This document shows, one piece after another, positions 1 to 64,000 of a stretch of DNA of 64,000 bases. Both the position numbers and the translations under genes were made by a program. The stretch's first letter is position 1. Each line of letters opens with the position of its first letter. The notes beneath the pieces are model-generated. The model was given only the letters and a program-made list of their open reading frames with translations. It was not told where the DNA came from and searched no databases. The DNA lies in assembly GCA_965285935.1 (NCBI GenBank), contig OZ260661.1, positions 47,244,001-47,308,000 on the forward strand, read 5' to 3'. The DNA is from Ophelia neglecta (lineage: Eukaryota).

Positions 1-208
1 AAAGTGGATGGTGGGGGTCCAAAGAATAAGCAGGGTCTCTGATAGGGGGGGGGGGGGGGGTCAGTGATTTAGCGCAGTCTCTGATGGGGGAGGGGCCTCA
101 TAAAATTTCACTGACACTTGAGCAGGAATTTGTGCCCCCCCCCCTCCATAGTAAATGACCATACCCTAATATCCAATGTTCTAAGAGAGAGAATGAGTTT
201 TGTGCTGG

Positions 209-3200
209 ATGAGTCTGAAGTTGGGACAGGTAATCTAGTTGGAATTGTTCTTCAATTTATGTCATTTAGAGTGAATTTGAAGGTGCTATGTATTAACATT
301 GTAGGATGAAGATGAGTTCGACTTTGAAGACTTGTCAGCTGGTAACACAAATGCAACCTCCATCACAACCACTCCTCAGCCAAGTAGTGGTGTTCCTTCA
401 GTGTCTGTCACCACTGGTGGAGGGAAAACCAACACACAGTCAGTGGTTGTTGAAAGATCAGCAGATTTGGTACGAAAAAAATATCATTCAATGCTTGATA
501 CTAGTGTTTGCAGTAATGAAGGCAATATGACAATTAATAATTAAAGTAAATATGCATAATAAATCAACCTATATACTTGTTTAAAATCAATTTTCAGGAC
601 AAAATTGGTATTTTATTTCCATGCCCAAACATACTTGATGAACAAGTATTGTATATATTGCTACAGAGGAATTAAGCACATATAGGTGATGGTTTTCTGC
701 AAGTCGTGGAGATGTTACCTTTTGGATCTAGTAACATTACTTGTATTTGGTTCTTATTTTTGTATATTCTTAAATATATTGATTCCTGACAGTATGATTT
801 TGTATATTATCACCTGACTGTGTAAGACTCCTTATAACAAGCCAATTGTTGATTCTTCCACTATATAAGATGTCTACAGTGCAATATTTTATGGTTTATT
901 TCAGAAGGACATAGAATTTGATCTCAACTCATCAGTGGACACTGGAGTCAACGTAGCGAGTCAGGGCATTAAAACAGAAGCAGATATTACCTCAACGCCT
1001 AGTTCAAAATCAGTTGAAAGGGAAGAGGCTCATTCAGAGAGAACTGTTAACTCTTGTTCAAAACACAACAGCCAGGTTTGTCGCCCAATACTTATTCTTA
1101 AAGAAAAATGCTGAGTTTGTACATTTACATGTTATCAGTTAACATATGCCATACGGTCAAATGATTATACCACATCCCAATGCTATCAGAGGTTAAAAGT
1201 CTCAGTATAGTTTTGTAAATTCATACTTATAGACTGAACAACATACCTCTGAGAACACTGAGTCTCAAAGTATTGATGGGACAAAGCCAAAAACAACTTC
1301 AAAAATAAAAGGGGTCGTCAGTGAGCCACCAACCACTACTGAGTCTGGTAAGAAATAATCTACACATTCATATTTAAAATAGGAAAAAATATAGGCAAAT
1401 GATTTCAAATAACAAATTATATTGACCAAAGAGAACATTATTGAACATAACCAAGAGCCCTTATTTTTACATAATTAGGGAATTGTTGGCAAATTTAACA
1501 ATTTTTCTGTATATTATGAGTGAAGTCAAACAAAATGAAAGTGTTCACCATTTTGGTATTTTCAATGTTTGAGGTTGATCTGAGACTTTTTCACCTGTAA
1601 ATCAAGGCAAGTTCTGATTTTGTGAACATTCCTGCTAGAAATGGTTCTAGCTAGGATTCTATATGCCCCAGTGTATAGTATGTTTATTTCTGGATTTTAG
1701 TTCCTGAGAAAACTGAGTCTGTGAAGGCAGCTGAGGCAGAATGGGCTCTGGTTCAAGAAGTGACCCCAGGTACCATTGGCTGTATATGAATATCTGTTAA
1801 TGATCACATGTTTTATTATTGCAGTTACATGTACATGTAACTGGCATGTATGACTTATTGTCTTTTTTGACTAGATCTACTTACAAATTTTGAATATCAT
1901 ACTAATTTAGATATTTTAAAATAGATAGCTATAATGTTAATGAATTTGTAACCCCTACAGATATGAGCCACGAGGAAGGAATGAGCATGGCAGGTAAAAC
2001 ATAGATCAATATATATCTTTAAAATTAGTTAAAAATGGGCACGCACTAAGGCTAAGGACTGGCAGGAGGGCTTCACCAGTGATTGAGGCCTTTTAACTTA
2101 ATAAACAAGTCTCTGTCCGAGTCTGTTAGATCCTTTGATTTGTAGCCCATTGAGAACTAAGTTGTTGCTCATTTACGGATGTAGGTCCCTAGTGTTCGGT
2201 AGGACACATTGGAGCTCTATGTCAGTGTAGTTTCTGTCTGACGCCTTGACTTAGGGAGGTAGGGTTGTACCGGTATCTCCAGTGCCAAGGGCTTTGCCAA
2301 GCTTGGTGTATAAAAGGAAATTTCGGGCTCGGCATCATCTTGTACAATGTATATGTGATAGATGTCCGTTTTTTAATACTTTTAAAATTGGATTTTCTGG
2401 CCTAATTCCACATTTAAGTGCTGAATAATTATGAAGAATAATATTGGCAATAGTATACGACTTACAAGACCTGCTCAAACATAAGCTTCTCTGTCTTCAG
2501 TAACAATTTTGCCAAATTTCTCGATTTCAGATTAGTATGTATAATATTAAAAAGGGAATGTAGTTGTAATAAGGGTGATATAGTTCTCAAGAATGTTTAT
2601 GATACCTATTGCAGCTCCAAAAAGACCAGCCAACTTTGGAACCACACCATTTCTCTCATACAGAGAGCTATTGGAGTATGTCCGGAATTGTGACATGAGT
2701 CCTTATAAGGTAGATGTCTGGAAGAAAAAAATTATAAAAAACAATGTCAACAATTAAGCAGCATTGTGTGAAGCATATACTTCATAACCTCATCTTTCCT
2801 GCAAATTGTTAGATATGCAGTGAAACCTGTAAATTAAGACCACCAAAGGGACTGGGGAATACTGGTCTGATTTTGGAGATGGTCTGTTTAGACAGGTTAT
2901 TTAACATTAAAAGTTTACAGCACGATCCTCATATTGGTGGTCTGAATTGATAGGTGGTCTGATAATAGAGGTGGTCGTTAAGGCAGGTTTCACTGTAGCA
3001 TGAATATGTAGATGTAGGTGATGAGCTATACATTCCTTCTCAATTCTCTTATTTTCCAGAGCCAAATAAAAGTATCTGTGCCAAGAAAAGGTTTTGCTGG
3101 ACTTCTTCACAATTTGTTTGGCACCAAGCTGAACAAAAGTCTTCACAGTGACAGAGATCTCATATTTTGTGTTGCTGCATGTTAGTATTTTCATTTATGT

Positions 3201-4679
3201 TTGAAACTATATTGTAATGGAAAAAGAGTTTCACTCAAATTTTAAACTTCCTTTTTTGCAAAAAAAAACACTTGGCAGGTTTTTAATTTCATCCCAAATA
3301 TAGCCCATATATATACATGCAAAAACAATATTCACCAGTTTAAATTTGCTTACGAATGCTTGTTCAAGAAATTCCCAAATTTAAACCTTCACATTTTGGG
3401 CTTACCTTACAACATCTTTGAAAATATGATTTTTTTTACAGATCCATTTGTTAATGAGGAACCAATTCACATTCAAGCATTACAAAGTATATATCGTAGA
3501 CTGACAGGCTCCAAGTTTGATTGCCCTAGGTTTGGTGGCCATTGGGAACAAATTGGATTTCAAGGTAAAAGCTCTCTTCATTTGGTATATCTTCAAAGGG
3601 GTGAGTTTGGCATGTGCGAAATGATTTTTCTAAAAAAAAAAAATAAAAAAAAAAAGTTTGGCATGTGCGAAATGTGGAATAAATGAAACTGAGGTTAAAA
3701 CAAAGTGAATAACCACATTTGGATTATCAGGACTTCACATTATGTGGTGAAGTATTAAAACAGATTGGCGTTGAGTGTCCGTCCACACACATGTACCTGT
3801 TATGCTATATCTATCACTTATATGCACTGCTTATTTATCTCCCATGTATGTCAGTAAGGAGTTCATAAACAAACTATAAAACCCTTATATTTCGCAAGCT
3901 CCTTGAATTTCACCAGCACTCTCAAAAGAACAAAATTAAAAAGCTAGAAAAAATAAAAGGTGCAGTGAAGACTTATGAATGATGCCTCTAAAATTCATAT
4001 TTAAAGGATATTAAAAGATTTTCTCCTTAATCATGAACAGTAAGGGGCATGGAATTAACTGAAGTGTTTTATAGTAGACAGATGGTATACTGTAGACTAG
4101 AATATGTAAATCACAAGAAAAATTCATGACTTTGTAATTGGGCCTTATTTAGCACATTAAATATTCATGGATGAACACTATAGACTGTACCAATGAACTC
4201 CAGTTGCTGTCCTCCCAAATTTGTATATTCACACGGGAAATATTAACATATTTGGTGCAGTCATGAAATTTGTGAACATTTTCTGCTGATGAACAGTTTT
4301 GGGTTACAGTGTGGCTGATGTAATAATTTTGAGGATCAAATCTATTAGTTTATTGTCAATTAAATACCAGTACACACACAAGATGGTGATTTTGTTTTCC
4401 TTTCAGGAAATGACCCGTCAACAGATCTGCGGGGGTGTGGATTTCTTGGATTGTTCCATTTAATATATCTGTTGTCAGATCCAAAGTACCTGGCATTGGC
4501 TAAAGACATTTACAAACTTGCTCAACATGAAACTCAGGTTTGTATGCATAATTGATTCTGCAGAAGTCATAGTTAACAGTCCTTTATAGTAAATGTTTTA
4601 TTTATATGTTCATATTTATACATTGTATATGTATAATTATATCCGCGAAATGCGGATATTATGTTTTCAGTAGCGCCGC

Positions 4680-4739
<60 letters not shown>

Positions 4740-6862
4740 AGATTTTAGTCGTTAACGCGATAACTCAAAAACCATTACGTACATCTTTTTCAAATTCAAC
4801 ACAGCCATAGACCTTATTGAGAGGAGGAACTGATTAGATTCTGGTGAAAATCCAATAATTATTAATTAGTTAAAACAATTAATTAATTATGTTAGAAACA
4901 CATTTTCTGCAATAACACAAAAAATATTTGATACATCTTTTTCTTATTTAACACAGCCATAGACCTTATTGAGAGGAAGACCTGTATTTATTCTGGTGAA
5001 TTTCTGATAATTATTAATTAGTTAAAATAATTAATTAATTATGTCAAAAACACATTTTCTATCATATATTCCAAACTATAGATGATATTGGCTTGAAGTT
5101 TTGTGTCATGATTCATGTAATTACTACAGTGAAACCTGTGAATTAAGACCACCGAAGGGACTGGGAAATACTGGTCTGATTTCGGAGGTTGTCTGTTTAG
5201 ACAGGTTATTTAACATTGAAAGTATACATCATGGTTCTTATATAAGTGGTTTAAATAGGCAGGTGGTCTGATTATAGAGGTGGCCTTTAAGGCAGGTTTC
5301 ACTGTATATACAATCTGTGTAATAAATTAACTAGTTAACTTTATTAATGACCTGAAAAAAAATTAGTTAAGGTGGTTTTGTATTATTCCTGAGGTCATAT
5401 GGAACCAACTTTATTAATGGCCTGCCTTATTATTGAGGTTATATAGGAGCTACTACAATCTGTGTAACAAGTTAACTAGTACTGTGTAATAAGTTAACTA
5501 GTTAACTTTATTAGTGACCTGAAAAAAATTAGTTAAGGCAGTTTTTCATTATTATTGAGGTCATATGGAACCTACTACAATGTGTGTAATAAGTTAACTA
5601 GTTAACTTTATTAATGACCTGAAATTTTTTTAGTTAAGGTCGTTTTGCATTATTATTGAGATCTTATGGAACCTACAAATTAGTTCACTTTATTAATGAC
5701 CTGAAAAAAAATTAGTTAGGGTCGTTTTGCATTATTATTGAGGTCATATGACCCCAACTTTAAGAATGACCTGCATTATTATTGAGGTCAAATAGAACCT
5801 ACTACAATCTGTGTAATAAGTTAACTAGTACTGGGTAATAAGTTAACTAGTTTAACTTTATTAATGACCTGAACAAAATTTAGTTAAGGTCCTTATCTTT
5901 TGTGCCAACTAACAGCTACCATATTCACTACCTCCCCTTATGCCATGTTTCCCATTCGATTATTGCACGCATTCGCGGATATACCCCTTGCTGTCGGCCC
6001 CCCGACAGCGTTGGCCTAGTTTAAAAAAGAAATGTGATAAAAGAAATTTAACTTTTTTTACTTAAAGCGATACTTATAATTTATTGTTCATTATCATTTT
6101 AGAACTTTCCATTTTGTATCATGAGCATCAACATTACAAGAATTGCCATTCAGGCTTTAAGGGGAGACTGTCTGAACAAGTAGGTGTTTTCATTTTCTTC
6201 AAATTGTTGATGCAAAACAAGAAGCAAGTCTAAACATGAACAATACCTTTTATGTGCACATAATTCATTAACTAAACCAGTATTGAAATCAGGATAGTTC
6301 TAATTAATTAAAAATCATGACAAGGCACACCTATATATACATGTACATTTTGTGTAACCAGAGAGTGCAATAGAGCCAAGGATGTGCTGGGATTACTGAA
6401 CGAATTCTATGTTGCTGTATACTACAATCTATATACCACATGGAAATCAGGAAATAAAACCATAGCTGATACTGGATATGTTATGAGGGGTAGGTACATG
6501 TTCATGTATATCATACTGTGAAAATTGTATCTATGCCATTTCATCATCATGATTATAATCAGGGGGAATATCATCCATATTGATATTGATGGCCTGATAT
6601 AGAAAAGAATGTATTTAGTGATAATTGCAGCCATGGTGTGTATATGAAGTTTTTATCTTCAGATTTAGAAGCCTCTGTAAAGAAGAACCCGCGGATAGTG
6701 CTCAGAAATTTGGAGGGGTATTTGGAGCAGAAGCGTGGTGCGACAGGGGGAGGGGCAGTGGGCGAGACTGCTTTGGGGAGCAGTGGAACAGGAGGCACTG
6801 GGGCAGGTCAAGATCTCAAAATCACTACCTTTGGTGAAATGGAAAAAGGGCTACAGGAATAG
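209..6862 (+). CDS. ELMOD3: ELMO domain-containing protein 3 (ARL2 GAP family), 12 coding exons; start codon uncertain
   Basis: GT-AG exons with consistent phases: 209-229, 305-469, 905-1075, 1233-1347, 1701-1769, 1961-1993, 2615-2709, 3060-3180, 3442-3564, 4407-4537, 6103-6179, 6362-6489 and terminal 6663-6862 (13 if the tentative 209-229 exon is counted). ELMO motifs: IYRRLTGSKFDCPRFGGHWEQIGFQG|NDPSTDLRGCGFLGL and NFPFCIMSINITRIAIQALR. The N-terminal exons are low-complexity and less certain, and the gene may start upstream of the window. Confidence 0.88.
2030..2373. repeat. Dispersed repeat of unknown class; partial copies at ~9944-9980 and ~30510-30564
   Basis: The motif GCACTAAGGC.AAGGACTGGCAGGAG..C.TCACCAGTGA.TGAGGCCTTTT recurs, wholly or partly, at three unrelated intronic/intergenic sites. 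Boundaries are approximate. Confidence 0.55.
2818..2995. mobile_element. ~178-bp MITE, Tc1/mariner-pogo-like, TIR CAGTGAAACCTG
   Basis: Starts CAGTGAAACCTG and ends CAGGTTTCACTG-TA. Its interior is similar to the copy at 5127-5304. Confidence 0.85.
3604..3674 (+). mobile_element. Very short poly(A) insertion between 20-bp direct repeats (probable 5'-truncated retroposition scar)
   Basis: AGTTTGGCATGTGCGAAATG at 3604-3623 and 3655-3674 brackets ATTTTTCT plus an A-rich tail. Confidence 0.6.
4674..4739. repeat. (GCC)n microsatellite within the HINE-like element
   Basis: Directly visible, about 20 units. Confidence 0.95.
5127..5304. mobile_element. MITE with TIR CAGTGAAACCTG and TA TSD, nested in the HINE-like element
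   Basis: TA-CAGTGAAACCTG...CAGGTTTCACTG-TA. Confidence 0.9.
5309..5890. repeat. Degenerate AT-rich tandem array (units containing AAGTTAACTAGTTAACTTTATTAATGACCTG...TTATTGAGGTCATATGGAACC)
   Basis: The same motifs recur five or more times with variable unit length. Confidence 0.85.
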
Positions 6863-9047
6863 TAAGATTCTATTTATAAATGGGCTTGTCAGCACCTTGA
6901 AATAGCTAGTGCAATGTACTGAAGAAATGTTTCAGTTTCAACAAATATAATAATGCACATCAGTTTATTAAACTCACTGGTATAGTCAGTGCAGCAGCTA
7001 CAGTTTATCTCTTTTTATATATTTATCTTTTGCATGAAAGTCCATTCCAAAGAAATACTTTGATCATATCTTTTAATGTTGTTGTTAATGGGATGGAAAG
7101 TCCAAGTACTACATAGTGGTCATGTGTACGTACTGCACCTCCGTCATGTTTTAATGTAGTTTCCTCATGATATGCTTCTTGACTTTCTACTGCCACACAA
7201 ATATCTATTAGGTCTGATAGATAGAAAGGTGTATATTATACCGTTAACCATGGTTGACCAAATGTCATATCAGGGTTCAGTTATTAGTAATATTAAAATG
7301 CATAGATTGAAATGTCCAGTCCACGAAATTACCTTTTAAACATTAATTATAGTTTGCAGAACCGAAATGTGCCAACATTTAATTAACTCAGATCCCAATT
7401 AAGATGTAGTGGCTCAAAACTTGAAAATAGACTTTATGTTAAGTTATGGTGCTTCTATTTCTTCCCTTATAATTTATTTTTGTAAGCAATGCTTGGATCC
7501 CTGTCCTGCTTCTTTCCTCACTAGGCATAGCTAATAAAAAAGTGGAACTTAATATAGAAATGAGCCAAGAAAGATTACTTTTGCTATAATATATTCATTG
7601 CTTTATATATAAAGTTAGTTTCTTGTTTTACCATAATAAATCTTGGGTCATAAAGGCCTCTTGGTTGAAATACTATTTTCTTAATTGACCTAAATAAGTC
7701 AAGTCCATTGCATTGAGCATAATACAGAACTGTACTGAATGATTTGCACAACGATTATTTACATTGGTTACTTTCAGAACTAGGCTACTGTGATAGTAAA
7801 GGGTCATTCCATCATAGATTCTGGGCATTGAAACATTATAGTCATGACTTGTATTATTTTTATGTCTCATTTTGTAAACTGTAAGATTATAGTGTTATTA
7901 ATTTATATATTTGCTTTACCAGTATATCAAGATGTTAAGTGGTATGTGTGTTTATGGGGGAGGGGGGTCAGGGTTTGAGATGTTTTGTTGTTTTTCTGTG
8001 ATAATTATAAGCTGGTAGTTATTTTGTTTTATGAATTATTCATGTTCATATTCCGTCCAAATTTAGATCACTAAGGTAGAGTCAATTTTTATGTGCACCA
8101 CACATTTCCTATTTTCTGGAAGGTCTTTAATAAACAGCCTTAGCTGAGGTGGAAATTGTTCAGGTTCACTCCCACAGAGATGTCCATACCCACAAGTCTC
8201 TGACACCCACACCTAATCCTTGGTTCAAACCTGAAGCAGTGTGGGGTGATCTAAACATGCCAGACTCACAAGTAAGATAGTGAATATATCATATAACCCT
8301 CGATCATGACTGATGCACACCTGCATGCAGTCAAATGGACTTGTCACCTCAAGGTTTAGACTAAATAGCTCCTTGTGATAACCATGATTCTCACTGGAAA
8401 AGTGTGAAATGAGATTTAGACTTAGTTGAATCAGTGTGGGTGGAAAAACCTATATAGTTAATGACATTTTATACACTTTCCTTTTCAAAGAAAATCATTC
8501 CACATACACACTTGGGAATTACCCACAGCCAGGCGAATCACTTTTGATCACCTATGACACCACAGCTGTGTGACATTCTCTTTATCTACCTTACACTCAG
8601 TTGAATTGGACTGGAATAGACAGAAAGGAGTCCCTAACATAAGTATATTTGCGATTTTGATTCGTGCTTGTATCTCTATTAGTTGTATTGATGATTTAAT
8701 GGCTTAAGAGAAAATGCATAACACCTTGATACTGCGGAGTCAGCTTTAATGCTATATCCACAGATTGTTTACTGGGTTTCCCACCCAGGGTTGCCCTGCA
8801 CAATTTCCTCAAGTCCCCCTACAGTGGTCCCCAGAATGGTGTTTTGTAAGCATTGAAGACTTACACATAACAATGTTGGCTGAATGATATCATGAAATAC
8901 AAAATCAATATTTACTACATATATGTTTCACTAAGGCCCAGAAATGGTATAAGTATCTTTTCCATTTGTCTGTTTCATTTGTTATTTAATACTGCTTGAC
9001 TTCCATATCTCCCAAACCATTTGTACATCTTATGAAATACACAACTA

Positions 9048-9199
9048 CAGTGAAACCTGCCTAAACCACCACCTCTACAATCAGACCACTGTCAATTCAG
9101 ACCACTAACATATGAGTGTGATAATGTTGAATTTCAAGGTAAAAACATCTGTGTGAACAGACTGCTGCCATAGTCAGACCAGTATTTTCCAGTCCCTTG
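9048..9199. mobile_element. Partial inverted copy of the CAGTGAAACCTG MITE
   Basis: TA-CAGTGAAACCTGCC..ACCACC..CAGACCAGTATTTTCCAGTCCCTT matches the reverse complement of the 2818 and 5127 copies. One end is missing. Confidence 0.7.
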
Positions 9200-10197
9200 A
9201 TTCGAACTTACAACTTCCACTCTACCATATATATTGGTTATGTTTCTCTCTAACATATTTTCCATCCTATTTTTTCTATTGCTTGTAATTATTTTATACA
9301 TATGAGCCTCATTTTTCACAATTCCTGTCACTAATTTCATCAATATTAACACTTGGTTAAAAATGTATGTCACCTGATTATCCCTCCAATTGTGGCTTAA
9401 ATTATTTATGTCAATGATCAAATATTGCTCTGTTACTTGTTTAGGCAGCATACCCATTCACGTGTGGTGTACTGGCATACCCTGCCGACAATGGTACTGC
9501 AAGTAGTAGCAAATAACCTGAAAGTTTGGAGTAATGTATCAAAATGTATGAATTCTTTCATTGTTCTCTGTTATTGATAAAGCAAATATGTTAACTTGTT
9601 ATACATTCATACAAAAATGGCTTTGGCATTATACTGTTTGTGCCTGAACTAATCCATTGTCAAAGTGTTACATTTTGTCACTATCCAGGCATTGCTGTAA
9701 ACTGAGTAACATGTTCTGACAAACAGCCAAACTTTCAGGTCGCTGGAAATTGGCAATTTTCGATCTGCTACTCACCTTTACTAAAGGTAGTACTTTAGTA
9801 TGTAGGCAGGCGCATACAGGCACAACTCAATAACTTAAGGAATAATTTATTTACACTGTTGTTTCAAAGTATTGACCATGAGGTTATGTTTGTGTTGTAC
9901 ATGTCAGGAAAACCTTGAGTGTTTCAGTAATATAGTCTAAAAGCGGGCACTAAGGCAAAAGACTGGCAGGAGATCGTTCAGTAATATATTTATTATGAAG
10001 AATTCCACAGATTATTTTATGGCATTCACAATTTCTGTCGAAGTCATGTGCACCAAATTCTAATTTTAATGTGCAGCATATTTATTATATATATTAGGTA
10101 GTTGTTGTGGTTGAATTAGTAATGAAGACTATATCCCTACCATGGAAATAGCCAAGATAATGTACAACAACAATATGAAAGTTAAAATATTGATATA

Positions 10198-10376
10198 CAG
10201 TGGTCCATGCGATGTAGGGCTCCCCTGCGATGAATGGCCGCCTGCAATGGCAGGACAGTTTTTAAATTCCCATGTTCTATCTTTACCATACTAAAGTACC
10301 TCTGATGAAGGGCCACCTGCAATGTAGGGCCACTTTTCCTTGGATATAGGGTGGCCAGACATCCCAGGGACCACTG
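10198..10376. mobile_element. MITE with TIR CAGTGGTCC and TA TSD; related copy at 58954-59114
   Basis: TA-CAGTGGTCC...GGACCACTG-TA, with internal GGCCACCTGCAATGTAGGGCCACTTTTCCTTGGAT that reappears inverted at 58954-59114. Confidence 0.8.
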
Positions 10377-11881
10377 TATTCTTAATTTTCATGTACACGT
10401 GGATAGCTCTGTAGTCAGCCCAGGAATTTGCTGGAATGATTCTCACATTGTGTAGTCAGATTGTTTTTGCCACCATCATGCTTCAGAACTAGCCTAGCCT
10501 AGTTTGTTAAATTACTATATCATTAGCTAGGATTAATAATGGCTTGATTACTGTTTGGTGGGTACACTAGTATCGTCTTTGAGGTATACATATCATACAT
10601 GTTGTGTTCTGTATATTGTAGAAATTATTTATTAATTTCACGTTTATATTATCCACAATTGAGGTAAAAACAGAGCAACTTTGTGTTAACGGACCCATAA
10701 CCCAGTGATTCTACAATGAGAATGGACTGAAAAATTGTTATATGATTCAGATTGTTTGAATGATACAGATTATGGACTTTATATTATTACTTTGTAATTA
10801 CTTTGTGTTGTCTTTGTAAAAGAAGCTTACTTTTGATTATTAATCATTCAAATTAGAGGTGCCTGGTATAATCACAAAGTGAGTTTGTATTGTCTTTTTT
10901 ACGTGAACTAAATGCAAGCCTCAGTGAAATTATTGTAAGAACAGTGAGTATATTTTGGAGCATCTTTAGCCTTTGAAGCTTGTAATAAACATTTTGTGGA
11001 AAATCTTAGATCATTGTTACTCATTCTCAACCCTTTTTATCAAATAAATTGAAGAAGTTAGACTTGAAATAAGCCCAGATCTTCAAGACAATCATAGTAA
11101 TTTTTACCTTAAACTAAATCCAGGTTTAAAAGACTGCCCAGTGCATTGCTATTGTGGAAGGGTAAAACTATGAATAGAATTGAAATAAAACAACATTGCA
11201 TTTACAGAAAAGTCACCTGTCTGGATATGTAACAAATGGCCTCAACTAATTCAAGTTGGTTATTAAAGCAGGTCTTGTCCTGTGACCCATAAGTGTAAAA
11301 ATAACGATAAAAAAATAACACCTAAATAGATTATTAGTAAATTGCACAGCACTGAAACTGCATGGCAAATATTGATGACTGTATGGAATAAATCTTATAT
11401 TATGAGTTAGGGTAATTGAATGGCCAGGTTGTCCATTCACCCCTTTCTAAGAGAATTTGGTGAATTTTGTCATATTTTAGCATAATATCTATGTATAGGA
11501 GATACCCCCTATGACTCCTATATTATACTCCTCCCACAATTTTTCGTTGGAAAAAATAGTTGATCCCAAGGCGCCTGACTCAATGGGCGCACCCCCCCCC
11601 CCCCCCACAGACACACACTCTTGCATTATTGATGCATCAAATGGTTTTCCCTGGAGTGGGGGACACTGTCCTTACAGTTGTCCTTCAGGATATATTGGAT
11701 GGTATATTTATATCATAATTTGACCGCTTCAGTGCCTGTCCTCATGGGTCCCAGTAGTTTAGTGCTCACCGTACTTGCTTATAGCTGGGACACAAGAAAC
11801 AGTTTCTTGTGTCCCAGCTTATAGTAGTATGGTCTAGAACGAAACGAACTAGACAATCGTCGCTGTGACGAAAACAAAAAG

Positions 11882-14800
11882 ATGCCGAGAAGCAGAAGCC
11901 GTTCTCCGAGAAGAGGTATTGTTTAAACAAATTATTAATTAAGTTATTTATTAAAAAGCAGTCTGATTTAACGTGATCAACACCAAGTGTAGTTACTGGA
12001 TCAAAAATGCACAGAAACGCAAGTGGTTTTGTGTGAATAGGCCACAACCTGGTTTAGGCTAGCCTCCTCAGAGCATTTACGACCGTCGATATTTTTGTCA
12101 GGCAGTGAGAGGGGTTTACACTGTTAGTTTTTCACGAATTTATAATACACAATCATGTATCACATTTCATACTAACTAGTAAGTTTAGTTGACTGCCTAT
12201 TATAACTATAATAGGTAGGCCTATTAAATGATAACTTACATAACAAGGAAAGAAATAAGCAGGCGCCCGTCGGCCGTGGACTTATCATTTTAGCTGCAGC
12301 CCTATCATAGAATTCTACCCACCATGCCCGGCGTGCCTGTGGGATAGTAGAAGTTCTTTCCCTGCCTAACTTGTTTTACTGCCTCATATAAATATAATAA
12401 GTAATACCGTATTATTGGGGATATAGGCGCATGCGCTCTCCAGGGTGCGCTTGTATTTGAATACAAGCGCATGCGCCTATAAGCGAGGCAGTTGTAAAAA
12501 CTCAGGCCGGCCAAGGAGGTCATTCAGGGATTTTGCCCGGAAAAGAAAATAGGTAAAGGGGAAAAGGGATACCTGCGACTTTTTTTTTGTTCATTATTTA
12601 TGGCCCTGAACAGTAAATTGCGGGATGACAGGGGCGTGTGTGTGCAATTGCGTATGTGCGGAGTGGTTTGTGTGTGTGCAGTTCTAAGGTAGGCCTAAAC
12701 ACTTACTCCAAAACACATTTTTAAATTTTGGGGTGTTGTTTTTCACAAGTCGCCGCACCACCTCCCCCCCTGCAATATATATTGGATATCCCTGAGATCT
12801 GGGAGGACCCCCCCTCCATGAAAAATGAGGATAATCTTCTGTCAGGTCATGTACTGTAATGTTAATCCCTTCCGTAGTCAGTGTCTAGCTGTGTATAGGG
12901 TGCATTTAGTGCAAAGTGCACAACTAATTCGAATATAGGTGCATGGTGCGCCTATATTCTAATAGAGGCACATGCGCTTATACGCAGGACACAAGTGTTT
13001 TTTCAGCGACATGAAAAAAGCGAAAATTCGCTTAGATGCGCATGTGCCTATATGCGCGTTAATACGGTATACATAACATGTTTACTACCTATTAGAATTA
13101 TAATTAAACCTATGAATAAAGACCACACAAGGGACTGAAAAATACTTATACTTTAATTATGGAGGTTGTTTAGACAGGTTATTGTTTTTTATTAAAAGCC
13201 TACAATGAGGTTTTCTGATTTATGATCTGCATTGACATGTGGTCGTTATATAGTGGTGGTCTTTAAGGCAGGTTTCACTGTATAATGAGTAATATACTAC
13301 ATACAGGGGTCTACACTAACTTTTCTCAGCACTTGCCCTGAGGGCAAGTAGCACCAGGATACTACTTGCCTGCACCATAGGCTTACTGTCCCAAAAATAT
13401 TTGTACATATAAAATATACAAGATCTCCAACAATCGGCGATTTGGGGAATTTTAACAAGTTGCCCGGCGGGAAGTTAGTAACTAAAACCTTTGTGCCCGC
13501 ATTCAGATTGGAGGTGCCCCGGGACGTCGGGCAATAGTTAGTGTATACCCCTGTACATAAAGTATTATGTGATGTGCTCCCAGGGGGCAAACTCTAAATC
13601 GAGGCCAAAATTTAAGGGGTCATGTTGGCATAATTTGTTTAATATGCACGTAGAATATGTATAGACAATTCCTTCATTTAATAGCACTGTACTGGTTCTT
13701 TTGGTCCAATTCCCAGCCGTTTTGGTTGTAGCAAATTCCAAGCCAGTTATGTTCAAAGAGGCTTAGAAATGAATGCCATTTATTGCAAGTTATTAAATCT
13801 TACGGAACCATATTGGTTCTTATATAACCCTATTTTGCCAACACCTGACCATACTTGGCGATCGTAACATAATGCACCACCAAAGCGTGGCCGAGTGGTT
13901 AGGGCGTCCACCTTGCAAGTGGGAGATTGGGGTTCGAACCGCGATCGCGTCAAACCTAAGACGTAAAAATAGGTACTAATAGCTCCCCTGCCAGGCGCCC
14001 GGTATTTCAGGGGTAGCATCAGGACTGGTCAACCTGGTGTCAGTATAATGTGACTGGGTGGGGTTCCCTGTCTGGTGCCTACGGCAGGTACTCCAGTGAG
14101 GCAGCCCTCTAAAGAGGGCATTTAGCCCACTGTCACAAGTAGGCACTGTGGCGATAAGATGTGCTGAAAGCCACCTAAAACCCCAAACAACGTAACATAA
14201 TGCAGTCCACTTAAATAATGAATTTATGCCTCCAGATCGCCGGCGTTCACGGTCAAGAGACAGGGAGAGAAAAAGAAAAGGTAATGGCAAAAACATAATG
14301 AAATCACATTCAAACCCCATTTTAAATTAATATAAGAATAACAAGACAATCATAGTAAGTAATTAGTGCTTAAGAATATTAATTTGATTCTTGTATGGGT
14401 ATTTCATTCGGCATCACCACAGATATCTATAAACAAATTTTGAAATAGAAAATTTATTACTTATTTGTTGAAACATTGGAATTTCTGAATATACCTTTTA
14501 ATCGTGGTTATTTAAATCAATAATTTAGGCTAAACTTACAATCATAAGGCTTTCAAACTGAACAATTTTACACTGTAACAAATTTTAGAGCTGCATTTTA
14601 TTCTGTCAAAGTGTCTGTTTGCCATGCAGGTACAAGATACAAATTATCGAAGTCACAAACTGCAGAATTCTTTGTCATTGAAAGTTTATTGAACCCACTG
14701 AGATGTCTTAGTCTCATTTACAAGATGCTTTATTTCAGAGCGACGAAGAAGTAGATCTCGCAGCCCGCTGCCTCTCAGAAAACGTTCTCGGTCACGCTCT

Positions 14801-17786
14801 CCCAGACGGAGGTCAAGGTATAATTATGTCATTAACTTCTAGTCATTCTTGAATAACAATCAAAAATCAAAAACATCAATATAAATAAATACAAATACCA
14901 TGTCTATCCAGCATCAAGCCTTAGTTTGATTAATGTTGCATTGTGGGCCTGTTCTTTATCCTATTTCCCTGCTTTCTGGCCTAAGAACCGTTATTTTATA
15001 GTCAACGAAGTTCCCTTCCAATAAAACTTTGCATTTATATGTAGATCTCCAGTGGGCCGACGACGGCCTATGGAGAAAGGCTCATACAGAGACCGCCTGG
15101 GCCCTAGGAATGATTATATAGATGATGATGATGATGATGATGATGTGATACTTGTAGAGGATCCTGATGAACATGGTATGTAACCTTCTTTGTGGCTGTG
15201 AACTTATCAATACCTGCATTCACATTGTGCTAATGTATATTCATTTTATTGACATAATATCTTTATGAAAGTGATATATTAGTTGGGAGAAAGACTTTCC
15301 AAAATTTTATTGATATTATGTCAACCCAGAATAATGATAAACTGTTTAAATTGGCTAAATACATTGTAAAAGTGTCTAAAATCAGAGAGGTAGCTTTGAG
15401 TTGTGAGATTAGTTCGAATATTAATATCATACACATTTGTTTTTGAATGTTGTATTTTTATTTGATGTATGTGAACCATGGGCCGAAGGCCTCAAAGTTC
15501 AATAAACTATTATTATCTAGTAAAATTCATATCAATATAGCAAAACTGGCACTAAACTTTAAAAAAAAAGGAGAGCTGGGTATATTGCCTTGATAACTGC
15601 TGCCTCAGTGGGTTGTTTTGGCTGTTACTAATAAATAGCTGGATTCACAGAAACCAATATGCTCCTATTTTTTATGATCATGCTACTTTTGCTTCTCAAG
15701 GTTAATATTTCAAATTTGGAGCTTGTTATCAAAATTTTGGAAATAGTACTACTATGCAGTGCAGTACAGTACAAATAACATAATGCCATAGCAAGTAGAA
15801 AGTGTTATTACATCTGTTTGTTCCTAGCTTATGCCTTACTTTTCCTTGAAAAAACAGAATTTATTTCCATGAATAAGTTGGAGAATTTGTAGCTATGATT
15901 TGACTTCAAGTTACAATTTTTGTAATACACCACTCACCCATTAAGATCTACACAACTGTAGGCCTGATACTTACAGAGATAGACCTTTCAAAATGGCCAT
16001 TAAACTGTTTTCCACATGAATTAATATGTGTGCCAATCGCTGAAATCTTTTAAATGGAAACTGAAAACTCACTGTTTTGGACTTGCTTTTGATTAAATGT
16101 AAATTTTGTTTGGGCATGGTTTAATTTAAAATAGTACATGTATTTTAGTTAATTTGGGGGCCTTTGCAGTCAGTATTGAGATTGTTCTTGATAAACGGAT
16201 ATACGTTATAAGTATATTTGGCTTTATATTGAATTTCCATTCTTTTAATAGGCAGGTTATTAATTGCAAAGGGAAAATACATTTTTAAAAATAATGTAAT
16301 ATGATTTTTATGACTCATATTGTAAACACTTATAAGCATTGTATGGGATAAGCTTTATATATTAAAACATACCCTAATAATTTCCTTTTCCTGATCACTA
16401 TTACCATATGAACAGTATGAATAGAGTGTGATCAGTCTTTTATGTCTTTCATAAAAGTGCATGGATAGATAATTATATTGATTATTGATTATTGTCACTT
16501 AAAAATAGGTTGATTTTTGTCTCATCAAAAAAACAAGAGTAGGTATTAGTAAATAGAATGAAATATCTAAAGGGAATGTTTGAATGATGGATCAGTTTGT
16601 ATGTATATGATAACAAGCTTGCACCTACAAAGATGCAACCTCTAGCAAATACTTAATTATAAGACATGACAGCACCTCAAGGACTCCAATGAGTGTTTAA
16701 TATTTCCCAGTGATCCTGCCAACACTAATCTAGGAAGATGAATATTTTATTGCTATATAAATATTTCTTTAAGCTATCCTGCATGCAGCCGGGTTACCAT
16801 TGCATCATTTTATTGTAAAGATAGCCCAGAATTAGGATATTCAACTGTAATAAACCTATCATTGAGCCTCAGTGAAATATGTACAAACACACTGAAACCA
16901 GATGGATTGTGGTATGATACAGTGACTTATATTTTCTTTGCAGAATCAAAATTTGGTGCTAGCCAGGAAGAATTTGATATGATGAAAATAATGGGGTTCT
17001 CTGATTTTGAGTCTACAAAGGTATGTCCTCATAAGCTGTGTCGTAATCAGACAGTAGGACTAATTGAACATTGTTTTAAAACCCCCTTGAGCAGTATTTT
17101 TTTGGTTGGTACTGGGAAATAACAGTTAAATATCATTTTGTATGAACTTATTGAACTATATTGCAATTTTGATCACCTGTGTGATACATAAACATTACCA
17201 ATAGATCTATTATATTGCTAAAACTTTTGGTGCATTTAAGAATTTGGACTAAATAATTTTTAATATGCTTAATATTCACATAAATAATGAGAAATGAAAT
17301 GTTCTTGTAGGGAAAGCATGTCGAAGGAAACGAGGAGGGTTCATCCTCAGTCAATCTTGTTCACAAAAGAAAATACAGGTTTGTTGAATATTAATATTAG
17401 TTTCAATTGTAAGCAGGAGTGTACAGTGGATCCCCTCATAAGAGACCACCAAAATAATTCTTATAAGAAGGGTGGTCTCTCATCAAGTGTTAAATATCAT
17501 GGCTGGTATAGCAATCTGTTTTGCAATTTTGGCAATTTTTTGTGGTCTTTCAACACTGAAGTTTACTTTTGAAGAAAATTTTTGTTGTACTAATATTTAG
17601 TGGAAATAGTATTGCAATTTTTTTATGTATAATAGTTCTTTAATGTGTTTGGAGGTAATATATCAGTCAGTAAGCTTGTCAACATTCATAAGCAACATTT
17701 TTAACCTTTCTATAATTATTCTTTTTTGCAGACAATACATGAACAGGAAAGGAGGTTTCAATAGACCACTAGATTTTATTGCCTGA
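11882..17786 (+). CDS. SNRNP27: U4/U6.U5 tri-snRNP 27 kDa protein, 7 coding exons
   Basis: Exons 11882-11915, 14236-14280, 14739-14817, 15045-15175, 16944-17020, 17311-17378, 17732-17786 with consistent phases. RS-rich N-terminus [11 protein letters not shown] and the diagnostic C-terminus [18 protein letters not shown]...[22 protein letters not shown]. Confidence 0.95.
12407..13067. mobile_element. Non-autonomous Tc1/mariner-pogo-like element, TIR CCGTATTA, TA TSD
   Basis: TA-CCGTATTA..ATATAGGCGCATGCGC at the left and GCGCATGTGCCTATAT..TAATACGG-TA at the right, with repeated subterminal TATAGGCGCATGCG motifs. Confidence 0.8.
13101..13280. mobile_element. Degenerate copy of the CAGTGAAACCTG MITE
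   Basis: Internal AAGACCAC..AAGGGACTG motif and an intact right TIR GGCAGGTTTCACTG-TA. Confidence 0.7.
13304..13553. mobile_element. 250-bp MITE with TIR CAGGGGTCTACACTAACT (hAT-like CAGGG ends)
   Basis: CAGGGGTCTACACTAACT...AGTTAGTGTATACCCCTG flanked by TACATA on both sides. A second, inverted copy lies at 62071-63028. Confidence 0.85.
13877..14190 (+). mobile_element. tRNA-derived SINE with Meta/MESC-like core
   Basis: A box TGGCCGAGTGG (13888-13898), B box GGTTCGAACC (13931-13940), anticodon-like arm CCAC-CTTGCAA-GTGG, core GGACTGGTCAACCTGGTGTCAGTATAATGTGACTGGGTGGG and a CAAACAA tail. Perfect 14-bp TSD CGTAACATAATGCA at 13863-13876 and 14191-14204. Confidence 0.9.
15440..15517 (+). mobile_element. 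Probable 3' end of a truncated LINE
   Basis: Hairpin GGCC-GAA-GGCC followed by AATAAA and a short (ATT)n tail. Confidence 0.4.
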
Positions 17787-20296
17787 TTTTTATTCATTTT
17801 CCATAAAAAAAATTCCCTAATCAATCCTTTGATTACGCTTTAGTAAACAGTGTCAGCACCTTGTGAAGTCATAAATGTTTCAAAGTACTTCTGATTTTAT
17901 TCCTTTTCATTGTTGTCAAAGGTTTGATTTTAATAGACTATTAAAAAATGAAAATAATATCTGCAGAATGTACTAGTATTTGTATGTTATATTGTTGTTG
18001 GGTATTTTTCATGGGTATCCAGTAAGCTTGCCCCCAACTCTTGATGTATTATTTGATAACATTACTCTATCTGTCTATTAAATATATTAATAAATGTGTA
18101 TTATCAAACTTACATTGTGACTTGTGATAATTATTTTATTTTAACCAGTTATTAAAAAAAAGTCAAGATAAGCAATTCATTTAGCTTTTATCTTTATAGT
18201 AAACTTTGTTCTGCCGTCAGATGTCACCTTAAAAATGTCAAATCCATGTATCTATGCTTGGAGAGATTTTAACTGCTATGTCGTGATGATCAACATGACC
18301 CATTGGATACGACTTTCAATTCATTGGGGGGTTACCACATAGGATAATCAATTTGCACTTTGATTTGCCCACACTAGTGTCAGGAAAATAAATTTCAGCA
18401 GATCCCACAAAATAAAGTGTTACTCTGGCATTGGTCTGAATGCTGTTTAAAGTTAATGTTTGCATTGAATGCATTATTGTGAGTGATCACACCAGTCCCA
18501 GTGTTATTGTGGAAAGTATTGGAATTTGTTTGAAAAACGAAAACCTTGGATTACAACAAAATAAATGATTCTGCCTTCCCAAACTAATTTTCAAAAACAA
18601 TCATTGTTAAGATGTTTGCACATTTTGCATGTTAGGTTTTTAGTAGCTTTTAAATTTAAAGGATGCACTAATTAAAATGTGTGTCGCAGTGGGCTGGTGG
18701 TATCATAGAGTCAGCAGAGTTTAGATAGAAAGGGGAGGGCCTAGGGGGCAACCTACCCAAATTTTTGATAAGAAAACTCAAATTGAGTGGGTCATTCTTC
18801 TAGCAATGCCACTGAAAGTCACCCTATCATATAGCAAAGTATTAAAATGAGGGTCTTTAGTGAAGCATTTAAAAAGGAAAAGCATTTAAAAAGGAAAAAC
18901 AAACTATGTTGAGCTTTACAAATGCTCTATATAAAGAATTTTTGAAGAAATTTCTTGTAATTCATGAATATTTACCAATCATTGTTAAAGGCACTTCATA
19001 TATATTTATTATGAAACAATTACAACTTGGACAACCCCTTTTTAAGCAAGGGGATTAATTCTGGAATCACAATATGACATTGACCCTTTTCATATTGGTA
19101 ATAAACTCCCTACTGCAAAGCCATGCTAATGACCAAGTAATTGCCCCTCCTCCCCCCCCCCCCCACACACACCCACTTAGTGAACACTTTTTTTAAAATA
19201 TAGGGCACAGCTAACAGCTCTACTCAACCAAGAGATGCAGGTAAGTAAAAGGATAAATTTGCAGGACTAATTCCTTAAGTATTTCCATATAATTATTGAT
19301 ATCTGATTAATAAAGATGCTTCCATAAATTAAGCAAGCTAAGGTTATAATAGACAGTACAATGAATTTAATGAGGCAAGCACGCAGGTTCAACACACATG
19401 TTTATTTGATCGTCTGTGAAAATACATACATATTATATTTACGGGATCCGACAAAATCTCCAGTGATGAATATAGATAAATATTAATTGTTCATTTGACC
19501 ATACAGGTTTTGGCCCTTATCTTGCATACATGGCAAATTATCAATGAAATAATTTTGTTTTAAACTTTACATGGCATAATGAGAGATCAGAACAGAGATG
19601 GCCATGCATACAAATTATTTAAACTTCTAATAATGCCCTACATGGCGTGGGCACTTGTAAAGAATGTGGTAAACCCATATTTCAAGCATAATGTTTTATT
19701 GTGTTTTACAGATACTTAAAAAACACCAACAAGTATGTTTTATTTTACTGGTCACAAACTAGTTTACTGGTAATCGAATGTCTCACAACAAACCTACGCA
19801 TGGATAGGGTCCCCCCCTCTTTTCAAGGTGGCAGCAACTATGGTTGAAGGTGATTACATTTAGCTCAACCAGCCCTACAAAGGCCAGAAATTCTTTGCAT
19901 GTTTTAGCCAGTGACTTGCACTATGGGTTGGATGAAAGTCTACATGGCATTGATAGACAAATACAGTGTTTTGCGAGTCACAAGGTTGTACCAAAGATTA
20001 GCTTAATACAGCTAATTTCAAAATTATATAATACAAGAACTCGAGCATAATCTACACCTTACCTATTTATAAATATGTACACATTATGATTGAATCACAT
20101 AAAAATCTCAAGCACCATGCCTATATTTAATCAGTGTTGGTTGGTAGGCAGTCCATTTGACTTTTACCTAGATTTTGCCACAGTCTATAAAGCTATTAAG
20201 GTCACATTTACTGTATAATGCAGACTCTTCAGTTTTCATCAGTCTGCGACGGTCCATATCCTATTTATACTTCAGTATAATCTGTTTCATGCTAAA

Positions 20297-23200
20297 TTAT
20301 CCTAACAAAGGGACCTTATCCTTCTGGTTGACATTACGGTGTCTGTTTGGTTGAATACTAGGGTCTATGTCACTGAATCCCACAGGTTTAGGTGGGGTAC
20401 CAGGCATATGGGTTGGTGGCTCTGGCAGCAGTACACCTTCAGAACCTAGATGGAAAACACGTAATGCTCAAGTCAAAGTGAGTAACAGATTATTAGGTGT
20501 TTAAACATTTTATAGATCGAGCATTGTAATAATAACATTTACTTAGTGTTAGAGATGTGAGATATTGTTTATATAGATAAATGGTGATCTAACCTGCTTC
20601 CTTGCTCGAGTCATCAACCAGCTTCATGCTACAAAAGGCATCGACTAATTCCTGGCGAGGATGTCCTGATGGTGGGTTGGGTAGCCTGGAGGCATTGTCC
20701 CCAGCCATTAGCTCATCAAGTTCCCTTTCTAAGTCCTCAGGTGACACCTCTTCATCACCCATGGGATTCTGGGCTATGCTCTCATCAAGGTTTGATTGGA
20801 TGTCATATGCCTGGCATAGATGTACAGATATAGCGGCATATAGGAAAAGATCCAGTTAAAATACACAGACTTTAGTCATGCGAATGTAAGAGAAGGGAGG
20901 GGGGGGGGAGGGAGGGAGAGGGAGCATTGTATAGCACAGCTGTGCTGAATAAAAATACAACCATGCTGGTCTCTAGAACTATGCCAAGTTTTTGAGGCTT
21001 TCAGACTGCATAATGCCGTCCAGATAGACTCCATGGTATAGACTCTCAATGCCTTATGGTGTATAAAAACTAGACTGATCTATGTTATACAAAGTATTTC
21101 TGATTATGGTGAGGTAGATTAAGGCCCTACATACTTCTTGAACATTATCCATGACCTCATCAATCATGTCAGCTGTCAGACCATATCTCTGTCTGATGTC
21201 CTTGAAAGCCTCAACACCTGATGAATAGGCATCCATTATCTGAAGTGAAAGGAAAAATATGATATAAAGCATTACCCGTTCAGTAGAGTACCAAACTTAA
21301 ACATGCATTTAGAAACGCATGCCTACCACCCATTAAATGGGATGGTAAACATGTCTGCCATTCGGTCTATTAAGGATACAGGATTAATCATTCCTAAAAT
21401 GAACAGATTTAATATACAGAATGGGGCAGGCCAATTATTTAATTTACCCAATTTATTGAAATTTATTTGAAAAATAATGTAGAATGGTCTTGCCTTTTTG
21501 TTACTTTCTGCTTGCTGTATCATTGCTAACATATGTCTGATATTTTCCAAAGCCTCCTCCTTGTTGTTTTTCCAAGCCTCAGTTTTCTTCTTCCTTTTTA
21601 AGCAGTTTTTGGCCTAAAAAAAATAGAGACCAAAATATTAGACCAATTAAGTTTTCAATTTCAGATTTACTTATGAAATTACAAAGAAATCCAATTATCT
21701 GATGTGGCTTTTATTATCAGGCCATTAAGCGAAATAACTAAAAACATAATAAAATTAATTGATAACTCACTGCTATTTTCTCTCCTTTGCTCAAATGCAT
21801 CTTTGCTTCCCTCCGTATCCTATTACATAACAGTTATGTTGTTAATAATGGAAACTAAATCATTGGCCCTAAACATTGATATATATTTCAATGTTCAGGA
21901 CTATATATATTAATAAGTGAAGTTCTGATTCAAAGTGTTGACAAAAAAATTCAAAATACTAACTTTTCCATTTCTTGAGAAAGTTGAGATATGTGACTTA
22001 GAAGTTGTTGCTCTGCAGTCTTTAACCTATAATCATTAAAACATAAATATTAATCGAGGCTGTATCCCTTATCTAAATGGTGCTGAAAGATTACATGAAA
22101 TAGCATACCCAGTTTAATATTCTCTTGAACATTAAGAAAGATAAAGCAAGGCAAAATGATCCAAAACATCTGTTGCCCTATTTCTCAGAATATAGTACAT
22201 TTTCATGCAACATACTTGTAGATTTTCATGTCTGCTTCTGACAACATTTTGGATTGGAATGGAGACTGCACATTTCTTCTTGCAAATGTTAGTACCTGAA
22301 ACCATATGTAAAAAAAACTTTCATAAAATGGTTACCAGTATACACACAATTATTGCAATACAGCTTATGCCACAATGTTTGGTTATGCTTTTCAATGTCC
22401 GTTCAAGGGACCAACATATCAATTAGTGGATGTACCACTGATTGATGGTACCCCATATATACAATATACCCAAGTATTCCTACTTTAAACTAATTAAGCC
22501 ATAGCCATATTCAAAGCAACTCAAATACTCAGAATAGAACATTTTTGCAAGCAAGACATTGCTTGAAAGCCACCTTTATAAAAATGGCTTATATTTTATC
22601 TATACCCCATATGCAAGCTGGAGGAGTTAATTTCTTTGCCTAAGACATTTTTGCCAATTTGAGAAGTTAAAAAACCCATAATTTCAACACTGTGGCAACT
22701 CTTACCTTTTCTTTGTTTTCTGTCACTGTTAATTTACATTTGTTATTGGTACAAAGGTATAGTATTGCTAAATGAAAACTGGTTTCATCCTGGGTGATGT
22801 CTTGGCAATCTTGTCGATGTTGGTCATATGACACCATGCTGTCTGTCACCTCAGATTTCACTGCCTGACTGTGCTTTCGCACAATTTCTTCAGAAAATTG
22901 CTACGAAGAAAAAAAAATGGCTTGAGTGCTCACCCATCTACGTATATATCAATCAAAAACACTCACTTAGGCATCGGTTTAGGTGTTCTCAAAATATGTT
23001 TCAGTTGAACATATATGAAATTGCAAGTAAATAAGAGCATCTACAACAAACATGAACAAAAATATTCCTTACTTTTATCTGGTCCATGAACACATACTTT
23101 GTGGCAGGCTGGTTACTGTTTCCAGTTCCAAACACTGACCTATATGCCCAAGACAGAGGTTTTGTCACAAGATACCCTACCGCCCATCCTACAGGCTTCT

Positions 23201-24175
23201 TGACTAATAATCCAAATGTCCAAGACAGCCAGGTAGAATTCATTCCTGAACAAAAGTCTTCAATCCTTTTTACTTTTCCCAACCTATAATAAAATTTGAA
23301 ATACTTAATTGCATATATACACATATTACTGCAGAACTGTTTAATGTCTTTGCAGGAATTTGAGTGAATTTGGCTTTCACCACAGGCAATAGATGGGAAG
23401 TACCATAGCTCTGTGGTCCCCAATTACAGGTAAGATGGTATAAAGAGCAAACTAGTATGACATTTAATAGAAGTGGAATCGAAACCCAAGGGGGTTGCCT
23501 TGGCAGGTCCGAAAGGACTGGGGGGTACGGGGAGCTGATCTTGTTTGTAGGAAAATTAAGGGATGCTTATCTTGTTGTATTGTAAGACCTTGAAGAGCTA
23601 CTTCATATGGTTTTTGGGTCATTTATATAGAAATAGAGTGTAATTGCTGTCACCAGCTGTGAAACTGCCAGAAAAACTACGGTAAAATATGAAATATTGC
23701 CACTGTAACTCAAAAACAGGACCTGATACTAAGGAGTCCTCTAATTTAGGAGTTAGGACCCACTAAAAGCGGGCACTTGAAAAAAGGGGGTTCCCTCCCA
23801 GGTCACATACCCGTACTACTCATACTGTCATACATTTACATATACATTAGGTACCTCCCCCCGGGGAATGGACCCTGAGACGTTTTCTTTGCCGATTTTG
23901 AATGAAACTAAAAGTTACATTATGAGATCCTCCATAATCACGTCTAGACAAACAGGAACTTTCCCATTCCTTTCGAAACACTTTGGAAGCGTCTTTGAAT
24001 CGATGACAGCTGTCTTATTATGCTTGCAATACTGAAAAATCATGTCTTTCCAGAATTTCATTTTACCGTCCCATGAACTGGGATTTAAGTCCCTGTTTTC
24101 TCTGAATGGGGAGAAAAGGACATCCATAGTCTGGTTGTCATCCCATTCCGAAGGATAGAAATCCTGCCTGGCCAT
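20297..24175 (-). CDS. CHMP7: Charged multivesicular body protein 7 (ESCRT-II/III hybrid), 10 coding exons
   Basis: Minus-strand exons 24175-23919, 23283-23073, 22900-22706, 22295-22216, 22026-21964, 21819-21771, 21613-21494, 21239-21135, 20810-20594, 20445-20297. N-terminal WDDNQTMDVLFSPFRENRDLNPSSWDGKMKFW, membrane-binding WLSWTFGLLVKKPVGW, Snf7 core (AKNCLKRKK...IQQAESNKKIMDAY, DLERELDEL) and MIM2-like LPEPPT. Confidence 0.93.
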
Positions 24176-24493
24176 GTTGCTTTAATTTGCCTTTCCTTGT
24201 ATAAAGTCAATATCTATTTAGGTTTGTGGAACGTCCAGAGTCCCGCTTGTGGATAACAATGTTTTAATAATACACGCATTATAACGTGTGAACAGTAGTC
24301 TCAAACGAACCGTCTCAAACGACCGGATACCAAATATTTTGCGCATGTCACAAGCCTCGTTTCTGAAACGGAAATGACTAAAATAAGGAGGTGACATAAA
24401 AAACAAAGTGTAGAAGATGTGACATCCGTATTAAAAATAATGATTGTAACAGTGTGGACGTCGTTAAGTTCTTGATAGCGATAAAGCTTAGGA
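24176..24493. promoter_or_regulatory. Bidirectional promoter / 5' UTR region shared by CHMP7 and ZFYVE28
   Basis: Divergent ATGs at 24175 (-) and 24494 (+) are separated by only 318 bp. The region is locally CpG-rich against CpG-poor gene bodies. Confidence 0.75.
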
Positions 24494-27400
24494 ATGAACA
24501 TGTTTTCTATACGAAAATGGATGTTTCGGCCTAAGGTAAAGTATGTGGTCAGGTGGATTCAGTGAATCTTGGCTTGATCTGTTATTTTCTGTTTCCCATT
24601 CACGTCACCTGCTAGTGACAAATAGTATCATATACAGTCAGAAGTCATGATTTTCCAAATCATTTATCGTAAGAAAGTGATAAAGTAGAGCCTTTGATCA
24701 AGCTTCGCTATAAGAAATATCAAGGCCTACAACATGAGAGTCCGAGACCTAAAATATCTAGAATATTTATAACTCTGGGTCCATTTCTAATGTTATATAA
24801 GTTGGCTATGTAACATTGGGACCTCAGAGCTATGAAGCAAGCCATTTACTCCCTGTGGTTAAAGCCGAACTATGTCCGCTTAACAAAAAGGCACTATTTT
24901 TCCATTTGCTATCTTGTTTTTAGGTTTAAACATGAACAAATAAGCAATCAATTCATCATAGTCTATTCAGTTTTAAAAATTTATATCTGTCTACAAAAAG
25001 AGATTCTTGACCGACTTTGAAATCTTGATGCAGTTTTAGATATGACGGGTCTGTTCAAAATACTCTTTAAATGACGTAGGTGAATGCGAGACCACTCAAA
25101 CATACCAGCGTTATACAAATATTATGGAAAGTGCCAGTGGTCGTGCTGTTAGCTTGAGGTGTTCCATACCTGAAATGTTTGATTATTCAAAGTCTGTGAA
25201 AAAACTTGACGATACGATTCTTTATTCGTCCAAATTAGCATGTAATCACAATAATAGCACCGGAATAATAGTGCCTTTTAGGTATGTGGAAAAAGTTCAA
25301 CTATCGCCACAGGAAGTAGATGGCTCACATCATTGCTCTGTGGTCCCGTGCCAACCAATATAACATTAAAAATGGACCTAGTGCTATAAAACTTAGCTGG
25401 AAAATTTGCACCCTAAAGCAATGATAGGCCTATCCATTTTCATAAATATTATAAAAAAAACCTGTGCCTTTCTATTCTGACAAGTGCACCAGAACTCCTG
25501 CAACTTCATGTGCCTAGTGTCATATTGTGGTGCGGACAGCAACCATTGCAACTTTACCCTTTTGTCCTCCAGTAAAACCAACTATTCATTCTACTAAACA
25601 TTTAGTATAATTTAATACCATATTTGATATCTGCTTATTATCTTAAGTGGAATAATGTGTTTCTATTGGATCCTTTTAGCCAAAAATACACCTAAAATTG
25701 GAACTCATTCTTTTATAGTTAGCTCCCAAATTTAAGTTTGACAGTGTTTGTAGGCCTTTTTGTGCATGTTATTCATCTCTCTCTATATATATAAGCAGAT
25801 GAGAACAACCATGGAGTATATTTGAAATTGGCAAAGTATCCCTGATACTTTTAAGGCTATTCTGAAAAATGCAGACTACCCTGGTTTCCAATCCACTAAT
25901 CTCTTTTACTAACCACTGCCATTCTCTCAGCATGAGTTACCTCCTGCTTTCCATGTTCATTTGTATTTTGACCAATCAAAGACAATTCTGTGTTTTCCTT
26001 CATACATACACTGCTGCCATGTTTATCAACAATAGAATCTAGTGACCCTGGCAAGATACCAGGATCTAGCATGCAAATCCAATGAAAACCTGGCATTTTG
26101 TGACCAAATAATAAATTGTACTGTATCACTGTATATGATGTAATTACAATGCAAAGGCAGAGTGTCAGTAAGGAAACCCTTAAAATGTGTACAGGGTAGT
26201 ATGATTAGAATCAAATTTGCCAGAAGCTACTGCTACTGCCTTTGAATACAAAAAATCCAACAACCTACTTTTGTCCCAACTCATTTCAGGGTTCTGAGAT
26301 ATCCTGTTATTAACAAGTTGATTGAGTTAACTCTCAATTCTGTGTTCAGTTCTCCAACGTAGCTTATTACTGTATAGAAGATCCAACATCATTGGCACCG
26401 TGTTGTGAATGCTACATGTAAATGAAATCTTTGTGTATTTTTTGGTCAAATTAGTCAGCAATGTTTTTGGATTATTTGGTAGGCTCTCAATCTGTTAAAT
26501 TCATTCTGGTACACTGATATAAACTGGAATGTGGGGGCTTATTGATTAATCAATATTTAAAACAAATACAATGCTATCAAGAAGTGTAACTGCATTACTG
26601 TAACAGTTATTAAATTGTCCCATTTTTCTATATCAACTAACAAGGAAATAAGCAGTTCATTAACAGCAGGTTATCAGCATTATCCAGTGGGTAAAGGGTA
26701 AACTAATGATGCCATTATTTGTTTGCATGGAATCGGTGCATTGAAGTATGTTTTGAGGGAAACTAGCTTGCCTTGAGACATTAGGAACCAACAACCAAGT
26801 ACATGTACTCTCATTGTAAATCTTTGGTAGCACATCACTTCAGCTTACAATTTAGATGATTTAGTCAAGGAAGCTACTTTGAGAGTGTTACTCATAAATT
26901 TGATGATAAAAAGCAAATACCTTGTCCTATGAAACCAAAGGTTTTTTTTAGCTAGTTATCAGTATTGAAACAGCAAATGAGGTTAACACAGGGCCATAAC
27001 TTGCTGTGAATATTGGACATATTTTTTTCAATTTCATTTAATTTTGGCCTTGAGGATTTACCATTAAGCATTTTATGTTACTATATAAGACACTGTCTAA
27101 AAACTTATGCTTGTTAGCATAGGGCTTGTAGTGATTTGTTCTTTCTCGCTGGACAAAGAGGAGTGGTTGCTAGGCGAAATCACATAGCACATGACATTGT
27201 GCTGTGTGTTCAGTTATATGGAAATGCATGTATTTAGTATATGCATTCAGAAAGTTCACATCTGCTGCTATCTGAGATCACCAGGATTGACATCTATTTC
27301 CACTCTTTAATGTTAATTGGTGCCATTGTGTACTCACTTTGCCTACCATGTATGCATTTTACAGATTTGGTCAAATGGAATAGACAGTGCCTGAAATATT

Positions 27401-30400
27401 AACAGTATTATTACTTTAAAAATAGTTTATTATATGTGGAAATGTCCATCTATCTGTGAAGTGTTAAAAAGTGTTTAAAAGTTGGGATTTTCCAAAGATA
27501 TTGTGATCCACAATAGATCCCTGTGACAGTCATTGTGGTTGAGTCACATTGCTTCCTTGTGCGTGTGAGGTGTTGAATAAAATGACTCCATTTTAGTGTC
27601 TCACTGGTCAAAAACATGCATGTGTATTTTCATGTGGCACATATCCGCCTTTTGAACATATATGTAGAAAGCACCTTTGGGTAAATTAAGGCGTTCAATT
27701 CAGGTGGTTGACGTGTGGCTTACCTGAAGTTTTTGGCCCCTGTCCAATATGTTTGCAAACCTTTGTTTGCAGTCTTTCTGGCTTGTGGTGAGTCAGTGCC
27801 ACCTCAATTGAACATCACAATTTGTGCTAGTCATTTATATTTTAATTATTTTGAAACTTAGTCTGCATATGACATGAATCTTCATTCTCTTTCATGTTTG
27901 TGTTTTTGGTTATGACCAACAACTGTGTGCAATGGTTTATATAAGCATCTTTATGTAAGACCTAAAACCAACTGATAGTCCCGTAAACACAGACACACAT
28001 ATATATATATATATTATATATATTCATATACCAAACATCATGTCAAAGTCTGTCCCAGGTCAGTACAAATGACTGAACTAAACTGAACTGACTAGCATTA
28101 AAGTTTGGCAGAGAACTAAAAACTTGGCTTATAACAGCCGATAATTAAGTAAACAAAGATGCAAACAAGGCTGAAAATCAGTTTATTGGGCAGCCATGAA
28201 AAGCATACACCTACAAGCAGATTACTCTACTCTCTGTGTACAATTTATACATTTAGAAAAAGTATGGTGTATAGATGAAGATAATATTGTTTTTTAGGGC
28301 ATTTAGATACAATTATTGCGCTAGTGTCCTCTTCCTATTGGGTGGATAGCCTTTCATTATCATCAGGGCTGACTATAATCATATCATGATGGTCGTGTGT
28401 TGATGTGGGTATATTGACAGGTGGATAGCCTAATGGTTTCATCACATCATATATGTATTTTATCTTGTTTCTATTTACCTGCATCGGCTGCTGTGATAGA
28501 TATATTGAAATAAAAAGTTTCATCATGTACAGAAACCTAGCCAGAGATTTAGCAATCTTGTATCATATACTGTGCATGATATTAAATGGCATATTATTTT
28601 TCAATTATCTCATTCTGAACTAACTTGAACTGTTACCAAGAATACACCCATGTTCAGTATTATTGATGCATGGCTTCATATTTAGGTTAGTTATAAATGA
28701 CATCATAAAAGCATTGAACCTTCTCACCAGGAACATTTCCCTTTATATTTATTTTTCTGTGTTGGGAGTTCTATGGCCAATGGCAAATAGAGACACCACC
28801 CAATTCTTGTCTTGTTGGGTGTGTATTTACAATAGGGAGAATAAAAAACTCCAGTTCTGGTTACTAGTCAGTATTTTACTTGTTGATAAAAATTCTTGAC
28901 ATCATGGCCACATTTGGAACAGAAAACTATTAGCGTTAATTGAAGATCTGATCAATGCTGCAAAACAAGGCTATAGCTGTCCTTGTATAAGTTCCTATAT
29001 TGTTATAAAGTGGACAATAAATTGCTTATATTTATTGTAATGACATGATATTCCTTCAATATCAGTAAACAACATAGTATTCAGAGGGGTAGATTTAGTA
29101 TACAAAGGGGGGCGGGGGGGGGGGGGAGGGGAGGAGGGGGTTTTCCTCTTGTCTTGATTGCCAAAAAAGTTTAGGGGCCACTCCACATTCATGCTATAAA
29201 ATAGAAAGGTTGAATCTCTACTTTCTTGCATTGGTCAGTATGGAAATCTGTGGGGTCCTGGTCAAAGAGCAGCATCACTAGTAGGCTCCAACAAAATGAC
29301 AAGATAAACTATGTGTGTTTAGACTTATTTTGAATCTGATTATCTGGGTAGGTGACTACCAATTATATGTCAAGCTTTTAACAGTACATTATAATTACCT
29401 CGCCATGATGCCATGATCTCTTTCAGCACGACCCCACAGGTTTCCCCATTTACCTCAAACTGACATTGTTTCCAAACTTATTTTCAACTTGTATTATGCA
29501 AATAACTATTGAAATAATGTATGCATGTTATAAACCTGAAAAATCCCTTTCATTTGGATTTTGCCTATTTTGTTGAATCTGAGCTCTGCAAAAAGTCCCA
29601 TACAACACAATAATGAACTTCTATGAAAGCTTGTATAAAATTACGTGATGATAAATTACTGGAGGTTTGATGGCAGATTGAATGCCTAAAACTGTTTTTT
29701 AATGCCCCAAGCTGACATTTGCACCTGCCCATGGCCACAACCTTGTGCTTGCTTACTAGAAATAAATACTTGTGTTTGAAACGTGTGTAGGAAAATGCAA
29801 GTAAGCACACAACTGCTTTGTTTATAACATTGTTTAATGAGCTAAATTTATTTACTCTCATGTACAATAAGGTTTATGCAATGCATTTGTCCTTGTTTAT
29901 AAGCCATACTTGTCTGTCTGTAGGAGAGGCTTAAATCTGAAGGGCCAACATTATATGATTAATATCCTCAGATGTCCTTGCTTCACCCCTAGCTGTACTC
30001 AATGGTTCCCATGTCTTGTATTTACTGCAAGCTTTGTATTGAACTGTTGAAGGCATGGCCTGAAATTACAGGCCAGTAGCCAGCTTATTGTAAGGAGGAA
30101 TGGTTGCATCATTGTTTAGAAAGAATCGGTATTTTAATATACCTACTTGCTAGACAGGGGGTAGATGGGGGAAGAGGGGTTTCTGGGTTATGCCCCATTG
30201 AGCATTTTGAAAAACTATGCTTTTAAAATTTGTATCTTAAGATGCATTTATGGGTGATTTTGAAGAAAGTCTTGCAGGCATATATTCAATAGTACCCCTC
30301 CCCCCTGACTCCTGAAAAATTAAACAGTGACAGCTTTCTCCAAGCTACCTACAAAGCTTGCAGGTGATTGCAGTGATTGCAGTTGCCTACAGGCCTGTTG

Positions 30401-33400
30401 TTTCAGAGCATGCCTTCAGTGCACAAAGGGGAAGTTGCAATAATGTTATTTACACAAAAAGACACTATAAAAACTGGAGAAACATGTATAATATATTGAG
30501 TAATAAGACAGGCACTAAAACAATAGACTGGCAGGAGGTCATCACCAGTGACTGAGGCCTTTTCGTTTGTGAAAACAATCTTCGTCAGATTTAATTAGAT
30601 TTTTCATGTACCCCATAGTCCAGACCATGTTTATTGTGTACTGGTATGTTCTGAAACTGAAGCTTTGTGGAATGAATACATGATGCATTTAGTTTGGATA
30701 CTCTTTAATCACACAAATATTTTTAGAGTATTAATGCCACTGAAAGTAAGCTTAAAATTTTGAATCAATACTTATTTTGTTAAGAAAAAATATATTTACA
30801 CAAATAAATGTGTGGGTAAGGTTCTGTCACTGATTGTGTTCCTGGAATCCTGGAAAGCAAGGCACCAAATAGAAAAAATATAGTTATTCGAAAAGGTAAA
30901 GCTCTTTATCATGACATATACTGGCATATTTTTTGAGCTTTGTGTGTAGAAACTAAGCAAAGTTATCTCTTAGACTACATGTACATTTAGGGAGAAAAAG
31001 TATTTATGTAAACAATGAAATGTCTTGTAGAAATGAAAAACTTTTCATGCATGTGAAGAAAAAATCTTGAAGGAAGAATGCAGCCACTTTTGCCACTCTT
31101 TGATATTTAATAGGAAGTATGGTGTACATACTTTGAATCGGATAGCATTTGTTGTGCTATAGTTTATGAACTAATGAAATGCTGATCTCAATGCTATGTG
31201 TGGGGGCCTTTTGCGCTCAGGTTACTGAATGCTCACTAGCTGTTAACATAGTTTGATCAAGTGTCTTTGGTAGGTGCAAGTGTTTTGCCCCAGAGTTATT
31301 GATTCTTTTTATTATCTACTGAATTATATAACGAGATGTCTGTCATGTTTGGTGTATTATTCCATACACTGGTCTTGATGGACTAAGAAGCCCTTGGTGT
31401 TACTGTATAGATCGAAGAAGGAGGACGTCACTTATCACGTGATATTGTTAGTTACTGCTCCAGCTGGAGACAAACAATCAGTGCCGCCATGTTGGGTACA
31501 TGTTAAAGTACACGGTCTTAATATCAGCTCCGATGATTTTGTGTTTGAATCCAGTATTTATGCGTGATTCTGACAGATTTCTACATTTGTGGAAACCGAA
31601 AGCTCTGATTAAGGTGATTATAGCATTGGGCAGTGTTTTCCGCCCTTCTGTAACCACCGAAGCCTGCGAGAGATCTACCGATTTTTTCGGTTTCCTACCT
31701 GTGAGGACAAGCTGAGAGATATTATTTAATGTTAAAAGCTTAATAAATGTAAGTCTATAGGTTTTATGAAATTGAAATTGGGTAGGCACTTTAGATTTAG
31801 TGCATCTTCCTCATGCCACATTTGCATGACTAAGCTTGCGCAATTATTTACAAGAACCCTGGTCAGAAATTCACACATTACCATTGTGACATTGCAATTC
31901 ATTAATTCACTGTCACAAACAATATGACACCCAATTTGCTGAAATAATAAAGCCCCAATAATATTACTTACACATAACATGACTTGTAAAATCCTTATAC
32001 ACCACTAGTACTGGTCCCAATAAAAAAAAAACGTTTAGCGAACAGGCGTAAATATGGGGGATTTAAGATCTTACGCACACGGTACGACAAACTTGCCGTT
32101 ATTTCGTACGAAGTGTCCTTCATGCTGGCTTTGACCCGAGCTGAAATGTGATGCACGCGAACCATTATAGGTAAATCTTTCTAATAGCTCCGACTTGTAC
32201 ACATTATCCCCTTTCTTTATCTGTTTTTCTTCGCCGGCAAAGAACGCTGCTATACACGAAACGCCTATCACCGCCATCTTGAAGAAACTGTGTATACCCA
32301 CAGAAGCCCGTTGTCAGGTCGTCGCCACGCTCTGACGCGCAGCTGACGTCAGAGCTTCTTCGATCTATTGGATTCCCTAATCAATATCATTTGTTGTAGT
32401 TGTTGTTTTGGAAACATGTGCCTTCAACACTACATGACATTATGTACATGTATATAAATGTGTATATTAAGGGAAAATTAAATTCCTGTGAACTTTTTTC
32501 CTGTCTGTTGGTACTTTCAAGTCATGTTATTGGAATAATGTACAGGATGTAATCCTTATATTTTGTTTTTCTTGCAGAAGTCAGATAATTCTATGCTGGC
32601 TCAGTTCTTTTATGCCGATGAAGAGTTGAACTTGATTGCCGCAGAGTTAGACAGTTTTGATGGGAGAAAGGATCCAGAAAGATGTACTTCTCTTGTCAAC
32701 CAGCTGCGAACAAGTCAGGATAAAGTCTTAACCATCATTGAAAAGATAATGAATAAAGTGATACCAGAGCAGCGTGCCAATCGTGACTTCAGAGTCAAGT
32801 TCCCTGATGATGTTCTCCAAGAAAGTCTGGCAGGGCAGCTGTGGTTTGGGGCAGAGGTAAATTATTAGATTAGTTGTGCACTTTTTGCCATTTTCAAGGG
32901 TAGCGTATGGAAAACTTCCATACCCTGCTGTGTAGAGATTCTGTTATAGTAATGAAGTATGAAAGCCCCTAACTTTTTATTGCAAACAAACAAAAATGAT
33001 TTTGGGAAATAAGAAATATATTTTTGACCTTCAAGCAGTCTTTTAGATTCAAATTGATATGTAGGGCATGCAGTTCATATATGAAAAAGCCATCTTTTTT
33101 CATACATATATCACTAAACACCCTTTTTTATGTATTGTTTTTTCAACTTTTTCTCCCTATTCATAAATTGTGCAACTTCATCTTTTCTCATAATTGCATG
33201 GTTCATTTCCCAAATTCATATGGAAGCTCAGGGTGTATTTATAACTGGGTAAAATTCATGCCACATGTTATATATATACCAAAAAGCAGGCCATTAATTA
33301 ATGTGTTTCAAACATTAAAATTTTATTAACTTGCGATGAACCAGTAACACAGATTTGACCTTCTTGTTGGCACTGACTTTATGCAAACACAGTCAGTCTT

Positions 33401-36400
33401 TAAATAAACGTTTGCCTGACTAGTTTTGGTTTTATAACTAAGATATCTTAATATTCACTGGTACAAAAATCTAGGAAATCTATTATATGTGGCTTCACCA
33501 CCATATATAAGCAGAAACTAAAATTGGCAATAAAAAAAGTTTATCATATACAGTAACTGCTAAATTTCATAGTTTTAAATTAAAACTGTGATGTTTACAA
33601 TAATACATGTGGTATTGTTTCTTGGCAGCAACACAGGTGTCAGTTGTTTAGTAATGAAATTCAAAATTAAATTGTTAAAACTGTTACAAATTTACATGCC
33701 TTTATTCCAGTGTTTGGCTGCTGGCTCACTCATTATGAACCGAGAGGTAGAAAGTGCTAGTATGAGGCCATTGGCCAAGTCACTCACTAGACATCTGGAT
33801 GTTCTACGCAGCCTACTCAGGGATCAATGCCTAAGAAACCAAAATGACTACACTGACAATATACTAGAGTCACTGGCAGTCTTTGATAGGCTTTTTGCCG
33901 AGTTTGAGCTAAGGTAAGTAGTATGACAGAAGGTGATCTTATGGTAAATGTAAAAAATGAAGAGTAAATAGATATATTTTTTTCTTTGTATTTTTTAAAT
34001 TGCTGATATATAAATATTAACTAAAGATACCCTTATCAAATGTAAAGTCTGTTTAAGCACCTCTTTTCATGCTTATGACCTTTTTATTCTGTAGCTATGT
34101 TAGTGCTATGGTCCCAGTGAAAACCATGAAGGAGTATGACTTGATGCAGGATGTTGTGGTACTATTCTGTGAAACTTTGGAAAGGTATTGCAACTATTAA
34201 ATTTATGATATTACTCTAAGTGAATTATGAATTTGTTGATCTCTTTGAGTTTTTCCAAGAACGGGTTTTGTATGCGATGCCATGTGATCCCTGCACTACT
34301 AGCACGACTCTAAATCACACCTCTCATTAATTGCCTTTTATCAGAGGTGAAAGGTGTTGCCTAACTTTTATGCTAACTGTTTGAGTTTAGTTACAAACTC
34401 GGAGATACATATTTTCAGGGCTTTGAGGATAGGACTGTTAAAACAGGACCAGTTAGATGACTATGACCCAGCTCTTATGTTCACAATACCTAGATTAGCC
34501 ATAGTGTGGTAGGTATACTCCTCAGAATATATTTATCTCATTTGCCTGTTCATATTGATATTTAAAAGACCTAATTGAAGAAAGTGTTTCTCTGTCAAAA
34601 TTATAACAGAATGAGAAAACAAGTGCAACCTAGTCGTTTTACTGTTATTAGATGAATAACCTTGTAATCTGTGTTCTAGTGGGCTCCTGGTCTTCCCAGA
34701 AGGTCCACTCAATCCTGATATGGACCCCATGAATATGTCGGAAATGTTCCGGCCATTTCAGACACTTCTTTATAAAATAAGGTAATTTTCTCCATGTCCA
34801 CATCCAATTTGATATTAATGTGGACTGTGGAGTATATTCCAGTCACTTTCTGTTTCATACAAGTCAGAATTCTAATTTTTAATCTTATCCCAGGTGTTAT
34901 TAACTTTGTTGCTGTTGTTTTTTGTAGAGAGTTGCTGTGGACCCTGAGCAGACAGGAGCTGTGGCTTCTTGAGAAGTCTCTGTGTAGTACCGAGGAGCCA
35001 GTTCTAGGAGAACGCAGTGTGGAGGATCAGCTAAACTCTATCAATGCAGGCTGCAAAACAAACAACAGATTATCATGTCTTAGTAGCAGCCATGCTGAGG
35101 ATACAGACCCCAGTAAGCTGAGCCAGTCAGGCTCCGAGTACAGCCAGGAGCTGACCGGGTCAGAGCACAGCCAGGAGGGTTGTGACATGAGCCACTCTTT
35201 GTCCTCTATGACTATTGTTGCCAGTACAGGTGGTGGCCCAGACTCAGATACAGACTCAGGGTCAGACATTGAAGCAGGAAGCTCTCTGCCAGGCAAGATG
35301 GCAGACAACAGCTCCAGTTCTAGCCACAGCCACCACGCTAGCAATGACTCTGGCCTATTGAGTGAGCCAGATATCTGTGAGCCAGGACAGTCCACATCAA
35401 ACCCTGTGCCCTCCGGCAGCTGCACTCAGCCAGAACTCACCAGTGTGGAGGCAAGAAGGCTGAGACACTCTCAGTCCTGGCCAGAGCCCACCAGGAGCCT
35501 GCAGAGAAGCAGACAAACCTTGCTGACTGAAGCCCCCATAGCTGAGGCTGAATATACCAGCAGCCTGGAGGTCCTTGACGACATCAGGCTGGAGGGCCGT
35601 TCCAACAGGCGCTGCACTCACAGTACAGGCAGCCAGGAGTTCTTCTTTCATCTGCCACGGAACACAGGCCTAGAGGATAGCACACTTGTCAGTTTACCTG
35701 GCATCACTTCGGATAACACAGAAGAGGACTCTCAGGCAGAGCAAGTTGTCCTCACCAATTCCAGCCCTGTGCGAGAAGATGGTCAAATTTCCTTTGTTAC
35801 TGATGCCCTTAATCAAGTATTTGTGACCGATCCTTCTTTCAAAGGAATGTCTTTGTCCCCATGGGACCAGCAAGCACCCCCATTCAACCACATCAAATTC
35901 GATGGGTGTGAACAGCCTGCTGTTCAGAATGGAAGCAATCCTGATGTTTCTGAAAAGATTAGAGAGCCTGAGGTTCCTAGTGATAGTCCAGAACCTAATA
36001 TGGCTAACACTGTGCACACCAGCCAAGGTGTCCCTTCTAACTGTGATATTTCCCGTGATGGACATTCCTTGGAGGAAACTACTGTGAATGACTCCCCTAA
36101 AGTGAGTAGTAAAAATAGGGCGTCTGTAGACTCAATCAATAATACTTTTGAAGAAAAGGATAATACAGAAACTTTAGAGAAGGAATTGCAGCGTGGTAAA
36201 AAACGCAAATCAAACAGACACAAGATCGTAAATTGCCGTGAAGGGAAGTGTAATGGAGAATGTCTAGATGTGCCAAAACTAAACAAAATGAAATATAACG
36301 AGACCATGAATGCCAACTGTTCTCACAGCCACAGTCCCAGTGTGGAATATGATTGGGACAGAGAAAGGTACTGTGCTGGTCTCTATTTGTTTATAAGTAT

Positions 36401-37781
36401 GTACTGGTAGTAATATTTAATTTTTCAAATGCATTAATGATTTGAGCATTTAAAATCGACAAAGGTCATATCCCAGAGACCTAAACATTTAGGCAACCAG
36501 ACTTATTTTAAAGGTCAATATTTCTTCAGCTATGCAAGCAGTGAGACCAGCTCCTACAATTCTGACAGTCATGATGATGAAGAAATTGCATTAGCAATAC
36601 AAGCGGCTGAGCTTGCAGCCCGGCGGGAGGCCAGAGGAAGATTCAAATCCAGTGCCGATCTTATTCACAGACTCTTTGTCTGCATCTCAGGTAATGTATA
36701 TCTAAATATGGAATTGTTTGTATCTGATGAATGTAGGGTTGTAAACTCCTGGCCTTCAATGTTGTTTAGTGTACCAGGCATTTTAATTATTTAGTTCTCC
36801 TGTAACTAGCTGGAGTTAGAATTAATACCTCTATATGACAATAAACAGGAGTTGCAGATCAGCTGCAGACAAACTATGCGAGCGACTTGCGTCACATCCT
36901 GAAAGCAGTGTTTGATTGTATCTCCTTGGAGAGTCTGGAGAACGAAGAGGAGGGAGAGGAGGAGGAAGCAGACTCGACTGACTCCAGCGGCAGTGAGGAC
37001 TCGGTGGACGATGGCCTCCCCAACGAACACCACAATACTCGCAGCCGTGCCCTTGATGAAGCTGGTAGGTATTCTTAATAACCCCCTGTCATGTTTTAGT
37101 ATAAAAATCTCAGTCCTTACATTTGGGCTACAAAATAAAGATGAATATTACATACCTTTTATTCTATAATTTTTGAAAATTGATTTTTCTGTGTCCCTGT
37201 CACTACATTTTGGACTTCAAGATAGATTGAAGCAACTGAGAAAAAGAGTCTGGATTAGAAAAATTACTATTTTATTTGAAAATTGAACAAAACAAGGCAG
37301 ATATTTAAAGATATAAGATTGACTTAACACAGGGGCAAAATCAAAATTATTATATTATTATATTATTCATATATGAATTCAGAGCCACCAGAATGGATTC
37401 CTGATGGTGAAACCCCATACTGTATGGCGTGTAAAGTGCCATTCACATTTGTCCGCCGGAGACATCACTGTCGTAACTGTGGCAAGGTAGGTTTAAATAA
37501 CTAATTGTAAACTCCCTTATTTGGGTCCTGTATTGATGCACACTGTGTTTCATATATGTTGCAAGAAAAATAGGTTGGTTTCCTCTTTTGAAATTGAATT
37601 ATTAAACCACCCAAGTCCTTTGGCTGGATGATATACTTACATTATTATTGTAATATTTCAGATATTCTGCGGTAAATGCTCTTCCAACTGTGTACCTCTG
37701 CCTCACTATGGCCACTCCAAGCCTGTGCGAGTGTGTAACCATTGTTTTGTATTCCAAGTCACCCCCTTCACTGTGCGGTGA
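24494..37781 (+). CDS. ZFYVE28: Lateral signaling target protein 2 homolog (FYVE-domain protein), 11 coding exons
   Basis: Exons 24494-24535, 32578-32856, 33711-33913, 34095-34184, 34419-34508, 34680-34781, 34928-36367, 36530-36690, 36849-37064, 37383-37486, 37662-37781. [14 protein letters not shown]|[67 protein letters not shown], and the FYVE domain [34 protein letters not shown]. Confidence 0.95.
31407..32368. mobile_element. Non-autonomous DNA transposon with 14-bp terminal inverted repeat (ISL2EU-like) and a decayed ORF remnant
   Basis: ATAGATCGAAGAAG (31407-31420) and CTTCTTCGATCTAT (32355-32368) are perfect inverted repeats whose outer AT may be the TSD. The interior is CpG-rich. The minus strand from 32277 reads [29 protein letters not shown]..., then after a frameshift [17 protein letters not shown]. 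Confidence 0.75.
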
Positions 37782-40700
37782 TGTCTCTCGTTGTTGAGGA
37801 TGAACTGCTATTTGGTTTGATGGATGCAAAAATGCAATTTGTTTTATAGCTGGCACCTAGGGCTTCACAATACAACATTATGAGATTATAGCAATGCATA
37901 ATATGGCATTGAATTTATTGGATCTGTAGGAAAAGTTAAATAGGTATATTCTAAGCGAATGATAACTCTTAATTTGCAGATATCAGTAACCATAAATATT
38001 TTCTTGAATACAATATGTTGAAAGATTTACATCCTGTAAAAAGTAATATATTGAAAGTGAATATATGAATATATGACCATACACATGTTGCAAATGCCAC
38101 GTCATGTCATTTCACCCAAGTTGTGCTTTTATATGTCAACTTCCATTTGCATAAAATGGTTGTAATAGAGATTTATTGTTAAATAATGAATGTGTGTGTT
38201 TCGTTTGACAGGAAGTTGTGTTGTGAATGGCAGTCCATTCAGACACTAGTCCCAGGTGTGTTATTTTAGTTTTACTAATAACTTAAATACATCTTTGGTT
38301 ATGTCCATACCTTAATACTGCTATAGACATGCATATAATAGTATAGTTGAGAGCTGTCTGTCATGTGCACCTTATGTTTAAGCTGCCCTTTCTGGTGTAT
38401 GAATCAAGCTTTGTGCGTTAGTCGATTTAATTAAAGTAAGATAAATTACTAAGTCATTAGGTCATTAATAAGAAAATGCTGTGTCTGGCAGCCTCATCAT
38501 TTTTATGTTCCAAATGGCCTAATGACTCTTACATTCTTAATAACAATAGTGAAATTGTATAATCCCGTGGTATTTGTTTAAATATATCCGTGTGACGGCC
38601 ATTTAATTCTGCTTTCACTATAGGTTCTTTGTACCTACTTGGACCCATTCTTTTCATTCTTTTTCATTTTTACCATAGCAGAGAACGGGTGGTCTTGGGA
38701 GGCAATGTAAAGTACTTTCGGGTGTTAAACTTTGTTGCTATGTCTTTTTTACAGAAAAAAAATATGAGCAGATATGTCAATGGTGGCAGCTGAAAAGGTT
38801 GAGGTTTCATCACTAAACGACAAGGGTTGTTTTAAATTACTTCAATAATGGCAGTTGAGGGGCTAAAGGAAATAGTGTTAAAGGTTACAAATATATCTGC
38901 TGTTTATTTACCAGCACTTCAATTTACGTACATTTTCTGGCTTTGACAGTAATGAAAAAAGCTCAATGTAACATTAAATGTGCTAAAAGCTCAATCAACT
39001 TTCTTATTTGCCTATTAACAGATATTTATACACCATATGAAACCAGTTGAAACAATTTTGTGTTTTTCTTCAACCCAGCAATACATGTAAATATGAAAGC
39101 TGTTATAATGTTATAAAGTTTAATTTTAAATAAACTATGTTCGTTTACACTACACTACATTATGTAAACTATGCTATAATTAAAAAGTATTGTAAAATTG
39201 GTTAAAATTGTTTAAACGACCATAATACCCAGAGGTACATGTGCGAAATCCATTTGTCTTTTAGTGTGACAAAATTGAGTTCATGTGATACTAAATTTTG
39301 AATTTTTATGAAGAAGCGTCTTCTTTGAATGCCAGCTTATACAAGTTATTTTGATTAATCTGCTGTTGATTTTCAAATCTTTAGTCCTGTTTTTTTTTAC
39401 TTTTATACATATCCTGCAGAAGATATCATATATATTAATCACATAACTGATTGGTAGAAATAGACAATTTGTGACTAAATTAGCCCTAGCTAGCAGGCAG
39501 TGTAGTTCCCTGGCTATGGAGTGTGCACGTTCATTGAACAGATGGTCATGGATATTATCTGAAATATTACAAAGCCACTTTAATATGTAGCTATATTTTG
39601 GTCAGTTGCTTGTAGTTTATCATCCATTTTTCCATCTGCTATATGCAGTAAAGATCTGGTTCTTGGTGGTGTGGAGAAACCTGGACACCCTTGGTCATTA
39701 GTTAACAGAGAAAGATGGTCCATGTTCTAAAAATGTGAGGGGAAGATTTGATATAATCACTGAAGGCTTGTCTACTTTAATGAACCTGATTGAGACTAGA
39801 ACATGTATTTGACTAAAATGAACAATGGCACAGGAAGCGGCCACCAAACTATGTGGCTGTAGAAAAAATGCCAAGCCTTTATAATATCTTGTAATCTTTG
39901 GAGCATTGATTTATTTAAAAACATGTGTGGATAGTTTATATTGAAACTTGCCACCTTAAATATATGCAAATAATTACATGTAAACATGAAAAAAGCTGCA
40001 AAACTATGTACATGTATAAAACCAAGTGCCGATGATAATTTACATGTTCGTGTACATTTTTGTAAGCCATTTTACTCGTAGATGCCATGAATTTTAAGAC
40101 ACAAATAAATATAAATATCAACCACACACCTATTGTTATTTATTAAGCTCGTTTATAAAATTTGTTACAAAATGGTGTACAAATAAATAAAACCAGGTAT
40201 ATATATTGTGTTCAATGTATTTGGCTATAAAGGTATAGATCTACATAATATAACACAGTTAATGTATATATTACTTTCAATTTCCTACAATCCCACATCT
40301 TTGATTATTGTACAGATGATGATAAAGTAATGGTCAAAATGCTTGCACAGGTATATATCCACGTTTGTACAAAATAAAAAATTTCATGTGGTTTGATTAT
40401 GTGCCAAAAGATTAATAGGCCTGTATACACATGTAAATATGATATTACAGAGTTTAAATTTTGCTACTCAGTGGTTTTTTGTGAAATTCGCAAATTTAAA
40501 CATTTTTACCCATCCAGTATTACAGAGTGCTAATGTTGTTGTTACAATTATTTTTTACATGATATGGTAAGCAAAGTATGAAATGCGATACAGGTATCCA
40601 TACAGGTGTAACAAATTTGTAGACACCTCAACAATGTGGAATCATATGGCAGCAATATCATTTAGAAACCACAAACATTAACATGAACATGATAAATCAA

Positions 40701-41044
40701 CAATACATGTAGGTAAATTAAGAATATGAATAGACCTGAATAATTGCAAAATAATTCTGCAAGGTCCATTATTGTTTAGAATTTTTCCAACCAAGAAAAC
40801 AGTCACAAGAAATCATATTAACTAATAAGAGAAAACAAGTAATATTTTTAATGAAAATGTCCATTCTGTACAGCTATGATACGTGTTCATTATTTGTGTT
40901 GGCCAAGTTAATAAACTTTCAGAAAATTACAGTAGGAGGCATTTGAAATAGTGTAAGTAGGTTGGAAAGTATTCATTTGCACAACCCCAGCCCAAAGATT
41001 ACAGTCTGCTCATTTAATATTGCATTCTATTGGTAAACATTTTT

Positions 41045-44000
41045 CTATGTTGATCTAAAGGTTGAAGGAAAGTTGCCTGCTTTGGCTGTGTCTAATCCAA
41101 ACAACATTCTTAGATCTGCTAAAGTTAGTTTGTTTGCAGATGCACCAGCACCTGTCAGGACATTTTCTGCAAGGGACAGTTTTTTCTTCTGCAACTGAAG
41201 TATTTTCTCCTCCACAGTGTCTTTGCAGATAAATCGGTGAATGAACACATCCCTAACTTGCCCCATTCGGTAGACTCTGTCACAAGCCTGCTGCTCCAGG
41301 GCAGGGTTCCTGTTGAAGGTAAATATATTCATTTTTATTCATATAGAGTTCAAAGCCAGTTTATGAAATACGGGGGGAGATACTACTCATTTACCATAGT
41401 AGTTTACCAGGTTATGGCTTAATGTTTTGGCTGTGATGCTGTATAACCACAATGCTCCAGGTTATTCAGATGTCACACTTTGTCAGGTTTGTAAGTATAA
41501 CAGTTACCGCTGAGCTGTACTAAAGAAGTTGCTCTGAGAGCTTTTATTCATCTGAACAGAAACCTGGTAAAAAATAAAAACCTATTATTATATAAACATT
41601 GCAAATCATTGTTTAAATCAATCACAATATTAGATGTCTGCTATGACAAGGCATGCAAGCCTTTCTATTTATATTGTACATGTCTCAGTACTTCCTGTTA
41701 ATTAACACTTTAATAGCACACTGACCAAAAATAAGTTTATTACTTGAAGCTAATTGCCTATATCTGCTGTTAGTAAGAATCATTCCTATTACATTCCAGT
41801 TGCAGATCAACTTGGAATGAATAATACATAATTACAATATTAATTGTGAAGTTGGATCAATCCTCCATGTCAAACATTGAAGATGGCTTCAGCTCAGCAG
41901 TTTTGGGTGGATTTCACCGAGCAGGATTTGGACCTTCTGCAGACACAGATCTATGATTTTGTGTATTGTGTTGGTGAGGAGAAATATGGTGAAAAATACA
42001 TTATGGGACAATTGGCCAAGAAGAACATATCTGGTCTGGTTAGGGCCATCAGAGATGGCTTGACTGTTGAGTGTCTTGCTGATCTGAATAATTATTTCCT
42101 AAATAAATTTATTCTAGAGGGTTTTGAGTTGTATCAACATAGGATTAACTGGAGTTTTCTTGAAAACCATAACCCTGGGGATCAAGATGAAGACTTCTAC
42201 CAATTTGTTGCAAGAGAATTTGAATTATCAAAGGCAGATACCTGCACAGATGGTCAAAGTCATGCTTTGACTACACCAAGGATAACAATTGACCATCGTT
42301 TTACAAAAAAAGAAAAATCCAAAACACAAATGATGGAGTATTTAGTTGATTTCAGTATGTATCATGATACAGAAGAAATTAAGTTTCAATTGAGAGATTT
42401 CATTACAGCTGTTGGCAAACAAAAATTTACAAATTATCAGTTGAGTTACAACATAGATATACAAATTTATGATCTGATGAATCCCAAGAAATATGCCCAG
42501 GATTCAAAACATGTTATCTTAGGGCCTGAGGAGCTGACCTATCACTTTAAAAATAAGTTTGTTATTGATGCTTTTAAGCATGTTTCTAATGATATTAAAT
42601 GGATGGATGAAGAATTACTTTATGGCCCTCACAACTGTCATATAGACTTTTCAGTGGAAGGAGATGTCGCACAGGAGAAAATGTTCCAGAGCATCCGTGA
42701 CTTTATATATCATGAGCAAAACCATTGGGGACTAAGTCAGCCTCAAATAGATAATGTGTACAAAAATCTTAGCCATGCCATACTATCGAAACTGTACAAC
42801 AAGCATCCTGATTATGTGTTTTCATCCCCAGCAGACCTCAAGACCTGGGTACATCATGATGCTGTACTCAACTCTTTCATCAGATACTTCAGGAAAATAA
42901 GATGGGCCAGTCCAGTGATGAAATTTGTCCGAAATTATGAGGATGCAGGTGAAACACATGTGATACTGGTCAACTTTTATACTGATGATTTAGAGTATCT
43001 CCGAGGGCAACTTGATAGTTTTGCCACACGTGCTGGAAAGCAGTTTTATGACCCTTTATATCTTAGGTCGCCAACAATAGAGGGCCAAATTGATCGGCTC
43101 CTGGACCCAAGATATTATATGCAATCCAGAGAGCATACGATAAGACAACCCAGTGATCTTGCTAGGTTCTTTACTCAAAATTTTATGCAAAAAGCTTTCT
43201 GTTCATACAGGGACTCAATCAATTGGATAGCTGATAAATTTGAACAAGGGGACATGCCATATAAACATTTGCCACCAGATTATTTCCTCAGACCACCAGA
43301 GCCTCCTTTTGAGAGAGTGTCAGACAGATCAGTTCTGGTGAAGAAGGCCTCCTGGTTGGTATCACCGTTTGCTCGTAAACTATTGATGCAAGAGGAATTA
43401 TTTTCATTGATAGATCAAATTTCAGCCATCTCCAGCCCAATACAGCTAATTCCTCCAATATATGCCTTGGAAAACAAAGACCATTGGTCACAAACACTAT
43501 TGGCAGTCAACGTCCAAGGTATCAAACCATACAAAACTCGGGTAGATTTCCCATCTTGGATAAATGACAATATGACTGTGAGTTTTGCAGGGAAGAAAAT
43601 GGGACTTAGAACTTTTCTACATCATCCATCACATTGTAGGTTCAGGCAAACGTATAACGTTAAACAAGATTATCTTACTGCCACCAACACTGTATACTAC
43701 TTAGTAATCTATGTACCAGAGTTTGAGGCCAGGAAAAATATGCCTTTTTATGGCAGAGAACCATCAGCCTACCAAATCTACATAGGAGAGGCGCGTAAAG
43801 GAGTACTTGATAGATGGATCAATCAGCGTTATGCGCACTGCCGTGTGACCAAACGACTGCTTCAACACCATAGTCTGCAGAAAAGTCTTGGAAAAGGATT
43901 CATTGCCTATGAACCAGGTCCCAATGACACCAATGCCCAGCTACCGCAATGTCTTCTGGCCCTAGCCCACGTGAAGTCTTATCCTACAGCATTATTTGTT

Positions 44001-47000
44001 TTGAATTCATGTTATAATGTGGAGCAGATGCACAACGTGGAGCAAGAACTCATAGACCTCCATCATGCTAGAGACATGACCCGAGGACTTAATCAGATAT
44101 AGCTTTAGACTATATTAAATATTACAATACATGTAGTGACAATATGAAGTGTAATGCAGTTACTATAAAAAATGGGTATCCTTTGTAAAAAGTATTGACA
44201 TGCCCTGAAATGTATGATTTGCATGATGCCAAGCCTTGGGTTTTGCCTGCTTTGTCTATAATTGTACTATCAAACAGTTTTGATAGGTTTTTATTAAATA
44301 ACCATCCAATAAGAAATCATATTGTGTTGTTATTATCATAAGATATAATTAAAATTTTGATTACTAGTCAGTCACCATCAATAGTATACCACTGTGTTTA
44401 GGTCTATTGTTTCCATGTGCTTGTGTGTGGTGTTGCCAGCCATTTCTTTTTAGTAGTATTGCATACATTTATGTGTCACTACTCTCCAAGGCTGCCACCT
44501 GTTGAACACACTGACCAACCTGGCTATTTTTGCTGAACAGCGACCTCACACATGGGAAGTGGGGGAATGACACAAAATTAAGTGGACAATGAAATTCAGT
44601 GCAACTTAATGTATTTTCATTATCATCCTGAGAGCCTATTACATTCTTGAATGTATACAGGGGTTGAAAACAGTTGAAAGGGCAGTTTGAGCAGTGGTCA
44701 ATTGATGGTTTAACCTGTGGTTTAAGTTAAACCATGAGATCAGAAATGGTTTAACCACTGAATACATGGATTAACCAACTACATGTACATAATTACAGTT
44801 ATCTGAATAGTCACCAGTGCTTGCAAGCACTAATCATAACAGCATGGAATGTTGTCCTGTGAACTATTCTTGTAAAGGTATACCAAAATACAGGGCTGGT
44901 CTGATTCTGTCTATTTAATAAATTCTTCATGACCGCAACATCTTAGGAACTACATGTTATGTACTATAATTTGCAATAAAAACGTTTCATACCTTAATAA
45001 AATAAAGGCAATAAGAAAAGTGCACGTGTCTCAATGTTTAATAAACATACATATATTAATTGTCATATATGGTAACGTGTTATGTCAAAAGATCGCGTGC
45101 GTCTAAAACTGTGTGGATTATGTCATGTAAAAAAGGCAAGTGTCTGAAATTATTTCCAAGAAAACGCGTTGCTTCCCCATCCCCTCCCTCTTCTGACGTG
45201 CCGCCCCCTTCTCCTAGCAGTTTATGGCATGTTCAGGCCGCCGCGGTCAACCTGTGTGTACAAGTACGCAAAGGGTACAAGTAATGTACATTAGTCGCCG
45301 CGCTGTGACTCAGTCTCACTCCAAGAGTTCTGCAAGCGCTGTACTGTCATTGAGAACAATCTGGGATAGACAGATACAAGTTCTTCTCGAGGACAAATAT
45401 TACATGAAACAGACAAAAAGGTTGGTGTTTTTAGTATTCATCACTTAGTTATGAGGAACTGTTGATAAATGCGACATGATATTGTTCCCTTTTTGTTTGG
45501 AATATCGGAAAAGTTTGTACATGTGTTGAGAAGGCAGGACTTGCTAACACCTGTTTCGGCTGTGTATATAACCCTACAGCGTGTACCGTACAATGTTCAG
45601 ATGCGCTATGCTACGAATACAGGGTGATATCTTTCATTTTGCAAAAATATCAAACTGGCATTGATGATATCTTTAAAAACGGTAATCACTTTTAATCCCA
45701 AATAATATTGCGGAATCAGTCCTGCATGCGCATGCCTCACTAGTTCAGGACAGCGAAAGCCACGATCACAGACAATATAGTACAATACAATACCTATGCC
45801 ACTGTGCCACTGGACACGGTTCATGTCTCTGGGTCATGAGTTGCCGGTAATGTATGTTATCTTGCTGACAACATACATTACCGTAATAAAGTCAGTTGAT
45901 TATTACTCAAAGCCAAGTGCCGCGCCTACTTTGCCGCTTGTCAAGTCAACAGATGAAAGGGGCATGTGCTGCAAGTCAAACAGAGTGAGTGTGGGATTGA
46001 GCCACTGCAATGTAGCTTGTCGTTCAAATATGTTTAATTGCCCCCCACCTTTTAGGGATGTGGCGGAATATATAATGGGCTTCGTCCTCAATAACGAAAG
46101 GCGAGAACTTCAGCCCTATATCAAATCGCAGAGCTTATATTGCATGCATGAGAATATATGGAGATTTTTTTCCAAGTAGTGTTTGGGTCATTACTGCCTA
46201 CACTACTTCAGTTATTAAAAAAATCACAGTTTTTGTATGCTCTGCAGCCTAAAGTATTATAGGGGCAAAGGGAGAAATTGGCAGGGATGAAGCACCTATA
46301 GATGGACATGGGCTGAGGGTAGTTGGGGGAAGAGCTGGGGGGGGGGGCTGTTTTCTTTTTGCAAATATATTTGGGGGGGGGGGTGGATATCTGGCACTTT
46401 TTTCAACAAAATTTGCAGTCTTTCGGAGGGGGGGGGGCCTTGCATTTCCAAACGCCACGTTTGCATTTATTTTCAATATTGGGTGCAACATATTAATTCA
46501 CGCCAGTGGGTGTTAAAAAGTATAGATATGATATAGGGAGGTTGCAATGCACTTTCAATGGTGAAATCTCAGATTTGACTTTTCTTAGGCATTGAAAAGG
46601 GCCACAATTGGGGGGGGGGGGGGAAGGGGTCTGTACAATAGTCTTAGGAGGGGCTTGAGTTGCCTGCCTGCAATTAGTGAACCTGTACATACGGACAAAA
46701 TCATTGGTCAATGGTTGAAAAGAAGCACCCTGTGTCTGAAGGTTCATCTTGGTGTACATGTGTGTTAGAAGATGACCTGCAGCATGTGCCTCATGATGAC
46801 CATGCATATGACAAGGAGAGATCCTTTTGCTGTAGCAGTATTTAATAATCTTATTACATGTGTGTTAAGGCCCCTGCATGTTAAGATGACCATAATGCAA
46901 GAGTCAAAATACATTGCTTTCAATTTAGCCTCTCCAGTGTCTTTTTGGTGGCATATAACTAACAAGTTTATATGAATTCCAAAATATGAATCCTAAAAAC

Positions 47001-50000
47001 AATATTAACCAACTGGATTAGAATTGTTCATCGATTTAGTCACATTATTTGCTAATACTGCATTAATTAGTTATTCACTGTTATTTCTCTCTCTCCAAAA
47101 ATATAATATGATGCATATCTGTGAAATTGGGATGCAGCCTTGCAATCTTGATCTGAATTTTGTTCTAAGCTGAGGACTACTCTTGCATCTGGAAAAATGA
47201 TGTGATCAGATGATACATGAATGTGGTTAGCCCATAAGTGATTGGATGGTTAAACCATCCACAGCCCACTGGTAGCCTGCCACACTAACAGACCAAAATA
47301 GCACACCTGCCCACCATAAAATCATGGACATAAATGCTTTTCACATAGGATGTTCAATGGTAATAGCTGTAATAGGCAAGCCACTGCTTTCATCATGGAC
47401 TATAGGCTTCTTTCATCTGGGAACAGTTCACTGTAATAAAATAATAAAATAAACAGGAGGTATACATGTACCCTGTAGCTACATCTGTATTCCCACCAAT
47501 CTGGGAATGTATCTTTAATTATAACAGCCTAATACAAGGTGAGAGAGGGAGAGAGCCAGAGTGTGTGTGTGAGTGGGGGGGGGGGGGGGAGGAGCATCAT
47601 TATTTAACACAGGCTGGGAAGGGTTATAGATTTGATGATATTTTAATATGTTGTCAATAGGTGTGGTATCTTTCCCAGCATATCAGTTTTGAGTGTTTTG
47701 TGATGCCTTACCTCATCTGATGTCTCTCCATTAGAGATTTTTTGGTATATGTGACCCCCCCCCCTCCCTTTGCCCCTGGTGAATCATTATCCAACCTATC
47801 TAAAGACTAGGTTCATGAGTACCAGTGTGTTAAACTTACAGATATACATGTATAATGGTGTCTTTAACACTTTCCAAACTGACTTCATCTCACTTCCTTT
47901 CACTCGTTACATACATAATGTGGCTAAATTTGAGGTTAATTGGCCAGTCAGTTAAAAGTGGTTTGAGAACAGATAGTCATCAAACCAAGATTGTTGGGTG
48001 CCCTTGTTTAATCATAAATTTTTTAAGACTGATTAGCACTGCATGGGTACTTCTCGATTCAATTCTTCTTTAAATATGTAAAACTGTGTAAACATTTGTT
48101 TTAAACTGTAAAAAACGTTTGTAAGGTACTGTATTCTGACCTAAAACATGTACATGTATAGAATAACTTTGCAATGCAAGCAGTGTTCCATTTGTAAGAC
48201 TATATGTTTTTATCATGGTAGCAAGGAAATATCTTTCAATTTTATTCTGATAATGGGAATCAGCATGCAGTGAATTGCATCAGACTACACCCTTTTAAAA
48301 ATTTTTTTTTTTTTTTGGGGGGGGGGGGGGCAGCCCTTGAAAAAAACATCCCTTAATATTTTCAGAAGTGCTATTTTTCACACACCTGCAGTTTTTAAAT
48401 AACAAGGGCTGTAAAAACTATCTTACTGAAGGAAAAGAAAAACAGACTAGGCTCTATAGTCATAAAATATATGTTTTCAGGTTAATACCATGGGGCTGAA
48501 TTATCTCATAGACTTCACTAAAATGAGCAGCTTGAAAGGACAGCTGATAGAATTTATAGAAGTTGCTGGAGAAAAGCAGTATGGCAGGAAATACCATGGA
48601 ATATCCAGATTGGCTGTGAGGAGTGTGGAATCCCTTGTAGAAGAAATAGAAAAGGATGGCTTGGAAGTGCATGGCATCCCTGACCTGAAAACATTCTTCT
48701 CCCAAATATATATACTTAAGAGATTTTTTGAACTTCAGTCTAAAATCAAGTGGTACCCTAAACGAAGGAATGGGTACTTGGTTGATTTCACCCAATTTTG
48801 GGATTTACTAGAAATAAAGTTAGAATTGACCAGGCTTGTAGAGAGAATCGGGAGGGAGCTTGACCCGGTGGGCTTCAAAGTGCCTGATAATGTTATCAAA
48901 GGAATTGATCAACTCTTGGATCCAAATTTGTATGGGCATACGCATGGACTTCTCATGCGAACACCAAAAGATTTTGATGATTTATTACCCAAATATATAA
49001 TAGAAGGTTTGGAGGAATATGAAAACCAGATAAAGTGGATGGGCCGGGATACCAACCATACCCGAGAAATGTTGGCAATAGAGAAGAAATATCGCATTGA
49101 CTTTACCCTTGTCCACGACCTCGACAATATGCGATTGCAGCTTGATGCATTTCTGTTAATTGCTGGCAAGGAGGAATGTGGCTGTTACTATTTTTTATCA
49201 AATACCATACTGAGAGAAACAGACAAACTATTGGATAAACGATATTATGGCAAAACCTTTGAGCACAACATCACCAGACCAGATGACCTGGATGCATTCT
49301 TCAAGCAAAGATATGCTCGCAGAGCCTTTAGAAAATACATCAATGAGATTAAGTGGGCAAAGCCTCTGGCAAGAGCTAGCAGATATCTACCCTATGAATA
49401 TTTCTACTTCCCTTTAAGTCGTCCACCCATGCCTCGAGTGCCAAGGTTTATCAATCCCATGATACAAAAGGAATCCTGGAAAATGTCGGCACTGGAGCGG
49501 AAAAAGGTTCTTCAGGAGGAGTTGTACTATCACGTCAGAAACATTCCATTTGCCATCAGGTCTCCAATACAGGCTTTGCCTCCGGTATATGCCAGGAAGC
49601 AAATCTCAGATACTGGGGACTCTTGGTGGTCTTCACAGTGCTGCTATGACTCCAGCATCAGCAGGTTTACCATGATATCAACTGACCACCAGTTCCCTAG
49701 TTGGCTTAGTGATAAGTGGAAGAGCATTGAATATAGGGGTTTGGAGATGGGCCACAGGAGTTTCCTACATCATGCTATCCACTCCACATTTCCCAAGCCC
49801 AGCCACCTGGAATACAAGTTCACCGTCTATTGCCTAGTAGTGTACGTGACTGATTTTGAGAGGTATCAGTTGGTCAATTATTGTGCCCCTGGGGATGGAA
49901 GCTCTGGTCCCAGTCCATATCAGGTATACATCGGGAGGGCCAAGAATGGCCTCATGGACAGGTGGTATGATCAGCCGTACAGCCACACCAGGGTAACCAA

Positions 50001-53000
50001 GAGACTGATCACCCAAATGAAGGGGCTGCTGGAGACTGGCAGGCCTTTCAAGGCATACAGCCCAGGCTCAGAGCACATAGGCACTGCTCAGCTACCCCAA
50101 ATAATGATTGCTCTGGCAAAAGCAAAGTTCTACCCTCATGCTCTTTTTGTCCTCAAAACTTGTGAAAATGAGATCGAAATGGACGAGTATGAGCAGGAAA
50201 TGATAAAAGCTACCAAGGCTAATGACATGCGCTTTGGACTGAATGTGATGCTTTAGAGGTGCTTAAAATGTTTAAACGGCAGCTGAAAACAATGTGGTTT
50301 GATTCTGTCATGTTAACCAGGAGTGCCTTCGACACCAGGCGAAAAGATATATTCATGATTGATGATATCATATTGAATGTTTAAGTAGGAATGTGTTTGA
50401 ATAGTGACACTTAATTTAAGTTCTGAGCATTCATGTTATGTAAGAATTAACATCACTAAAATAATGTTAAGAAATGCAAAAAGTTTGCAGAGCATCCCAA
50501 CTTTTCTCACTCATTACTTGCAAAACTATATCTTTAATTGTTAAGGATAAACTTGGATACTTTTTTTTACCATATTGTAAACACATGTTGCATAAATAGG
50601 TACCATAAAATTAATTCAGCTTATAGAATGTTTAACTCAGTTTAGTGTTTACAGTAATAATTATTAGATTAGATTTAAATAATTAGTGTGCCATTTTTAA
50701 TCAAGATGCCCCAGGAAGTAAACAGTAGTATGATAAAAGTGTTTACCTGCCACATTAATTACTCATTAAATAATTTAATCAAGTAAAATTGTATCAACCG
50801 ATCCATATAAGAATAAAGGAGACATGTTAATTTTATAATTGGTCTCTGTTTTATTGATATAGTGCACTTAGTTGGTCAAATAAGGAAAAATTTATAAAAT
50901 ATTGTAAAGTTTTAAGTGGGGTTCTGCATACAACTTTAAGGGTACATTCTAATGAAATCTAGAGGCAGGGGGCTGGGTTTTACTAATTCTACTTGGGGAA
51001 CTTGCACTCTGCGCAAACAACTTTAGAAGGTTTTTTTTAATAAAAACTTGGGGAAGGGGGTGTCAATATAATTACTTCAAGGGGTAGTGCTGAGTGTCAA
51101 ACCATTTAATGACCTGGGAAGGGGGGGGGTACCAATAAAGTCTCTGAGGGGGGTTCAAATAGATCAGTTGTCTACCCCCCTATTAAAAAATGAAAAGTTT
51201 GACTGGTCGCCTCCCTTGACAACATATAAATGAAAGCCAAGGGGGTACAATTGTGCCAAAGCATGGAATCTTTGTTCAATCAGCGATTTTGTATGAATTG
51301 AAAGAGTCCAACAACTAGATGAAAGAATTATACTTACCAATGCATATCAATGAGAAATAGATGATTTCCTCCTATCAAGTTCAGGCCAACCCCTCCTGCT
51401 CTGAGTGACACAAGCATTACCTACAAGTTAAAGTATTATCTTAAGTAATATGTCCAAGTTCTATCACAAGTTTTTTTTATAGACTCTAAACATCATGTGA
51501 CATTCTTACAGACATACCAATGGAAGTTAAGGGCACTGCTGATAAGAGTAAGTATTACTTGCTTTCTTATATATTTACTTCATAAACTAAAGTTAGAAAT
51601 GATGCTTTATACACCACAGTTTGTCTACCTACCTCTGGTCCCTTTGGGTCTGAGTTAAAGGCATCTACAAGTTCGGCACGGGTTTTGGGAGGGACATTTC
51701 CGCGTATTGTGCAGCATTTCACACCTATCTGCTTCAAATGATGCTCGACTACATCCAGCATCTTGGTCCATTGGGACACAATCACACTGTGAAAAAATGA
51801 AATCATTAGAAAAATAAAATACCATTATCAAAGCTTGGACCTGTGAGTGTGTCTATGATCCTACAACATACGGAGAAATCTTAACTCTCACAAAATATAT
51901 TTCTCTACCAAAAAGCCTTTACCTACAGTTGATACTATGGAAACCCAACCTACAAGGTTAGCATAGTATTTCCTTTAACCAAACCCTGTGGGCCAACTGA
52001 GGAAAGTCTAATATTTTGTACATGCTATGTATTCATTAACAGCTTACCTTTTCATGGGTTTGCGTTTGGAAGATGATTCTTGTATCTCCTGTATGCCTTG
52101 TAGTATAGCCTTTATCTGGGAATGAAACAGGCAGAACACATTTAACTATGTATGTTATATGAGAATGGAAGAGGCACTTAGACATCAAACTCAACTAGTG
52201 AAATTTCTGCACTTTTGTATTCTATACATCATATTCACACATGGACCAAACCAGGTTTCCCTGTACATGAGTATTAAAGTGATTTACGGGGGCCATCATG
52301 ACGTCACAACCAACTTGCATATTTTCACTTTGTGACATCATTAAAATGACTCATCAGGCTGGCTCGGTTCTTTTCATAATTGAATTTGTACTGCAACTCC
52401 CACGATTCCCATAGGTCTGCCAGCATTGACATTTGTAGTCTTTCAATTATTTTTGCCTTTAATGTTGAAAATGATAGGTGCTCAAAACTAAGATAGCAGC
52501 CACAAATCAAGACGGATAGCAATCAGGGCCTTAAGAAGCTGTTTCTTTGCAAATTTTGTCTCAGAAAATTACATGTATTTAATAGCAGGTCATTATCAAG
52601 AAAACACTTGTGTATATTTTTTACTCCAGCACCACAAATGTCCATATATTTATGGCAACTTGAAAATGCAAGTTGGCACTTTGATTTGATACAGACTAAC
52701 AGAATAATGAACCACAGGTGCTGCTGATCATTTGACAAAATCAAAATGCCTGTGTAGAATCTATAGGGCAACTAGTGGACTGTAAAGATTTATGCGAGGT
52801 GCAGGAATTGTTGGAATCTTGTTGGCTTTTATTATCTGTATGTATAATTATATATATCATTGTGTGTTGGTCCCTATACGACTTATAGATCAAGTAATAA
52901 AAATCTTGAATCTTTGAGAGTTAATCAAACAGCTGCCAGATCTACCTTGGTGCTCTCAACACTATGTTTGAAGAGATCTGAGCTTTTCTTCAACTCTGGC

Positions 53001-56000
53001 TCACTGAGATCAGCGTTCTCCTGTAGCGCCATCTGCTGCATCTGTTCCACTATGTCCAGGTCCAGTCCATCTGTCTGGAGTTCTTCAACATCAAGTCCCT
53101 GCAAAAACAGTTTATTATTTTTCACAGTACCTACTGCAAACCCCTTATATTAGATGAGCCTTTTATTTCACAAATTTTGCTGCAAAATAAAAATGCATGT
53201 ACATTTAGAGGGCCAGAGATGACCTATTATATTTTTGGGATGCCACTATAATGCAAAATCAATGGGCAGTAAAACAATTTGTTTGCTGAAGCCATGAATA
53301 AATATTATCATATGATCAATTATAATTGCTCCAGATATGGTCACGTTAGCCATTATCCTAAACAGCAGCCTGTACACACTAGTTTGATTATGATTAAAAA
53401 ACCCTTGCATGGATAAATACCTAAGCTATTGAAATGTGTGCTCAATCACTGTTCACATGATTGGGATATTTTCTCGGTGTCACAGATGGCAGTATTCTAT
53501 ACATGCACAGTGTTATCAATGTACTTTGACCAAGGCTGCTGCTACTAGCTTTAACAAGGGCATACTTACATCCTTCATTAGTGCAAGATGGCTGCAGCAT
53601 TGTCTTAGCCTCAGAAGGAGCAATAAGATCTGTGTTCCCCCCGTCTGCCTCTGGCTACCCCCAGAACTTCCAATAGATTTTCCCATTAATCCTCCCTGTG
53701 TAAAGCATTAATAAGATATCATATAATGTTGTAATGGATTAACATACATCCTCAAGGCATCTATTGATTGTTTAATATAAGTGTTTATTGTAGGATTCTT
53801 ATAGGCATTCTGCAATAAAACATATCCCCAGGTATTGCAAGTTACCAAGAGATGAAAGTGAGTCTTTTTGCAAATAATTTTATTTTGTCTTTTTAATAAC
53901 TGTGACATGAGCCTTGAAAATAAATCTTATATAAATTAACAAATGGGCAGCCGTACTATGACGGAACCAACCTGTGAAGCTGCCATGTTTCCCAACTGAC
54001 TGGCTGGCACAAAGCCTTGTTTTTGACCGCCTAGAGTATCTTCCTTCCCCCAGGGATTTGTGCCACCAGCTTTGGTTCCCAACTCTTTATCCGTTTCTTT
54101 TGCCTCTTGTCTCTTCAGATAATTCTGAAGGGTGGACCTATGTAAATAAAGCTACCCAATTATTTTAACAATAAACATTACCAATCCTACATCTTGAAGC
54201 TGTAGTCTGGTTAATTCAAAAACATTGTTAAACCTTCAAATCACCCTGTTAACTTTTCAACATAGGCTTATATCAGACGTTTTAAATGTTAAACTGTATT
54301 ATCACACTTTAAGCAAGTAATTTGGTTGTAAATCACACAGCAAAACTACCAGGGTAAGAGAGTTTCCAATAACAAATCTTTCTCTTTGTGTTATCATATC
54401 CACTACTATTGTTATGCTCTAAGAATACATACTGTGACTGTTGGAAAATACGATCATAGACAATTCTTTCCATTTTGGACAACTCCAATTCATGTGTCTG
54501 TACAGTCTTAGGCGGCAGAGGGATCTGGTGAAAAGTAATCATGAACCAATCATATATAAATATTAAACTATGAGAACAGCAATTTATCATATATGTTTTA
54601 ATCAGCTAATGTCACTTAATGTTATGAAGAGATCTACGACATCAAAAGGATTAATTTTATTGTTCACCTTGCCCTGGTAAAACATGCAGGAAATCATTAA
54701 TAATTCTCTGTACAGCCCTAGCAAGACCACATGCCCCATACATAATCTCTGGTTGTGGATCAGAACATATTTACAAACTTCATCACTCCATGGTGACAGT
54801 TTGTACCTTATTCCAGTCCAACAAACATAGTTGTTAGCCAAATTTAACGTAACAAAAAACATGAGGGAAGGTCTTGTCTATCAACAGAGACCACAGCAGG
54901 AGGTTGATGTGCAATTTGAAAGACCACTACAGTGTGTTCCTGCCAGGAGGAGCAGCAAAGCTTGTGGTTTTATGTTGATGCCATATATTTAGGAGTAGAA
55001 AAATAGTCACATGTGATCTGCATATATTGACCACACATATCATATCACAATGAATTACGTCTGCTCCAGCTGTCAACAAGCATGACATAAATGTTGAGAT
55101 GTGAAAAAACAGCATGTATGCTTAATTCATACCAGAGGTTGTCCATCTTCCTTAGATTTGTCTTCTTTAGTTCTCCTAAGCAGCAGACTTTTCACAAGAG
55201 TGTTCAATCTCTGTGTTCCTTTGGCTGCAAGGCAAAATAGAGCCACATACTTGAAAATGGTTCAAGGTATGGTCGGTTACAAGTATAAGTAATTCTTACT
55301 CCAAAATATCAGACATCCACTTACATGACTTGTTGTCAACTTGTCTTTTCCAAACTTTGTACTCATCAAAAGGGGAACAACGCAGGAACCTAACAAGTCA
55401 ATGAAGAAACAGTAATTTCAAATTATGCTATCAAACATAAAACTGACAAAAAATAGTATGGACAGTAGTTTATAATATGCCATCTTATTTATATTTTGAA
55501 GGGATCTATAACAGGTATATCTAATTGCTTATTGCAAAATTAATGTGATTTTTTGTATGCTGGTTGTTTCATGCCTATCAGATATAAGTGAATCAGACAC
55601 TTTATCAACTATATGATTTCTTTAATATTATACCTGAGCAGAGAGTACATGTCGAGCAGGTCGTTCTGTATGGGGGTGCCAGTGAGGGCCCAGCGGTACC
55701 TGGTTCTCAGCCGACATACAGACATGGCTGTCAGACTCTTGTGGTTCTTGATACTGTGAGCCTCATCCAGTATAATTCTCTCCCAGGCCACTCTTAAAAG
55801 TGGAGGCTGGCCCTTACATGACTCCTAAAATCATCATTCTAAATCATATTTAACCGCAATATAGTACACCATCACATATATTTTCCCCTATACTAGTGCG
55901 ATAAAACACAGTCTGCTATTTACTTCAAGTTCAAAACACTTGGTGTAATTCAAATTAGGGGGTAAGTTTTAATTAATTACCAAATCAGTAGCAGGCATGT

Positions 56001-59000
56001 CTTGAATAGCCTTGTCTTTTTTCATATTTTCAGGTACTCCAACATCTTTAGATATGATATTGTATGTTGTCAAAACAACATCAGCCTCTGCCAACCTAAA
56101 AAAAGATATTTGTTGTTGATTCATGTTCAAGAAATATTGCTAATTCACTAATGTCAATAATGTACTGTACAGTATAAAAGTTCGCAACTACAAGATTGGA
56201 TCAATCTTCTTACTTTCTCACATCCCTTTCCCTATTGGGGCCGTGGTAGATGATAATGTTTAGCATGCCTCGTCTGCAACGCCTTTCAATCTCTTTGGCC
56301 CATTGATGGACTACAGAAGCAGGACATACTACTAGGGTGGCTTGGGACTTGATTATATCATCTCCCACTGCAAAACAGACATTGAAAATTCAATTGAACT
56401 ACTGGTACAGGGAAACCGGTGTTTGTGATCACCGGTGTAATAAGATCACCTGCCAACTAAGGTCACTAAATAATATCCAGATCCCCATTAATGCATGTGA
56501 TAAATGACCTGCCTATTAAGGTCACCTACATGTGGTCAGTCTGCCAAAGTCCCTTGACTGACCGCTTTAGAAGTTTCACTCCACATGTTATGAATGATTA
56601 TAAGCTTGTCAAATAATGATTATGACAAAACTTTTAGCAGATAATCCGCTAGATAAATTCATTAAGCAACACTGAAAACATTCATTAAGCAACACTAAAA
56701 AATGTTCAAACCATGATGGGCCACTGTAGGTGACATTATTAACTGTGTAATACCTTCCCGATGAATTACTGGCATATAAACCTTAGATTAGTGGGCCATA
56801 GTCACCAAATTATGCTGCTTAACTTACTTTTCTTTAGCCATGCAGTTTGAGCCACATCTGTGTTGTCTGATCTTTCAGCTATTTGTTTTACGATCATTGA
56901 GATCATGGTCAAAGTTTTTCCTAGTCCCATGTCATCAGCTGAATTAAGAGTTTATATATAGAATATTAGATAGATAGATAAGAGGCCCATTTTCTAGAAT
57001 GAAACACTATAAAAATACGTGCTTACTTATTGTTTTACCATTTTTATTCACATTATATTATCAAGTGCTAAGAGCATCAATACAAAACCTTGCAGAATAC
57101 TTTTATTTGGTAAATACAACTGATGATAATGTAACTAAATATGTAATGTTTAGAAATCTTTTTTTGGACCACATTGTTCCCTCATTCAGGATTTTATATA
57201 AAATGTTTTTACAGACTTGATGAAAGGAGGCTTTTATAAATAAATGCCCATCTTTTTTTCAATGAATAAAGCTGCCGATGCTTAATAATTTTTGATATTT
57301 CATTTACTATAAAGAAATCGGTTACTCCATATTTGGTCATAGGGAGTTTATATGAATTGCCTACCCAGAATTCCTCCAGGAGGATGTTGCTTTTCTCTCC
57401 AGGAGAGCCAGGCTAGAGCATGTTTTTGGTGGAGCATCAAGGGGACATTTATACCCTCTGGATCCCCTGCATATGTAGATGAAGATGGACAGGTCTCTAG
57501 CTGTCTGAAACCAAAAAACCAGGTTTGTAATAGGAGCCTCTGTCCCCCAAATATTCTTCTTGGCTAGGGATTCTTCTTTCAAAATGGCCAATATGGCCAG
57601 TTATCTAAAGTGTTTCTATAGTATCAACTCCATTATGAGTATAGATGACTGAGAGTTAATAATACAGAATCCTTCAGCCTTCTAGTCATTATAAATAATT
57701 TGTGAGGTCAAATGTCATCAGCTTGTGACAGACTGGGTCCACTTTTTAAAAGTTATCACAGATAACTAATAAAATTATTTCACATATATGTATGTTACAC
57801 TGGCATATGTCCGCTTAAAATTATAATTTCTGCATTCTTACATTACCAATAAACATATGGTTATATTGATATGTTTCAGTATGTTTAAGATGCAGAGAGA
57901 ATCTTGCAGGATGCAAATGCACACCTGCTACATTAAAAAAAGAAAGAACAAAAATTAAGGTTGTTTACTTACTTGTGAAGTCTCTCAATTGCCTCTGCTG
58001 TGACAGATCCCACTTCCCTCTGCCGGGCTTCAGTCATGCGCCCTCCATACAGGCTCTGTAGCTGAGGATTAGCTGCATAGGAACCATATCTTAAGTAAGG
58101 TTTTTTCTTTTGACAATGGTCAGAACAGTCACACCGTCAGTGTGAATGTGTGTGTTGGGGAGGGAGGGGTGGGGCATAGAACAGGTAGGAAAGAGACAAG
58201 CACCCATATACTACAGTTTGAAAAATATTGTTGCATATAATTCAGTTTAAAAGTACTGCTACAATTAATAGTATTGGATAAAACAATACATGGTTACACA
58301 AGGAAACAATACTGACAGAAAGCCATACTACTTACCTGCATACAGTTGCTGGTAAACATGAGCTGGGAGCGGGGTGACCATGGCATGGTCTGTTATCTTA
58401 AGTTGTTTTGTTGCAGTGGATGGCAGCACCTGACCAGAAGCTGTCTTAATCTGAGTTGAAATTATATTATTTCCATAGATGTACTTTCAAGTTGAATTAC
58501 AACTTCATTTTATTGGTTAATTTTAAGGAAAACGGCATGATATGGTGATTCATAAGTCGAAAAACATTTGAATCAAGAGTCTTACTTTAAGTTTTGAATA
58601 CCAGGAATAACCATTGTTCATTTAAATGATTGCCAACATAAATAGAAATATGCATTGTAAATATTGTTAACGGACCTGTCCTGTGAGGAGGGAAACAGAG
58701 GCCTTGCTGGTTGTCGTCTGCCCCCCTTGCTGAGGCTGACTGGCCTGAAGCTGCCTTTCTTTGGCCACAACTTTTTCACCTTTTTGGATCTGGGCATCAA
58801 GTTCCTCAATGCCCTTCCCAAGCAATTCAATTTGGTTTTTAATTTTCTCTCCTTTGTCTGGCAGTGCTTTCATATTGACCCTTTTGGAGATGGCCTATTT
58901 GTAATAAATATTTGTTGTTTAAATGATTGGACACATTAAACACAAAACAATTACAGTGGTCACTAAATCCAAGGAAAAGTGGCCCTACATTACAGGTGGC

Positions 59001-62000
59001 CCTTCCATCAAAGACATTTTAAGATGGAAAAGATAGGGTATGGAAATTCAAAAAACTGTCCAGTCATCACAGGTGGCCCTTCTTTGGAGGGGCTCTACAT
59101 TACAGGGAATACTGTATATATTTAACCAGTGTTCGAGGAAAGGCATAGATGTACCTTTATACTTAGTGGAGATAAGAGATTACAATTCTATGAATTGCAG
59201 GGGCATCAGTTTATATATGCTCTACCCATTTGTACTTTTTTTGGGAGCAAGCTAGTGTAGGAATGATGAATAGCATTTACTCATTGTACAGTTATCTCAG
59301 AATACAGTTGATATTATTATCAAAATAGATAGGGAAAAATATGTCTCAATAATTTTCTTTCTATTTTTACATTGAATAAAACAAATAAAATAGAATTCAA
59401 GTCTTACCAACTGATTTTCTCTAACGCGTATCATTTCTGCTCTCTTTGCAACATTTCTTGCTAGGACTTTGGCTGTATGAGTTGGTATAAAGGAAGCAGC
59501 AGAGGCAGACTCTGTTGGCCTTGCCACCTTGATGACTTGTATACCACTGCTTGTTGTAGTTGTGGTTAAATTCTCGGCTGGAACAGTGACAGATTTACCA
59601 TCCTTTGATTTGATGGTGATTGGCAGTACATGCTTGGTTTGCTCTAAATCTTTGTCATTGATTTTACCTCCTTCTATAGCTTCGGGTAAGGCTGGGGTAG
59701 TTTTAGCAATATTTGTAGCATTTCCTTCTTTTGCACCTTCCTTGATTTGGTTTTTGTCAGCTGCAGGTTGCTCAGATGGAGGGCTGACAAAGCACTCTTC
59801 ATCACTGTCACTACTGCTCCCAGAAGAAGATGCACTGGTTTTCTGTTTTGATTCTTCCTCCCCCTCACTTGCTGTACCATAACCTTCATTGCCTTCTTCT
59901 TCTTCTTCTTCTTCTTCATCACTGCTGATTTCAACAACACTTGAGTCCCGATAGGAGGACATACTTTCATTCTTACGGCTGTTCTTGATTCTGTCCAGAG
60001 TAGGATTTTTTATGTTCATTTCTGAGAAACTTTCAGATAACTCCTTTTGCTTGGAAGCTTGTATGCTAGCCAACTTGGCAAAGCTAATATCCATATCTTC
60101 TTTACTCTCTTGTCTTCTTATTGAACTAGCCGCTGATGTTTGAGATGGATTTCTGTCTTTGGGTCTGACATCAGCATCTTTATTTAAATAAACCATGCTG
60201 GTTTCCATGAGTGAATCATCCTTATCTTTAGGCGTCTGCAATTTAACTGGCTCAGTGTTATGGTCCTTAGTCTTTGTCATTTCCTGTCTTGACTGGATAA
60301 GCTCCAGAGCTGGTTTGATCATTTTGGTCCCAGTTGAATCTACTTTGTTGGTATGAGTGTTATCGGTTAGTGCATGATGATTTGCAGTGTACGCTTCCTC
60401 GCTATCTGACATCTTTTTTGATTTTGATACTGTATTGCAAGTTTTATTCTGATCTCTATCTTTTAATGGTGTTGGCTGTTTCTGAAAAAAGTAGAGATGC
60501 ATGACGTTTAATCTTGGTGTAAATGATATAGCAAAATCCAACCCAGCAATATTACCATTTCCAATTGGAAATTAACACTTTTTTCATATTCCTGAACAAT
60601 CTTAACTAAATGCGTCCAATAGCTTTCATACACATATTTCATCAAGTACTCTTTAAGAACAATTTCTTTCAGTAATCCACATCATAATTTAGACCAATGT
60701 ATTTTTAAAGCTGTATCTTACCACTCCTTCCTCAATCACAACATGTCCACAAAAGTTCTTTTTTTCTGTTCTAGCCAATGTGCAACGGAAATACTGTCTG
60801 AAAGATATATCTTTTAAAGTAATGATCTGCATCATCAAGTATAACTGTCCTTTGTTAAATCAGATATAATGCAATATAGGACATATTCTATTGCCAGGAA
60901 TTTTCATCTTTTTTATATTTAGATTTCACCGGCCTTAATGGTGCAGTTTTCACAAATACGCCAAATGAGAAAAAATGTTTCGAACTCGTCTAGGAATTAT
61001 GACGCCATCGTGACATCCTGGTCTACTGTGCAATAAATGGCGATGGAAGTGTATGACGTTTTTAACTCCATAATTTTTTAATCTATTTGGCACATACATG
61101 TCTAGACCAAATCTTGGTGCTGGACTTAAAGAGGTGAACAAAAAGCTTACTACCTGGTAGCTGCCTTTCCCCATAGGTTGCAAGGGATTCAATTTACCAT
61201 TTGCATAAATGTAAAATATGAAATAAATAAATTTAAGTAGAATGATCCCAGGAGGCATTACTGTACCTAGTTTCCTGCATACTTCTAGTGTAATGAAGTG
61301 TCTGTAACTCTATCAGTTCCTCAGGATGCACTTGGCACTTGGCATGGCCAACATAACTGAAACGAAAATGCTTGCCATTATCTCAGTTACAAATAGGTCT
61401 GAATGGCACTCAATCCATCCCATTGGGTCATAAATAAAGGCTAGTTAATAATATGTGCTTAAACCCAAACAATTATAACAATAACAGCGCCAACAAGATG
61501 TTTTGATATTGGTACCACTCTTTTATCCCCGGCAAAAACTTCTGTTGTTCTATGATCTATCTAGGTCAAGTCATAAAGCTGTGATCCAAAAAGTTAATAG
61601 AGATTTTGCTGTCATTATTAAGAAAAACCAAGGAGTAGAAGGTTTGTACAAGTAATCAAAAATATTGACATTTTAACAAATCTTACATTATTATATTTAT
61701 GTCATACATAAGCCGACTGTTGGCCTGTCGGCTGAGTTACCACACTTTCCAATCATGTGCAACCGTTTGATCCGATCTGAGTGAGTGCCTACATTAGTGT
61801 AAAAACCATAACTTGAATTTAAGGAGAAAATGAAGTCGCTCTTTCAAATAATACATTACCTTGTTTCTTTAACGAAGCCACATCTATCTGCCTGATTGGC
61901 ACAAATGTAATAGTTCCGACCAAAGTTTTGACCAGGTTTGATTCCTGTCTTCAACATACATTGTTTCTCTGTAAAAGTAAAGGAATAAATAATCTTTCAT

Positions 62001-63757
62001 TACCAAAGAGAAATCAAAGTAAAAATGGAATACACTTCAAATACGTTACTTGTAACAGACTGTATTTCATCAGGGGTCTACACTAACTATTGCCCGACGT
62101 CCCGGGGCACCTCCAATCTGCATGAGGGCACAAAAGTTTTAGTTACTAACTTCCCGCCGGGCAACCTGCTAAAATTCCCCAAATCCCCGATTGTTGGAGA
62201 TCTTGTATATTTTATATGTACAGTGAAACCTGGAAATTAGGGACAGGCAAGGGACTGTGTTAAAGTGCCCTGTTTTCTAAGGTGCCCCTAATTTCAAGGT
62301 TATTTTACATATAAAACTATACGTTGGGTCCTAATGTAGCTGTCCCTAATTATCAGGTGCCCCTAATTTCCAGGTGCCCTTAAGACCAGGTTCACTGTAC
62401 CAATATTTTTGGGACAGTAAGCCTATGGTGTGGGCAAGTAGTTTCCTGGGTCAACTCGCGCGGGTGCTAACTCGCGCGGGACACAACTTGCGCGGGTGCC
62501 AAGTCGCACGAGGTTATTATCACAGTTTTTGTTTTGGATGGTTAACTTGTCGTAGTCGTGGAGGGCATAAAAACTAACTTGTGGTCATTTTACCGCCAGA
62601 TAGATCGCGATATTTAAAAAAAATATATATATATTATTGCTCATTCCCATTTCACAGTGCTTTCTATACTCAGATATAATATGTAGGGCGACCACGCATG
62701 GCACTCGATGGCAAGTTCGCTAGTCACCATAGGGCTTCATCGGCAAACAGGCCGACTTGTATAAAGGGTGACTACGTTTAGTGGCGAGTAATGGTTTCTA
62801 TTTGTTTCTTTTATATTAACAAATCATAATGGGAGTTATGGATGTCTTGTCAACATGTCAAACATACTAAACTAACGTTATATTAAAACAAGCCCGCGCG
62901 AGTTGCCTGCCGTGCGAGTTGGCATAGAACGTCGTGCGAGTTGGCAACCGTGCGAGTTGACCCGGGACCGTTTCCTGGTGCTACTTGCCCTCAGGGCAAG
63001 TGCTGAGAAAAGTTAGTGTAGACCCCTGTTATGGTAAGAATAACAAAAATAGACCAAACTCAAGAATGGTGTCTCAAATAATATTCAGTAAATTCAGGGT
63101 TACTTTTATTATTTAAAAAAATGTGGTGCTCTTGTGCCCATTCTTCTCATGTTTGCCGCCTTTTTTATGATAAAAGAAGGCATTTTCTTAACACATAACT
63201 TTATACATGTATTGAAATCAAGGCAGGATATATTTTCTCATTATATAGGCAGGGCCATATAGGCCTATATATATGGATTGAGTAGATGTTTAACTGAATA
63301 TTCAGTAAAATCACCTAGAAATGCACATTTTTGCTAACATATCAGTTGGATTAGTAAAATTCTACTGTAAATTTGAGCGAGAAAATACTTCTTAGTACTT
63401 GAACAAATGAAGTAGACTAGCCTATAAAAAAAAACAAGACATGCTTGTAGTGTGGCAGCTAGGCTAGGGGGGGGGGTGTGTGGATGGGTGGGTGGTGCAC
63501 GAGTTCCGAGTGCTCTGTTCTCACGAATATCTGTTATCGAGAGGACCTGGTATCGCACTTCGGTTTGAAGGTCTTCACCAGGTAACATGCAACCTGGTCA
63601 CTGTGCCTGTTGATTTCAACAGCAGTTCAGTTGCTCGACAAAAATCACGGTCAAGTGATTGAGCAACCAGGAAATGCCTTAGTGGAATCAGAATTTGATA
63701 CAAATACTCACTGTGAGTTTGGCAATAAACCTCTTCAATTGGTGTAATCGATGACAT
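41045..63757 (-). CDS. TTF2: Transcription termination factor 2 (SNF2-family ATPase, lodestar homolog), 23 coding exons
   Basis: Minus-strand exons 63757-63712, 61968-61860, 61356-61267, 60797-60722, 60481-59408, 58894-58676, 58450-58336, 58072-57973, 57504-57365, 56938-56828, 56367-56214, 56095-55981, 55824-55634, 55389-55325, 55224-55133, 54524-54433, 54137-53972, 53695-53570, 53098-52946, 52115-52048, 51786-51633, 51420-51338, 41309-41045, all phases consistent. N-terminal GRF-like finger [14 protein letters not shown], Walker [53 protein letters not shown]|[17 protein letters not shown]. Confidence 0.96.
41883..44102 (+). CDS. Uncharacterised repeat-containing protein with C-terminal GIY-YIG-like nuclease domain (paralog A, 4 repeats), nested antisense in the TTF2 last intron
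   Basis: Uninterrupted 739-codon ORF from the ATG at 41883 (the ORF track starts at an upstream TTG). Four ~85-90 aa repeats, then TVYYLVIY...[18 protein letters not shown]...VEQELI..RGLN. Clearly homologous to 48490-50256. Confidence 0.85.
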   Translation: MASAQQFWVDFTEQDLDLLQTQIYDFVYCVGEEKYGEKYIMGQLAKKNISGLVRAIRDGLTVECLADLNNYFLNKFILEGFELYQHRINWSFLENHNPGDQDEDFYQFVAREFELSKADTCTDGQSHALTTPRITIDHRFTKKEKSKTQMMEYLVDFSMYHDTEEIKFQLRDFITAVGKQKFTNYQLSYNIDIQIYDLMNPKKYAQDSKHVILGPEELTYHFKNKFVIDAFKHVSNDIKWMDEELLYGPHNCHIDFSVEGDVAQEKMFQSIRDFIYHEQNHWGLSQPQIDNVYKNLSHAILSKLYNKHPDYVFSSPADLKTWVHHDAVLNSFIRYFRKIRWASPVMKFVRNYEDAGETHVILVNFYTDDLEYLRGQLDSFATRAGKQFYDPLYLRSPTIEGQIDRLLDPRYYMQSREHTIRQPSDLARFFTQNFMQKAFCSYRDSINWIADKFEQGDMPYKHLPPDYFLRPPEPPFERVSDRSVLVKKASWLVSPFARKLLMQEELFSLIDQISAISSPIQLIPPIYALENKDHWSQTLLAVNVQGIKPYKTRVDFPSWINDNMTVSFAGKKMGLRTFLHHPSHCRFRQTYNVKQDYLTATNTVYYLVIYVPEFEARKNMPFYGREPSAYQIYIGEARKGVLDRWINQRYAHCRVTKRLLQHHSLQKSLGKGFIAYEPGPNDTNAQLPQCLLALAHVKSYPTALFVLNSCYNVEQMHNVEQELIDLHHARDMTRGLNQI
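45000..46150. promoter_or_regulatory. CpG-enriched island inside the TTF2 intron; candidate promoter / first exon of paralog B
   Basis: CpG density is visibly higher than in flanking intron DNA, with CACGTG, TGACGT and TGACTCA motifs. It lies upstream of the splice acceptor at 48480. A transposon origin is not excluded. Confidence 0.35.
48490..50256 (+). CDS. Uncharacterised repeat-containing protein with C-terminal GIY-YIG-like nuclease domain (paralog B, 3 repeats), nested antisense in the TTF2 last intron
   Basis: Uninterrupted 588-codon ORF with ACCATGG Kozak context, 9 nt after a TTTTCAG acceptor ending at 48480. Three repeats, then TVYCLVVY...[18 protein letters not shown]...YEQEMI..FGLN. 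AATAAA at ~50812. Confidence 0.85.
   Translation: MGLNYLIDFTKMSSLKGQLIEFIEVAGEKQYGRKYHGISRLAVRSVESLVEEIEKDGLEVHGIPDLKTFFSQIYILKRFFELQSKIKWYPKRRNGYLVDFTQFWDLLEIKLELTRLVERIGRELDPVGFKVPDNVIKGIDQLLDPNLYGHTHGLLMRTPKDFDDLLPKYIIEGLEEYENQIKWMGRDTNHTREMLAIEKKYRIDFTLVHDLDNMRLQLDAFLLIAGKEECGCYYFLSNTILRETDKLLDKRYYGKTFEHNITRPDDLDAFFKQRYARRAFRKYINEIKWAKPLARASRYLPYEYFYFPLSRPPMPRVPRFINPMIQKESWKMSALERKKVLQEELYYHVRNIPFAIRSPIQALPPVYARKQISDTGDSWWSSQCCYDSSISRFTMISTDHQFPSWLSDKWKSIEYRGLEMGHRSFLHHAIHSTFPKPSHLEYKFTVYCLVVYVTDFERYQLVNYCAPGDGSSGPSPYQVYIGRAKNGLMDRWYDQPYSHTRVTKRLITQMKGLLETGRPFKAYSPGSEHIGTAQLPQIMIALAKAKFYPHALFVLKTCENEIEMDEYEQEMIKATKANDMRFGLNVML
56408..56580. mobile_element. Degenerate MITE related to the CAGTGAAACC family
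   Basis: TA-CAGGGAAACC at the left and GTTTCACT at the right, with internal TAAGGTCACC repeats and AGTCCCTTG. Confidence 0.5.
58954..59114. mobile_element. Inverted copy of the CAGTGGTCC MITE
   Basis: ATCCAAGGAAAAGTGGCCCTACATTACAGGTGGCCCTTC is essentially the reverse complement of 10305-10345. TA flanks on both sides. Confidence 0.75.
62221..62397. mobile_element. CAGTGAAACCTG-type MITE with TA TSD, nested
   Basis: TA-CAGTGAAACCTGG...CCAGGTTCACTG-TA. The empty site TATGTACA is seen in the 13304 copy. Confidence 0.88.
62441..62969. mobile_element. 529-bp foldback-like element with inverted arrays of (C)AACTCGCGCGG / CCGTGCGAGTTG subterminal repeats, nested
   Basis: The left end TCCTGGGTCAACTCGC is inverted-complementary to the right end GCGAGTTGACCCGGGA, with about four short repeats per side. 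It is absent from the 13304 copy of the host MITE. Confidence 0.85.
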
Positions 63758-64000
63758 AACTAAAGCCACAGATCTGATCTGTGTCAAAATTGTCAAATTA
63801 GTTACTATAAACTCGAAGGCTGGAAGGTTTGATTGTGCTTTGCTATATATATGTATGTGTAATGCTGATCAATGTGTATTTTGAACTCCCGGTTCTCAAT
63901 GAATGAAGAACTGGCCAATCACACGGGAGATTACATATAGTTGCCCTTGACCTTTGAGGGCAAACGGTAGGTTCTTTATCTCGTACAAGTAAAATCTCGA

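Follow-up and report, generated by a model that had tools for sequence, protein, structure and literature searches.

Using profile hidden Markov models (HMMs), shuffled-sequence controls and predicted structures, we showed that an 88-residue unit, encoded in four copies by gene A and in three by gene B of Ophelia neglecta, is a real, unnamed domain. Both genes lie in the window (the whole stretch of 64,000 nucleotides of contig OZ260661.1 that was analysed). The units precede a predicted GIY-YIG nuclease and, judging from sequence relatives, the family occurs in at least four invertebrate groups. It is apparently undescribed, with a lineage-specific multiplication of its unit.

The Repeated Unit

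A repeat of about 85-90 residues in four copies had been proposed for A by a sequence-only reading of this DNA. We confirmed it at all four positions: every copy is in the frame of the ORF 41877-44102 and runs from h-h-(D/N)-F to I-x-W, and the three more copies expected in B were found as well (Table 1). The copies align significantly with one another, 15 of the 21 pairwise scores being reached by none of 1000 shuffles, and the other six, which all include A3, by 0-7 of 1000 (z 3.7-5.0). HMMs built from six copies recovered the seventh with E-values (computed for one sequence) ranging from 6.4e-8 for A3 to 4.5e-25. The HMM of all copies found, even at E 100, exactly four units in A, three in B and none in the linkers. 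The consensus given by the earlier reading was accurate, and the end anchors that it called strongly conserved (hDF at the start, IxW at the end) are so: all 20 aligned units share the same F, I and W. The charge of the unit varies and is often acidic (neutral to acidic in the A units), and no cysteine is conserved in the units.

The alternative raised by the same reading, a new domain, held good: the unit is unnamed and no library matched it. Neither Pfam nor the sequences of solved structures gave a match to the unit, nor did the ESM Atlas, where the whole protein yielded only leads below 0.9, one of them a GIY-YIG cluster. No family of PHROGs, NCBIfam or PADLOC matched more than two of 48 members, and a search of 301 sampled bacterial genomes, run without a positive control, did not find the unit.

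Table 1. Features of the A/B locus, in positions of the window; residues of A are counted from 41877.
Feature	Position	Strand	Remarks
Gene A	41883..44102	+	Single ORF, 739 aa from ATG; four repeat units, family-specific extension, GIY-YIG domain
Repeat A1	41901..42152	+	aa 9-92
Repeat A2	42339..42602	+	aa 155-242
Repeat A3	42636..42905	+	aa 254-343; most diverged; extra copy relative to B
Repeat A4	42963..43226	+	aa 363-450; nuclease-proximal; 41% identical to B3
Extension in A (PP-h-Y ... W ... FP-x-W)	43452..43688	+	Family-specific; predicted beta-rich
GIY-YIG core of A	43689..44099	+	Y607, Y635, G637, R646, H654, E722, N739
Gene B	48490..50256	+	Single ORF, 588 aa; three repeat units, C-terminal part as in A
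Repeat B1	48502..48753	+	aa 5-88
Repeat B2	48775..49038	+	aa 96-183
Repeat B3	49090..49356	+	aa 201-289; unit modelled, pLDDT 88-97 per block
GIY-YIG core of B	49822..50253	+	Y447, Y480, G482, R491, H499, E568, N585
SNF2 helicase gene	41045-61100	-	SNF2-rel_dom and Helicase_C (Pfam) in exons around A/B
Last intron of helicase gene	41310..51337	-	10,028 bases, GTAAGT...CAG; contains A and B on opposite strand
Multi-exon gene ending in FYVE domain (Pfam)	32500-37780	+	Tail to tail with helicase gene
CpG-rich patch between A and B	44750..46000		Observed/expected 0.76-0.90, versus 0.31 in ORFs

Gene Layout

The proteins A and B are 38% identical; the frame of A is listed from a TTG at 41877, which gives 741 aa. 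Protein searches of the genome (762 Mb, 223 contigs) matched the A and B loci only, hence at least two loci. A and B both lie, on the opposite strand, within the last intron of an SNF2 helicase gene that we take to be TTF2-like: the exon that ends at 51338 joins the last exon, which begins at 41309, through helicase motifs across a GT-AG intron. This intron (10 kb) is far longer than the other introns of the helicase gene because A and B sit inside it. The neighbouring FYVE gene, presumably ZFYVE28/LST2-like, has the 538-aa ORF at 34794-36410 among its exons; that A might be its last exon was ruled out, the FYVE gene stopping near 37780.

The CpG-rich patch between A and B is a candidate promoter for B. 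Further such patches lie at 4250-5000, 24000-25250, 31250-32750 and 62250-63250; they are probable promoters in a methylated genome, and none of the window's patches lies directly upstream of A.

The Nuclease Part

Sequence and model place A and B in the GIY-YIG nuclease superfamily, with intact catalytic residues. First, VY(Y/C)L and (Q)-h-YIG are present in both proteins, on predicted strands, and the predicted structure has the three-strand, three-helix GIY-YIG fold. Second, among 43 aligned rows the two tyrosines are kept in 32 and 39, the glycine in 41 and the asparagine in 41, and the full R/H/E/N set occurs in 24 of the 40 sequences that cover the core. The PP-h-Y...FP-x-W extension is conserved as well: every relative of sufficient length has it. 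As aligned, P0025 and P0045-P0048 (amphioxus) and P0031 (Ciona) miss the catalytic glutamate; they may have lost activity, or a residue at a shifted position may serve instead. In one relative (L079:2106-2927), a stretch of about 50 residues within the extension that precedes the core is tandemly duplicated.

This architecture differs from those of other GIY-YIG proteins. In I-TevI, T4 endonuclease II and UvrC the GIY-YIG domain is N-terminal or stand-alone, whereas in A and B it is C-terminal, with long insertions, and encoded by animal host genes. Penelope-like elements carry a reverse transcriptase N-terminal to GIY-YIG and occur in dispersed copies, whereas A and B have repeats and nuclease only, at the loci mentioned above. 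SLX1 is given without a C-terminal asparagine and with a C-terminal RING (PMC1564403, Table 1), whereas the A and B ORFs end 2-3 residues past this largely conserved asparagine.

Relatives and Origin of the Copies

A profile of A and B searched against 1.84 billion representatives at E 0.001 gave 40 matches; two of them, P0023 and P0032, were removed because they are repetitive and likely false. Estimates of range use this search because word-index searches were insensitive (none and two matches). We looked up 29 of the remaining 38 matches plus P0058; those with a named source come from Ptychodera flava, Branchiostoma (several species), Clavelina, Ciona, Paramuricea and Dendronephthya and are uncharacterised. 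Divergence is fast, with 20-30% identity between phyla.

An iterated unit HMM on 52 proteins (several of them near-duplicates, the later rounds being partly circular) found one copy in 15 and three in P0003. P0058 also has three units, the tunicate proteins have one weak match each, and P0010, P0034 and P0063 gave no match to the unit HMM. Single-copy forms comprise a helical N-terminus, then the unit and, directly after it, the nuclease part; wherever the unit was found, it was together with the nuclease and immediately before it. A and B fall into one clade with P0003 (support 100/99), in which B and P0003 are sisters (99/94), and the first units of all three proteins group weakly (83/82). 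From this clade and the grouping of first units, we infer that an expansion to three copies preceded the A/B split and that the fourth was gained in A.

Short nuclease-only relatives are probably last exons of spliced genes, because their ORFs start behind acceptor-like sequence (judged by eye) in contigs resembling animal non-coding DNA. For the same reason, we rejected them as a stand-alone form.

Predicted Fold of the Unit

The unit model comprises a strand (4-5), two helices (12-31 and 39-48), a strand (57), two more helices (65-70 and 75-83) and a last strand (87-88), which predicts a compact four-helix fold; another model, from two sequences only, was unusable (pLDDT 35). The fold-match scores were 4.2 for GspK, 4.0 for aIF2-alpha and for HTLV matrix, 3.9 for XcpX, 3.8 for a designed four-helix bundle, 3.7 for HerA, 3.2-3.6 for ATP-cones, 3.4 for ComEA, 3.0-3.1 for HRDC and 2.9 for SAM. 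On this model the matches are tied and within background, and the scores may be too low, the unit having been searched as part of a 389-residue model. Foldseek returned nothing from the PDB at E 0.001, and only weak rows, many of them GIY-YIG, from viral models.

Allelic Variation

Other alleles came from three runs of one sample, which are not recorded as RNA and are possibly the window's own source; no RNA run carrying the sequence is among the matches listed. For B, the differences listed (40 of 41) comprise 24 synonymous and 16 non-synonymous ones without indels, and the resulting pN/pS of 0.18 (p 2e-7) showed, at the sequence level, purifying selection. We rejected diversifying selection on the B repeats, of which the pN/pS (0.25) is not significantly above that of the core (0.10; p 0.11-0.6). 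The segment 48883-49046 of repeat B2, where two alleles from the same runs differ at nine sites within 164 bases and seven of these differences change an amino acid, is a local hotspot in these sequences.

The listed other-haplotype contigs show no gaps in gene A, and a neighbouring non-coding contig has 16 in 1,996 bases. The at least 19 differences of A (a partial list, from 40 of 293 table rows) comprise 14 non-synonymous and five synonymous ones, versus 16 and 24 in B (Fisher p 0.025, the list of A being partial). Gene A may be relaxed or diversifying, because its pN/pS of about 0.76 exceeds that of B. Its changes include N714S, N720S and V721M, all within nine residues of the catalytic glutamate, and two at the end of repeat A3.

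Proposed Function

Because every unit seen belonged to a nuclease protein and immediately preceded the nuclease, we propose, with a probability of about 0.45, that it is a targeting module that would bring the predicted GIY-YIG nuclease to its DNA substrate. The core would act by the metal and Tyr/His chemistry usual for GIY-YIG nucleases, whose cores often need an added binding domain. The unit would bind nucleic acid or nucleoprotein, extra copies would add avidity or reach, and the Y/H/E/N centre would nick DNA in a metal-dependent manner, as in ANKLE1 and I-TevI.

Two known systems offer analogies. First, ANKLE1/LEM-3 (COG3680; ankyrin, LEM and GIY-YIG) are animal proteins with a C-terminal GIY-YIG domain, of which the centre is Y, Y, H, E, N (PMC10287932), as in A and B, and with a small helical domain just upstream. 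In LEM-3 this LEM-like domain supplies DNA binding: without it the protein fails to bind junctions, which its authors compare to I-TevI (PMC11975286). Unlike them, A and B have an 88-residue unit with strands, in up to four copies, and the extension between unit and core; Pfam ankyrin or LEM matches were absent from A, B and 30 aligned members. Second, the plant EFFECTOR OF TRANSCRIPTION (ET) proteins join GIY-YIG to a variable number of lineage-specific DNA-binding repeats (PMC6585611). The ET repeats are, however, cysteine-rich zinc binders, C-terminal and plant-only, whereas the A/B units are N-terminal.

The unit might instead be a protein-binding or self-assembly (SAM-like) module that recognises a partner, such as a protein of viral or transposon origin, or activates the nuclease by clustering it, the proteins being invertebrate defence effectors in which copy number widens recognition. 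We regard this as doubtful, though worth keeping in view because the charge is not conserved and the A units are neutral to acidic. The weak fold matches to GspK, the aIF2-alpha middle domain and Ste50 SAM, which we take to be one SAM-like fold class, agree with it, as do the fast divergence between phyla, the tandem duplication of units and the excess of non-synonymous changes in A. Against defence, that excess comes from a partial list, purifying selection acts on the B repeats, whose variability does not significantly exceed that of the core, the at least two loci found are unlike expanded immune families, and no PADLOC family matches more than one of 48 members. A bolder combination is improbable in our estimate: A and B would represent, after SLX1 and ANKLE1, a third ancient family of animal GIY-YIG proteins, ranging from corals to tunicates, in which a hairpin-less ComEA/GspK offshoot would be a copy-number-tunable sensor of foreign or aberrant DNA and the whole an overlooked invertebrate defence nuclease.

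The sequence-only reading had suggested a divergent (HhH)2/ComEA unit, while remarking that canonical GIG motifs are missing. The hunch is partly true, because the weak matches to GspK, XcpX and ComEA cover the unit from first strand to last; it fails on hairpins and on profile homology. HhH domains contact DNA through backbone nitrogens, and ComEA adds a conserved lysine after the first hairpin (K164 in B. subtilis) that is needed for DNA binding (PMC9747964). In the units, G-h-G hairpins are indeed missing (0 of 20, versus 5 of 5 ComEA-type and 11 of 26 Tex controls), and in the model the glycine of the supposed HhH turn (VG/AG/IG followed by K) falls within the unbroken helix 1. A G-K/R pair occurs in four of the seven window units, within a helix in the model. 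With hhalign, the unit scored 0.05-0.08% probability against ComEA (PF12836), matched by 31-40 of 40 column-shuffled controls (local mode), and below 0.4%, within shuffles, against all sets (five ComEA sequences, 26 Tex, 30 and 28 for the GspK domains, 23 ATP-cones), whereas ComEA-Tex reached 99% and ComEA-GspK 74-96%. No HHH match was found in Pfam at E 10 for any of the seven units, and the N-terminal K-R-x-G hairpin and the profile of the ATP-cone (PF03477) are absent. Compared with ComEA and the first SAM-like domain of GspK (PF21687), the unit has a longer first helix. The glycine-hairpin mode of binding is therefore unlikely, and a far-diverged ComEA/(HhH)2 domain that grips the DNA backbone by two HhH motifs is a very improbable reading of the unit, HTLV matrix, the designed bundle and ATP-cones scoring alike in fold.

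Finally, intronless ORFs in a host intron, best fold matches to phage nucleases and the variable DNA-binding modules typical of homing endonucleases (PMC1564403) would suit a domesticated or selfish mobile DNA (homing-endonuclease or Penelope-like) with the units as a site-recognition array, but this is highly unlikely given at least two loci, ORFs without reverse transcriptase, no terminal repeats, flanking repeats or shared flanks found around A/B, host-like CpG depletion (0.31, versus 0.25 in host genes), named relatives with host-gene annotation across several phyla, short relatives resembling last exons, and P0006, which was not found in viral and metagenome contigs.

Significance of the Family

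The table of a 2006 survey lists, for eukaryotic GIY-YIG proteins, only ANK/LEM, Penelope, Slx1 and MutS-fusion forms. Descriptions of host-encoded ones in animals are few (SLX1 and ANKLE1, plus Penelope elements; PMC1564403, Table 1). We found no prior description of the A/B family or its unit in titles and abstract openings of the literature. The family is an additional animal GIY-YIG group, with an intact active site, a domain unnamed in libraries and a confident model. It suits direct testing: the units are small and soluble, variants with one, three and four copies exist naturally, and the catalytic residues are clear. Should the unit bind a DNA structure or foreign DNA, it would be a new targeting module, and the family would be a further participant in the upkeep or defence of the genome.

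Follow-up and report, generated by a model that had tools for sequence, protein, structure and literature searches.

Two intronless genes, A and B, nested antisense within the last intron of an SNF2-family helicase gene, probably encode long-maintained, host-resident DNA endonucleases that belong to a branch of the GIY-YIG superfamily found in animals and not yet characterised. Both lie within the window, the stretch of 64,000 nucleotides of Ophelia neglecta DNA that we analysed, and all positions refer to it (Table 1). To our knowledge, very few cellular GIY-YIG nucleases have been credited to animals (SLX1 and ANKLE1), in addition to the domain found in Penelope elements. Judged from its sequence, the locus points to a further animal GIY-YIG family, conserved and apparently catalytically intact, which spans this spiralian-like genome, tunicates, amphioxus and an acorn worm and has no Pfam model. 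The best named matches of an intronless HSP70, at 76-79% identity, were mostly from bivalves, with some gastropods, a chiton and the annelid Owenia among the rest, and an LST2-like exon matched unnamed sequences only; the genome is therefore probably that of a spiralian lacking close annotated relatives.

The host intron is bounded on the minus strand by a GTAAGT donor (51337-51332) and an AG acceptor (41311-41310). A tryptophan codon is split at the splice junction, where '...LIDMHW' is joined to 'NPALEQQ...' in SNF2 helicase motif VI. An earlier sequence-only reading of this DNA had placed both open reading frames antisense inside this intron, and the splice sites and coordinates agreed exactly. 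The name TTF2 for the host helicase is that reading's own label; the PDB matches of the helicase were to generic SNF2 proteins only, and no GRF zinc finger was found in the window. The 4.4-kb spacer between A and B is unique sequence except for one dispersed repeat of ~190 bp, the sole multicopy DNA there. No TIR, LTR, reverse transcriptase or transposase was found at the flanks of the pair, as the same reading had reported. The composition of the two frames was host-like, and their CpG observed/expected ratio was 0.31 versus 0.34 for the window, thus showing no sign of a recent arrival.

Table 1. Positions of the genes, domains and host features within the window.
Feature	Coordinates	Strand	Residues	Remarks
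Last coding exon, host SNF2-family (TTF2-like) helicase	41045..41309	-		Motif VI onward
Host intron	41310..51337	-		GT-AG, 10,028 bp, SNF2 helicase gene; genes A and B antisense inside
Gene A	41883..44102	+		Intronless CDS, 739 aa + stop; four helical repeats, linker, beta-subdomain, GIY-YIG
A repeat 1	41895..42155	+	5-91	Positional counterpart of B repeat 1
A repeat 2	42333..42605	+	151-241	
A repeat 3	42630..42908	+	250-342	Most divergent repeat
A repeat 4	42957..43229	+	359-449	Positional counterpart of B repeat 3, 40% identity
A linker and beta-subdomain	43230..43667	+	450-595	Motifs PPxYA...W and FPxW
A GIY-YIG nuclease domain (predicted)	43668..44099	+	596-739	Y605, Y633, G635, R644, H652, E720, N737
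Dispersed repeat, ~190 bp	46129..46316	n/a		Between genes A and B, outside both
Gene B	48490..50256	+		Intronless CDS, 588 aa + stop; three helical repeats, linker, beta-subdomain, GIY-YIG
B repeat 1	48496..48756	+	3-89	
B repeat 2	48769..49041	+	94-184	
B repeat 3	49084..49359	+	199-290	Best conserved, 51% identity to P0001 repeat 3
B linker	49360..49554	+	291-355	Basic, proline-rich, pI 10.1
B beta-subdomain	49555..49815	+	356-442	Packs with nuclease domain in one compact model
B GIY-YIG nuclease domain (predicted)	49816..50253	+	443-588	Y447, Y480, G482, R491, H499, E568, N585
Penultimate coding exon, host helicase	51338..51420	-		Helicase_C core

The two long stop-free frames, of 739 and 588 residues, were present as first described. 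That of gene A is open from 41877/41883 to 44102 on the plus strand, with its residues counted from the first ATG. At the given base composition, a frame of this length would be free of stops with a probability of ~1e-22 (A) or ~1e-16 (B), and the remaining five frames of each gene contained 18-67 stops. BLASTP aligned the two proteins over 610 columns with 32% identity (E 2e-79). The final 139 aligned residues showed 46.8% identity, in line with the earlier estimate of roughly 45% over the C-terminal ~140 residues, and the layout proposed for both, in which repeats are followed by a middle region and a nuclease-like end, proved real. That reading had also asked whether the pair belonged to a multicopy element; the 762-Mb genome contains two copies only, A and B, and the spacer is unique, so the pair is not multicopy. 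A, B and P0001, a full-length relative from a marine sample, formed one well-supported clade with the topology (A,(B,P0001)) (support 100/99 and 99/95); the placement of this clade relative to other family members was weakly supported in the tree. The topology indicates that the A/B duplication is older than the split from the distant organism carrying P0001. Synonymous sites were saturated, leaving dN/dS without an estimate, while 39-43% of residues remained identical (39% for the A-B pair). A and B are old, intact and long-kept sister genes present at low copy, and the suggestion of an old duplication with both copies retained was upheld by the tree and the saturated synonymous sites.

By motif order and predicted structure, the C-terminus of each protein is a GIY-YIG domain with an apparently intact catalytic set. 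The superfamily is defined by motifs in the order 'GIY' Tyr, 'YIG' Tyr-x-Gly, central Arg, C-terminal Glu and usually Asn (PMC1564403), and this order was found in both A and B. The GIY-YIG alpha/beta fold was likewise present in the predicted structure. The AlphaFold model of residues 341-588 of B had a pLDDT of 92 and a pTM of 0.90, and an unbiased scan of it against solved structures matched I-TevI, T4 EndoII, UvrC and PD-T4-3. Structural matches in BFVD were weak (E 0.03-0.5), the top rows being mostly GIY-YIG or group I intron endonucleases, and Foldseek against the PDB matched neither model. Sequence searches of Pfam, PHROGs, PADLOC, NCBIfam and the PDB with A and B gave no match; the gathering threshold of PF01541 was not reached, and sub-threshold matches to this model occurred in 7 of 25 relatives (best E 0.002). 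A, B and P0001 each have all seven signature residues (listed for A and B in Table 1), and 21-25 of 25 family members conserve them. Three further members have Gln or Ser in place of the catalytic Glu, and the Ciona homologue lacks it. The model, the structural matches and the signature residues together identify the C-terminus, earlier called nuclease-like, as GIY-YIG.

The N-termini consist of a ~90-residue helical domain, present four times in A and three times in B, for which sequence and structure searches found no match. The ESM Atlas returned nothing for the repeats and weak leads only for the whole protein. Position-specific repeat sequences have been maintained across A, B and P0001. 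The predicted model of the repeat array had a pTM of 0.38, and the arrangement between repeats in it is of low confidence. The repeat pI spans 4.6 to 9.6, with several repeats acidic and the set not uniformly basic; with these values and no known fold, the repeats did not bear out the earlier description of the nucleases as repeat-guided. A bolder proposal, which we regard as unlikely, is that these units, present in 1 to 4 copies, are the modules of a new kind of array for recognising nucleic acids. Each unit would read one target segment, and the array would direct an I-TevI-like nuclease to particular DNA of the host, of transposons or of viruses. If true, bilaterians would have a hitherto unrecognised system that surveys or edits the genome site-specifically, and the units might provide a scaffold for programmable nucleases.

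An exhaustive profile search over 1.84 billion representatives yielded 40 relatives (E 1e-33 down to 1e-5), among which P0001 was the one full-length relative of A/B. It is 42% identical to B end to end, with the same three repeats; the flanks on its 2.5-kb contig are UTR-like, and an AATAAA is located 13 nt from the contig end. The named relatives were all animal genes, and the others that we looked up lay on gene-poor, eukaryote-like contigs. Homologues annotated as 'uncharacterized' were found in Ciona intestinalis (LOC100183120), Clavelina lepadiformis (LOC143470313), Branchiostoma (LOC118429881/LOC109484198) and Ptychodera flava, with profile E values of 6e-9 to 9e-6. These are multi-exon chromosomal genes of 5.5-9 kb at unrelated ordinary loci. 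Their products share with A and B the beta-subdomain and GIY-YIG core, the PPxYA...W and FPxW motifs, the YIG-Arg-Trp-His block and the GLN end, with a core identity to B of 23-25%; unlike in A and B, the helical repeat was undetected in their N-termini. A and B in turn carry the PPxYA...W, FPxW, YIG...RW...H, ALFV and GLN motifs of this animal family and show significant profile similarity to it. A word-indexed homologue search with B gave no match, a scan of IMG/VR viral contigs found no relatives, and two metagenome scans recovered one already known contig and nothing further.

A and B thus belong to an uncharacterised animal family inside the known GIY-YIG superfamily, and the literature that we searched does not describe it. 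The sequence-only reading had suggested a possibly undescribed, domesticated family. The first part stands insofar as the family is uncharacterised and has no Pfam model, but it is not confined to this locus, being annotated in Ciona, Clavelina, Branchiostoma and Ptychodera; as for domestication, we found no ancestor among mobile elements or viruses.

We compared the pair with the known GIY-YIG systems. I-TevI-like homing endonucleases have an N-terminal GIY-YIG domain and C-terminal NUMOD/HTH modules, and reside in or beside phage or organelle group I introns. A and B showed no match to I-TevI or EndoII at the sequence level. The domain order of I-TevI-type enzymes and T4 EndoII is opposite to that of A and B, which have the nuclease at the C-terminus. 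Moreover, A and B differ from I-TevI/EndoII in an extra helix of ~25 residues that separates the GIY strand from the YIG strand, and in the beta-subdomain fused before the nuclease. Unlike the intron-homing I-TevI type, they have no NUMOD or HTH in Pfam and are nuclear, low-copy and old, in a spliceosomal intron. We therefore rejected membership among the I-TevI-like enzymes on the C-terminal nuclease, the missing NUMOD/HTH, the nuclear location and the two old copies. Penelope-like retroelements combine a reverse transcriptase with GIY-YIG and are multicopy. Their endonuclease resembles A and B in being eukaryotic and in its C-terminal GIY-YIG, and at least 79 copies of it occur in this genome, whereas A and B have no reverse transcriptase and are not multicopy. 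Comparison with the genome's own Penelope endonuclease domain was not significant by BLASTP (E 0.11) or hhalign (E 0.099), with the YIG-Arg stretch alone aligning. A Penelope-like element was rejected on the missing reverse transcriptase, the two copies and this lack of significant similarity.

SLX1 has its GIY-YIG domain at the N-terminus and a RING finger at the C-terminus, while ANKLE1 combines ankyrin repeats, LEM and GIY-YIG. SLX1 and ANKLE1/LEM-3 (COG3680) are GIY-YIG nucleases of animal cells that carry accessory domains, and the Slx1 group lacks the C-terminal Asn (PMC1564403). A and B have no RING in Pfam, a C-terminal nuclease domain and the Asn, which excluded SLX1. Likewise they have no ANK or LEM in Pfam, and their ~90-residue helical repeats are unrelated to ankyrin, which excluded ANKLE1/COG3680. 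Neither SLX1 nor ANKLE1 was among the structural matches of the model. Domain content, copy number and these comparisons agree with the earlier remark that the architecture resembles none of SLX1, ANKLE1 and Penelope.

The pair could instead be a selfish or mobile element able to spread now or recently, either a homing-endonuclease-like gene or the nuclease frame of an unrecognised transposon, with the intron site as its insertion. The catalytic domain is indeed structurally closest to homing endonucleases, A and B are intronless and intron-nested, the Ciona homologue likewise lies antisense within a gene, and the family distribution is patchy. However, a genome of 762 Mb holding just two copies that are 32% identical does not suggest an active element, and the flanks are free of TIR and LTR, with neither a reverse transcriptase nor a transposase in the vicinity and a spacer of unique sequence. 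A duplication predating the split from a distant organism, homologues elsewhere that are multi-exon and sit at unrelated ordinary loci, and a CpG depletion equal to that of the host genome also speak against mobility, which we consider improbable. Phages and giant viruses are rich in GIY-YIG homing endonucleases, and capture from a virus or bacterium, as an endogenous viral element or a horizontally transferred phage or giant-virus gene, would account for the intronless coding sequences and for the phage/giant-virus-type endonucleases that make up most of the top, weak BFVD matches. It is nevertheless very improbable: of the 40 profile relatives the named ones are all animal and the others examined eukaryote-like, IMG/VR gave none, PHROGs, PADLOC and NCBIfam were blank, and the composition is fully host-like.

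Another alternative is that A and B are maintained without being DNA endonucleases, with GIY-YIG as a binding module, an RNA cutter or a pseudo-enzyme and the repeats making protein-protein contacts. The acidity of several repeats fits this reading, as does the catalytic Glu, which is gone in the Ciona homologue and Gln or Ser in three other members. On the other hand, the seven signature residues kept in A, B, P0001 and 21-25 of 25 members are hard to explain without catalysis, and the superfamily members characterised so far act on DNA as nucleases (PMC1564403); we judge this alternative unlikely. That the frames are non-functional relics left open by luck has a negligible chance of being correct, given stop-free probabilities of 1e-16 to 1e-22, saturated synonymous sites with 39% of residues still identical and motifs intact, and a full-length relative on a 2.5-kb contig that has flanks resembling UTRs and ends 13 nt from an AATAAA.

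For A and B as long-maintained host endonuclease genes, we infer nuclease activity, DNA as the substrate, targeting by the repeats and any biological role. Each protein ends in a compact unit, in which a five-stranded beta-subdomain is fused to an I-TevI/EndoII-type GIY-YIG domain that has the full set of catalytic residues (Tyr, Tyr-x-Gly, Arg, His, Glu and Asn). The chemistry would be the metal-dependent hydrolysis of a DNA phosphodiester bond typical of the superfamily, with Glu and Asn holding the metal and Tyr, Arg and His acting at the scissile phosphate. The basic, proline-rich linker tethers this unit to the N-terminal array of three or four ~90-residue helical domains. By binding a partner protein or nucleic acid, the array may set where or when the nuclease acts. 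GIY-YIG homing endonucleases, with their tethered binding modules, offer an analogy in which the domains come in the opposite order. The Ciona homologue, lacking the catalytic Glu, implies that not every family member need be active.

The repeat-bearing subfamily adds an unmatched domain whose position-specific copies have been kept over long times. If these repeats direct the nuclease, the family could point to a new way in which invertebrates repair DNA, control transposons or viruses, or carry out programmed cleavage. Even a quiet housekeeping nuclease would give a useful annotation to several hundred residues that reference genomes now list as 'uncharacterized protein'. The Ciona and amphioxus homologues open the family to experiment. 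The Ciona gene is also nested antisense within another gene.

The sequence-only reading had placed two long reading frames in antisense inside the last intron of a helicase gene, and our analysis recovered both frames, ORFs A and B, together with the exact limits of the intron. The probability of a stop-free stretch arising by chance, given the base composition, is ~1e-22 for A and ~1e-16 for B, and the other five frames of the two stretches contain 18 to 67 stops each. A and B aligned in BLASTP with an E value of 2e-79 and 32% identity over 610 columns and are, judged by this similarity, paralogues. The last 139 aligned residues showed 46.8% identity, in agreement with the ~45% that had been estimated by hand. 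The pair is flanked by minus-strand exons for the terminal part of an SNF2-family helicase (Helicase_C; PDB matches to generic SNF2 proteins), and the intron interrupts a Trp codon of helicase motif VI. This gene had been labeled TTF2; no GRF zinc finger was found in the window. An LST2/ZFYVE28-like gene (32563-36410, + strand) lies convergent to the helicase gene, its exons pointing at the helicase 3' end; one exon is open over 538 aa, and the nearest database protein is 37% identical.

Coordinates of the gene pair, its host intron, the repeat units and the Penelope-like copies (window positions unless residues or other contigs are named)
Feature	Position	Strand	Remark
Host intron, canonical	41310-51337	-	donor and acceptor present; A and B inside in antisense
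Donor GTAAGT	51337-51332	-	host intron
Acceptor AG	41311-41310	-	host intron
ORF A	41877/41883-44102	+	739 aa counted from first ATG
ORF B	48490-50256	+	588 aa
Dispersed repeat in A-B spacer, ~190 bp	~46129-46316		at least 39 other genome copies, 72-80% identity
Units 1-4 of A	residues 5-91, 151-241, 250-342, 359-449
Units 1-3 of B	residues 3-89, 94-184, 199-290
Penelope-like copies L014-L018	C9:16373417; C2:102790343/102794913; C7:104640429; C12:69802068

The C-terminal core was modeled with AlphaFold from a 25-sequence alignment. The region after the linker folded as one compact body (pLDDT 92, pTM 0.90), in which a five-stranded β-subdomain is followed by a β-β-α-α-β-α domain. When solved structures were scanned with this model, Hpy188I and Eco29kI were also among the matches, lower in the ranking. 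Predicted viral structures gave weak E values (0.03 to 0.5), with GIY-YIG or group I intron endonucleases in most of the top rows, and the best structural row in the ESM Atlas was a cluster with PF01541 in 37% of its members. At the sequence level, PF01541 matched 7 of the 25 family members below threshold, and Eco29kI was matched by one. The signature of the GIY-YIG superfamily comprises GIY, YIG, Arg, Glu and usually Asn (PMC1564403). Both proteins have the full set, B with Y447, Y480, G482, R491, H499, E568 and N585 and A with Y605, Y633, G635, R644, H652, E720 and N737, each position being kept in 21 to 25 of the 25 members. The assignment of the modeled C-terminus to the GIY-YIG fold is sound, and enzymatic activity is probable. 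Two features of the family are unusual: the GIY and YIG strands are separated by an extra helix of ~25 residues, and the fused β-subdomain has invariant Trp and Pro residues of its own. The catalytic Glu column of the family alignment (A3) holds Ala in Ciona P0029, Ser in Branchiostoma P0023 and Glu in Clavelina; this could reflect loss of activity in some deuterostome members or an alignment shift of one turn.

Each N-terminal unit of ~90 aa starts with a hydrophobic-Asp/Asn-Phe-Thr/Ser strand and ends with Ile-Lys/Asn/Arg-Trp. In the AlphaFold model of B residues 1-345, every unit formed a small domain of helices that two short strands close off, with pLDDT of ~80 to 90 within units; at an overall pTM of 0.38, the unit-to-unit arrangement is predicted with low confidence. 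B repeat 1 paired with repeat 1 of P0001, a full-length marine relative (38% identity), and of A (35%), and B repeat 3 with P0001 repeat 3 (51%) and A repeat 4 (40%); repeats inside one protein share ~13 to 34% identity. This positional orthology indicates that the array predates the A/B duplication and that an identity of its own has been conserved in every unit. Not all units are basic (pI of 4.6 to 9.6), and this mixture of charges speaks against an array that simply binds DNA throughout; the most basic parts of B and P0001 are the last unit and the linker, which is proline-rich between the units and the core. Repeats 1 and 2 of A are separated by a 59-residue acidic spacer (residues 92-150, window 42156-42332) that B and P0001 lack; it may represent a repeat that has decayed or an inserted segment.

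Known GIY-YIG systems did not accommodate the pair. Pfam detected no RING, ankyrin, LEM, NUMOD or RT domain in A or B, and membership of SLX1 (RING), ANKLE1 (ankyrin and LEM), the homing endonucleases (NUMOD) and Penelope (RT) fails on these defining features, which bears out the earlier statement that the architecture matches none of SLX1, ANKLE1 and Penelope. The genome contains at least 79 canonical PF01541 matches. Those examined were near-identical RT and GIY-YIG Penelope-like elements, several in closely spaced inverted pairs; their endonuclease domains are 98% identical and their frames open up to 819 aa, which points to young, possibly active retroelements. BLASTP and hhalign gave no significant similarity between them and the A/B family, the YIG-Arg stretch alone aligning.

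An exhaustive profile search of 1.84 billion representative proteins (E ≤ 1e-3) returned 40 matches. The closest, P0001 (595 aa), lies on a 2.5 kb contig of a marine sequencing run, presumably a Tara Oceans metatranscriptome from its accession, and shows 42% identity to B end to end, with the same three repeats, versus 33% to A. Its contig has 150 nt before the ATG, including an in-frame stop, ~550 nt after the CDS, AATAAA 13 nt before the end and undepleted CpG (o/e 0.96), and thus looks like a transcript of a quite different organism. A single repeat stands beside the core in five more proteins (P0002-P0005 and P0031, 410 to 464 aa). The named matches share the core only: Ciona intestinalis LOC100183120, Clavelina lepadiformis LOC143470313, a Branchiostoma gene conserved in four species, and Ptychodera flava. 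These multi-exon genes, of 5.5 to 9 kb and in ordinary, unrelated loci, all carry the annotation 'uncharacterised'. The Ciona homologue (AP043572.1, 10001-16737) lies antisense within a CMS1-domain gene (1-18280, minus strand), an arrangement that may be recurrent or may have arisen by chance. The sequence-only reading had proposed a possibly undescribed family; our literature search, incomplete in coverage, found no description of it, but the core already stands in several invertebrate reference genomes as 'uncharacterized protein'.

When B was searched in six frames against all 762 Mb of the assembly, the only matches were B and A. As had been claimed, no RT or transposase ORF lies near the pair. 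The surrounding 11.5 kb showed neither terminal inverted repeats nor long direct ones, and no notable tandem arrays or RNA family matches. The 4.4 kb A-B spacer is unique except for one dispersed repeat, which looks SINE- or MITE-like. The pair is not a repeat element, and we consider it quite improbable that it is still a selfish one. CpG is depleted equally inside the ORFs (o/e 0.31) and in the window (0.34), giving no sign of recent arrival. Short metagenomic matches lay on gene-poor, eukaryote-like contigs. Capture from a virus or bacterium is very improbable, as no viral, bacterial or defence-system relative was found in PHROGs, IMG/VR, PADLOC, NCBIfam or metagenome scans.

A maximum-likelihood tree of the core gave (A,(B,P0001)) with support of 100/99 and 99/95, indicating that the A/B duplication predates the split of this organism from the P0001 source. 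Synonymous sites were saturated in all three comparisons of A, B and P0001, and 39 to 43% of the aligned residues were identical; together with the conserved identity of the repeat units, this is strong, indirect evidence for purifying selection, not a dN/dS value. That the two are dead ORFs has a negligible chance, and a non-nuclease or RNA-directed role is unlikely. The earlier central claim, a GIY-YIG nuclease of novel architecture under selection, holds, with activity as its presumptive part. We favor, as the likely reading, host-maintained DNA endonuclease genes forming a new family in the GIY-YIG superfamily, with the catalytic unit tethered to targeting or regulatory modules. An I-TevI-like catalytic unit would be joined by the basic linker to helical modules that would set the target or regulation of the nuclease; their ligand could be DNA, RNA or proteins. 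'Domesticated' and 'repeat-guided' are conjectural descriptions.

Poly-G runs at 46336-46632 adjoin the dispersed repeat of the spacer. For an intronless HSP70 of this assembly, the top named full-length matches had 76 to 79% identity and came mainly from bivalves, the others being some gastropods, a chiton and the annelid Owenia; the genome is probably that of a spiralian that lacks close annotated relatives. CpG o/e in the window, 0.34 at 37% GC, is alike in exons, introns and spacers, and this uniform depletion suggests heavy germline methylation genome-wide, unusual for an invertebrate-like genome.
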